Source of the DNA: Eledone cirrhosa
Lineage: Eukaryota
DNA: 64,000 bases
Direction: 5' to 3'
Assembly (NCBI GenBank): GCA_964016885.1
Contig: OZ024740.1
Coordinates: 62,558,001-62,622,000, forward strand
How positions within the stretch are numbered: the stretch's first letter is position 1; the number at the start of each line of letters is the position of its first letter. Of the stretch, positions 1 through 64,000 are shown piece by piece. The notes below the pieces were generated by a model that did no database searches, had not been told where the DNA came from, and saw only the letters and a program-made list of their open reading frames with translations. Made by a program: the position numbers and the translations under genes.

Positions 1-198
1 TCCCGCTTTTCAAAAGGTTCTAATCATGCAGGCACCATGGCAGTCTTCATATTCATCATGTTTATCATGCATTTACTCGTGCCAAACCTTTTAGCAGTTG
101 TAGAAACGATTGTTACATAATAAACAAACGTTACACTGAAATCTCTAAATTCTGATTATATAGACACACACCGCTCACACACATATATATATATATAT

Positions 199-231
<33 letters not shown>

Positions 232-295
232 CAGTATTTTCCGTTGTGTTGTAATATAAATATTACACACAGTAGATTATCAGCTCACGTAGAGT

Positions 296-784
296 TTGCT
301 CGACCTAAGTTCGTCCGCAATACTACTCCAGAGAAAACCCAACGTACACAACTGTAACTGCACCTATCCTGACAACTGCCCCCTCGGCAATAACTGCCTG
401 GAAAAAAATATTATTTATAAGTGTACCATTAAATCCGGAGGCAACGAGTGGTATTACGTGGGATCAACGGCAACATCGTTTAAATCTCGATTGTATAGGC
501 ATTCTTACTCAATAAAACACCAGAGCCAAAGAAATGTAACAACTTTAGCAGAAAAAGCTTGGACGCTCAGGGATAGCGATCAAAAGTTTACCCTAAAATG
601 GGAGAAATTAGCTAAAACCCAAAGCTTTTCCAGGAGCCAAAATTTCTGCAAATTGTGTAATCTTGAGATTTATTACATAATCACACACAAGAAGAAACTG
701 CTGAATAACAGAATTGAACGAACATTATTCTGCCGTCACAGAACTAAAACCCTTTTTTCCCACTACAAGCCGAATATTACATAA
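296..784 (+). pseudogene. PLE GIY-YIG endonuclease 3' fragment (Hydra-like clade), 5'-truncated
   Basis: CNCxxxxxCPLxxxC, IIYKC..YVGST..FKSR..H, CKLCNLE..LLNNRIE..CRHR; followed by a 3' region ending in an HHR at 1687 and (TA)n. Confidence 0.88.
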
Positions 785-1050
785 AAGAGGGACATCCCCC
801 AACTATATAAACCTTAAGCTAGTTAGAAAAATATAAAAACAATCTCTTCTCAACATATATTAATAACCTTAAATTACCACACTAATAATGGAAAGATATG
901 CTGATGAGAATAGGTGCAAATATGCGATAATGAATGTGTCTAAAAACGTCCATAAGTATGAATATATATGTGAAAATGTATATAAATAAGTAAATATATA
1001 TATATGTTTGATGTGTATAGTTAGATGTAAGTGTATTCATGTATTAAAGT

Positions 1051-1130
<80 letters not shown>

Positions 1131-1686
1131 ATATGTGTATATAGATGTGTATGTATGTGTATGTGTGTACACATGGACTAGAGTATGTATGTATATATGT
1201 GTGTGTCTATACGTGTGTATATAAAGATAAGTTGAGTATGAAAATGTATACACATGAGCGCGTATGTATGTACATGAATACATGTGTGTATATATATGTG
1301 TATGCATGTGTATATATATGTAAGTATGAATATGTGAATTGTGAGTATATGTATTTTGTAGAGGTGTGCAAATATATTTGTGTGTGAATGCGTGGGTGAA
1401 AGGATACGTACACTTGAAAGAAAAATTTAAGTCTGAATGTTAATTAAGTGCAAACACAAAACCAACCACGCATATCTTTACTATCTCTAATCCTTCTATA
1501 GATTTAGAAAAATAACCAATAATATATTCTATAAAAAATGTCAAAACAACAGATGGGAATCTAATTACTCACTGCCACCAAGAATTCTCACTGCTATCGA
1601 AAAACCACTCCTTCAACTATTCTTCTAACAACTTCACCCCTCCCTCCTAATATTCTCTATAAAAACTAAATAGGTCCTCAGTAATA

Positions 1687-1806
1687 TTATTCTGATGAAA
1701 TGACAGTAAATAATAACATTGAAATATTGAATGTCTGCATAACTAAAAGTTTGTAGATAGCAGCTGTTTTAGGTTATGTAACTGTTATAGAAACACGTGT
1801 CAATAA
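1687..1806 (+). ncRNA. Type I hammerhead ribozyme, family F1, large branched stem II
   Basis: ttatt-CTGATGA-a-atgacagt...actgttat-a-GAAAC-acgt-GTC-aataa; stem I ttatt/aataa; predicted cleavage after 1801. Confidence 0.85.
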
Positions 1807-1865
1807 ATTCCTTTCAACTAAACTGTATCCATTCAAATCTTTCTATATATATATATATATATATA

Positions 1866-2676
1866 TTGGTAAACGGAATAGAAAATGCTGACAAATTGTT
1901 CACAGTTGAAAAATGGTTTAATTAGGAATAAAAGAGTATTAGTGATTGTATGGGTTAGTATTCAGTTGTGGTTTTAAGTTTTTAAGTTTTTACCGGTTGC
2001 GCATTTCTAAATGCTTTTCAAAAATAATTTTGAGATAGAATGTCCGTGCTGTTTGCTCTGATCTGATTAGTTTTGGGAATTCTACCTGTTTTTATGTTAA
2101 AAAAATGGCTCCAGCGTTATTTTTGTGTTGCAAAAATGCTTGTGGTCAAAACAATTTTGATTGGTCGGTAGAGGTCATGTGAATGTAAAAAGTTGATTTT
2201 GCGCCAAGACTGTTTTTATGTTAAAATGTTAGAAAAGTGGCTCCAGCAAAAATTATTGGTCAAAACAATTTTGATTGGTCGGTAGAGGTCATGTGGATAA
2301 AAAATTGGTTTTGCGCCAAGATTGAGAAATGACTCTTTCACAACAAATATGTGTGTGTGTGTGTGTATGCCATTTTAACTGGAGAAAGGACATTTGTCTC
2401 TTGTTCAGGTTTCAATACCGTCACCTGATCTGCACTTTCAGATACATTATTTTCTGTTTGCGCTTCCTCAGGATTTAAAGCTGAATCAATATTTTCCACA
2501 TTTTCAACTACTGAAACCATGACACGATGCACTTGCTTACCGACCTTCAGCAAATCTTTAGAAGACTTAGAAACGTTTTTTGAAGCTGATTTACATGTTG
2601 ATCGCCTTTGAGAAATGTCTTTTTTTGCTGGGGTTTCTTTAGTTTGAAGGCTAGTACATCAACATACAAAGAGACT

Positions 2677-2711
<35 letters not shown>

Positions 2712-2779
2712 TTCTCCGTATAAGACAAAAGCTGAAAAATATCTTTTGACCTTCGAATGACTCTTCTGTGTGTATGTAT

Positions 2780-2827
<48 letters not shown>

Positions 2828-2896
2828 ATCTTAATAGCCATTTGACACACATCGCTGCTGGCTATTGTCGCAGCATCGAACACCTTACTACTACTA

Positions 2897-2954
<58 letters not shown>

Positions 2955-3435
2955 TTGTTGTGAAAGAGTCATTTCTCAATCTTGGCGCAAAACCAATTTT
3001 TTATCCACATGACCTCTACCGACCAATCAAAATTGTTTTGACCAATAATTTTTGCTGGAGCCACTTTTCTAACATTTTAACATAAAAACAGTCTTGGCGC
3101 AAAATCAACTTTTTACATTCACATGACCTCTACCGACCAATCAAAATTGTTTTGACCACAAGCATTTTTGCAACACAAAAATAACGCTGGAGCCATTTTT
3201 TTAACATAAAAACAGGTAGAATTCCCAAAACTAATCAGATCAGAGCAAACAGCACGGACATTCTATCTCAAAATTATTTTTGAAAAGCATTTAGAAATGC
3301 GCAACCGGTAAAAACTTAAAAACTTAAAACCACAACTGAATACTAACCCATACAATCACTAATACTCTTTTATTCCTAATTAAACCATTTTTCAACTGTG
3401 AACAATTTGTCAGCATTTTCTATTCCGTTTACCAA
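1866..3435. mobile_element. Foldback/MITE-like element with ~500-bp terminal inverted repeats, inserted in (TA)n
   Basis: 1866-2367 is the reverse complement of ~2935-3435; each arm has a duplicated subrepeat ggtcaaaacaattttgattggtcggtagaggtcatgtg. Confidence 0.8.
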
Positions 3436-3470
3436 TATATAATAACTTGTGTGTTACACCTCTATTCTTT

Positions 3471-3518
<48 letters not shown>

Positions 3519-3649
3519 TATACATGTAGGAGGTGTGTTTTATTGTAGTACAACAAAGCAATGCAAATATCGGATAAGTAACACTCTACAGTTTGTAGGA
3601 CTGGAGTATAAATAATATAAGATCAAAAGATGGTTAAAAGAGTTCCAAG

Positions 3650-3720
3650 TATTTTATTATGCGCATTTCAAAAACAAATATCATCATGGGATGATATCTG
3701 CGTTTTCATCAAATAAAATA
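3650..3720 (-). ncRNA. HHR family F2, core variant (TTGATGA)
   Basis: Reverse complement of the 4931 motif with a C-to-T change in the core. Confidence 0.7.
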
Positions 3721-3911
3721 GGGATACATGATATGAAGCTTAAAAAACACTTGTGAATAGTGAAGTTTTAAATCAACATATGAAAAATAATTTAAGATTG
3801 ATGTATGAGATTGGGAAAAAGTGAGGGGGGGGGGAGGTGAGGAGGAGATGAGAGTAAATAATGGTGGGGGAGGAGTATAAGAAGGAAGGATGAGAGAAGA
3901 GGAGAGATGGG

Positions 3912-3942
<31 letters not shown>

Positions 3943-4182
3943 TAGCCTTTACAACTGAGAAAAAATATATATTGTCTCACAGAGAGAAGTTAAAAAGCCG
4001 TTGGAAGATAATAGATAATAAAAATGAGCGCAGAAAGCTTATTTTTATTCACGTACATATATTACGCACATATATTACATTACATAAAAACAAACTTAAA
4101 CACTAACTAATTCCTTTAAATTCATAACTCATCCATTCTTCTACTTCTTTTCACATTATATCCTTAATAACATTAATATTTT

Positions 4183-4363
4183 GGGCGGTGGATTGGCAGT
4201 ATCGGTAGAGGGTCGGACGCCATGCTTTCCAACATAGTTACGTCTCTTTACGATCTGAGTTCAAATCTCGCCGAGGTTGACTTTGCCTTTCATCCTTACG
4301 GGGTCGATAAAATAAAGTACCAGTAATGCACTGGGTAATTGCTGGCCTTGTGCCTAAAGTAGA
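4183..4363 (+). mobile_element. tRNA-derived SINE with Nin-like central domain
   Basis: A box tggcagtatcgg, B box gagttcaaatc, gcctttcatccttacggggtcgataaaataaagtacc; about 10 copies in the window. Confidence 0.85.
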
Positions 4364-4476
4364 GGATGAAAGGCAAAGTCAATCTCGGAGAGATTTGAAC
4401 TCAGATCGTAAAGGGACGTAACTATGTTGGAAAGCATGGCGTCCGACCCTCTACCGATACTGCCAATCCACTGCCC
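4363..4476 (-). mobile_element. SINE 5' part (inverted duplicate)
   Basis: Reverse complement of 4183-4297. Confidence 0.8.
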
Positions 4477-4930
4477 AAAATATTAATGTTATTAAGGATA
4501 TAATGTGAAAAGAAGTAGAAGAATGGATGAGTTATGAATTTAGAGGAATTAGTTAGTGTTTAAGTTTGTTTTTATGTAATGTAATATATGTGCGTAATAT
4601 ATGTACGTGAATAAAAATAAGCTTTCTGCGCTCATTTTTATTATCTATTATCTTCCAACGGCTTTTTAACTTCTCTCTGTGAGACAATATATATTTTTTC
4701 TCAGTTGTAAATGCTATCTCTCTCTCTCTATCACCCATCTCTCCTCTCTCCTCCTTCCTTCTTATACTCCTCCCCCACCATTCTTTATTCTCATCTCCTC
4801 CTCTTCCTTACCTTTTCCAACCCCCCTCACTTTTTCCCAATCTCATACATCAATCTTAAATTATTTTTCATATGTTGATTTAAAACTTCACTATGCACAA
4901 GTGTTTTTTAAGCTTCATATCATGTATCCC

Positions 4931-5001
4931 TATTTTATCTGACGAAAACGCAGATATCATCCCAGGATGATATTTGTTTTTGAAATGCGCATAATAAAAT
5001 A
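4931..5001 (+). ncRNA. Type I HHR family F2
   Basis: tattttat-CTGACGA-aaacgcagatatcatcc ca ggatgatatttgttttt-GAAAT-gcgc-ATA-ataaaata. Confidence 0.9.
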
Positions 5002-5053
5002 CTTGGAACTCTTTTAACCATCTTTTGATCTTATACATATATATACACATATA

Positions 5054-5094
<41 letters not shown>

Positions 5095-5104
5095 ATACAT
5101 ACAT

Positions 5105-6500
5105 CTGCCCTACCGAGACACCATCCTCGCCCCGTTGGTCGGCAATCTCCCCTCCCACATCCACGATACAAAACATGCCTTTAGACTTTTCAACTCTTTT
5201 TCCTTCCCTCCTGGTCCCGCCCGCCTTCTCTTTACCCTGGACATCACTTCTCTCTATACCATTATCCTTCACGATGACGGCCCCCGCGCTTTCCAGCATT
5301 TTTTAGATTTACGCCCTACCCCTTACCCCAGCACTACAATTCTTCTCTGTCTGTCTGAGCTTGTTCTTACCCTTAATGGATTTTCTTTTTAGGGTGAATT
5401 TTACCAGCAGGTTGATGGGAACCAGAATGGGTTCAAACAATGCCAACTTGTTTGTTGGCTACGTCGAAGCCCAGATCTCCTCCCAGTACGCTGGACCGAC
5501 TCCTGAGCTATACGGTCGTTATATCGACGACTGTATCGGCGCCACCTCTCTATCACGAGAACAGATCGACTGTTTTCTTTCTTTTGTCCAATTTTTCCAT
5601 CCTGTTCTCAATTTCACCGCCTCCGTCTCCGATTCTTCTGTCGCTTTTCTAGATATCTCTCTATCTATTAATCACTCTCACCCCACCCTCTCTACTTCCA
5701 TCTACATTAAACCAAAGACTCCCTATCTTATCTCGACTTCACCTCCTCCCATCCAACCCACACCAAACACTCCATAACCTATTCCCAATTCCTCCGTCTT
5801 CGTCGACTCTGTAGCCAGGACGGCGATTTCGAAACCAATTCCCTTCGCATGGCTTCCTGCTTCATGCAGCGTGGATATCCCCCCACCTTGATCCAAGCTG
5901 CTCTCACCCGCGCCTGTAAAACAGACCGCACCACAGCCCTCTCACCTCACACTTGCCCTCCCAACACCCGTGTTCCTTTCCCTCTCACCTACCTCCCCAT
6001 CACCCTACCACTCTGGCGACATATCCTCCGTTCCTTCTGTATCCTCTCTTCTGACCCCGTCACTTCTCACTTTTTTTCCAAACCCACCCATTACTGCTTT
6101 TAAGCGCGCCCGAAACGTCCGTGACCACCTGGTTCGCAGTTCTTTTTCGTCCTCTCCCACGACTCCACCCGGCTCTCATCCTTGCTCCCGTTCCCGCTGC
6201 AACACTTGTCCCTTTATTTCCACCCTCGCCACTCTTACAGGCCCCAACGGGTCTTTCCGTATCTGCCATTCCTTCACCTGCACATCCACCCACGTTGTCT
6301 ATGCTCTCCGGTGTTCCCTTTTCGGGTCTTTATATATCGGACAAACGGGACGCCGTATGGCGGACCATTTTGCCGAACATTTGAGGGACATACGACTCGG
6401 TTTGGATACTCCTGTCGCCCGTCATTTCTGTTCTCCTGGTCATTCTTCCCTACATGTTTCAGTCCTGGGTGCCCTTTTACATCATGGATCACAGGCTCGC
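5105..6500 (+). pseudogene. PLE RT + GIY-YIG (Neptune/Poseidon-type), frameshifted
   Basis: MGTRMG..ANLF, RYIDD, FLDI, RGYP, C..RC.TC, FTCTSTHVVY..C..YIGQTGR...EH..VARHF spread over ORFs 5135, 5361, 5849 and 5970. Confidence 0.9.
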
Positions 6501-6502
6501 TC

Positions 6503-7050
6503 GGATCATCACGAAATACCTCAGACTGGACTAAGATCCTTCTACCGTGATACCCACCAGAAATGAATTCAAAATGGCTAAGAATCATCACGTAGCCAGT
6601 GGTCAAGGCAGAAAGTTTTTGATTGGTGCCTGTCGGCGAGTAGGTTGGTGGCTAGAAAGCGCAGCCGAATACTGGGAGTTCCGAGCCTCGTGGATTTATC
6701 CAAGACCAGGTATATCCAAAATATGAAACGAAACCGCCGGTTGAGATTGAGAATTCTGGTAAATTTATGTGTATTTTTCTTCTAACTTCGATTTTGTACC
6801 TAATTCCGTGTAGTTAGCTATATGTCTAGTCAATTTCTACAGGCTAGAAGGAATATTAGGTAAATGTCATATACCTGTAACTCGCGGAAAAGTATCTGTA
6901 TCATTTGTCTATTATTTCTTCATAAGTACATTTTAAACTTATAGCCTCGTTTAAATGATTTTTTGTGTGGTTAATTTATACTGATTGGGAGAGGAAATAC
7001 TGTATATATTTTATCTAATGAGTCTTTAGACTTATAGCCTCGTTTAAATG
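6503..7050 (+). repeat. Unclassified dispersed repeat (family D)
   Basis: Diverged, collinear with the minus strand of 48625-49215; ends at (TA)n. Confidence 0.7.
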
Positions 7051-7070
7051 ATTTTTTATATATATATATA

Positions 7071-7225
7071 TGTAGGAGGTGAGTTTTATTGTAGAACAAT
7101 AAAGCAATGCAAATATCGGATAAGTACCACTCAACAGTTTATTGGACTGGAGTATATATAAGAAGAAATTAAAAGATGGTTAAAAAGTTCCATGTATTTT
7201 ATTATGCACATTTCAAAAACAAATA
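7071..7225 (-). mobile_element. F2 tail plus partial HHR fragment
   Basis: Matches 3525-3680. Confidence 0.75.
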
Positions 7226-7690
7226 TTCGAGCTACGGGCATAAATTCGAGCTACGAACATAAACTTCCGGTTGAATGTTCGTTGATATAACAGTTTTGTA
7301 TTATAGATCTAAGGTCGGTTTCATGCGGTTGGTAACAAAATGGTTAACTGCTTAAAGAATTTGTTGATTGATATATTTATTTGAGACATTGTAGGTTGCA
7401 TTGTGTTTGGAAATTTTACTGCTCCATGCTTGGGGTGAATATTCCTCCAATGCGATAAAGTGGGATAGATACGATTCTCTATTTGTGAAATTGTAGGTGT
7501 ATCTAATTTTAAAAATTAATTTTTAATTAAGGAGTGTTGTCTACTTGGAAACTAATAAATTTTCCATTATTGTTGTTTATAAGAATTTGTCTTCTTATGC
7601 TGAGTCAAAATGATATCAATCTTTGATCAGGTACGTCTATGTTGCTATTATGGCACTTTATATATGTATATATAATATATATATTTATTC
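7226..7690. repeat. Unclassified ~460-bp dispersed repeat
   Basis: Near-identical reverse complement of 17800-18269. Confidence 0.8.
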
Positions 7691-8020
<330 letters not shown>

Positions 8021-8274
8021 ATATTTGTCCCAAATTGAAGGATGAGTATTTTAAACTTTATTTTATCATGAGTTAAGGCTCTATTGATTTTTCCCTGGAT
8101 TTCACTAAATTCTGTTGGATGAATCTATATTCTGATTCTTTTTGAGTTGAGTTTGAATTATTTTCCCCACATCTTACATTAACTATTTTTCCCATTTTGA
8201 CGCTATAGTCACTTATATATTATGGAATACTGTTGGCTTTTTGCTACAATATTTTCTATACCTTTCATTTATAT

Positions 8275-8500
<226 letters not shown>

Positions 8501-8846
8501 GGAAAAAATGAAATGAAATTTCATTTCCCACTCTTAGTACGGCTGTTACTTAAATATAAGTATGTATACGTACATACATATATGTATACAGACGTACAGT
8601 AGTATGTATATGATGGCTGCCCCCTCGTTATCGAGTATGGCCATTGCACGATATACCATTATTAATAATTATTAATTAATTCTATCATGCATATATATAT
8701 ATACATACATGCACACATATATATATGTACGTATGGATTCACCAAACATTTATTATAATGTTCGGTGTGTTTGTAAACAAACATCCCGTATTAAGCCGTA
8801 GTGTCTAGCAACCACCCTTGCTCCTTTGTTCAATACTGACAAAGGA

Positions 8847-8891
8847 ACGCTGTACTCTAGTTTCAAGCTTGTTAGCTATCGTCAGCAACGT
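8847..8891 (-). ncRNA. Minimal HHR F3
   Basis: acgttg-CTGACGA-t-agct aaca agct-t-GAAAC-taga-GTA-cagcgt on the minus strand. Confidence 0.8.
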
Positions 8892-8988
8892 ATATCTTCC
8901 TGCCAGATAGTTGAACGTCTACTCAGCCGTTAATATGCATACGGAAAGTATATACTTTCGGACGTTCAACTATCTGGCAGGAAGGTAT

Positions 8989-9031
8989 ACGCCGCTGATG
9001 ATAGCTAACAAGCTTGAAACTAGTACAGCGT
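8989..9031 (+). ncRNA. Minimal HHR F3
   Basis: acgccg-CTGATGA-t-agct aaca agct-t-GAAAC-ta-GTA-cagcgt. Confidence 0.82.
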
Positions 9032-9410
9032 TCCTTTGTCAGTGTTGAACAAACGAGCAACGGTGGTTGCTAGACACTACGGCTTAATACGGGATGTTTG
9101 TTTACAAACACACCGAGCATTATAATAAATGTTCAGTGAATCCATACGTACATATATGTGTGCATGTATGTATATATATACATACTGCTGTACGTCTGTA
9201 TACATATATGTATGTACGTATGCATACTTATATTTAAGTAACAGCCGTACTAAGAGTGGAAAATGAAATTTCGTTTCATTTTTTCCGTTTATCGTTTTCG
9301 GTGCACCCTGCCGATTAACCCACTCGATATGCAAATAGGGCTACTCAGCCGTTAATATGCATAAGGAAAGTATATACTTTCGGACGTTCAACTATCTGGC
9401 AGCAAAGTAT

Positions 9411-9453
9411 ACGTTGCTGACGATAGCTAACAAGCTTGAAACTAGTACAGCGT
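9411..9453 (+). ncRNA. Minimal HHR F3
   Basis: acgttg-CTGACGA-t-agct aaca agct-t-GAAAC-ta-GTA-cagcgt. Confidence 0.86.
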
Positions 9454-9654
9454 TCCTTTGTCAGTGTTGAACAAACGAGCAACGGTGGTTGGTAGACACT
9501 ACGGCTTAATACGGGATGTTTGTTTGCAAACACACAGAACATTATAATAAATGTTTGGTGAATCCATACGTACATATATATGTGTGTGCATGTATGTATA
9601 TATGTATACATACTACTGTACGTCTGTATACATATATCTATGTACGTATACTTA

Positions 9655-9705
<51 letters not shown>

Positions 9706-10199
9706 CTTTTTCCCCTGAATAAAGGAATTTTTCGAGAATGACCGGGGCAGGCCGCACTTGCTACATTTCTCCCCACCCAACCCTACTCACCGTCTCAACT
9801 CATTACTGCTATGAACACTTTTTCAACACACCTACACCCATGCACTTATTAAAGGGGGAGAAAAGAAACCCCCACCACACCACAGACATGTTAAATCCCT
9901 ATATATAGAACAACACACCACATACACATCAGTTTGACAAGCGTGAAAGGTCTTTCTAATAACGAAACAATACCTTCTACGTTAACCAAGAACTCCTAAG
10001 ACCTAACCAACAACCAACAACTTAATTTATAAAATAATTTTTTTTAAGAAAAATTCTTTTTGGATTTTGTGAAGAAAATAAATTTGTTGAAAGCACAAGT
10101 GCAGCCATTTTTTCTTCCCCCCTGTCTATATATATATATACACACATACATATATCTATATATCTATATATATCTATATCTATCTATCTATCTATCTAT

Positions 10200-10264
<65 letters not shown>

Positions 10265-10297
10265 AAGAAATTAAAAGATGGTTAAAAAAGTTCCACG

Positions 10298-10368
10298 TAT
10301 TTTATTATGCGCATTTCAAAAACAAATATCATCCTGGGACGATATTTGCGTTCTCATCAGATAAAATA
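10298..10368 (-). ncRNA. HHR F2
   Basis: Reverse complement of the 13230-13300 motif, intact CTGATGA/GAAA core. Confidence 0.86.
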
Positions 10369-10950
10369 GGGAGACATGATATGATGCTTAAAAGAAACAC
10401 TTATGAACAAGGTAGTGTCTAATCAACATATGATAAATAAATTTAAAAGGATATAGGAGATTGGAAAAAAGGGAAGGAAGGGGGAAAAAAGGAAGGAAGA
10501 GGAAGAAAGGAAAAAAGGAAAAAAGAAGGAGATGATAACAGAGGAAGAGTATAAGAAGGAGGAAGGAGAGAGAAAGAGAAAGGAGAGAAAGAGAGAGATA
10601 TAAACATTTAAACTGAAAAACGCTGTCTCCACTGAGAAATAATTGAAAAAACGGTTGTAAATTTATAAATAAATTTAAAAAAATTAAAAAATTGAAAAAA
10701 TTAAAAATTGATGAGGTTTATGAATGCTGATGTTTATGATTGCAGATATAGAAATTAAGTATACTATTTATTTAGGGTTTATATAGTGAAGGATTTATTA
10801 AGAAGTGCGAAAAAGTTTTATTAAAATGTATTATTAAGATAAAATAAAGTAAAATAAGATAAGGTGAATAAAAATAAAATTAAATGATTTATAAGCTTAG
10901 AAGACGATATAGTGTCGTAGTTTGTTTAAATGGATTGTAATTGTAAAAGT

Positions 10951-11055
10951 AATGTTGAAAAGAGAAATGTTGAAAAAAGAAATGTTGAAAAAAGAAATGT
11001 TGAAAAAAGAAATGTTGAAAAAAGAAATGTTGAAAAAAGAAATGTTGAAAAAAGA
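10951..11055 (+). repeat. 15-bp tandem repeat x7 (aatgttgaaaaaaga) at the inversion junction
   Basis: Direct reading. Confidence 0.92.
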
Positions 11056-11478
11056 ATTTCTAATCTTCTAATAAACTTATCTTTGACGCTAAAGCCAATT
11101 ATTACAATAATGCGCTATCCACTAATGAAACCAATCATGGCAGAACTTATAGTAATATAGCTAGTTATAAGCATTCAAATAACATAAAGAAGAGACCTAG
11201 ATATAAAAATATTATTTGGTACAACGCTCCTTTTTCTCTTTCTATTATTAGTAATATTCCTAAATTATTTTTTAGGGCGTTAGATAATTGCTTCCCTCCT
11301 TCACATATTTATAGTAAGATCTTTAATAAGCATACAATTAAATTCTCTTATTCCACCACTTCCATCATTTCTAACATTATCTCAAAACATAATAATAAAA
11401 TATTAAATAATAAATCATATCCATCCAACCCTGAGCGTCATAGTAATAACACTATAAGGCCCGACGTCAATGTAAACT

Positions 11479-11646
11479 CTAGACAAGATAACTTAAATAT
11501 AAATACGACATCAAACGTAATTTCGATGAATGCTCCTAGACAAGATAACTTAAATATAAATACGACGTCAAACGTAATTTCGATGAATGCTCCTAGATAA
11601 GATAACTTAAATATAAATACGACGTTAAACGTAATTTTGATGAATG
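11479..11646 (+). repeat. 57-bp tandem repeat x3 inside the PLE linker
   Basis: ctaga(c/t)aagataacttaaatataaatacgac at 11479, 11536 and 11593. Confidence 0.9.
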
Positions 11647-13229
11647 TAATATAAATCAGGAAACATTAGCACCTCTTTTAGTTAATTTCTCCACTACAAT
11701 TCCTTCTATAAATAATTCTGGGCCACTTGCAAATAACTCTGTTAATAACATTAATCGTAAATGCAATTTCCCCAATAGAACTAAATGTCCTCTTAATAAT
11801 TAGTCTCGATAAAAATTTAGTATACGAATGTAAGGTGATAACTAGTACCAATTCTTATACCTACATTAGCTCTACTTCTACTTCCTTTAAGGCAAGATTA
11901 TATAACCATTCTTCGTCTTTTAAATACCCACTTAAAAGAACAAACACTGCACTCTAGGATCTCATCTGGTCCTTAAAAGACAAAAACATTATTTACAAAA
12001 TTTCTTGGCGTAAAATTTGAAATGCTTCTCCATATTCCAACGCTTACATATCTAGAACTTGTAATTTATGACTAGCGGAAAAATGTACCATTATCTCTAA
12101 TTTTAACTCTATAATAAATAGACTCACAGATTTATTTTTGCATCCATAAATCGGTTAGGTCATTTCATAAGTATACAGCTAATATCTTACTCCATAATTA
12201 AGATTAAAAACTTTTTCTCACACATATATATCTCTTTTTACACATTTACCCCTTTTTTCTCGCATATTTCAGTACATTCTACAAAGTTCATTCATACTTT
12301 TTTGGTCCCCTAATTTTTAAATTTTTAATTTAAAAACATTTTTTAATTCACTATAGCAAACTCCTTTATCTTCTTGGGGATACAAATTTTTTTAAATAGT
12401 TCATCTTTATATCATTTCTTTTCAATATTACTTTTTCTTAAGACGCTATATTTCTCAATTTTTTACTTCAAATCTATTAATAGTAGCATTAGGCGAATTT
12501 TGTAAACAAATTTTGACGTAATTTTTTCTTCCTCGTTTTTTTCTTCTTTTTTCTTCTCTTTTTTCCGTGCTTGTCTTAGCTTAAATAATTACTTTTTCAC
12601 AGAAATACTTTTTCAATTACAATCTATTTAAACAAACTAGGACCCTATATCGTCTTCTAAGCTTATAAATCATTTAATTTTATTTTTATTCACCTTATCT
12701 TATTTTACTTTATTTTATCTTAATAATTGATTCTATGTTTGGCACAATGCCAGCAATTTTATCTTAATAATACATTTTAATAAAACTTTTTCGCACATCT
12801 TAATAAATCCTTCACTATATAAACCCTAAATAAATAGTATACTTAATTCCTATATCTGCAATCATAAACATCATCATTCATAAACCTCATAAATTTTTAA
12901 TTTTTCAATTTTTTAATTTTTTAAAATTTATTTATAAATTTACAACCGTTTTTTCAATTATTTCTCAGTGGAGACAGCGTTTTTCAGTTTAAATGTTTAT
13001 ATCTCTCTCTTTCTCTCCTTTCTCTTTCTCTCTCCTTCCCCCTTCTTATACTCTTCCTCTGTTATTCTTTCCTTCTTTTTTCCTTTTTTTCCTTTCTTCC
13101 TCTTCCTTCTTTTTCCCCCCCTTCCTTCCCTTTTTTCCAATCTCCTATATCCTTTTAAATTTATTTATATGTTGATTAGACACTACCTTGTTCACAAGTG
13201 TTTCTTTTAAGCATCATATCAGGTCTCCC

Positions 13230-13300
13230 TATTTTATCTGATGAGAACGCAAATATCGTCCCAGGATGATATTTGTTTTTGAAATGCGCATAATAAAATA
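13230..13300 (+). ncRNA. HHR F2
   Basis: tattttat-CTGATGA-gaacgcaaatatcgtcc ca ggatgatatttgttttt-GAAAT-gcgc-ATA-ataaaata. Confidence 0.9.
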
Positions 13301-13362
13301 CATGGAACTTTTTTAACCATCTTTTAATTTCTTATATATATATATATATATATATATATCAA

Positions 13363-14008
13363 GTAAGTATGTTTTGAAACAGTGAGCAGGTTTGAAATTA
13401 GAAAATAGAATAGCTTTCACCGTAATTTTGACTAAGGGAATTTTAGCCTGATAATGGGGTTTAGAACCCTCAGATAAATGGAAAAAGATGAGTATTGACG
13501 TACATGGGAGTCGAACCCACATCTTTGGTTATCGCGACCACTGTGCTACCATTACACCAACACATCACCCATCTCTTTCCATTCAAATTAGAAGCTACAT
13601 TCTTAGCGAGTTTAAATGGCAAGTAATTATGTTTTGAAACAGTGAGCAGGTTTGAAATTAGAAAATAGAATAGCTTTCACCATTTATCTGAGGGTTATAA
13701 ACCCCATTATCAGGCTAAAATTCCTTTAGTCAAAATTACGGTGAAAGCTATTCTATTTTCTAATTTCAAACCTGCTCACTGTTTCAAAACATACTTCCTT
13801 GCCATTTAAACTCGCTAAGAATGTAACTTCTAATTTGAATGGAAAGAAATGGGTGATGTGTTGGTGTAATGGTAGCACAGTGGTCGCGATAACCAAAGAT
13901 GTGGGTTCGACTCCAATGTACGTCAATACTCATCTTTTTCCATTTATCTGAGGGTTCTAAACCCCATTATCAGGCTAAAATTCCTTTAGTCATAATTACG
14001 GTGAAAGC
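13363..14008. mobile_element. 260-bp unit containing a tRNA-like cloverleaf, in partial-tandem plus inverted arrangement, bounded by (TA)n
   Basis: gttttgaaac at 13371 and 13631; catttatctg at 13681 and 13941; orientation flips at ~13680. Confidence 0.82.
13855..13925 (+). ncRNA. tRNA-like cloverleaf (repeat-borne; second copy 13496-13566 on the minus strand)
   Basis: Acceptor gatgtgt/gtacgtc, D arm gtgt-aatggta-gcac, anticodon arm tggt-cgcgata-acca, T arm gtggg-ttcgact-cc(a/c)at. Confidence 0.7.
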
Positions 14009-14377
14009 TATATATATATATATATACATATATGTATATATATATATACATATATGTATATATATGTATATATATATATATATATACATATATGTGTATA
14101 TATATATATTTTTAGTTAATTCTATTGACTGATGAATAGCTTTTGTTAATTTTAAAACCATTCTGTTGAGAACTTAATTCGTTTTGTGATATTTTGCAAT
14201 TTTGCAATAATAACACACATACTGAATTTATCCGCCAAAACTAAGGGCTGGCCTCCTTGTCGAGCCCCACGTGGGTTTTGATAACGGTCAGTCCTTGGCT
14301 TGGCACTTGAACTAAAAGCCTGTTGAGAAAGTGACTGCCTTGTTCAATAATCTTACCAAAAGCTTAACATTATTTGT

Positions 14378-14416
<39 letters not shown>

Positions 14417-14458
14417 GATATTAAACAAATGGAAACTATATTTATAAAACCATATTTA

Positions 14459-14520
14459 TTTCATTATATATATTTCAGGGATATCATATAAAAAATATGG
14501 TATGCCTTCCTCAGACAAAA
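14459..14520 (-). ncRNA. HHR F4
   Basis: ttttgt-CTGAGGA-aggcataccatat...atatgatatccct-GAAAT-atat-ATA-atgaaa. Confidence 0.8.
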
Positions 14521-15941
14521 TACAATATATAAACCGTTTTATAAATAAATTTGACATACCTTAAACATTACAACTTCCATTTAAAAAGTTGATTTTTAGT
14601 AAAAATGTTAAGGACAGTTAGAAAGAAAGACGAAGAGAAAAAAGAAGGAAAGTGTATAGTGCTAAGGACGAAGAGAAGAAGAAAGAAAATGTATAGTGCT
14701 AAGGACAGTTAGAGAGGAAGACGAAGAAGATGAAGAGATGTATGTAAAGAAAAAACAACAGAGCGAGATAGAGAAAGAGATATGGGAGAGAGAAATATAT
14801 TGAGGAAGTGAAAAATGATAGGAAGCTTGGGCACAGATGATCAACGTACAAATGAGAGATTAAGGAGGGAAGGGGGTACTGTAATTATTTATTTATTTAT
14901 TTATTTAGTTATAGTGTTAAGGATACGGAGAGAAATAAAAATAAAAATAAAAATAAATAAAGAGAGGTATAGAGAGATATAGGTGGTGGGAGAAAAGAGG
15001 TAGATCGAGTAATATCTATCATACGAGGTGGGAGATATACAGTTAAATCAGCCGATACATAAATCCCGTCAAGTGTAGAGGGAGGAGGAGAAGAAAATAG
15101 ATATATTCAGAAAGAAAAATGATAGATTTAAAATATTATGTTTCATCCATTTGAATTATCAATTCATATGAATTAGGTATTATAATGTAAATATCAATAT
15201 TCATGAATGAGACACATATCAATAATGTGTGAAAAAAAAAATAATGACCCTATGTTTAGTTTTAAAAATTCTTAGGTTTATAATCAAAATCTGAGATAAA
15301 ACTTCAAAAATAATGGAACACATAAGTATATATGTATTTTCATGAAAAAAGAAAAAGAGAAAAGAGAAGGTTATCTCAAATTCAAGTTGACAATTATAGA
15401 CACACATGTGAATTTACGTGATCGGCTCTGTAAATTCTTATTTTTCATGAAAATCTTCATTGCGTTACAAAAAATTCCACCATACATATATGTACATACA
15501 TATATATATAGACATAAAATATACATTAATATTAATAATAATATTCTTGCCCTCACTTACATGATTATCGTTCAAGCATAGGATAGACAACAGATATCAA
15601 TATATTAAAAACGCCAAGAATATTTTCATCACTCACCAGAGTATCCAGGGACGTAAGAAAACATAGTATGCCACGCATATCAACCACAGAAAACCACCCT
15701 TCCAATTTATTTGACAATGTATTGTCAAGTTCATTAGAAGCAATCAGAATCAAAAGCAAACAGAACCAAAATTATTCAACAAAACTTATTTAGCAGAAAT
15801 CATTCAAAAAAAATTTATGGATACCCAGTTGTTCTACAAATGCTCTTATATTTATTATAGAAGTTTACCTAGCTTAAAAATTTATTCAATAGATTGGGAC
15901 CATCATCATTTTAGGGTAGTTTAATATCTTAAGTAAATATA

Positions 15942-17639
15942 CTACATTTTAAATTTATATTTATATTTAAAAGTTGAGTTCAATCTATGTCTGCAGCAGC
16001 TGAATAAATTGGTCCGTAAATTAAGGGAATTTTTAGATTTTAGTATAAAGAATATCTCCTCCGCGCAGAGGTCACATGTCTCAGAAGAGGAATTAAAAGG
16101 AATCCCTTTTGAGACTATATTCCAAACCATCGAATATCCAACGTTATCATGTTTAAGTTGCCAGAGTAAGCCTGATAGTGATGTTGAAGATTTTTTATTT
16201 GGATCCGTGAAAGAATTCTTGTGATTATTATAGCGAAGTTTAAATTCTGTCGAGGTGGAACCAACATAATTAAAAGAATTTAAGTCAGTTTTAACATTAC
16301 AGTTGTATATTATATTTTTAACTAAGCAATTGTTATTTAGCGGACATTTAGATCTATCTCTACAGTTACAGTTGTTTACTTGAATATTGTTTAGGCTATT
16401 TTCGGTATTTTGGCTAGGTTTTAGATTCATATTATTTATTCTATTAATATTTTGTGCTAAAATTTTGGTGGACGAGTATGTTAATTTTATAGTATGTCTA
16501 TTGAAAATTGAGTGATACTTATGTGTTCTAGGGAAGCGTTTGTCAAGAGCATTAAAAAATAGTTTAGCGATGTGGGTTTTAATGTTTAGTGAGAAAGGGG
16601 GGGCAAACCATATTATATTTCTAGTTCTATTTCTTTTCTGGTTTTTGGAATTATTGTAATGCTTTCTATTATAGTTGTTAAAGTTGTTACCGTAATTAAA
16701 ATTGTTGTTATTTTGGTTAGTTTGTCTATTATCGATGTACATAATTTTATCACTATATCCTGCTCTAGCTAACGCTTCATTGTAATACTGAGCTTTTTCG
16801 TCGAAAATATTTTTATTAGATGAGATTCTAGAGATACGTTTTTGAACAGAGTTCACTATAGTATTTTTGACAAATCTGGGGTGATTAGAGCTAAAACTGA
16901 CATAATTCAAGTTTTCATTTAACTTGTGAAATGGATAGTGAAGACATATGTTGAGATTTAATGTTACATCTAGGAAATTGACTATTCTATGGTTATTCTC
17001 AATTTCTATTTTTAGATTAAGGTAATTAAAAAATTGTATAATTTGTTTTCTTTTTCTATTTAGTTCAGAGTTATTATTTTCAATAAGTAAAAGCATGTCA
17101 TCTCTATATAATCCTCCGGTAACACCGGGTATTTTCCTATGCAGCGAATTAATTATAAATAGGCCCACAAGGTCCGTTACCTGAGCTGAGTCTGATGATC
17201 CCAGAGTAATCTCGAAATTATTATCTCTATCTGCCCTAGTCCATAGTTGGTTATTAAATTCTATCAATGTTTTCCTTGCCGATAATATAATGTGCATTTC
17301 ATTGCTAGTTAGGTCTGTATGTTTGAATGCGTAATTTAGTGCCTTATTTAGTAGATTAGGTGTAATAGATGAATAGTAGTTAGCAATATCTAGTTGAATA
17401 AATTTCTTATTATTGTTATATTTAATTTCTTTAAACCACTCAATGACCTCTCCAGTTCCCTTCCACAAGCTCAAGTTAGGTAAACAATTCAAGTTCTTAA
17501 TTTGCTGTATCACCCTGTCTAGAATGCTTTTGCTAAGTTTACACAGGTCAGATTTTGATGGTGCAATCAATCTGACTGGCAAGTCATTTTCAAAATTTCT
17601 TTTGTGATCTTTCATATTGATCTTGGGTTTCCTGGGCAC
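15942..17639 (-). CDS. PLE reverse transcriptase + C-terminal GIY-YIG endonuclease, open but N-truncated (565 aa)
   Basis: [72 protein letters not shown]. Confidence 0.93.
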
Positions 17640-17697
17640 GAAAGGTTGTATTTACTCGTTGTAACCCAACAATTTTAAATAAAACTTTTGCATATAT

Positions 17698-17771
<74 letters not shown>

Positions 17772-17799
17772 TAATAAATAAATATATATATATATATAT

Positions 17800-18269
17800 A
17801 GGAATAAATATATATATTATATATACATATATAAAGTGCCATAATAGCAACATAGACGTACCTGATCAAATATTGATATCATTTTGACTCAGCATAAGAA
17901 GACAAATTCTTATAATCAACAATAATGGAAAATTTATTAGTTTCGAAGAAGACAACACTACTTAATTAAAAATTAATCTTTAAAATTAGATACACCTACA
18001 ATTTCACAAATAGAGAATCGTATCTATCCCACTTTATCGCATTGAAGGAATATTCACCCTAAGCATGGAGCAGTAAAATTTCCAAACACAATGCAACTTA
18101 CAAAGTCTCAAATAAATATATCAATCAACAAATTCTTTAAGCAGTTAACCATTTTGTTACCAACCGCATGAAACCGACCTTAGATCTATAATACAAAACT
18201 GTTATATTAACGAACATTCAACCGGAAGTTTATGTTCGTAGCTCAAATTTATGTTCGTAGCTCGAATTT
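17800..18269. repeat. Second copy of the ~460-bp repeat
   Basis: Reverse complement of 7226-7690. Confidence 0.8.
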
Positions 18270-18277
18270 ATTAAACA

Positions 18278-18437
18278 GGCGCGAATTGTCAGAGTCGTTC
18301 GAACGTCGGATAGAAGACCTTATGGTATTAGTCCCGGCTCGCTGCTGTCTGCGTTCAAATCACGTCGAGGTCAAGTTTGCCTTTCATCCTTTCGAGGTCG
18401 ATAAAAAAAGTACCACGCTAGTACTGAGGTCGATTCT
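18278..18437 (+). mobile_element. SINE, diverged
   Basis: gcgttcaaatc...tttgcctttcatcctttcgaggtcgataaaaaaagtacc. Confidence 0.75.
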
Positions 18438-18811
18438 TACTCTATATCTCTTTTTCATTTCCTCTCTCACTTTCTATCTTTCCCTGGAAGAAATCTACTT
18501 TACTCAGGCCTGGAGAGGAATGGGCTCCGCTAGGCTTAAAAATGCCCAACAAACGCCGTATGTCAATACGGCGCCCCTACCACTCTATCAGCAGTTATGG
18601 GACCATCCATCCATCCGTCCGTCCGTCCGTCTGTCCATCCACCCATTAAACATCATCCGCCATAATATTCAAACGTAATCCTTAATCTGCAAAGACAAAA
18701 AACGGTTTATATTAAAAACGAAGTGTATATATATTTATCTAAAAACCTTCCATCATAATTTCAAGCAAGAATCTTAGGTAAGGTATAATTCAAACACTAA
18801 CTAAATAATGG

Positions 18812-19020
18812 TTTCTTATATAAGCACAAGGCCAGACATTTTGGGGGCGGGGAAAGTCGATTAAATCGACCCGAGTGCGTGACAGGTACTTTATTTTATC
18901 GTCCCCGTAAGGATGAAAGGCAAAGTTAACCTTGGTGGGATTTGAACTCAGACCATAAAGGGCTGTATGCTGCAAAGCATAGCGTCCGACCCTCTACCGA
19001 TACTGCCAATCCATCGCCCT
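18812..19020 (-). mobile_element. SINE
   Basis: Reverse complement of the SINE consensus, with A and B boxes and the Nin-like core. Confidence 0.82.
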
Positions 19021-19450
19021 ACGCTAACTAACTAACTAAATAATGAGAACATTAGTCAAACTAATATATCCCCCCAAAAGCCTCATTATTTAAAAAAATT
19101 AATCAAAATTCTTGTGAACCATAATTGAAATATGGTAGCGAAAGTGTTAAATGATTATCTGAAAATATACAGCATCTGGTGAGATGCAACACATCTTAGA
19201 AGAAGTTAACCAAAGTAGCAACATAAACAACAAGAAATAACTGTTGTGAAGAATACGGCAAGGAACAAACAAAAAGCAACAACAATAGAATAACTACAAT
19301 TATCGGTCTATCGGCACCTGCTCTGAATATATATATATTAATAAAGTACCACACAAAGCAATAAGACACCATTCATTATTTATATCTAGCCTTTTTTGTC
19401 TTTCCTGAGATTTATGAAGATATATATTTAGTTGTCATTAACAGGTGTTC

Positions 19451-19523
<73 letters not shown>
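19451..19523. repeat. (CTA)n microsatellite
   Basis: Direct reading. Confidence 0.95.
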
Positions 19524-19842
19524 ACACACACATACATATAAATATTTATACACGCATATATATATATACGTATATACATATATACACGCACCACAGACCC
19601 TCCATCTCAATTCTACTTTTGAAAAGCAGAAGAACTGCGAAACCGGTAAAGAAACCAAATAAATATATATATATTAAAAAAAATAAGACTCCAGTTGCAT
19701 TTTCGATTTCATCTTTTATTCTTTATACTTATATTTATAAGGACTGCTGGCCTTTCGAATCTAGCAGTCTCTTTAACGCTGAAGGAGACCTTCACTAATT
19801 TATTAATGTCGATGTAATTTTTATATCGATATTATTTGGGCA

Positions 19843-19966
19843 TCCACTGATGAGTTTATAAGATCTGGCTTGTGTATAAGACTATGGATTATATACAAGT
19901 TTCTACATAACCTGGACATTATTTATCCCAAATTGTAGAAATCTTATAACGAAACGATCGTCTGGA
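19843..19966 (+). ncRNA. HHR F5 with multibranch stem II
   Basis: tcca-CTGATGA-g-tttataagat...atcttataa-c-GAAAC-gatc-GTC-tgga; internal hairpins cttgtgtataa/ttatatacaag and ttctaca/tgtagaa. Confidence 0.86.
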
Positions 19967-20166
19967 AGGAAAGAGATATTTATTTAATTATGTCTCATAT
20001 AAAACAATACAACCAGCTAGCCACGAAATACTGATTTATTAGCACCCCAAACACTAAATTGGGAGAACACTTAGGTATATCCTAATGTTTGTTGAGTGAG
20101 ATGGAGTTGGTCAGAGTATCGCTTAAGGTTTTCTCTGTTAATGTATTAAATATATATATATATATA

Positions 20167-20640
<474 letters not shown>

Positions 20641-20654
20641 ATATATATACATAC

Positions 20655-21810
<1,156 letters not shown>

Positions 21811-21834
21811 TATATATATATATTAATAAGAGGA

Positions 21835-22196
21835 ATTCCAACTTTGTCTGATTTACTCGTTTTATTTACAATCCTTTAAAATTTATAATGATATTTTAAT
21901 GAAATAGTATGATAGAATATTAAATGTTAAGTGTTAATTGAACAAGTACTTTCATGCTTTCGCAATCTTCAAGTTCATAATGTGTGGTGACAGTCAAGTT
22001 TGCAATTTTCAACTGATAGTTGAAAATTACAAACTTGACTGTCACCACACATTATGAACCTGAAGATTGCGAAAGCATGAAAGTACTTGTTCAATTAACA
22101 CTTAACATTTAATATTCTATCATTCTATTTCATTATAATACCATTATAAATTTTAAAGGATTGTAAATAAAACGAGTAAATCAGACAAAGTTGGAA
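21835..22196. repeat. ~360-bp near-perfect palindrome (family F7)
   Basis: Arms 21835-22014 and 22018-22196, apex caactgatagttg; HHR in each arm. Confidence 0.9.
22055..22093 (+). ncRNA. Very small HHR F7 (39 nt)
   Basis: tgaac-CTGAAGA-t-tgc gaaa gca-t-GAAAG-ta-CTT-gttca; the mirror copy 21939-21977 has TTGAAGA. Confidence 0.83.
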
Positions 22197-22231
22197 TATA
22201 ATCTTCTATACACAATCATACATACCCGTGT

Positions 22232-22321
<90 letters not shown>

Positions 22322-22420
22322 TACTGTACGTCTGCATACATATATGTATGTACGTATACATACTTATATTTAAGTATCAGCCGTAATAAGAGTGAGAAAT
22401 GAAATTTACCTTTTTCCATT

Positions 22421-22459
<39 letters not shown>

Positions 22460-22495
22460 GTATATATATATATATATATAGAAATATATATATAC

Positions 22496-22558
<63 letters not shown>

Positions 22559-22930
22559 TGAAAGATGGCGAGCTGTGTTGTTGTAAATAGGATATATATA
22601 AAAATGAAGAATTAGAAATAGAAGCCAGGACTATCCGTGATCAGTGGTCTACTAGCCATTATAGGTATTTCTTCGCATTACAGACCATATACCTCAGGCT
22701 AGGGTGATGCAATAACTAAAATAAGTTATTGGGATAAAAGAGTTGGGTGGAGAAAGAGAGACAGGTAAACAAACACGAATGGTGAGGCAACGTAAAGAGA
22801 GGAAAAAATGAGAAAATCAAGTCAATAATTCCTTTTGAACATAAGAACGTGCGAATAAATATATATATAAATATATATATATACGTATATATATATACGT
22901 GTATATATATATATACGTATATATATATAC

Positions 22931-22980
<50 letters not shown>

Positions 22981-23025
22981 CGTAAAATAAGAAAATTATA
23001 AAATTAACTTACTTACTAAAAAATC

Positions 23026-23108
23026 ACTTCCAACTAATTAGTTTCTGGAATGGAGTAAATATATTTTCCGAAGAAACATATAGAAAATCATTCCGTCATC
23101 AGGAAAGT
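23026..23108 (-). ncRNA. HHR F8
   Basis: actttc-CTGATGA-c-ggaatg...cattcc-a-GAAAC-taatta-GTT-ggaagt. Confidence 0.85.
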
Positions 23109-23550
23109 CTTTTTCCGTATAGGTCTCCAGGCATAGCGAGGACACTGGAAACTTATTAAAAAAATAATTCAGTGGAATGGAAATAGCAAAGCGTGGACTG
23201 GATTCCAAGCCATTGAGAAAATCACTGCCTCTTCGTCTGTGGCAAATTCAAAAAGAATCAATCACGTGACATCGAGGTCAATCAGTGGAAAGCGAGTGGT
23301 TATTAAGACAGCGGCCAGCTTACTACCATAGTAGCAGTCATGGCCAAATATTGCTCGACAAATGAATTGGAGATAATTATAAGGAATTTATATCTAGTAA
23401 CATTTATATACACACAGATGCATATCAATGCTAGTAAATAAATAGGTTTTGTCTTATTAACAATGTGGTTCAATGCATGGGGTTGCAGAACAATAATATG
23501 AGAGACGTAAAATAAGAAAATTATAAAATTAACTTACTTACTAAAAAATC

Positions 23551-23633
23551 ACTTCCAACTAATTAGTTTCTGGAATGGAGTAAATATATTTTCCGAAGAA
23601 ACATATAGAAAATCATTCCGTCATCAGGAAAGT
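23551..23633 (-). ncRNA. HHR F8, second copy
   Basis: Identical to 23026-23108. Confidence 0.85.
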
Positions 23634-23951
23634 CTTTTTCCGTATAGTAAGTTAATTCTGAATTCACTTTCTGTACTCTTATATTCTTTTTCTCCCTTAT
23701 CTCCCCTTATATTTAAACCTTTTCCTATGTAATTTATTTTCCTTATTTCCCCCCTACTTTTTACCTTACCCTTCACATACCCACCTTTTTTATTTTTAGA
23801 TATTTATTTCTGTGTGTGTGTGTGTGTTGCGTATATGCGTATATATGTATATATATATGCATGTATATGTATGTGTGTATGTATGTTTATATATATCTGT
23901 ATGTATATGTATGTGTGTATATAATTGTACTTTATATGCTTCTGTTGTATT

Positions 23952-24020
<69 letters not shown>

Positions 24021-24044
24021 GTGTATGTGTGTGTGTATTCTACA

Positions 24045-24668
24045 GCACCCAATCTCGATCTAATTATTAAAAAACTTAACTCCAAACGATTAGTCAGCAC
24101 ATCCGCACGAAGCACCCCAAACTACATTAACACTTCCTCAAACTCTCAACCATTGAATGTAAACCCTCCTGCAGCAGAAACACATATAAACCTAACGCAA
24201 CCTGTACAAGATAATAATACTACAAGAGCTGATAAGTGCAACTGCAACCTACCTGATCGTTGCCCTCTGAATAACAAATGCATGGAATCCAATATGGTGT
24301 ATCAATGCACCGTTGAATCGGATAACCGGAGATGGCACTATATCGGCTGTACCTCTACCACTTTTAAATCTCGTTGGTACCAACATCGTAGTTCGATGAA
24401 GAACATCAAATACCGTTCCGTAACTACCTTAGCCAATACAATTTGGCAGTTGCGCGAAAGTAACCTGCAATACACTTTGAAATGGACAAAACTCGCTAGT
24501 GCTTCCGCATATCATGCAGGCCAGCCTTACTGCCGATTATGCAATATGGAGCTATTTTACATACTAAAATCGAATTATACTCTTCTCAACAACAGAACGG
24601 AAAGGACTCTATATTGCAATCACAGACTCAAGGCTACGTTCTCGAAATACAAACCTGGCTTGATTTGA
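24045..24668 (+). pseudogene. Hydra-like PLE GIY-YIG 3' fragment
   Basis: CNCNLPDRCPLNNKC, MVYQC..YIGCT..FKSRW, CRLCNME..LLNNRTE..CNHR; the ORF N-terminus (23925-24040) is only microsatellite. Confidence 0.88.
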
Positions 24669-25051
24669 TCCTGCGACTTCTGCTTTCCTCTATCTTCCTT
24701 CTACCTCCTCTATCTGTCCCATGGATTATTGCTATGCCTTCTATTGACCACATCTCCCCTATTCAACACCTCCTCCTACATACTTTACAAGTCACTCGGA
24801 CTAAACTCCCCTAATCATAGATCATAAACCTATCAACGTCTATCAACGTCTACCATCTCCCTAGCACACACACAGTTGGACTAGTCCATATCTAGACTTC
24901 ATTATCGTATTTTATCCTCCCCTCTGTTTTACCTCAACAACCATGAAAACCCCCCCTATCTCTCTCGTCTTTGTCACATCCTCCTTCTTCTCTACTTCAA
25001 CTTCTAATGAATTCCTATAAAAACCTGAACATTCTGGTACGGTAAACATAA

Positions 25052-25166
25052 TCTCTGATGATATGGAATCGATTGTGCATTGCATGTCGAATGCTCTACT
25101 AACTATATAATATTATAGATGCAGCGAGATCTAGGCAAATTGATGTCTATTGAAACGTACGTTAGA
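25052..25166 (+). ncRNA. HHR F9 with large stem II
   Basis: tct-CTGATGA-t-atggaatcgatt...aattgatgtctat-t-GAAAC-gtac-GTT-aga, followed by aataaa and then (TA)n. Confidence 0.78.
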
Positions 25167-25210
25167 ACCGAATAAATCTCTTTTACTGCATCTTTCTGTT
25201 CTTTTTGATT

Positions 25211-25255
<45 letters not shown>

Positions 25256-25300
25256 TAAACAAATAATGAACAAACAATTCCTTATATTAAACAAAAAAAG

Positions 25301-25455
25301 TTCACTATTTAACGATCGTTTCTAGGGCATATATGTGTTATAATTGGTATGCATATTTAACAGATCTATGTACAAAATTATACAAAATTATACAAATTAT
25401 CAAGATTAAATATACATACCTAACTCATATATACGCCGTCTTCAGAAATAATGAA
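25301..25455 (-). ncRNA. HHR F10
   Basis: Reverse complement of 30851-31005. Confidence 0.83.
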
Positions 25456-26227
25456 GTATATTTATTGATAATAACAACAATTCAAAATATCAGTTCAAAA
25501 TTGACCAATGAAAACACAAAGGGTTAAAAGCAGTTTGGTGTGTGTATACACATGCAAAAACCTTACACATATTTTACAATAATGTGTGTATAATTTGTAT
25601 GTGTATACTAAAAAGATGGATGCAAACACAAAATTTCAAGGTTAATATCTCTGTAAGCTTAATGCGCTGATAAGATACGCAAAGATACTTATGGAGTCAA
25701 GCATATAAATATATTTTTTTCATACTCACACATATCAGTATAATCACACATACATGTGCGTATATGCATAAATATACACATAACCACGAACATACAAACA
25801 CACACACTCCCCCACTCACATTTATATATGTGGATATAAAATCATAAGCAAATAGAAATTAAGTCACTCACATAAAAACACTGGTACACACATTTCAAGA
25901 TCAAGATACAGAAATTAGGTGGGAGGGGGGGGGGGGAGGGGTCAGTATTAGATTGTCAGACCAGACAGCCTAAAATAAATGTATCTATAAATTAAGAAAA
26001 ATAAAAAAAAAATAAAAAAATAAAAACAATAAAATATAATAAATGTACATACACATACAGATATACATACACATACATACATGTACGCGCACATAGAGAT
26101 ATCTACACATACATACATACACACATACCTATACTGTCATACACACACATACATTTACACGAACATACACATACACATATAAAAAGATATAAATACACAC
26201 ACACTCACGCGCAACACATACACACAT

Positions 26228-26264
<37 letters not shown>

Positions 26265-26375
26265 TATACACACACACATAGACTCATATATATATATATA
26301 TACATATACATACATATATACAAACATATATATCCCCACACTCATACCACCATAAATATACATACAAACACCCAC

Positions 26376-26411
<36 letters not shown>

Positions 26412-28615
26412 ACATACACACACGTACACATATATATATATATACACACACATACATACACATACATATATATATATATACACACACATAAAAAACAGAC
26501 ATGCACATATATATATATATATATATATATATTTCATTACTCTTATATATACACATAGTATATATACATACACAACCTCACTTATACACATATACACATA
26601 AGTTATATTACAATAATAATAAAGAATAATATATATATATATATATACATATATACACACATATACATATATACATATACATATATATATACACACACAT
26701 ACATACACATACATACATACACCTAAACATATACATACATAAATACACACATACGAATAAAGACATATATTCACACATAGACACCTATATACACATATAT
26801 ATATAAATATATATATATATATATCTATATACATACACATACATACATATATATATATACATATATATATACACATACACACACACACACACACACAGAC
26901 ACACATACACACTCACATATACATATATATATATATGTGTATGTGAGTGTGCGCAAATACATATATATATACACACACACATACAAACACACACAAACAC
27001 ATACATATGCATATATGCACACACACACACATATATCACATAGATACGAAGATAAACATATAAATAGAGAGACATACGAATATATACAGAACCCATATAC
27101 ACATACATACAACCACGCATATACATATACATACATATATACACATATATATATTTTCCTATATACAAGCATACACATACATACACATATATACATATAC
27201 ATACACATATACATACCACACATTCACATACACATACATATATAATACATATATATACATATATATACATACATATGTATGTACAATCATATATACACAC
27301 TCAATCTTACATTCATATTTACATGCTCATATATGTATTTTTATATTTAGAAATAAATACCAAAACCTATATAGACACCCACCTACACATATATTCATAC
27401 ATATACTCTTACAAAAACAGATGATAATAGTATGGGGGAAAGGGGGGGTTTGGAGAAGGGGATCAAAGTAAATATATGTTTCAAGAAACATATAATATTT
27501 TCCGTATCTTAATTCAATGTATGTTCTTACATATTTTCAGTGCTAGGAAATACGAAATCTATGCATCCCAAAATAAAAAAGTATACCATTAATCATATGT
27601 TAACTAAACCAAAGATAGTCAACATATTGATTTCCAAGGTGTAAATTAGTTAGGTTTATAATATTTGAAGCAAAATTATGAAGTCAAACAGTAGTAGATT
27701 ATTAATTACATTATAACTAAATTAAAGTTAATAACGTTATGGTATCAATATTAGGAGATGAATTTAGTAATAGGGAAAAGAAACCCAAATAAAAATAAAA
27801 TAAAGTATTACATCGGTAGTAGCATATAAATTATATGTTAACTAAATTAAAAATTATATATTTATTTCAATAGTATACGTTAATTAGTATATGTTAATTA
27901 GGTATACAATACATAAAGCAGATATTGTATTTCATCAATAGCATAATATAATTATATGCAAATAAAAATCAAAATTAATACGCATACACATACATATACA
28001 TACACATACACATATATATACATATACACACATATATATATATATATACATATATATACACATACATACATATATAGTCACATAAATATACATACAGATA
28101 CACATACAATACACACATATACATATACATATAGATATACATATCTTTTTCAAAAAATTGCACAGAATATATTAACTAGGTATATATCCAAAACACATCC
28201 CATTCTATGATTACATGACATTCTGCAATTCGTCTGTACAAGGATACTAATTTTAAGCAAATTAAAATTAAAGTTTTAGGTTGATTAAAACTAAAACCAA
28301 ATAATAAATATATTTCCAAAATGTATATTAATTAGGTCTATAATACTAAAAATTCTTTCTCCGTCATAGGATACATGATATTATTTTGTTATATTTTATC
28401 TGTAAAAGAATTATAATAAAAAAAATTATAATAAAAGGTTAAAATAAATTAAAATTAATCTATAAATTAAATTACTGAGTATATATTAGTAATATTTAAA
28501 GGTTTTTCAAAATTTATGATTACATAATATTTTCTCATCTGTAATAAAATATTAATTAAATTAAATTTATAGGTTAACTAACATTTAAATTAAATTAAAT
28601 TCTAGAATAATGTTA

Positions 28616-30550
28616 TTAATTAGGTTTATAATATTTAAATGTTTTTTTTAGTTTATGATTACACGATATAATTAATTCCTGTCTTTTATTTAATAAGATA
28701 TCCCTAGACTTCATTATTTCAAATAGTTCTTGGGAACATAATCTACATTCCTTTCTATTATTTTGATAAGGGGTGGCTCTTTTGAGCACACTCCAGGTCA
28801 AATCATATTTTATATTTTTATTTTTATAACTATTGATTTTTTCTGCTAGAGATGTTGTATTAGCCAGTGCGGCATTTTTAAAGCTATGTTTGTGGGTATT
28901 ATACCTTGTCTTAAAATTGTTAGAGGTAGCTCCTATATATGAGCAAATAGAATCTTTAGTTTTAACATTACATTTATAGACTATGTTGTTAACAAGACAA
29001 TTCCCTTTTAATGGGCAGTTTGTTTTGTTTCTACAGTTACATCCTTTCGTTAATTCTGTATTTGAGGAGATATTATTGTTAATTTGATGTACTGGTGGTA
29101 TACTTATGGTTTTCTTACATTTATATGCATTATATGCACTTATATTTTGTTTTATGTTATTTGTTGTAGAGTATGAGAATTTAACTGTAGACCTATTTAA
29201 GATTTGATGGTATTTGTGGTTTGGCGGGAAGTTTTTCTCAAGGATATAAAAAAATTTTTTAGCAATATTATCCTTAACTTGTAAATTAAAAGGAGCATTA
29301 TACCAAGTAACTCGTCTATTACGGTTTCTATGTTGTTTATTATTTTTATTATTTTTATATGTTGTATCATGATTTTTACTAGGAGGATTAATGTTAATGA
29401 TCTCACCACAACTATTTTTAGTTATATTTGTAGATTTAGGTGTTTTATCTTTTTTATTAGGAGTTTTATTATTAATATTTATTATAGTCGTATGATGAGT
29501 AGTTTTTTGAGGGTTACTATACTTTATATTAGAAGATTTAGTATTTTGGGGTATACTGTGGGTGGCATTTAGGTGTGTACTTTTCATTTGGTGTTTGTTG
29601 GTAATATTATGCTGTATGCTTTCAGTATTTTTAGTAGAAGGTATATACTCTAATCTATTTTTGTGGCCACTTCTATCTAGAGCTTCATTATAAAAGGTCG
29701 CATTTTTATCAAATACATCTTGGTTAGAAGAAAGGTTAGAAATTCTAAGTGATATATTATATGCAAGGTTTTTAAGGATAGATTTAGGGTGATTAGATTG
29801 TGAGTGTATGTAATGTAAGTTTTGGTTAGGTTTATGGTAAGGTTGGTATATACCCGTAGCTAAATCTAAAGTTATATCTAGGAAATTTACTACTTTACTT
29901 GTTTTTTCAAAAGTAATATTAAGATTATAATAGTCTTTAAGGAAAGTTCTAATATGCTTTTTGTTTTTTTCGATTTCTGAAAGGCTAAGGTTGTTAGAAA
30001 GAAGAAGACAGTCATCACGATATAAACCACCTTTGAGGTGGGGAAAAGAGGCATTTATGTTGAAAAGGAGAAAGAGGCCCACAAGATCAGTAATTTGGGC
30101 GGAATCGCTTGAACCCATAGTAATATCAAAAAGATTACTGTAAGTGTTTCTGGTCCAGTATTCATTCTGAAATTCAATAAGTGTTTGTCTAGCATGTGTA
30201 ATAATGTTAATGTCATCCGAAGTTAAATTAGATCTATTTTTAGCAAATATTAATGCTTTGTTCAGGAGTATGGGTGATATAGAAGAATAGTAATTATCTA
30301 TATCAAATTGTAGGAAAGAAGCAGAAGATTTACACCTAATATTTTTAAACCAATTAATTACCTGGGAGGTGTTTTCCCAGAGTGGTAAAATAACGTATTT
30401 TCTTATTTGTGGGATGACTCTATCTAAAATTTTTTTGCTAATTATTCCAATATCTGATTTGGAGGGACATATAAGTCTAATAGAAGGATTAGAGTTAAAG
30501 TTAGATTTGTGATCGTTCGTGGTTATGTGTATATTTATGCATATACGCAC
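28616..30550 (-). CDS. PLE RT + GIY-YIG, open but N-truncated (first ~12 codons come from the inverted repeat)
   Basis: DHK..IRLICPSKS, FLQFDI, MGSSDSAQITDLVG, GLYRDD, NFLD, WYNAPF, CNCRNKTNCPL, YIGAT..FKTRY, CRLC..LLNKRQE. Confidence 0.93.
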   Translation of the reverse strand: MRICINIHITTNDHKSNFNSNPSIRLICPSKSDIGIISKKILDRVIPQIRKYVILPLWENTSQVINWFKNIRCKSSASFLQFDIDNYYSSISPILLNKALIFAKNRSNLTSDDINIITHARQTLIEFQNEYWTRNTYSNLFDITMGSSDSAQITDLVGLFLLFNINASFPHLKGGLYRDDCLLLSNNLSLSEIEKNKKHIRTFLKDYYNLNITFEKTSKVVNFLDITLDLATGIYQPYHKPNQNLHYIHSQSNHPKSILKNLAYNISLRISNLSSNQDVFDKNATFYNEALDRSGHKNRLEYIPSTKNTESIQHNITNKHQMKSTHLNATHSIPQNTKSSNIKYSNPQKTTHHTTIININNKTPNKKDKTPKSTNITKNSCGEIININPPSKNHDTTYKNNKNNKQHRNRNRRVTWYNAPFNLQVKDNIAKKFFYILEKNFPPNHKYHQILNRSTVKFSYSTTNNIKQNISAYNAYKCKKTISIPPVHQINNNISSNTELTKGCNCRNKTNCPLKGNCLVNNIVYKCNVKTKDSICSYIGATSNNFKTRYNTHKHSFKNAALANTTSLAEKINSYKNKNIKYDLTWSVLKRATPYQNNRKECRLCSQELFEIMKSRDILLNKRQELIISCNHKLKKTFKYYKPN

Positions 30551-30850
30551 ATGTATGTGTGATTATACTGATATGTGTGAGTATGAAAAAAATATATTTA
30601 TATGCTTGACTCCATAAGTATCTTTGCGTATCTTATCAGCGCATTAAGCTTACAGAGATATTAACCTTGAAATTTTGTGTTTGCATCCATCTTTTTAGTA
30701 TACACATACAAATTATACACACATTATTGTAAAATATGTGTAAGGTTTTTGCATGTGTATACACACACCAAACTGCTTTTAACCCTTTGTGTTTTCATTG
30801 GTCAATTTTGAACTGATATTTTGAATTGTTGTTATTATCAATAAATATAC

Positions 30851-31005
30851 TTCATTATTTCTGAAGACGGCGTATATATGAGTTAGGTATGTATATTTAA
30901 TCTTGATAATTTGTATAATTTTGTATAATTTTGTACATAGATCTGTTAAATATGCATACCAATTATAACACATATATGCCCTAGAAACGATCGTTAAATA
31001 GTGAA
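30851..31005 (+). ncRNA. HHR F10 with ~115-nt stem II
   Basis: ttcattattt-CTGAAGA-c-ggcgtatat...atatatgcc-cta-GAAAC-gatc-GTT-aaatagtgaa; inner helix ggtatgtatatttaa/ttaaatatgcatacc. Confidence 0.85.
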
Positions 31006-31190
31006 CTTTTTTTGTTTAATATAAGGAATTGTTTGTTCATTATTTGTTTAATATTTTATCTTGACTCTGTATACCGTTTATCTTTCACCGAAAGTGGATT
31101 TTCATTACATCTCTTCTTTCCATGATATCCGGAATACATTGAGTTCTTCATACGGATTGGACACTACCGTAAACTCTTGGTAGATTTATC

Positions 31191-31229
<39 letters not shown>

Positions 31230-31230
<1 letters not shown>

Positions 31231-31744
31231 AGAGTTAAACAAGGTTCATATGAATACATCTAAGAATGAGTTTACACACATACATATGTGTGTGTATGTA
31301 TTTGTATGTGTGTTTGTGTATATGTATGTATATATATGTATATATATATATATATATGTGTGTATATATGTGTGTGTGTATGTATATGTGTATGTGTATG
31401 TATGTGTATATGTATATGTATGTGTATGTGTGTGTGTGTGTATGTATTTATTTTTATGTATGTATGTGTATATGCAATTGTGTGTATTGCTTACCACGTG
31501 TGTTTGTTCATTTATTTGTTGCCTGTATCGCTGTCAACTTTATAATAATTTTTACATTTATTCTTCTTCTTATGTGACGGTATTTTTATTTTTATATTTT
31601 TTCTTATAATTATTTGTGTGTGTGCGTATATAGGTGTGTGTACATATATCTATATTTGTGCATGCGTATGTATGCGTGTATATATGTGTGTATGTATGTG
31701 TATGTATGTACGTGTGTATATATGTATGATTGTGTGTATTTATG

Positions 31745-31785
<41 letters not shown>

Positions 31786-32160
31786 GTGTGTGTGTGTGTG
31801 CGTGTTTGTGTATTTGTGTGTATGTGTATGTATGGATATGTTGATATATATGTGTGTATGTATGTATATGTATGTGTATATATATATATGTGTATGTGTA
31901 TGTATATGTATATATATGTGTATGTATATATGTGTGTGTATGTAATTGTGTGTGTGTGTGTGTGTGTGTGCATGTGTGTTTATTTTTCCTTTCCTTCTTC
32001 CTTTTCCAGCCTCACTTTCATATAGATTATATTTTTGTTTTTAAAATTCAATGTCAATAAATACACCAGGATTTTTTCATTCTGATGATTGAAAGCAAAA
32101 TTTGTTTGCTTTCAAGAAACCACTGGTAAATGAAATAATTGCCTTATGTTGTTTATTACA

Positions 32161-32165
<5 letters not shown>
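31230..32165 (+). mobile_element. PLE 3' region F11: cryptic (TG/TA) microsatellite body ending in an HHR
   Basis: Shares unique anchors and the terminus with 55284-56460 (-). Confidence 0.75.
32076..32134 (+). ncRNA. HHR F11
   Basis: ttcatt-CTGATGA-t-tgaaagcaaa atttg tttgctttca-a-GAAAC-cactg-GTA-aatgaa. Confidence 0.88.
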
Positions 32166-32233
<68 letters not shown>

Positions 32234-32704
32234 TAAAATATATAAATTTCTATCAAATTAAAAATGTGAGGAAATAATAAATAAAAATATACCTGTTTTT
32301 TCTTCAAAGTCCAGACTGCAGTTTCGCCGAATCCGTTGGCAGCAAATCATACACTATAGAAGGGCACCATTGCTGTGAGGTTGATAAGGTTCATCAAGAG
32401 ATCCCTCGGTAAAAGGACTGTTTCATGACACGTTCGTAACAACTGAGAAATTCTCGAGAGTCGGACGGAGAAATTAACACGTGATACAGTTGTCACAGAA
32501 GAGTAGTAAAAGTGGCTATAATAAGCGCTAGACAAAAAGCAGTTAGCACACGCAAGGTTAACTCGACCACAGGGGAGTTTGGGACAATATAATAATGATA
32601 TACACAGACATATTCATATGTATATGTGTGTGTGTGATGTTTTGCTCGAATACCGAAAGATTTAAAAATAATCAAAAGAGTTAAAATAATTCGAGTAAAA
32701 CTTG

Positions 32705-33195
32705 TTAAGGCGGACAGTTTTTATCTGCCTGGTGGCAATGGCGATGAAGGTCATGTGGTGGGCGCACTTGAAAGGGTTGAAGACAAGTACTTTCCTCTTC
32801 GGAGACGCCATAATTAACTTTTTCAGGATCCGACAGAGGTACTGGCAGGAATGGAAAAATGAACACTGAAGTACAGGTGCATTTTGGTACAATCTCGCAA
32901 AGCAGAGATAGATGCCGAGGACCATGACACTCTCCTCGACGTGAAGTTCACAAAGTGTGAGAAATGGCCCGGGACTGGTTTGGAGATTCTTCTCTAAATC
33001 AGACCCGAAAAAATCAAAACCATCCCAGACCACGGGAAACTACTAGACGGGTTCGAGATCCAAGCGGTTACTGAGGGAAAAGGCCGCACTGTTTCGTATG
33101 TGGCGAAGCCACACATCTGCGAGCCTTTTATTCTCAACTGAAAATTCCAGGGAGCCGCAAACCTCAGTTGTTGCCAACACCAGTCAGTGCCGGAC
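32705..33195 (+). mobile_element. Tx1/L1-like LINE fragments (ORF2 C-terminus piece, then ORF1 zinc knuckle)
   Basis: 32705-32835 is homologous to 51600-51720; ~33020-33135 reads PDHGKLLDGFEIQAVTEGKRPHCFVCGEATHLRA. Confidence 0.65.
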
Positions 33196-33196
33196 C

Positions 33197-33294
<98 letters not shown>

Positions 33295-33959
33295 TAGCGT
33301 GTGTGTTGTAGAAAAAGTCACAATAACAAACAATAGTAAGTTGTGGGCACAACATATAGTAACATGTCAGAAAAATATCTATCTAAAACAATTCAATATA
33401 AAACTTTGAAAAGCTACGTGATTTATTAAGTAAGAATGAGTACCCTATACTGAAGTAGAGTTTAAATATTCATTTATTATGGCCAAGTGGTGAGCCTTGT
33501 TACTCTGGACTTTCACCTGCGCATTCACAGGATCATCAGACAAGACTACATTTTCAATAATAGAGAAAGTATAAATAGGGGAGAACGCAAAGGGATCATG
33601 ATGTGGTAGGTGTTAATGAATATGTGTGTCAGGAGTAAAAGAGAGTTATGAAAAGGGAAAATGAAGTAAAGAAAGAACTAACAGAAATAAGGAAGGTATG
33701 GGCATGATATATACGATGATGATTATGATAATAAAGCTGATGATAGGAATTAATAAGATTTGTAAAAGGAGTGACGTTTCGGGTGATGATGATGAATAGG
33801 TAAATGAGATGAATGGAAATAATTTGGATGGGTAGGTGGGTATATATATCAATTGGTGGAGTTGAATAAAATATTTACTGAAAACTGTAAAACTGTATAT
33901 AAATAGGGATGCACAAAGCAGGCTTTATTTACAAACAGCTTGCGAATTTGAAAATTAGG

Positions 33960-34240
33960 TAGTAACATGTGCTTACGCCGTATTTGACTAAATTAAATTA
34001 GTCTGTTAGTTGGGATTTAAAAACACCCCTCTGAATGGAAAAAAGGATGAATATTGACGTACTTGAGACACGAACCCACATCATTGTAATGGTAACACAT
34101 TGGTCCGGCAAACCAAAGATGTGGGTTCGTGTCTTGTGTACGTCAATACTCATCATTTTTTTCCATTCAGAGGTTTTTTTAAAATCCAAACTAATAGACT
34201 AATTTTATTTAGTCAAATACGGCGTAAGCACATGTTACTA
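33960..34240. repeat. Fold-back copy of a relative of the tRNA-like 260-bp family
   Basis: 33960-34082 inverted versus 34118-34240; tgtaatggtaacacattggtccggcaaaccaaagatgtgggttcg matches 13865-13909. Confidence 0.75.
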
Positions 34241-34689
34241 CTGAAAAATATTTACCTAAAAATAGAGTTCCTTGAGAAAACAGTAGGTGTGATATATACG
34301 ATGGTAGAATTGACAGAATAAAGAAACAGTAGAATGGTAATAATGGAGTAAATCATATGAACGGTTCTGCAGATTTGTGCTTGTGAGTGATGATGGTCGC
34401 GGTGTTGAAAATATATTTGATTGGTAGATGAGTGTATAAAATATTTAATGGATTTACTTTTGTAAACAGTGGGTGATGATGGTGATGAAATAGGAGTAAA
34501 TAAAAAAAGAAAAGGAGGTATGGAAAAAATAAGAAAATTAAAAATAAGAAGGAAATAAAAGAGAAAAGAGAAAAATAAACAAGAACATTTATGTTCCTTT
34601 TTTTGAAATTTATATATTTCCTTTCAAGGAATGTATTTATACTCTCAGCTGCCTGCAATGGTATCTATTTTTATCAATTTTTTAGTAAT

Positions 34690-34844
34690 CGACTGATATC
34701 AAAATGAGTAGTATATTGAAAAATGGAAAAATAGGGTGGTGGTGGTGGGGTGGGGTGGGGGTGGGGGTGTGTGTGTGTGGGGGGGATTTCATGATTTCGA
34801 GGGACAAAAGGGGGCGTTTGGCCTAAATGGGTTGAGAACCTGTG
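34690..34844 (-). mobile_element. Possible hAT/Charlie-type MITE end
   Basis: Minus strand begins cacaggttctcaacc, resembling CAGTGGTTCTCAAC TIRs; partner TIR not found. Confidence 0.3.
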
Positions 34845-34869
34845 TACTAAACTGTATTTACATGATATA

Positions 34870-35390
34870 TTCCATAAATAAAAATACCATATTCTGAAGA
34901 GATTATTAGACCAACGTTAGTGATGTCGTTAATTACAACTCCGATCAATTTTCCAATAATCTTTAGTAACAGCATTAAGTAACAATTGGTGGAGAATACT
35001 CCTCTCAACTTGGTATAGTTTAGTGGTTTTATCGGAGTGAACATGCACCGCATTAGAATCCTTTCCTTATTCGCTACATTCTTTTATTCAAATCCTGTTA
35101 GAAGGGATTGCTTCTCTTTCGAAATTTAATAATACTCCGTATGAGTTTAAGTACATCCATTTCGAACTGTAATAAAGCTGAGTTACTTTGAGGGTTATTT
35201 TATTATAAGTTCTGAACCCCAACTTTTCCTGGTGTTTATCAGCTTTATCCTGATGGTCGAAATGGAAGGCACGCTAAAGCATCCTTTTCATGAAAGAATC
35301 AGTTTTGGGATGAGTATTTTCAAGTATGTCTTCCTGTTTGGTACCGGAATGTTTTTGGTAGAAATATTTAGGTTGTTTCTGCATGGAAAG
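34870..35390 (-). pseudogene. Degenerate N-terminal part of a Hydra-like PLE ORF
   Basis: Broken minus frames read STKNIPVPNRKTYLKILI, KTDSFMKRM*RAFHF, GFRT, FEMDVLKLIRSIIKF, DKTTKLYQV. Confidence 0.6.
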
Positions 35391-36462
35391 GAAAATCATT
35401 TGAATCCGCTTTACTTCATTTAAACTTTATTTCAATAATTGTTTACACGGCTCTGGATGCATTAACCCGTGTTTCAATTTTACCATCTATTTCTACAGCG
35501 CATACTCGAAGCCTTTCCTTACCATTGTTTTGCTCCATAATGGACACTTGTTAGATACATTCTGGATCAAATCTATAATTAAAGTATATTCAAATGCTAC
35601 TGTTTCTCAAACCTTTCCTTTTTTACTGTTTGGTTTCTCGTCCCGGCTTTGTGAAGACAAATCCATCTTTCTTTTTCACTTACAAGTTGTATTGTTTGTT
35701 TACTTGTTCTCATCGATAAAAACGATTTTTACTTTGGCTTTCGAATTCATACTTCCTATCCATTGTGACTTATTAGAAGCCATTTCAAATAGTCTTCTGA
35801 TTTAGACACCACAGAATATTTTATTGCTTCGGCCTTTGATGAAGAATGAACTAAAGGATAGTTACTTTTAGGTCTCATAATAAAAATAAACCTTTTAGTC
35901 ATTAAGGCACAAGAAAGTTTACTATAAGTTCTACGGAACGGAATATACTTGTAATTTTTTTCCAAATTCAACCGCTTGTAAATTCTGAGCCTGAAACATA
36001 AAGATCTCCAGTTTTTGGATACTTATGGAATTTTGCTTCCACATGATTGTCAAATCAATTCCATAAAAAGTAACATAACATTTTCGAAAATGTAAGGTGA
36101 TTGTGTATTAGAAAGTAGCACAAAATGAAATGTTTGCTCGTAAATCAAAACGTATATCTACAATGTTATACAAATATAACATTCAAGAGATTTCTTACTT
36201 TTAAAATAAAAAAAATTAAATATTAAGTACGCCATATATAAATACTTAATTTAGGGATAGACAATTTCACCAATAAGCCAATTTCAACACGCATATAAAA
36301 AAAAACTAAAACAAAAAACAACAACGACAATAATGTCAGGGTTCCTGTTTTTCAATCTATTGCGTTTAAATATTCGTTTTTTATATACCTACATACACAC
36401 AGGCATATATGAATGAGACAGGTTGTTTCTACTTAACTTAGTGTATTATTTAATATGATATT

Positions 36463-36650
36463 GTTCGGTGGATTGGCAGTATCGGTAGAGGGTTGGACGC
36501 TGTGCTTTGACGCACAGAGTTACGGCCCTTGCCATTCTCATTTCGAATCCTGCCGAGGTTAACTTTGCCTTTCATCCTTACGGGATCGATAAAATAAAAT
36601 ACCAGTAATGCACTTGGTAATTGCTGACGTTGTGCCAAAAAGTAGAAACA
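36463..36650 (+). mobile_element. SINE with an 18-bp target-site duplication
   Basis: attatttaatatgatatt at 36445-36462 and 36651-36668. Confidence 0.9.
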
Positions 36651-37153
36651 ATTATTTAATATGATATTCAATAAGACTCTTACGTTTAAAAAACCAAAAC
36701 AATAAGAGAAGATTAAAAGAAGTATTGGTATGAAATCCTTAAATTTGACACAGAGTTACAAGAGGAACAAAACTAAATTAATATTTATATTATTCATGAA
36801 AACATTTTTTCATCTAGCAAGTAATTCAGACAAGTAAATGCATGCACATTGAAGATTTTTTATTTGCAAAATCAATTTACAGTGACATTTAATAATACTT
36901 CCTGTGTTTCTATTTCCAAAAAAATGATGTAGTTGCACACTTACACAAATACAAAAATGGGCAAGGTTGGTTCTAATTTAAGCAGTTGATAATTTGATAT
37001 ATTTGTAAGGAGTCTTAACTTAAAAAAAAAATTTTAAAGTAGAAAGTTGCGCAAATAAAAATAAAAAAAGATAAAGTAGGTATGTGTTACTAAGCACATG
37101 TACATGTTTGTGGTATATATATATATATATATATACCACAAACATGTACATAC

Positions 37154-37222
<69 letters not shown>

Positions 37223-37227
37223 CAAAT

Positions 37228-38854
<1,627 letters not shown>

Positions 38855-38857
<3 letters not shown>

Positions 38858-39740
38858 ATTAAATAAATGGAAACTATATTTATAAAACCATATTTATTTC
38901 ATTATATATATTTCAGGGATATCATATTAACAATATGCTATGCCTTCCTCAGACAAAATACAATATAAACAGTTTTATAGATAAATAGTTTGGTAGTGAC
39001 AAAATTGTACACAAAGAGAAAGAAAGAGAGAGAGAAAGAGAGAAAAAAAGAGAGAAGAAAAAAAAGAGAGAAAAAAGGAAAGAAAGACAAAACGAAGAAA
39101 AAGAAAAAGAAGAAATGCATGGAACAAAATAGAGAGATGGAAAGATAGATAAAGAGAAGAACTTCATGTAAAGAAACAGAAAGATATATATATATATAGA
39201 GAGAGAGGAAATAGAGACAGATAGATATATATAGAAAGCTAGGTAGTGGGACGACTGTTGAATAACGTATCAATGATACATTTATTTATTTATTTATTTA
39301 TTTAGCTCTAGTATTAATGTAAGGGAGATATATGGAGGGAAAACCAGCTGTTATATAGGGAGAGAAAAAATATAGAGAGAGAAAAAAGAGAGAGAAAAAA
39401 TTCAAAAACATCCAGACACAGGCGAGGCGTAAAAAACCTCTGTTTTAATATAGAGGTATTAGTATTTACAAAACCAGCCTCTACATTGTAAATATCAGTA
39501 TTCCTGAATGAGATATGTATCCACAATGTGTGAAAATTAATGATCTTATGTTTAGTTTTTTAAAAAATTCATATGTTTATGTGATAATTACAAACATCTA
39601 TGTGAATGTACATGATCAATTCTGCAAACCTTAAGTTCACGGAAAGTATTCTCAATGTGGTATAAAACATTTGTCGAGTGCTTTTATATCAGTTATAAAT
39701 ATTTACTAGTTGTAACCCAACAATTTAAATATAACTTTCC
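38855..39740 (-). mobile_element. F4 PLE 3' region without ORF
   Basis: Homologous to 14417-15480; shares the 5'-junction tag ttgtaacccaacaattt with 17659. Confidence 0.78.
38897..38958 (-). ncRNA. HHR F4
   Basis: ttttgt-CTGAGGA-aggcatagcatatt gtt aatatgatatccct-GAAAT-atat-ATA-atgaaa. Confidence 0.8.
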
Positions 39741-39762
39741 ATATATATATATATATATATAT

Positions 39763-41212
39763 TGAGGGAGATACTCCTAGTCTTCATTCAGACAGGAGAA
39801 GGTCACTCGAATTATGAAGGGGGTGGTCCACATTCGCCGAATACACGCTCGTGGCTGTTCAGACCAATGCGTTCAGACACGACCGTAGCGGCTGCAGCTG
39901 GTGGTCTGGTCAGGGTTTAATGACTTGGTGTTGTGGTTCTTTTGTCCTTGAGGGTTGCCCTGTGGGTGTTTCACGGTTCTTAGCTAGGGTGGTGCGGAGG
40001 TAGCACTGACGGAGGCGATCGAAGAGTCGAAGGTGGTGGCGATAAGTGATCCATGACTCTGAGCCATATAGGAGCGTAGTAAGGAGTATGGCTCTGTAGA
40101 CTCTGATCTTGGTATCCTTCTTCAGGTATTTATTGTTCCACGCGCGTTTATAAAGTTTATACAGTTTGCCAAATGCACTGCTCACCCTTGCTAGTCTGTT
40201 ACTGATTTCCTTGTCGATCTTGGTATCTGATGTGATGCTGTACTTTAGATAGGTGAACTGATGGACTGTTTTCAGTTCAGTCTTGCCAATGGTTATATGG
40301 GGTGGGTAGTACTCTTCCTGATGTGTAGGCTTACTTCCAGCCTAAAGAGCTGGACAGCCTCTACTAAGCAAGAAGTGATGCACTGCAAGGCTCTGTGTGG
40401 GTAACAAGAGCAGCAACATCAACAAAGAGGTGGTTACGGATCAATTGCTCCAGGGTCTTCGTATAGGACTGTATGCGACGAAGATTAAACAGGTTGCCAT
40501 CAAGACTGTATCTGATGTAGACTCCGCCCTCGTCATTAAGATCTTCTGTGGCGCACTTGAGCGTCATGCTGAAGAAGATGATGAAGAAAGTCGGTGCCAG
40601 ATCGTAACCCTATTTCACTCCGCTGGTGATCGGGAAGGGCTCTGAGAGGTCACTGTTAAGATCTGACTTGGCCACGCTGGTCTTTCTGTAGCTGGATGAC
40701 CATGTTCAGGAATTTTGGGGCCCAGCCGAGTCGTCCAATAATCTGCCACATTCCTTTTCTGCTCACTGTATCAAAAACTTCAGTCAAGTCCACGAAAACC
40801 ATAAAGACCTTTATTTTGCTCTCGACACTCCTCTTGAAGCTGCCTAAGAACAAACACCATGTCTGTGGTCTTCCCGTTGACTCTGAAGCCACACTTGCCC
40901 CTGGGAGATGTTCGTCTGCGATGGTAGGTACTAGCCTGTTTAGCAACATCCTTGCGAGGATTTTTCCCGCGACAGTGAGCAGAGTAATCCCCCGGTAATT
41001 TGAGCGTTTTGACTTTTCCCCTTTGTTATTAAACAGGGTGATGATGACTGCATCACGGAGACCTTGTGGCAGATAGCCTTGCTCCCAGCAACATACGAAG
41101 AACTCGTGGAGTTTTGCGTGTAGTGCAGGTCCCCATGCTTATACATCTTGGGTGGAATTCCATCTACTCCTGCTGCTTTGCCACACCTTAGCTGGTTAAA
41201 TTGAATTGCCAT
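39763..41212 (-). mobile_element. RTE (BovB-like) LINE, truncated and frameshifted
   Basis: GKAAGVDGIP, FVDLTEVFDTVSR, GVYIRYSLDGNLFNLRR, SSAFGKL, TKIRVYRAILLTTLLYGSESW. Confidence 0.9.
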
Positions 41213-41644
41213 CTGTCATATACTATCCCCTCTCTTCTTCCTTTCTTACAACTAATATAAATACTTCAATTTTTCTGATTTTTTCCAATTTATCCAATGT
41301 CTCTGAAGAAGTGACAACTGATTATACATTTGCTATCGAATACTTGCTAACATTATATGATTACGCAAGCAGCGATACATAGGTATTCTGTCTGTTACAG
41401 AAACATATGTCAATACCTAATAAATTCCTTTATGAAAGCACTTTCATTTTATATTCATCTTTTCTACATTTTCTCCGGAATATAATTTATACTCGTTGAG
41501 CAAACCTACACGTACGCTGTTCATCTCTAACGTGACGATATATTATCACCACATTATTGATAACTTGAAATTTTATATATATGTATATATATATATATGT
41601 GTATATATGTATATATATATATATGTATATATATGTATATATAT

Positions 41645-42615
41645 GCCTCACAGCAACAGGCCATTGTGTTCTTCCATATTTCTCTGTCTTTGCAGGTCAT
41701 ATTTTATGGTGGATCTCCAAGTCTTCTTTGGTCTACCCTTTGGTCTTTTGGCACCAGCTGTAAACCATGACATTGCAGTTCTTGCTGGGGTATTGTGTTC
41801 CATTAGTAGGACATGCCCTGTCAGTTGCATTCTTCTGCTCTTGATGACAAAAGTCAAGTGTATGGCGTTGGCTCTTTGAAGCACATCTTTGTTTGTGATC
41901 TTGTCTTGCCATCTAATTCCCAGGATCTTTCGGAGGCATCTTTATTGGGAGAGTATCAAGCTGTTTTTGTTTAGTTCTGGCAGTAATCTTCCATGTGTCA
42001 ACAGCATAGTTTGTTTTTGAGATAACAATTGACCAGAATAGCCTCAATTTCGTTTGTGATGTGAGCTTCGTTTTTGGTAATATTGATTGGAGTTTCTTGA
42101 ATACTATGGCTACCCTTTATTTTATATCAGCTTCAGTATAGCCATATATTGTCTGAACGCTCCCAAGATATATGAAGTGTTGAACGTCATCTATCTTTTT
42201 CCTATTGACTGAAACTTCATATACTTCACTGCAGGCAACTTTCTGTATTTTTGTTTTTGATATATTTACTCTCAAGCCAACCTTCTTTGCTGTTTCAACC
42301 ATGGCATTTGTCATTGTCTGTATTCCTGTGCAATTGTTGGTGAGAAGGGTTAAGTCATCAGTAAAGTCTAAATCCGTCAGTTTTACTCTTCCCCATTTTA
42401 AGTCATGTCTACAGGTGTCCAAAGACTTTATCAGAATGTAATTCAAGAAAAAGAATGAGGATACATCCCTGTCGCACTGCTGATAAGATTGAAAGGAACT
42501 CAGTAAATCCTGATTCTGTTTGTACATAACAACTTGAGTCTTGATAAAGTGACTTAAACATTTATGATATAGCGATAGATCTGGAGGATCTTCCAGAGTG
42601 ACTAGCGGTGTACAC
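41645..42615 (-). mobile_element. Second RTE-clade LINE fragment
   Basis: LTDLDFTDD, GLRVNISKTK, FIYLGS, GHVLLM..KRPKGRPKKTW. Confidence 0.85.
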
Positions 42616-42765
42616 TATATATATGTCCCTATCACTAGAGAATTGTACCTACTAATTTGCATAATTTATATATTTCAATATAGCCGAACTGATGAACTGA
42701 GATAGTCTATTTAGATATTTAGATCCTACTAGTGAAGTACGTTTATTCGGAAAATGTACTGTACT

Positions 42766-42864
<99 letters not shown>

Positions 42865-43157
42865 TATTCCAGATATAACTCCAATAAGGCAACACCAGTA
42901 GAATTATCTAAAGTACTCCCTATACACTCAATGATGCAAGAAATGAATCTATTCCTCAATTAAAGTGAAACTATTAAGATATTGAATAATATATAGACCG
43001 GGTGTATGTCTGCTATAATATATACACAACAACAACGACGAATACAAAAGGGAATATATATATAAAAGCTTGTCAGATACGGCAGAAATATAGATATGAA
43101 TCTCTAAGGTGCATAAGGTTAGTGCGTATGGTGGTAGTTACATAATTTTATATTATA

Positions 43158-43688
43158 CTAGTTCCATATTTAAATAGTATGTCACTCAAACTTTCCAGTG
43201 CCATAGAGAGCCAACCTAGCACCACAGTGCCATACTGCGGCACCCTAGCTTCAAAGAGACATATTTTTCCACACTATCTCCTCACTGCCATAGGGGGTCA
43301 CCCTAGCTCCATATTTCCATACTGTGTCACTAAAGCTCCCCAGTTCCATATTGTGTCACCCTAGCTCCCCAGTGCCATACAGCGGCACACTATCTTCGAA
43401 GTACCGTATTTTTCCACCCTATCTTCCCAGTGCCATACTGCTTCACCCTAGTCACTCAGTTCCATAGTGTGACACCCTAGCTCCACTGTTCCATAGTGTG
43501 ACACCCCATCTCACCATTGCCATACTGCGACATCCTAGTTCCATATTTCCAGAGCAAAAGTTGAAACGCTGTTTGATTTTTTTTTTTTGCCGTGGAATTT
43601 TCACCATCCGACTTCCTTCGTTTAAGTCATTCATCTCACGAGTGGACTGACACACGGACGGACACAATTCAACTTATATATAAATAGA
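43158..43688 (-). mobile_element. Possible non-autonomous Helitron with internal ~27-30-bp minisatellite
   Basis: Minus strand starts A|TCTATTTATATATAAG..gtccgtccgtgtgtc and ends CTAG|T; degenerate tandem caccctagctcccagtgccata at 43180-43550. Confidence 0.45.
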
Positions 43689-43915
43689 TTTCTTTCTTTA
43701 TTTGCCACAGGGGCGTACACAAATAGGACATTACAAGACGTGACGGCGGGGTTTTACATAAAATCTTTAACAATAAACTATATATAAAATAAAACAATCG
43801 AAATCCCCATTAGGGGGGAACGTTACTGCGGGGTTGTTTTTCACCCCGTGGATAGAACAACCCTCAACACCAGGAACACGTTTTATAAGTGTTCCCGTCT
43901 TCCCTCTGTTTACCT
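43689..43915 (-). mobile_element. 3' end of the Tx1-like LINE
   Basis: Reverse complement matches 51850-51983 and 52560-52690. Confidence 0.75.
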
Positions 43916-44292
43916 GTAACAGTTTCTGACAATGATCTTAACACAGATTGAAACATCGAAACTGGAGTGAAGCTGTTCATCTTTTTCAACATTTAGAGAA
44001 ATGCTTAAATAAGACATGTTTACATGCTTAAATATATTTTAAAAAACATGTATGTTTACATACACATTTCTCATAGCTTCCGTTATAATCTGTACTGTTT
44101 GTGCAAATATGAATTTATGTTGTAATTTAGTACACAATTTAATATATATATATATAATATATATATAATATATATAGTAATAATAATAAATTTGAAGACT
44201 AAAATCCAAAGAGGGCTCGATAAGGATAGATATATATCAAATATATAAGAACCGTAGAGCTTAAACTTTAATCTGTTATTTTAATAAATATA

Positions 44293-44337
<45 letters not shown>

Positions 44338-44387
44338 TATAAATTAAAATAAATAAGTCAAATATTTAAAATTTGGCTTCGTTTATT

Positions 44388-44442
44388 ACTGCTATATATA
44401 TTTCGGTGACAGCCATCTTTGGCTGTGACCTCTTCAGGCAGT
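44388..44442 (-). ncRNA. HHR F12
   Basis: Mirror image of 44523-44577. Confidence 0.88.
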
Positions 44443-44522
44443 CCGAATTAGTGTGGTAGAGACGAGTACACATGTTGTTGAGGTGTTTAACATGTGTACT
44501 CGTCTCTAGCACACTAATTCGG

Positions 44523-44577
44523 ACTGCCTGAAGAGGTCACAGCCAAAGATGGCTGTCACCGAAATATATATAGCAGT
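44523..44577 (+). ncRNA. HHR F12
   Basis: actgc-CTGAAGA-ggtcacagcca aaga tggctgtcacc-GAAAT-atat-ATA-gcagt-aataaa. Confidence 0.9.
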
Positions 44578-44724
44578 AATAAACGAAGCCAAATTTTAAA
44601 TATTTGACTTATTTATTTTAATTTATTTTACATTACTCCGAAGTAACCAAACCAACCTGCGCACCTCGTCGAGTGCTCCAATCTGCATACTCAGGTGTAG
44701 GTAAACAACCAACATATACTCAAA

Positions 44725-44833
<109 letters not shown>

Positions 44834-44892
44834 TAAATGAGGCTTGTTTGCATAATTGCATAAACGAATCGAATGTTATTATTAATATTCGA

Positions 44893-45158
44893 AAGGGTAG
44901 GGTGGTGAATTGGCAGTATTGTTAGAGTGTCAGACATGCTTTCCAGCATAGTTACGTCCCTTTACGATCTGAGTTCAAATCCCGCCGAGGTGAACTTTGC
45001 CTTTCATCCTTACGAGGTCGATAAAATAAAGTACCAGTAATGTACTGGGTAATTTGCTGGCATTGTGCCAAAAGTAGAAACAATTATTAATATTCGACAG
45101 GGCGGTGATTTAGCAGTATCGATAGAGCGTCAGACATCATGCTTTGCAGCATAGAGTT
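44893..45158 (+). mobile_element. SINE with TSD plus a tandem partial SINE head
   Basis: attattaatattcga flanks 44893-45082; second head from 45099. Confidence 0.85.
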
Positions 45159-45935
45159 GTGTGTGTGTGTGTATGAAATTTGTAGAAAAAAAGTTTTTTT
45201 CTATAAATTCCCTACTTAACGACCTAATATATATTTATTCATATATACTGATCCTATGCATGTGCTCCAATTGGATTTGTTGACCAATTGTAAGCAACGA
45301 GTTCGAAATCATTTGACATCGATCTAAACACTTATTATAATTAACACCCAGAATTTATTCTTTAATTATTGTTGAGTACTCACATTGGCAAAGTCATGCT
45401 GCTATATTTAGCACTACTGTCAACAGCAGCCAGCCTGCCACTGCTGCTGTCATATGTTAACCGATTAGAAATTAATGCTAACACCTGGTATACCTGTATT
45501 GACAAGAAAATTTAGTAGTAAGGTCGATATTCGGAATCACCCCAATGGACTAGCATGCTGAAGTGGATCCTTTGTCCACGATTTGCTGATAATTGATTTA
45601 TTATTTATCCATGACTAGAGTATCACCTGTGGATCTGAAACAATACTGTACATTCCAATACGTGCATTTTGTATTCCGGCAGCTTTGTGTGCTAAACAAG
45701 GAAGATTTCAAGTGACGAAATTGTGAGTACGTTAATGTTTTCATGTGTTAAGCAATAATTCCACTCTAATTTCATGAAATTCACTTGGAGCGCTCCAAGT
45801 GAATTTCATGAAAATTCACATTGTGCTCCAATGTGCTCCAAATGAATTTGTCGAGCAAATTGTAAGCAACGAGATCAAAATAATTCCATATCGATCTAGA
45901 CCCTTGAGCTCTGTCATCGGGGTCTTGAACATTTT

Positions 45936-46002
<67 letters not shown>

Positions 46003-46004
<2 letters not shown>

Positions 46005-46201
46005 CGAAGGAAATGTGGTAAGGAACCAGGTGGACCATAACGCACCAAAGTACTCAATACTTGAGGTAGTAGAGTGGGTAATAGGAACCAGTAAGACCCC
46101 GACAGCTGAGCTCAAGCCGTTTCGACGGCTAATTCTGGACTCCAGAGTCCAGAATTAGCCGTCGAAACGGCTTGAGCTCAGCTGTCGGGGTCTTACTGGT
46201 T

Positions 46202-46205
<4 letters not shown>
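46003..46205. repeat. Tail plus ~125-bp perfect palindrome; relative at 47083-47230
   Basis: 46081-46205 is self-complementary; shared tail tgtggtaag.aaccagg.ggaccataacgcacca. Confidence 0.82.
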
Positions 46206-46250
<45 letters not shown>

Positions 46251-46400
46251 ATTAGAATTGGTGCTCTGAAATAGCGATATATATATGAATGTATATATAG
46301 TGTATTTTGCAATAGACTGTATGCTTAAAACAATAGCGTAAGGTCTTCAAAATGCTTTTACTTTAGCAAACATTGTATTGCAAAATACACTATATATACA

Positions 46401-47067
<667 letters not shown>

Positions 47068-47225
47068 ATATATATATATACACACAAAGAAAGTGTGGTA
47101 AGAAACCAGGCGGACCATAACGCACCAGAGTACTCGATACTTAGGGTAGTAGAGTGGGTAATCGGAAAAGAGTCATGACCCCGACGGCTGAGCTCCGGCC
47201 GTTTCGACAGCCGTCGGGGTCCTTT

Positions 47226-48509
<1,284 letters not shown>

Positions 48510-48512
<3 letters not shown>

Positions 48513-49577
48513 CATATACATAAACTAGACAGAGCTATAGATATATATATGTGTTTTTGGCAACCATCACGGTGTGGCTCAATGACGAATTAATTAATTA
48601 AATAATCAACAATCAGAGCAATATACAAGAAAGTAAATCCATAGAATCATTTGATAAAATATATACAGTATTTCCTCTCCCAATCAGCATAATCAACCAC
48701 ACAAAAAATCAATTAAACAAGGCTATAAGATTAAAAGGCACCTATGAAGAAACAATAGATAAATAAACGATAGCTATCTATCCGCGATCAACAGCCACAG
48801 AATATTTACCAAGTATTTTTAATAGCCCGTGGAAATCGATTAGATATATCGCCAACCGTACACAATTAGGTACAAAGCGAGAGTTAGAAGAAAAAATGCA
48901 TATAGGCATACCAAAATTATGTCTCTACCCCATCAGGTTTCATTCGCTTTTTGGAAATATCCGATCAAGGATAAATGTCTAGTTTATGTATATGTAAATC
49001 TATATATTTGATAATCTCCCATATGGTTGAGAAACAATTTAGGCAGTATTCGGTTGCGCTTTCTAGCAACCAGCCCACTCGCCATAAGGCACCAATCACA
49101 AACCTTCTGACTTGACCACTAACCACGTCACAGTTCTTAGCCATTTTGAATTCGTTTCTGGCGGGGGATCATTTAAGAAAAATCTTTGTCCAATTGAGTT
49201 TGTTTCCTGATGATTTCGAAACTCGTGAATTTATCCTTGATCGGATATTTCCAAAAAGCGAATGAAATCTCATGGGGTAGAGATATAATTTTGGTATGCT
49301 TATATACATTTTTTTCTTCTAACTCTGACTTTGTACCTAATTGTGTACGGTTGGCGATATATATAATCGATTTCCACGGGCTATTAGAAATACTGGGTAA
49401 ATATTCTGTGGCTGTTGATCGCGGATAGATAGGCACCGTTTATTTATCTATTGTTTCTTCATAGGTGTCTTTTAATCTTATAGCCTTGTTTAATTGATTT
49501 TTTGTGTGGTTGATTATGCCGATTGGGAGAGGAAATACTGTATATATTTTATCAAATGATTCTATGGACGTACTTTC
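48510..49577. repeat. Family D copy with inverted duplication
   Basis: 48625-48975 inverted versus 49228-49577. Confidence 0.78.
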
Positions 49578-50391
49578 TTATATATATATATGTAGAAAAT
49601 ATCGAACACAGAAAAATAGCCATGAACATAGCTTTAGAGAATCGGGTAAAATACCCTTATAGACGGAAGAAGTGTACAGCAGCCGCAACAGAGAGTCGAA
49701 TTCTGTTCCTATCAAATTCCGATTAAATCTAATAAAAATGTAATTTATATTACTAATTGGACATACGCTTAAGACTTTCAGTATAGAAAGAGATAAATTA
49801 TATTTCACCAGCCCACCCATCCCAAAACGTCAACACCACATTTTGCTACGTCACAATATAAGTTATTAATTTGAATGTATTGTGTAGGTGTTATCTGTTA
49901 CATATAAATCTTGCTGCATAATTTTGTTTCCATTTACTTTAACCAAGAAATTTTGACAGTTTTAAAATATTTCAGTGATAGGCTATCCGATAGCTTTTTC
50001 CAGTTTTATTGTGAAACCATGTATTTTGTTTCTGTGATGTTCATTTTTGGTTCTTTAGCTGTTTATTTAATCATTTATCTTCAGAAAAACACAAATATAA
50101 AGGAATATATCATTATCACAATGTTTTAAACCAAACAAAACATTTGCTATTGTTTAATACATGATGCACTTTTCTACATTTTCGATTTATCAATTTCCCG
50201 AAATCACATACATAAAAATATTCTCTCAATATTTTCCCAACCACTCAATTATCTTTACTTGATTTCGTTTTCAGATCGTGCCTTTATATCCTTTTATCGC
50301 TATATGATTGATTTACTTACTTGAAATACCACTAAAATCTGACAATTCTGTAGTAAATAAGACACATGTATCTATCTATCTATCTATCTAT

Positions 50392-51983
50392 CAAACTCTC
50401 CTTGAAAGGTCGAGCGGAGGTGGCGAACACTTACATAGCGTCCGTCATCTACTACCGCTTAACAGTCGTGCCTTGCCCCGGCGAATACCTTACCAAAATG
50501 GAACGCATACTCTTCAAGTTCCCCTGGAAGAAACAGGCTCCATTGGTGAGGAGATCCATCTGCTGTCAACACCCTTCTAACGGAGGGCTGGGCATGCCGT
50601 GGCTGATGATGCGCAAACATGCGCTGAGGCTACGCCATCTCCAGGTATTCCTGACCGGTGAACCGGTGTGGCTGTCGTTTGTGAGACAAGCTCTTCCACC
50701 ACTCGTCTCACTAACAGAGCTGCACTCCTGGGTCAAGCGAAGACTGAAAATGGGTGCCTGGCACCTCGAGTGCCTACAGGCGCTCACAGCCCTCTACCAA
50801 GCGGAAACGGCAATCAGCGCAAACTCCACTTACATAGCGTCCGTCATCTACTACCGCTTGATAGTCGTGCCTGTCCCCCGCGAATACCTTACCAAAATGG
50901 AATGCCTACTCTACAAGTTCCTCTGGAAGAAACTGGCTCCATTGGTGAGGAGATCCATCTGCTGTCAACACCCTTCTAACGGAGGGCTGGGCATGCCGTG
51001 GCTGATGATGCGCTAACACGCGCTGAGGCTACGGCATCTCCAGGTATTCCTGACCGGTGAACCGGTGTGACTGCCGTTTGTGATACAAGCTCTTCCACAA
51101 CTCGTCTCACTAACAGAGCTGCAGTCCTGGGTCAAGCGAAGACCGAAAATGGGTGCCTGGGACCTCGAGGCCTTCAGGTGCTCACAGCCCTCTACCAAGT
51201 GGAAACGGAAATCAGCGGAGACTCCACTTCGACATTCTATAGGGGATTAGTGGAGGATAAGTGCGACGACGTTCTCGGGGAAACTCATCGAGGAGGACGA
51301 ACTGACCAGTCTGTTCGGGAGGACTTTCCGTCCAGGGCCTATGGGTAACTTCCAGAGGTCTCTGGCCTGACAGTGCTACCGAGGAGCTCTATCAGTTCGA
51401 GACAAAATCTACAGGCACGGACAAAATCTACAGACAAAATCTAAAGACCTGTCCAAGATGCGAGCAGGACATTGAAACCGTTCTGAACGCAATTGTTCAG
51501 TGCCCAGGGGTGACCGACCTGTCACGTGTGGGACGCATCAAGTTGTCAGCCGAGTGCATCGTGAGGATCACCCCGCCGCCTTCATTTAAGAACGAAGGAG
51601 AGGCGGTTTTCCTCTGTCTGGTGGCTATGGCGAAATAGGTAATATGGTGGACGAGGTTAAAAGGACTGAGGGCAAATACCTTTCTCTCCGGACAACAACT
51701 TATCCCCTTCTTTAAGTATCACTTCAGAAGGAAGGTGAGAGTGGAGAGAGAGGTGCTACACCCCAGTAAATTCGCTGAAAGGTGGGTGAATGTGGCAAAA
51801 ATGGCCCGAGTGAATGGGCCTTCTCTGTATATAAACCTGTAGGTTGAGGAAGATAAACAGAGGGAAGACAGGAACACTTATAAAACGTGTTCCTGGTGTT
51901 GAGGGTTGTTCTATCCACGGGGTGTAAAACAACCCTGCAGTAATGTCCCATTTTTGTACGCCCCTGTGGCAAATAGAGAAAGA
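50392..51983 (+). mobile_element. Tx1/L1-like LINE 3' part with a 399-bp internal tandem duplication
   Basis: LSLKGRAEVANTYIASVIYYRL..FKF.WK..V.RSIC...GGLGMP; duplication starts at 50428 and 50827; flanked by (TCTA)n. Confidence 0.85.
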
Positions 51984-52692
<709 letters not shown>

Positions 52693-53138
52693 TATCTATC
52701 TATCTATCTAAATTTGTGTTTCAATTATAAGTAATTCGCTTCACTGCTCACACTTAGATTAGAGACCGTGGAGTATTCTAGAGTCGATTAATAGAACAAA
52801 GTGTTTTATTTAAAAATCGGTACGGGTTAGAATCTCATCGAAGGTCCTGTGGGTTGTTTGTGTCATTAGTTCATATCCTTTCTTTCCTTAACTAATTTAG
52901 GATCACAATTTTATAGAAAATAAACATCATTAACCGTATACTTACACTAACAGAAAACCCACCCTCGGGCAGTATTCTGCTTGTTAAAGATAGTTGCAGG
53001 CAACGATTTCAGTCTACTCTATTTACACATGAGTACTTGTAAAATCGGAAGTAGAATGTTTTTGAAATTTTGTCTAAATATCACCATGTAAAATGAGTTG
53101 TTACTTATTATTATTATATCATATTATAAATCTGATGA

Positions 53139-53286
53139 AGGCGGTGGATTGGTAGTATCGGTAGAGCGTCGGATAACATGCTTTGAGGCATTGTGTTACG
53201 GCCCTTTACGTGCTGAGTTCAAATCCACACTGTGATTAGCTTTACCTTTTATCCTTACAAGGTCGATAAAATAAAGTACCAGTAAT
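53139..53286 (+). mobile_element. SINE
   Basis: Consensus head, B box and Nin-like core. Confidence 0.8.
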
Positions 53287-53989
53287 ACTTATTTTTAAAG
53301 TCTGGTACTTATGATATCTATCTCTTTCTGTCAGGACATAAACAAATGGAAAATGTAAACACATACTTAACCGTTGGGCTTACATGCCTTTAAATATTTA
53401 CATTTCACTTTCTTTAAAGTATGGAGTACTAAGTTGAATAATAGTCTTACTAATCTAAATTGGTAAAATCTTATCTATCTATCTCTATATACAACGGGCT
53501 TCCGCAAATTTTTCGCCCACAAAATTTCACAAAACAAAGCATTGATCGTGAAACCATGTGGTTGCGAAGAGAATTCCTTAACAACACAGCCATGCCTTCT
53601 CCCATAAACCAATTAATCAACTATATTAATACGCCATGTATGTTTATATAGTTTGAAATATTTTGGTCAGCAACTCTTTAAAATTTACGCACAAACATAC
53701 ACAAACAATTACACAAACACATACACATACACATACACACTCTGTTTCTTATGAAAACAGACACAGAGACATTAGACAACAACATACAAATGAAAAAAAA
53801 ATAGATTGAGAAGAAAGAAAATAAGAAAATGTAAAAACGGAAAAGGAAGGGAAAGGCAACGGCAGAAGAATAGGAGGGAGATGAGAGAGGGTGATGGGCT
53901 CTGGGCTTAGGGCGCGGTGGTATTGGGACTGCATCCCGCGGACAAGGCCGCAAAAGCATTCCCGAATGCAAGTATATTGCAACTATACC

Positions 53990-54912
53990 TACACCTACAC
54001 TCATTTATCCACATGAAGTAAGAGATACCAGTTCCTCCTCATTTCGACCATATAAAAAGTCGCCTCTTACTGCAGAGGATCTCAGCAGTACGGGGTCCAA
54101 GGACGCCTGAGGTCTCGACGGTGACCTGTGCGAAGAGGAACTGGCCGAACAATCCCCGGTATTTTTTTATTTTCCTTTCCTCTGCATTGCAGGCCACGGT
54201 ACCGGCTGAAGCGACTAAGTTGGAGGCGGAGAAAGTGTCACAACATGTGGTGTCCCAGATTAGGGATCTACCTCCTTCGAATGGGAAGAGGGTAATTCCA
54301 TTGGGGCGTTTGCCGTCTCCGAGGTCAAGGCCTGCTGGCTCCAGTCATGATAGGAAGACAGTTGCGTCCAGGCTCCTTCTCAATATGTTGTTGAGAGCAG
54401 AATATCGGAGGAACTGGCTTGCGCTCTGGCGGCAAGACAGTGGGTGCAGGCCGAATTTGTCAACGACCGCCCCGCAACGGCATTTATGTGGCTCACACAT
54501 GCAGAGGCTGAGGGATTGGGCCGCTCTGATGCGAGTGCACTGGTCATCAAGAAGGGTACCGGTTGATAAGGAGGACACCGAAATGAGCCACGCGCCACTG
54601 TTTGGCGGAGAAATGGATCTGAGGTAGGCGAGACGGTATTGTTACAAGCCGGACTTGATCTGCCTAAAAGAAGACCTGCATTTGTATACATTTGTATATA
54701 GTATATGTTTGTATACTGGGTGACAGAGAGGCCTTCGCCTGTCAAGTCGGCCAGAAACTGTTTAAGCTCTGAGGCCACGTCAAGTTCGGCTGTCTTGCTG
54801 AGAACCTCGCTGACAAGAGCGCGACTGGAGGAGATTGAGGAAAGGTAGACCGGTATGGCTAGATCCGAAGCTGATCGGAGGCCGAGGCCACCGAACCTCA
54901 CTGAGAGCTTCA
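53990..54912 (-). mobile_element. CRE-clade non-LTR retrotransposon 3' fragment (restriction-like endonuclease)
   Basis: LSVRFGGLGLRSA, CRCG..VD..GLH.LSC, then LEPAGLDLGDGKRPNGITLFPFEGGRSLIWDTTC; stops and frameshifts. Confidence 0.8.
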
Positions 54913-55215
54913 AAACACACATTTATGATGTGAAAGCGAAGGGGAAAAGGGGAAATCAGCGTTCTAAGGGTGAGAGAAAGGGAGATGAGAGTGAACCTGG
55001 GCAGAATGAGATGGTCAGAATAGTATACACACACACACACACACCCACACACACTTATGTATATATATATATATAAATGTAATCTGAGTTTTTCGAATAT
55101 TAATAATAACATTCGATTCGTTTGCAATTATGCAAACAAGCCTTAATTTTATAGCCATGTCAGTAGAATGAACCCTTCATTCTTGCTCTTGTGTTGGCAT
55201 GTGAACAGAAAATTT

Positions 55216-56591
<1,376 letters not shown>

Positions 56592-56742
56592 ATACTTTGG
56601 GAGGGTCATGTTGCCAATAAGAAACACACGCACCAGTTGCTTTCACTTCAATTTAATTTATTATATATTTATAAATTTACAAATTTATAAATTTCTGGTT
56701 GGTTGGTTGGTTCCACAACCAGATAGTTGTTTATATATATAT

Positions 56743-56787
56743 AGTCATAGTTCTTTCGTCACACACTCTGTGACCTCTTCAGTGACT
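56743..56787 (-). ncRNA. HHR F6
   Basis: Mirror image of 58638-58682. Confidence 0.82.
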
Positions 56788-58637
56788 GGGGATTTCTTTC
56801 TTCGTTTCTGTGCCTTTCTTTTCTTCTATCCTACGCCATTTTGTTTGTGTGTGGGTTGCGTGCTCAGTTTGCGCATGCGCCACATCCGGGTGTCTGTGTG
56901 TGTTTGTGTTCATTTTTCTATTTTTCTATTTATATTTTTCTATTTGTTTGTTTATTTATTTATTTATTGTTGGTTGGTTGTTTGTTCTATGTGTGTGTGT
57001 GTTTTCATTTTGTCTTGTGTGTGTTTTCATTTTGTGTGTGTTTTCAATTGTAAGTTGTTTGTTCTATGTGTGTGTGTGTTTTCATTTTGTCCTTAATTGT
57101 AAGTTGTGATGTTGCTGTTCCACTCATATTTTCTATTTAATTTTGGTTTTAATTCTTTTATGCTTACTGCCTCTGTAATTTGCCTAAACATTGCGTCTTT
57201 CTTGTGTGTGGATTCTATTTTTATTTCTATGCTCTCTAATTTACCCCTGTGTTCTATCTTAGCATGTTGGTAGAGCACAGATGATTCTTTATTATCTTGG
57301 AGGTCTCGCCAGTGTTCATTTATTCGTTCCCCTATACTACGAGCTGTCTCACCTATGTACACTATATTTTTGTTTCTACATTGTCCTTCAGTACATCTTA
57401 TGCTATATACTACATTTCTAGTTTTACAGTTAATATGGGGGCTTATTTTACAGGTTATACATTTCTTATCTATACATGAGGGTCTTTGGAACGGGTATGT
57501 CTTGCTAATAAGTGTTTTTACGGAGGTACCAGGTCTTTCTACTATCTTAATATTGAGATTATGTTTCTTTAGGGCCCTTCTAAATTTGTAGGCTAGTTCG
57601 CCTCTAGCTACAATCTGAGAGATAGAATCAGAGTGTATAAAGGAGCCAGAACCAAATGGGAAAAAATGGTAAATAATGACATAAATGGGACCTGCCCCTT
57701 GTATAGGAGCAAATTTTGGAATAGAATAGAAAGAACTAAGAACAAGGCCAATAGAATAAACTCATGGTATGATAGCAATAAATACCAGAGTGTAATGTTC
57801 ATCAATACAACCCCTAAAGGCGAACTAGCCTACAAATTTAGAAGGGCCCTAAAGAAACATAATCTCAATATTAAGATAGTAGAAAGATCTGGTACCTCCG
57901 TAAAAACACTTATTAGCAAGACATACCCGTTCCAAAGACCCTCATGTATAGATAAGAAATGTATAACCTGTAAAATAAGCCCCCATATTAACTGTAAAAC
58001 TAGAAATGTAGTATATAGCATAAGATGTACTGAAGGACAATGTAGAAACAAAAATATAGTGTACATAGGTGAGACAGCTCGTAGTATAGGGGAACGAATA
58101 AATGAACACTGGCGAGACCTCCAAGATAATAAAGAATCATCTGTGCTCTACCAACATGCTAAGATAGAACACAGGGGTAAATTAGAGAGAGAGCATAGAA
58201 ATAAAAATAGAATCCACACACAAGAAAGACGCAATGTTTAGGCAAATTACAGAGGCAGTAAGCATAAAAGAATTAAAACCAAAATTAAATAGAAAATATG
58301 AGTGGAACAGCAACATCACAACTTACAATTAAGGACAAAATGAAAACACACACACACATAGAACAAACAACTTACAATTGAAAACACACACAAAATGAAA
58401 ACACACACAAGACAAAATGAAAACACACACACACATAGAACAAACAACCAACCAACAATAAATAAATAAATAAACAAACAAATAGAAAAATATAAATAGA
58501 AAAATAGAAAAATGAACACAAACACACACAGACACCCGGATGTGGCGCATGCGCAAACTGAGCACGCAACCCACACACAAACAAAATGGTGTAGGATAGA
58601 AGAAAAGAAAGGCACAGAAACGAAGAAAGAAATCCCC

Positions 58638-58682
58638 AGTCACTGAAGAGGTCACAGAGTGTGTGACGAAAGAACTATGACT
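58638..58682 (+). ncRNA. HHR F6
   Basis: agtca-CTGAAGA-g-gtcaca gagtg tgtgac-GAAAG-aa-CTA-tgact. Confidence 0.84.
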
Positions 58683-59040
58683 ATATATATATAAACAACT
58701 ATCTGGTTGTGGAACCAACCAACCAACCAGAAATTTATAAATTTGTAAATTTATAAATATATAATAAATTAAATTGAAGTGAAAGCAACTGGTGCGTGTG
58801 TTTCTTATTGGCAACATGACCCTCCCAAAGTATAACAATATCGGTTTCAACACACGATTTCAGATAAAGAATCTTGCTAAACAAATTCAGAAACGAAATA
58901 TATATATATATATATATATACATACACATACATACACATATACATGTGTGTGTGTAAAACTCACTCTTAGATAATTCATATGGACCTTACATATATATAG
59001 TAGTAAGGTAATAAAGTAATAAGCAACATAAAGCAATTAT

Positions 59041-59098
59041 TCCATTCACCAGTGGTTTCTTAAAAGCAAAAAAAATTTCCTTCAATCTTCAGAATGAA
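59041..59098 (-). ncRNA. HHR F11, probably inactive (GTG at the cleavage site)
   Basis: CTGAAGA...GAAAC-cactg-GTG. Confidence 0.65.
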
Positions 59099-59137
59099 AA
59101 AAACCTGGTCTATCTACATATACATACATATACACAC

Positions 59138-59179
<42 letters not shown>

Positions 59180-59184
<5 letters not shown>

Positions 59185-59518
59185 GATAAATCTACCAAAA
59201 GTTTACGGTAGTGTCCAATCCGTATGAAGAACTCAATGTAATCCGGATATCATGAAAAGAAGAGATGCATTCAAAAATCACTTTCGGTGAAAGATAAACG
59301 GAATACAGAGTCAAGATAAATTATTAAAAAAATAATGAATAAACAAAGAAACAGTTCCTTATATTAAACAAAAAAAGTTCATTATTTTACGATCGTTTCT
59401 AGGACATATATGTGTTAGAATTGGTATGCATATTCAAAAGATCTATGTACAAAATTATACAAACTATCAGAGAGAATATACATACCTTCACATATATATG
59501 CTGTCTTCAGAAATAATG

Positions 59519-59520
<2 letters not shown>
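59180..59520 (-). mobile_element. F10 3' end plus tail, with HHR at 59378-59519
   Basis: Homologous to 30851-31195. Confidence 0.8.
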
Positions 59521-59600
<80 letters not shown>

Positions 59601-59619
59601 AATATACATACACATACAC

Positions 59620-61140
59620 ATAGGTATGTGAAGGGCAAGGCAAAAAGAATATATGGGGGGGGGGGGGGGACATAGGAAAAGGTGAAATATAAGGGGAGGT
59701 AAGGGAGAAAAAAATATATATACAAGAGTACAGAACGTAGATTCAGCAAAATAAAAACCGTAGCAGAAGTAAAGAGCAGGAAAGGAGTTCAAGGCGGTTG
59801 ATTTATCATAGGAGTGTCAATCCAGTTACAGATCAGATGCGATTTCAGATGAGGACAGCATCTGAAGATCTCAGTCTTTGAGTTAAGGCAAGCGGAAGTG
59901 GCTCTCAAGTTTAGCAAAATCCTATACTTTTCTGTGGTACACAAAGAACAATTCTTTGTGCCCCTTTGTTACTCCCTCTAATGGTCTAATATAGACCAAT
60001 CAATAGAGTACGGGATGTTACTATCCTTGAGTTCCCACACCTTACTTGCGAGGGCCGTTGATGTTCGTTTATCGGAGTGCTTAAAAGAAGCGACATGTGA
60101 GTAAAATCTGGTTTTAAACCTGTCCTGGGTCATACCGACATATCGCTCACTTCTGGCTGGCTGGTTGTTGATTACCGGTGTTATCTTAGCCTCATAGACA
60201 ACAGATTTGGTGTTACATTTACCCTGCAATGGGCATTCATCCGGCTTCCTGCAACTGCATCCTGGATTTATTCTCGTATGGTTTGAGCTGGTGATTTTGG
60301 ACTTCATAGATGGGCAACAAGAGTAGCTGATCTTAACTATGTTCCTATTAAATATCTTATAATATCTATGATTAGGAGGAAAATATTTGTCTAAGAGTTC
60401 AAGGAATTTCCTTCCTACATTAGTTTTGACAGTTAGAGAGAAGGGGTGTGTGAACCAAATAATCTTCCTTTTCCTGTTATTGTGGTTAGTTTTAGGGGGG
60501 GGGGGGAGTAGGTAAATAAGAAATTTTTTCTGTAAAACCGCTGTTCTTAAGGGCTTTATTATAATAAGGGGCGGCTTTATTAAAAATGTCTATAGACGAA
60601 GATAAGGTAGAAATCCTACGGCTAATGTTAGGAATAACATTATTAAAAACTATAGGGGGATGGCAAAACTCTTTGTGTATATACCTAAGATTTTTATTAG
60701 GTTTATGATAGGGTTTAAAAGAGGCGGTAAGTAGATCAAGATTAATATCAAGAAAGTTAGCATTAGTAAGGTTCGTATCTATAGTGATTTTAAGGTTAAG
60801 ATTAGCAAAAGTATTGATTAAATCTTTACGGAATTTATCAAGGTTATGGCCGTTGGTGGTATGAGAAACTGCTAATCCGTCATCACGGTATAAACCGATA
60901 TTATGGGACGGAAATTTCTCTTTGAGGGTGTGGAGAAGGAATAATCCTACTAAGTCACACACATCCGCACTGTCATATGAACCCATTGCAACATCAAAAG
61001 AGTTTTCAGGGTTTGACTTTTTAACCCAAATATTATCATTAGTAAAGAGTAATTAGTAAAGTATAATTGCCTTATGTTGTTTATTACATAACTATTAAGC
61101 TCTGTTACCTACATAGAGCACTCTTTTTTCCTGGACTTTT
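59620..61140 (-). pseudogene. Hydra-like PLE RT+GIY-YIG, frameshifted, with an inverted F11 tail at its 5' junction
   Basis: MGSYDSADVCDLVG, GLYRDDG, NFLD, CSCRKPDECPL, YVGMT..FKTRF; 61063-61093 matches 32136-32166. Confidence 0.87.
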
Positions 61141-61160
61141 CCGACGGAATTACTTCATTT

Positions 61161-61232
<72 letters not shown>

Positions 61233-61724
61233 ACACACACATGATCTGAGAGAATGCCAGCTGTTATGAGATATATTTATTTAATTTATATCAAGTATCA
61301 TGATATAAGATATTTCATTATCTTTTCTCTAAAACTGACAATTATATAATCACAGTTTTTTAATTCATTAGACTAGTATTTTACATGATAGTTAGTACTA
61401 CAGTGAATTGTTGATATAAAATGTCCGCGAAATACTACTTTCCAGGATTGACCTGGCGATCATATTAAAAGCACACCAAGACCAGAATGTATCCATATCT
61501 TTAAAATATGGAATAATGCTAGAACTTTCCAATAAAATAGGAATCCATTACAAACACAACATACCTGATTTTGCTTTATTGAACAAGTAACACACGTCGT
61601 GCACTAATGTAGGGGGGGTCAGTGATTATTTCGTCTAAATATACACCCATCTCCGATAATGGAGAATTTTCAGTTTTTTGTGTTGGATATAGATTTCCAT
61701 TTTTACTTATTACCATAGTTCAGC

Positions 61725-62008
61725 TGTGATTTCTCAGGGCATGTTGTTAGAATGTCTCGGGAAAGAATCGCTGGATAGATTTTTCGAGCAAAACCAATCG
61801 ACAAGAGACCCAGGGGTATACATCCATAAGCTTGGGGATCCAGCTGAATCAGTTGGAAACGGTTGTTTCTGACAGGACCCACTGGATGGAGCGTTTGAGG
61901 ACTCTGCCCCACGACCCTTTCAGGAATAAGCGGGCGAAGAAGAAGAAGAAGAAGAAGAAGAAGAAGAAGAAGAAGAAGAAGAAGAAGAAGAAGAAGAAGA
62001 AGAAGAAG
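61725..62008 (+). mobile_element. RTE LINE 3' end with a (GAA)n tail
   Basis: GHVVRMSRERIA..KRPRG; (GAA)n at 61936-62008. Confidence 0.72.
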
Positions 62009-62237
62009 ACATAGCTCAGTTGGGGTATGTAACAGCAGATTTGTATACAAGTCTCTAAATGCTGTGGTTTCTCGAGAAAGGACAAAGAAATTTGACTCGC
62101 ATCCTGTATGGTCAATTTATTAATGGTGCATATGAAATACATATGCAGTTTTTAGAGATAGAAGCTACATTACACGTGAGAAAGTCTTTATTTTTCTCTT
62201 TCGATGCCACTAGAGGAAGAAAAAAGCTCTTTCCCTT

Positions 62238-62598
62238 CTGAGTTCAGATCCCGCCGAGGTTAATTTTGCCTTTCATCCCCGCGGGGTCGATAAAATAAAG
62301 TACCAGTAATGCCCTGGTGTAATTGCTGGCATTGTGCCAGAAGTAGAAACAATTATTTAAAAGGATTCTTCAAACTTTTATCTAATCATTTAGGTCTTAC
62401 CTATAGAAGCATGACATGTTCGTCCTTTCATTCGGTAGAGGGTTGGACACCATGCTTTTCAGCAAGGAGTTACGTCCCTTTACTTCTGAGTTCAAATCCA
62501 TCCGAGGTTAACTTTACCTTTCATCCTTACGGAAATAAAGTACCAGTAATACACTGGCATAATTGCTGGCCTTGTGCCAAAAGTAGAAAAAATTATTA
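62238..62598 (+). mobile_element. Two SINE copies (62238-62357 truncated; 62430-62598)
   Basis: B box, Nin-like core and ttgctggc.ttgtgcca.aagtagaaa tail. Confidence 0.8.
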
Positions 62599-62725
62599 TT
62601 GATTTCATATAAGTATACTTATATTCTTTTTATAGACATTTATTAGCTTTTATTAATTGCATTTTTATTTTCCCTATAAATCATGTGCAATGTATATTTT
62701 ACCAGCCTCAACCTACTGCTAATTA

Positions 62726-64000
62726 CACCGTGTAATATAATTGTTGTTCCCCGGTTCTAAGTGTTATTTCCTGATTCATTATATCCCATTATTATTAAAA
62801 AAACACTATTATTTAATCAGAAGTTGGGGTTTGTGGTCAGGAGTTTGATATTTCGAAATTTTCATATTTTTCAAGAAAAAACACATTTAAAAAAAATTTA
62901 TCAGTTCATATAATTAAATCAACAGAGTATATATTTATTTTATTACACAAGCTTATCAAAAGCAAACAAGTAAAAACAAATAACACTTATAAAGCAACTT
63001 ATACACGTCAGAAATGACTGGATTTCCTGGATTTGCGGTTGTAGTCCAGGTCGCATTCCCGCACCAGCCCCCAGATCGAGTCCCCCATCATGTTTTAATT
63101 GTAGTGGCCCTGGTACCTCCGCTCTATCTCTTTCACATCTTGGTGGAATCGTTCGCCTTGTTCTTCTGAGTAGGCGCCCATATTGTCCTTGAATTTTTCC
63201 AGGTGAGCGTCCAGCATATGGAGTTTAAGCGACATCCTGTATTCCATGGCGCCAAAAGCCTTTATCAGATCCTGCACCAGTTGCTGGTAGTCTTCAGCTC
63301 TGTAGTTGCCCAGGAATCCCTTAACAACTGCCTTGAAACAGTTCCATACTGTTCTCTCAATCCTATTGAGCTTATTGAAGAACTCGGTAGACTCAAACAC
63401 CTTCTTTATCTGAGGTCCAACAAAAATTCCACCTTTGATTTTTGGCCTCAGATAACTTGGGGAAGAACTCAAGAAGGTACTTAAAAGCGGCTGATTCTTG
63501 GTTGAGAGCCTTCACAAACTGCTTCATCAACCCCAACTTAATGTGCAGTGGCGGCATGAGTACAATCCTGGGATCAACCAGTGGCTCCCACATGACGTTC
63601 TGGGTCCCAACTACAAATTCTGTTCGCTGCTCCCAGTTCTTTCTTTTATAGTGGTCAGAGGTGGCTCTGCTGTCCCAAAAGCAGAGGAAGCATTGAAATT
63701 TGATAAAGCCTCCTTGGAGTCCAAGCAGGAAAGCCACCATCTTGAAGTCTCCAATGATTTCCCAATTGTACTGGTTGTATTGCAGAGCTTCCAAGAGGAC
63801 TTTCACACTGTAGTAATCTTCTTTCAGGCAGACTGAATGAGCTAGGGCAGTGTCGGGAACTTGTTTCCATTGTGGAGGAGGACAGCCTTCAAACTTGTGG
63901 TGGAGCTGTCTATAAATAGCCGCCACTCCTTGGGCACAAACGGCACCCAATAACCTCAAACAGTCCATACACGTCATGGCAGAAGCAGAGGCCATCCTTC
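62726..64000 (-). mobile_element. Chapaev3-like (CMC superfamily) DNA transposon, 3' part, frameshifted transposase
   Basis: IIGDFKMV..LLGLQGG..K..CFLC.WDSRA, PPLHIKLGLMKQFVKAL, KIKGGIFVGPQI, MSLKLH.L..H, SEEQGERFHQD; candidate TIR tta|CACCGTGTAA at 62726. Confidence 0.78.

Follow-up and report, generated by a model that had tools for sequence, protein, structure and literature searches.

Insertions of PLEs have a characteristic anatomy, which the available text of PMC8557442 describes as partial tandems accompanied by a 5′-truncated copy in inverted orientation, with a tail of 30-40 bp on one side and (TA)n as the target. According to the accessible part of PMC11167929, a PLE protein nicks and extends both target strands; its two start sites are internal to its RNA and delimit the tail, and RNA located 3′ of them is required. 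Given this last requirement, a passenger of such a protein would have to be tandem or circular, since the part that is left uncopied must recur upstream. Animal non-LTR retrozymes, which consist of short non-coding tandem units and have circular RNA intermediates, were proposed to be non-autonomous users of PLE enzymes (PMC7229834; bioRxiv 10.64898/2026.07.22.740005; both as far as their text is available).

Here we analyzed a window of 64,000 nucleotides from Eledone cirrhosa (contig C1, 62558001-62622000; genome searches covered 3.0 Gb), in which a 260-nt unit with a tRNA-like module forms a two-armed insertion. The unit resembles the non-LTR retrozymes in being short, non-coding, tandem and likely copied by a PLE. 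It differs from them in that retrozymes, in the available portions of the two reports, contain a type I hammerhead in each unit and are related to pLTRs, whereas our unit contains a tRNA-like module and shows neither a hammerhead core nor pLTR similarity; the word 'tRNA' has 0 occurrences in the main text of bioRxiv 10.64898/2026.07.22.740005. In the schistosome Sm-alpha/Sj-alpha elements, as here, a Pol III-type promoter lies inside a tandem unit, and a tandem neighbour is needed to propagate. Their monomers are freed by an active hammerhead, unlike the 260-nt unit, which has none, and the accessible part of their description mentions neither two-register PLE-type ends nor a stop at the T arm (PMC6765202). 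With EN+ PLEs (Neptune/Nematis, Poseidon PAc) the unit shares the partial tandems, the inverted 5′-truncated copy, the tail at one end, the (TA)n targets and the two internal starts, but it has no ORF, no hammerhead and no sequence in common with them, and its tail measures about 40-55 nt vs 30-40 in the available text on these elements (PMC8557442, PMC11167929). Non-autonomous PLEs of Chlamys, e.g., MRC1, form head-to-tail insertions, and most Chlamys elements have no canonical hammerhead; they generally match their autonomous partner at the 3′ end, and the part of PMC8557442 available to us does not mention a tRNA module. A tRNA-derived sequence in the terminal repeat of a non-autonomous, non-SINE element is found in Helenus/TRIMp3, which the accessible text describes as LTR-type, with PBS, PPT and 4-5-bp TSDs, whereas the 260-nt unit has PLE-type ends (PMC10886601).

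The unit is also similar to tRNA-derived SINEs in its A and B boxes and its many dispersed copies, and is set apart from them by layout, not by sequence comparison, as it shows no head-first arrangement, A tail or TSD. Ohshima and Okada are said to have described tRNA-derived SINE families of octopus in 1994. An octopus annotation includes 893 recently active unclassified SINE families (available text of PMC13282606), and units of the present type could be among them. In annotations, such units are likely to appear wrongly as tRNA-Ser genes or to be placed with the unclassified SINEs. Our literature searches, conducted outside subscription journals, Dfam and Repbase, retrieved no published PLE passenger that bears a tRNA and is free of a ribozyme.

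The locus and its tRNA-like module

The element spans positions 13360-14011 of the window, a small correction to the 13363-14008 given by the original prediction. It consists of two arms that are joined 5′-to-5′, are 97-99% alike and hold 1.24 and 1.30 copies of a unit with a period of 260. We numbered the unit such that its position 1 is window position 13740 and its position 260 is window position 13999. The left arm (13360-13681, minus strand) comprises unit 1-260 followed by 1-62 and ends at a register that we term long (62). The right arm (13674-14011, plus strand) comprises unit 195-260, 1-260 and 1-12, and ends by TA microhomology at the short register (12). At the inversion junction (13674-13681) the bases are compatible with both arms. 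The PLE-type tail, unit 13-62, is present on the left end of the locus only (13360-13409, minus strand). Target runs of (TA)n border the element on both sides, at 13333-13359 and 14009-14109, the left one doubling as the 3′ end of a neighbouring hammerhead-bearing repeat. A partly tandem 260-bp unit on both strands, with a central inversion and (TA)n borders, had been proposed, and all these features were recovered.

The cloverleaf with A and B boxes noticed earlier at 13855-13925 (plus strand) was confirmed by two programs. ARAGORN reported tRNA-like genes at 13854-13926 (+) and 13495-13567 (-), and Rfam RF00005 scored 33.5 and 41.2 bits for the two copies vs a gathering score of 29. The second complete copy is on the minus strand at 13496-13566, with its A58 at 13511, so that each arm contains one full copy. 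In unit numbering the cloverleaf occupies 116-186 and stands on a 15-bp stalk that prolongs the acceptor stem. For the right copy the 5′ strand of the stalk is at 13840-13854 and the 3′ strand at 13928-13942 (both plus strand), the latter including a T5 run (13935-13939) that is a candidate Pol III terminator. The extension of the acceptor stem had been predicted as well, and it pairs at 14/15 positions in the right copy and 15/15 in the left copy. At this locus the cloverleaf is non-decoding, with G33 and T37 and, in the right copy, also a T-stem mismatch at 13915. A canonical anticodon loop (U33, purine 37) is not kept across the copies, and the loop differs among subfamilies of family A, to which the locus belongs.

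The D arm of the unit is the same as the tRNA-Gln D arm of the genome except for one base. A pattern derived from the window plus one extra base matched 73 genome sites, and four scanned loci hold tRNA-Gln genes. By this resemblance, the module is likely derived from tRNA-Gln. At 168.21-168.28 Mb of contig C1 (L212-L222), the D arm of tRNA-Gln is matched about 29 times in a recurring arrangement, and the loci scanned there contain tRNA-Gln(TTG) genes.

To the stalk and cloverleaf we added four predicted hairpins on the plus strand: HP0 (13814-13827), HP1 (13952-13964), HP2 (13974-13992) and HP3 (13739-13781), the 25-nt loop of which contains most of the short priming ends. The proposed structure was 91.5% paired over 26 copies vs 37-49% when slid. 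The stalked tRNA fold obtained a z of -2.27 vs shuffles, a modest value, with 8/200 shuffles being equally good. Covariation was modest too: the changes were mostly one-sided, some two-sided counts in the stalk look like T runs that have shifted, and HP3 provided a single clear compensatory pair when family A was compared with family B. RNAalifold favoured a rod over the cloverleaf.

In agreement with the absence of a canonical hammerhead noted before, no exact CUGANGA core was found on either strand of the consensus of family A or B, near-matches were not conserved between the families, and no Rfam ribozyme was matched with E up to 10. A vestigial hammerhead was considered and rejected, as the CUGANGA/GAAA-like words of a young subfamily are missing from the other A subfamilies and from B. 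The Rfam miRNA matches at the locus reflect only the long inverted repeat.

Insertion ends in families A and B

The unit at 13360-14011 is a member of a dispersed family, family A. A DNA search gave 1,345 candidates, and among the 40 that were scored the best had 95-97% identity. An exact 21-mer of the tail (unit 33-53) has 1,833 matches in the genome (control 0), and a 17-mer of the D arm has 1,925. Arms of family A have a median identity of 95% to their consensus. An older sister, family B, was found via a weaker match at 33971-34290, where two arms are likewise arranged head to head and tRNA position 58 is a T. Family B aligns to A over the whole unit, and its identity is 90% vs 95% in A, a difference of age; the search for it gave 1,614 candidates, and a 25-mer of its tail has 151 matches.

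End statistics for A were based on 90 loci from the first 100 tail-word matches listed on contig C1; removing 4 duplicates and one long array left 85 loci, the 13360-14011 locus included. For B, 90 loci from the first 100 tail-word matches listed were reduced to 88 by removing 2 duplicates. Because loci were picked by the tail word, each must contain a long or multi-unit arm, which disfavours short+short pairs and not long+long pairs. The end counts come from a stricter BLAST scoring, as a permissive one crossed the palindromic junctions and created false 5′ ends. The array that was set aside (L095, C1:131459300-131465500 and beyond) is a head-to-tail series of more than 20 A units at about 85% identity, with an inverted arm in front.

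Read in the sense of the tRNA, the arms have fixed 3′ ends and variable 5′ ends. In family A, 135/150 arms end at a priming register beside a microsatellite. These registers are unit 55-66 (long) and unit 9-29 and 243-259 (short), about 45 nt apart. Adjacent arms are joined 5′-5′ in 56 cases and 3′-3′ in 0, and 46/48 two-armed loci combine a long with a short end while 0 are long+long. The same holds for family B, with 54 joints of the 5′-5′ type and 0 of the 3′-3′ type, and with 30/36 two-armed loci being long+short and 1 long+long. Seventeen of the 135 A arms are longer than one unit and 21/135 extend upstream beyond unit 109; some arms measure 457-615 nt, traverse two tRNAs and continue beyond the second. 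The whole tRNA is retained in only 24/85 A loci. At 14/46 A loci the 5′ extent of the short arm exceeds that of the long arm by more than 15 nt, and at these loci the second arm was therefore not simply copied from the first arm as it is now preserved. The original prediction that poly-A tails and TSDs are lacking held across the family: a run of A6+ follows only 1/150 arms at the 85 A loci, and no TSD was seen at these loci, where a shared flank word occurred in 2/85, both TA-like (a TA-only TSD is indistinguishable from the target).

These family-wide end statistics support the earlier proposal that the element is non-autonomous, has the insertion anatomy of PLEs and lacks a hammerhead, and on the grounds of this anatomy we regard mobilization by a PLE as very probable.

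In the tandem junctions of family B (L129, L133, L138, L145) a variable TA-like spacer separates the long 3′ end from the next unit, and 10 B arms begin exactly at such a spacer, which suggests target-homology joining at both ends.

The same data bear on other origins of these copies. An ordinary LINE-dependent tRNA SINE, inserted by L1-style twin priming, would account for the tRNA-derived head, for the 5′ truncation with inversion and for the minority of arms that begin at the head. However, the near absence of poly-A, with no TSD seen, the outward orientation of both arms, each with its own fixed 3′ register, and the location of the tRNA inside a permuted tandem unit largely refute this explanation, to which we give hardly any credence. 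Amplification at the DNA level without RNA, as a fold-back element or a dispersed satellite, is suggested by the perfect palindromic junctions at many loci and by the one long 85%-identical tandem array, but it is very unlikely in view of the strict polarity of fixed 3′ and variable 5′ ends, the asymmetric long+short ends in place of terminal inverted repeats, and the stops that follow tRNA landmarks and the base at position 58. An alternative that departs from PLE mobilization in the way the RNA is produced, and not in the helper, is a Pol III-transcribed SINE that borrows PLE enzymes; its RNA would start at the tRNA head, leak through the T runs and template 0.8 or 1.8 units. The A and B boxes are indeed intact, and SINE-like tandem elements of schistosomes are described as Pol III-driven in the available text of PMC6765202. 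Moreover, an arm starts at unit 107-123 in 10/85 loci, both arms start within 108-129 in five loci (L031, L065, L100, L106, L107), and 12/33 arms reaching the tRNA-head zone stop in 110-133, compared with 0/21 in 86-109. The starts at the head are compatible with initiation by Pol III as well as with cutting by RNase P. They also qualify the distinction from ordinary SINEs, for which the original prediction had named copies starting at the tRNA head and flanked by TSDs: the head starts do occur, in these 10/85 loci, but TSDs were not seen. Transcription by Pol III is difficult to reconcile with the T5 run 10 nt behind the tRNA, where most Pol III transcripts should end, with a T4 further on, and with the T7, T6 and T4 of family B. 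The 21 arms that extend upstream past unit 109 and the 17 that exceed one unit speak against it too, and the 457-615-nt arms would require a template upstream of the tRNA head. Altogether, we find a Pol III-transcribed SINE unlikely.

Arm ends at the T arm and base 58

Most arms of family A stop just 3′ of A58 in the T loop (unit 171; window 13910, plus strand). Of the arms reaching unit 181, 63/103 end in 170-181, while neighbouring 12-nt windows account for 0-8%. In family B only 3/75 arms stop at the T arm, and when one arm per locus is counted the numbers are 37/58 for A vs 1/52 for B. The base at position 58 was A in 34/34 family A T loops read and T in 31/31 of family B. A downstream palindrome is common to both families; they also differ in age and at further positions of the T loop, and A58 is hence one variable among several. 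Most T-arm ends have been cut back to TA microhomology or to a palindrome of four bases at 176-179, and the junctions of L097, L087 and L108 retain sequence to unit 172 or 171. Additional stop zones were seen at the anticodon loop (7/40 arms in the first pass at the 85 loci, 7/14 in the second pass) and at the tRNA head, as given above. Among 15 listed contig joints, to which 89 more can be added, 14 leave the left arm at 13493-13510, just 3′ of A58; the contigs are from three runs on one sample, are possibly not independent, and were given no weight.

The two arms of a locus behave alike. Both arms extend to the T arm at 34 loci; the two stop together at 23 of these, pass together at 10 and differ at 1 (33/34 alike). 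Arms that come to the T arm a second time stop there in 2/18 cases (binomial 2e-5 against 0.61), a count based on 121 pooled loci, some of which had been picked for full units. Because the arms agree and the second pass rarely stops, the block at the T arm belongs to the template molecule or the copying complex as a whole and does not strike each unit independently. Agreement in stopping could come about by fold-back on one cDNA. The read-through at the second pass fits best with a circle, where copying would come to one and the same base two times, but is also compatible with unmodified multimers, and the counts of shared rare variants (12/156 in the same register, 7/197 in a different pass) do not separate circle from multimer.

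What might cause the stop? In the accessible text of a previous study, m1A was found in GUUCRA stem-loops of non-tRNA transcripts and causes truncation (10.1101/202747). Considering the position of the stop within the module, we think it reasonably probable that host m1A58, made by TRMT6/61A on the GUUCRA stem-loop, is responsible. In arms that read through, there was no excess of misincorporation at A58 (3/114 vs 40/1,601 at other A positions), which speaks against m1A. It would be expected if the pile-up at the T arm marked the 5′ end of the RNA and not a methyl block, this end being generated by a nuclease acting within or next to the T loop, or by RNase P/Z cutting a multimer into units. 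The all-or-none behaviour of the arms is equally well accounted for by an RNA end or a modification common to both, and the secondary stop zones at the anticodon loop and the tRNA head are in line with cutting. On the other hand, the stop depends on the family (A58 vs T58), and the longest junction sequences retained end at unit 171-172. Paired leaders and trailers hinder both RNase P and RNase Z. In addition, RNase Z would leave ends at 187, and only 5/108 arms stop in 182-193, which leaves little support for the earlier suggestion that RNase Z defines the RNA. We thus judge a nuclease cut improbable, and return to m1A58.

The observed anatomy, end registers, stop position, A-vs-B contrast and agreement of the two arms can be joined in one scheme, in which the unit is a ribozyme-free PLE passenger that is copied twice from one RNA, with m1A58 as the stop. 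We consider this scheme probable, although it does not account for the 7/14 second-pass stops at the anticodon loop. A PLE protein, most likely of the Neptune/Nematis type, would nick both strands of a (TA)n run, and a single RNA, multimeric or circular, would template two cDNAs primed at internal positions that are separated by about 45 nt. Aided by TA microhomology, priming would take place at unit 55-66 for the long end and at 9-29 or 243-259 for the short end, and joining of the far ends of the cDNAs would generate head-to-head arms with the tail on one of them. The tRNA-Gln-derived module would fold on the RNA, and the host likely methylates its A58. The m1A58 would block the reverse transcriptase, leaving about 60% of the arms with ends at the T arm, and these blocked ends would be sealed via the short local palindrome or TA microhomology. 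RNAs that escape the block would give rise to arms longer than one unit, such as those of the 13360-14011 locus, and only such arms would keep the whole tRNA and the tandem junction, and hence could be source copies. As the source of the RNA, our guess is read-through transcription of tandem copies.

A more tentative extension of this scheme, possible but doubtful, is that small RNA circles without a ribozyme parasitize PLEs, the stalked tRNA mimic replacing the hammerhead. A PLE dimer would copy one circle from both target strands, m1A58 would serve as an all-or-none throttle, and family B would evade it via T58. If so, modified circles would end as dead copies without a tRNA, unmodified ones would roll past the unit junction and become new source copies, and the genome would be a fossil record of RNA modification and of single-template two-strand priming by PLEs.

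If the unit is indeed a PLE passenger, PLEs would have a tRNA-derived class of passengers, alongside the SINEs of LINEs and the Helenus of LTR elements, and retrozyme-like spread would be possible without a ribozyme. The 260-nt unit would provide a small natural template for questions on PLEs, such as the binding site of the enzyme, two-strand priming on one RNA and 5′-end joining. The A58/T58 pair of families may serve as a ready test of whether host RNA modification limits a retroelement in the germline.

Candidate helper and neighbouring repeats

Many PLE-like ORF pieces are encoded in the window, and for one family, our candidate helper, a GIY-YIG match was obtained on a window fragment. 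A truncated head-to-head copy of this clade lies at 56587-58897; it includes the GIY-YIG ORF piece (57093-57761) and a hammerhead core at 58643, and has its short end near 56587 and its long end near 58897. In the fetched DNA the family shows two end clusters, of 10 and 19 ends, and 5/5 pairs are short+long. For the candidate helper and a close relative taken together, 50 loci gave 68 ends, of which 37 fall between ATG+21 and +29 and 24 between +67 and +86; 14/14 scorable pairs (13 distinct; 3 unscored) are short+long. A degenerate pattern of the ORF start of the helper family and a relative has 12,731 matches in the genome. Three full copies (L333-L335) contain open ORFs of 1266-1279 aa with YVDD and a CX4CxxC linker before a GIY-YIG-like motif. 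These copies are 99.8-99.9% identical, very young and younger than family A, and the true helper would therefore be an older relative of them.

The CX4CxxC linker marks Neptune or Nematis, as stated in the available part of PMC8557442. By its motifs and the GIY-YIG match on the window fragment, the PLE with the intact ORF is most likely of the Neptune/Nematis type; a Poseidon-type assignment was rejected because of the linker. The full ORF had no passing match in Pfam or PDB and no significant match to two other PLE pieces. The link between this clade and the unit is an anatomical match only, by which the clade is most likely that of the helper. The unit and the candidate helper share no significant sequence, their alignment scores being at shuffle level, apart from one 37-nt, 78% antisense match of B (E 0.002) over a T-rich stretch. 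Likewise, no sequence was shared with the ends of the other PLE families of the window and the fetched loci (771 kb), and the unit is not the pLTR of the PLEs compared, a possibility that had been raised along with the original prediction. A search for the helper by homology, using an nhmmer profile of the non-tRNA part, gave 665 matches in the 771 kb; all but 2 were A or B, and neither of the 2 was a PLE end. Derivation of the B tail from a PLE ORF start was rejected too, as the two look alike in a few codons but align no better than shuffled sequences.

In five further hammerhead-bearing repeats of the neighbourhood, the ends fell for the most part into a single cluster and were paired like with like, and two additional repeats yielded too little for a judgement; these queries ended at the end of the window copy itself, and a further end may be missed. 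Two end clusters about 100 nt apart were seen in a hammerhead-bearing palindromic repeat at 44300-44728 and at L246. The repeat end next to our element (13140-13332; also at 10236-10951 and 4697-5104) has a canonical-looking type I hammerhead with its core at 13238 and a palindromic stem III, and shares with the left arm the (TA)n run in which it terminates. It is paired in inverted orientation with 10236-10951, and a PLE-like ORF piece (11064-11600) lies between the two. Further PLE-like ORFs or fragments are found at 293-784, 15942-17651, 23925-24668, 28616-30562 and 59978-61052. Two of these are stop-free, with 569 and 648 aa, and none has a Pfam match; their CxC-type linker suggests the Hydra clade. 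A frameshifted PLE at 5018-6566 has a CX4CxxC linker and is Neptune-like. At 8495-9704 and 20230-22555 we observed a retrozyme-like repeat, tandem and inverted, bounded by (TA)n and with a minimal hammerhead core every ~420-510 bases. Finally, a 29-bp minisatellite, duplicated ORF pieces and two more ORF fragments are located at 43158-43551, 50357-52465, 54380-54922 and 63095-63511; we take the duplicated pieces to be LINE-like and the two fragments to be transposon-like.

Follow-up and report, generated by a model that had tools for sequence, protein, structure and literature searches.

A hammerhead motif with a conserved, branched stem II domain and a predicted pseudoknot brace in a repeat of Eledone cirrhosa

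The hammerhead ribozymes of animal retroelements are minimal in the published accounts we draw on. In File S2 of PMC8557442 the Hydra entries all have stems of 3–7 bp and loops of 3–10 nt, and the longest stem II in that file belongs to a plant element, with 9 bp and a loop of about 34 nt. The 64,000-nucleotide stretch of the Eledone cirrhosa genome that we analysed (the window) holds hammerheads whose stem II is 82–116 nt long, in contrast to the short ones of the Hydra entries in File S2. What is a domain of this size doing on so small a ribozyme, and is it a conserved structure at all? We concentrated on one copy, family F5. Our preferred reading, towards which we lean without great confidence, is that it is a hammerhead in a non-coding repeat probably copied by Penelope enzymes, and that its branched 97-nt domain would scaffold a GCCC/GGGC brace that aids self-cutting.

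The F5 copy has the CUGAnGA, GAAA and NUH core elements in type I order, and the helices around the core are three, with covariation support. The stem II domain spans 97 nt up to the GAAA at 19951 and opens as a three-way junction (Table 1). The initial annotation had already seen stem II open into two hairpins, and folding bears this out: the isolated domain was branched in all 500 sampled structures (100%), with z = -3.95 against 100 dinucleotide shuffles. The stem II that it drew is also present, but the "AT/AT" end that it gave to this helix exists only in the window copy, whose letters there are TCTG, against GCCC in the family.

Table 1. Positions of the hammerheads and their parts in the window.
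Feature	Position	Strand	Remarks
Complete type I hammerhead, F5	19843-19966	+	Core, three stems, GUC
F5 stem I, 5' strand	19843-19846	+	Pairs with 19963-19966 (4 bp); compensated in lineages B, G and D
F5 core CUGAUGA	19847-19853	+	
F5 stem II, 5' strand	19856-19863	+	Pairs with 19942-19949; 5/8 pairs changed on both sides; 97.7% of cells paired
F5 junction strand, unpaired	19864-19867	+	GCCC in the family, TCTG here; predicted pseudoknot partner
F5 hairpin IIa of the three-way junction	19869-19899	+	7/10 pairs changed on both sides
F5 hairpin IIb	19902-19939	+	Outer helix 6 bp, internal loop, inner helix 3 bp
F5 GAAA, palindromic stem III and GUC	19951-19962	+	Predicted cut 19962/19963
GGGC, predicted pseudoknot strand	19838-19841	+	5' flank of F5 stem I
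F5-bearing unit copy, subfamily A, 5'-truncated	19729-20152	+	About 425 of about 765 nt; runs to the 3' end fixed in the family, with (TA)n after it
Fixed 3' end of insertions, then (TA)n	20129-20152	+	Inferred start of reverse transcription
F1 hammerhead, 91-nt unbranched rod stem II	1687-1806	+	907 nt past the end of a Hydra-type endonuclease ORF
F9 hammerhead, 90-nt rod stem II	25052-25166	+	After a Hydra-type ORF; homologous to F1 and K
Family K hammerhead, 90-nt rod stem II	41303-41411	+	Homologous to F1 and F9; abundant genome-wide
F10 hammerhead, 116-nt AU-rich rod stem II	30854-31001	+	In an inverted 5' copy of a Hydra-type element
F10 sense-strand copy	25311-25445	-	Downstream of ORF 28616-30562
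F10 relative, 104-nt rod stem II	59385-59510	-	

We gathered 108 distinct F5 copies, grouped them into 13 clusters and arranged these as eight lineages (A–H). Identity between lineages is 67–91%, except for D at about 50%, and the domain spans 95–97 nt in every lineage, the one at about 50% identity included. Unconstrained RNAalifold on 11 sequences recovered stems I, II, IIa and III, and both sides changed in 17 of its 30 pairs; in place of IIb it picked another small hairpin. Under the named structure, pairs formed in 89.7% of 429 cells, as against 34–48% in slid controls, where a cell counts a sequence and not an event, and the three D rows are one lineage that inflates the counts. In IIb, two of the six outer pairs and one of the three inner pairs changed on both sides of the named structure.

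The lineage table gives separate compensations in B, in C/E/H, in B/G and in D. Stem II goes from A-U to G-C in B, IIa from U-A to C-G in C/E/H, and a GGA/UCC helix becomes GGU/ACC in B/G; the pair that closes the junction swaps between A-U and U-A among lineages, and D has many compensations at its low identity. IIb of D has a mismatched outer helix and a longer inner helix, and IIb is the less certain of the two arms. The comparison of lineages shows helices I, II, IIa, IIb and III to be maintained through compensatory changes, which supports the earlier suggestion that the insert is a conserved, structured accessory domain.

The same branched shape had been proposed for three other hammerheads in the window, F1, F9 and F10. 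Their spans were right (91, 90 and 116 nt), but their shape was not: P(branched) was 0.00 for each, and all three are irregular, unbranched rods. The two-hairpin fold drawn for F1 came to -19.2 kcal/mol under constraint versus -26.8 for the rod, 7.6 worse, and its second hairpin is partly deleted in a natural variant (L273) that keeps the rod. F1 and F9, which had been called unrelated, align with each other at z 4.4–4.6 and both match family K at z 4.2–7.1 (150 shuffles). F5 and F10 are not clearly similar to F1/F9/K, nor is F5 to F10 (z up to 2.1), and a further family, M, is only marginally similar to the F1/K/F9 rods (z 1.6–2.8). A model of F5 scores F1, F9 and F10 at 12.5–15.6 bits and a hammerhead with a 27-nt stem at 23.4 bits. 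The idea that four unrelated families converged on one branched domain is not supported, since only F5 is branched and F1 and F9 share ancestry. Because F1, F9 and K are homologous while F5 and F10 are dissimilar, we believe that the long stems are lineage-specific expansions with at least three architectures. A joint fold of F1, K and F9 gave a weak nested rod with changes on both sides in 6 of 17 pairs; joint RNAalifold of F1, K, F9 and M, which align poorly, gave no structure.

On their motifs, the F1, F9, F10 and K hammerheads belong to coding Penelope elements of Hydra type. ORFs 293, 23925, 28616 and 15942 have C-terminal GIY-YIG, CxCx5C linker, CxxC and CxH motifs, as read from the translations; Pfam gave no hit for these ORFs, which are 38–51% identical to one another. 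The Hydra-type hosts of F1, F9, F10 and K are inserted at (TA)n. A Hydra-type ORF lies upstream at 13 of 20 F1 loci, 12 of 20 F9 loci and 5 of 10 K loci, and a hammerhead lies downstream of 9 of the 28 ORF positions checked, some of which are not true ORF ends. The hammerhead of ORF 15942 has a stem II of 31 nt. F1 is a very young family that may still be active, since all 40 full-length copies scored (among 810 candidates) are 100% identical.

Stem II could instead be a tolerant insertion site, one that grew by slippage and duplication and was selected only to fold off the core. Spans of stem II in the genome do form a continuum from 14 to 116 nt, rods of unrelated sequence exist, and F10 in the window has a short tandem duplication that is missing from its relatives. 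However, F5 is fixed at 95–97 nt and keeps its junction topology down to about 50% identity, and it also keeps GCCC and GGG in its unpaired strands. We think that tolerant growth is an improbable explanation of the F5 domain.

In four of the rods (1699–1789, 25062–25151, 41310–41399 and locus L292) we saw by eye a bulged A that precedes U-G and U-A pairs, together with a second A-bulge or an A-G internal loop. The bulged-A element is a candidate protein-binding motif. This bears on another explanation, in which the F5 domain chiefly gives the Penelope RT-endonuclease or a host protein a place to land, for chaperoned folding or for recruitment of the non-coding RNA in trans, and in which the hairpins matter and the pseudoknot does not. 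The F1, K and F9 rods share the bulged A and the U-G and U-A pairs while the flanking pairs vary (again by eye), F5 keeps IIa, IIb and the internal loop of IIb across lineages beyond what a 4-bp brace needs, and PMC11167929 describes the hammerhead of the PAc element as protein-assisted. On the other hand, F5 has no sequence or fold in common with the hammerhead domains of the autonomous families, and its insertions end about 185 nt away, hence the domain is unlikely to be the priming site. A protein landing site is a possibility that we take seriously and would not favour. A further reading, speculative and in our view unlikely, is that the Penelope-like elements of this genome and their parasites made stem II a modular docking platform of 50–116 nt (a pseudoknot-braced three-way junction in F5, rods with the bulged A in Hydra elements), with a separate retrotransposon protein reading each form.

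Long-stem hammerhead cores occur far above chance in the 3.0-Gb genome, with 464 matches versus 10 in the control in one pattern search and 5,665 versus 50 in another. The F5 query alone returned 2,062 candidates, of which the 40 scored were 96–100% identical. A conserved domain roughly double the length of the ribozyme proper is present in thousands of copies in this genome. We discarded a pattern for 60–90-nt stems with other forms of stem III (173 versus 23 in the control), as its matches were mostly noise, tandem arrays and decayed repeats. A hammerhead descriptor, which misses imperfect copies, had 0–2 hits in 200 kb beside the window and 35–43 in 600 kb of spread samples. Two single-copy candidates elsewhere in the genome (L297 and L302) have unrelated stem II domains of 102–103 nt that are predicted to be branched.

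The initial annotation expected that standard descriptors with short stem II limits would miss such ribozymes, and Rfam does: it gave 0 matches at the gathering score at 12 of 12 loci. No Rfam hammerhead was among the 150 of 269 window matches that were listed. Since Rfam found none of the tested copies, hammerhead censuses in such genomes are probably undercounts. The long stem alone is not the cause, because a tandem locus of short-stem hammerheads (L127) was missed too. L127 and L130 are arrays of a 310-nt repeat with a canonical hammerhead of 14-nt stem, 11 units in the case of L127, and from their sequence they are a classical retrozyme; at the gathering score Rfam misses the hammerheads of both.

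The 3' end of F5 copies is fixed, at about 185 nt beyond the cut, and is mostly followed by (TA)n, while their 5' ends vary. These are Penelope-like ends with (TA)n targets. In partial tandems the 3'-end site runs on into the next unit with a period of about 765 nt. We observed F5-type tandem periods of 701–702, 714, 743, 759 and 989 nt, of which the 701–702, 743 and 989 nt tandems belong to sister subfamilies, and each unit has a complete type I hammerhead. The longest ATG ORF was 34–57 aa in eight tandem spacings of such units, and no Hydra-type ORF lay upstream at any of 110 F5 loci. With 0 of 110 loci having such an ORF, as against F1, F9 and K, and no ORF above 57 aa, we take F5 to be a non-coding, retrozyme-type unit that likely depends on Penelope enzymes for its copying. 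We found no autonomous partner, and the monomer matched none of the autonomous families among the loci compared. Locus L014 (1480–3172) is a mixed tandem of two subfamily-B units and then a subfamily-A unit at equal spacing, which suggests template switching or targeted insertion between subfamilies.

The F5 unit resembles the metazoan non-LTR retrozymes described in PMC7229834 and bioRxiv 10.64898/2026.07.22.740005, which are tandem units of low GC that code for no protein, hold a single type I hammerhead apiece and are thought there to depend on Penelope-like elements. It also resembles them in its monomers, dimers and multimers, and its unit length is near their reported 51–972 bp. It differs in having a three-way-junction stem II of 95–97 nt and a predicted Watson-Crick brace where the retrozymes in these accounts have a short hairpin.

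The brace is our candidate for what the domain does. The strand directly after stem II reads GCCC in F5 and is predicted to be unpaired, and the flank before stem I reads GGGC. The junction strand likely pairs with this GGGC in a predicted pseudoknot, which would likely take the place of the usual loop I–loop II contact. A tertiary-contact module was one of the functions first suggested for the insert, and it has gained a concrete candidate here. PMC3088659 reports Watson-Crick pseudoknots between stem I and stem II as a tested booster of activity in other hammerheads. Some copies in lineages G and D have GGGU instead of GGGC, a G-U variant of the helix, and a GGGY..core..GCCC pattern matched 4,140 times in the genome versus 84 in the control.

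The pairing is conserved and uncompensated within the F5 family: a GCUC variant of the junction strand has only 42 copies, with GAGC upstream in 1 of the 42, in a search that covered one substitution class. Two pseudoknot pairs that appeared to change on both sides in the covariation count were due to an alignment shift of lineage D, and we dropped them. An alternative pseudoknot, between an upstream AUUUGGG and CCCAAAU in IIb, was rejected as it is absent in lineage D. Geometry provides a point against the brace, with 8 bp in the F5 stem II as against 4–5 bp in stem I.

We scanned 36 representatives for a flank helix with the same geometry. A helix of 4–8 bp with a mostly unpaired partner was present in all five F5 lineage representatives and, with different letters, in 8 of 9 families that have a 49–64-nt stem II, although this set was chosen from families already found in the analysis. 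The partner strands have mean unpaired probabilities of 0.64–0.99, and the letters across families include GGAAAA/UUUUCU, GAGAA/UUCUC, GAGAAG/CUUCUC, UGAGUU/AACUCG and AGAAU/AUUCU. For any single family the shuffle P for flank pairing is weak (0.02–0.60), and the helix was not seen in the F1, K, F9 and F10 rods. The families with a 49–64-nt stem II and this type of pseudoknot are at 23102, 23627 (-) and 49207 (+) in the window and at loci L027, L094, L129, L149, L193 and L226.

The copy in the window has lost the brace, because it reads TCTG at 19864–19867 where the family contigs assembled from two public runs read G, C and C at the three changed places, at about 99% or more of the depth. Truncated and without GCCC, this copy is probably weakened or dead. 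Since such a pseudoknot has no need for two hairpins, IIa and IIb may do more than brace.

In the reading we prefer, the F5 tandem repeat would be transcribed, and the branched stem II domain would keep the GCCC strand unpaired and free for the GGGC before stem I. The pseudoknot, in place of the loop I–loop II contact, would help the RNA to cut itself after the GUC (19962), probably in dimers formed by way of the palindromic stem III. Unit-length or circular RNA would form, with the whole stem II domain at the 3' end of the cut monomer, and reverse transcription would begin about 185 nt past the cut. With the fixed 3' end of the insertions that far beyond the cut, priming inside the domain is unlikely, and so is the earlier suggestion that the insert is a priming signal for the RT.

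A folding switch that silences the ribozyme in the circular monomer and lets it act in multimeric transcripts would give the domain another function. The predicted circular 765-nt monomer keeps the three-way junction while the core and stem I pair elsewhere (one sequence, MFE), and IIb has its alternative small hairpin. However, the monomer fold is a single prediction without control or pseudoknots, a single branched fold dominates in the isolated domain, and according to PMC4209133 control of this kind already comes from the dimer-dependent stem III. We consider a switch highly improbable, and continue with the brace.

Cutting is consistent with the cut-site triplets, which are GUC, GUA or GUU across the lineages and GUG in none. 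Locus L004 starts exactly at the predicted cut. Judged by eye, 22 of 28 truncated copies have their 5' end at or after the cut (among 100 of 532 listed, with 2 internal deletions set aside), as do 12 of 13 in a second set (among 100 of 116 listed, with 1 internal deletion set aside). Few of the listed copies begin precisely there: 2 clear and 1 doubtful of the 28, and 1 of the 13 within 1 nt. The excess of 5' ends downstream of the cut could come from (TA)n microhomology or from stalling of the enzyme at structure. For the PAc element, PMC11167929 reports insertion in vitro without need of hammerhead cutting and no reads ending at the cut. Three truncated subfamily-B copies (C1:76617136, C1:204500220 and C2:39911910) begin some 5 nt ahead of the cut and carry an extra C; this may be a short inverted copy of the cut end.

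Penelope elements and retrozymes are already known to carry hammerheads, and the palindromic stem III and pseudoknot braces are known as well. As described in PMC4209133 and PMC8557442, the hammerheads of Penelope-associated and Hydra-clade elements share with ours the type I order, a short stem I, a stem III that is palindromic, an additional base where stem II begins, (TA)n targets, and partial-tandem and inverted insertions. The pseudoknot-braced hammerheads of PMC3088659, predicted in all three types, are like F5 in that non-canonical loop contacts give way to a helix of 4–6 bp linking the regions of stem I and stem II. In that account stem II is typically very short, whereas in F5 the partner strand sits 8 bp out, within a multi-helix junction, and the predicted F5 brace differs in using the 5' flank of an open stem I. 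The permuted type-SGC hammerheads of PMC10085705 are also elaborated, in that an extra helix connects stems I and II, but the strand order of F5 is that of an ordinary type I. Hammerhead variants with additional helices have been reported (PMC13725137). We found no natural, conserved, branched stem II of about 95 nt in the literature covered, outside which lie Lunse et al., Weinberg et al. 2015, Hammann et al. 2012 and some supplements.

The F5 lineages, at 50 to 99% identity, are a ready set of natural variants with which to ask how a tertiary brace, or an accessory domain, adjusts a slow, dimer-dependent ribozyme. They could likewise inform what the hammerhead does for Penelope-like elements.

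More hammerhead-like motifs, from several families and with a stem II of 4–36 nt, are present in the window at 3712, 4939, 8885, 10360, 13238, 14514, 22060, 32082, 38952, 44437, 44528 and 55366. Two tRNA-like matches above the Rfam gathering score, at 13496–13566 (-) and 13855–13925 (+), lie inside an inverted repeat and are probably SINE heads.
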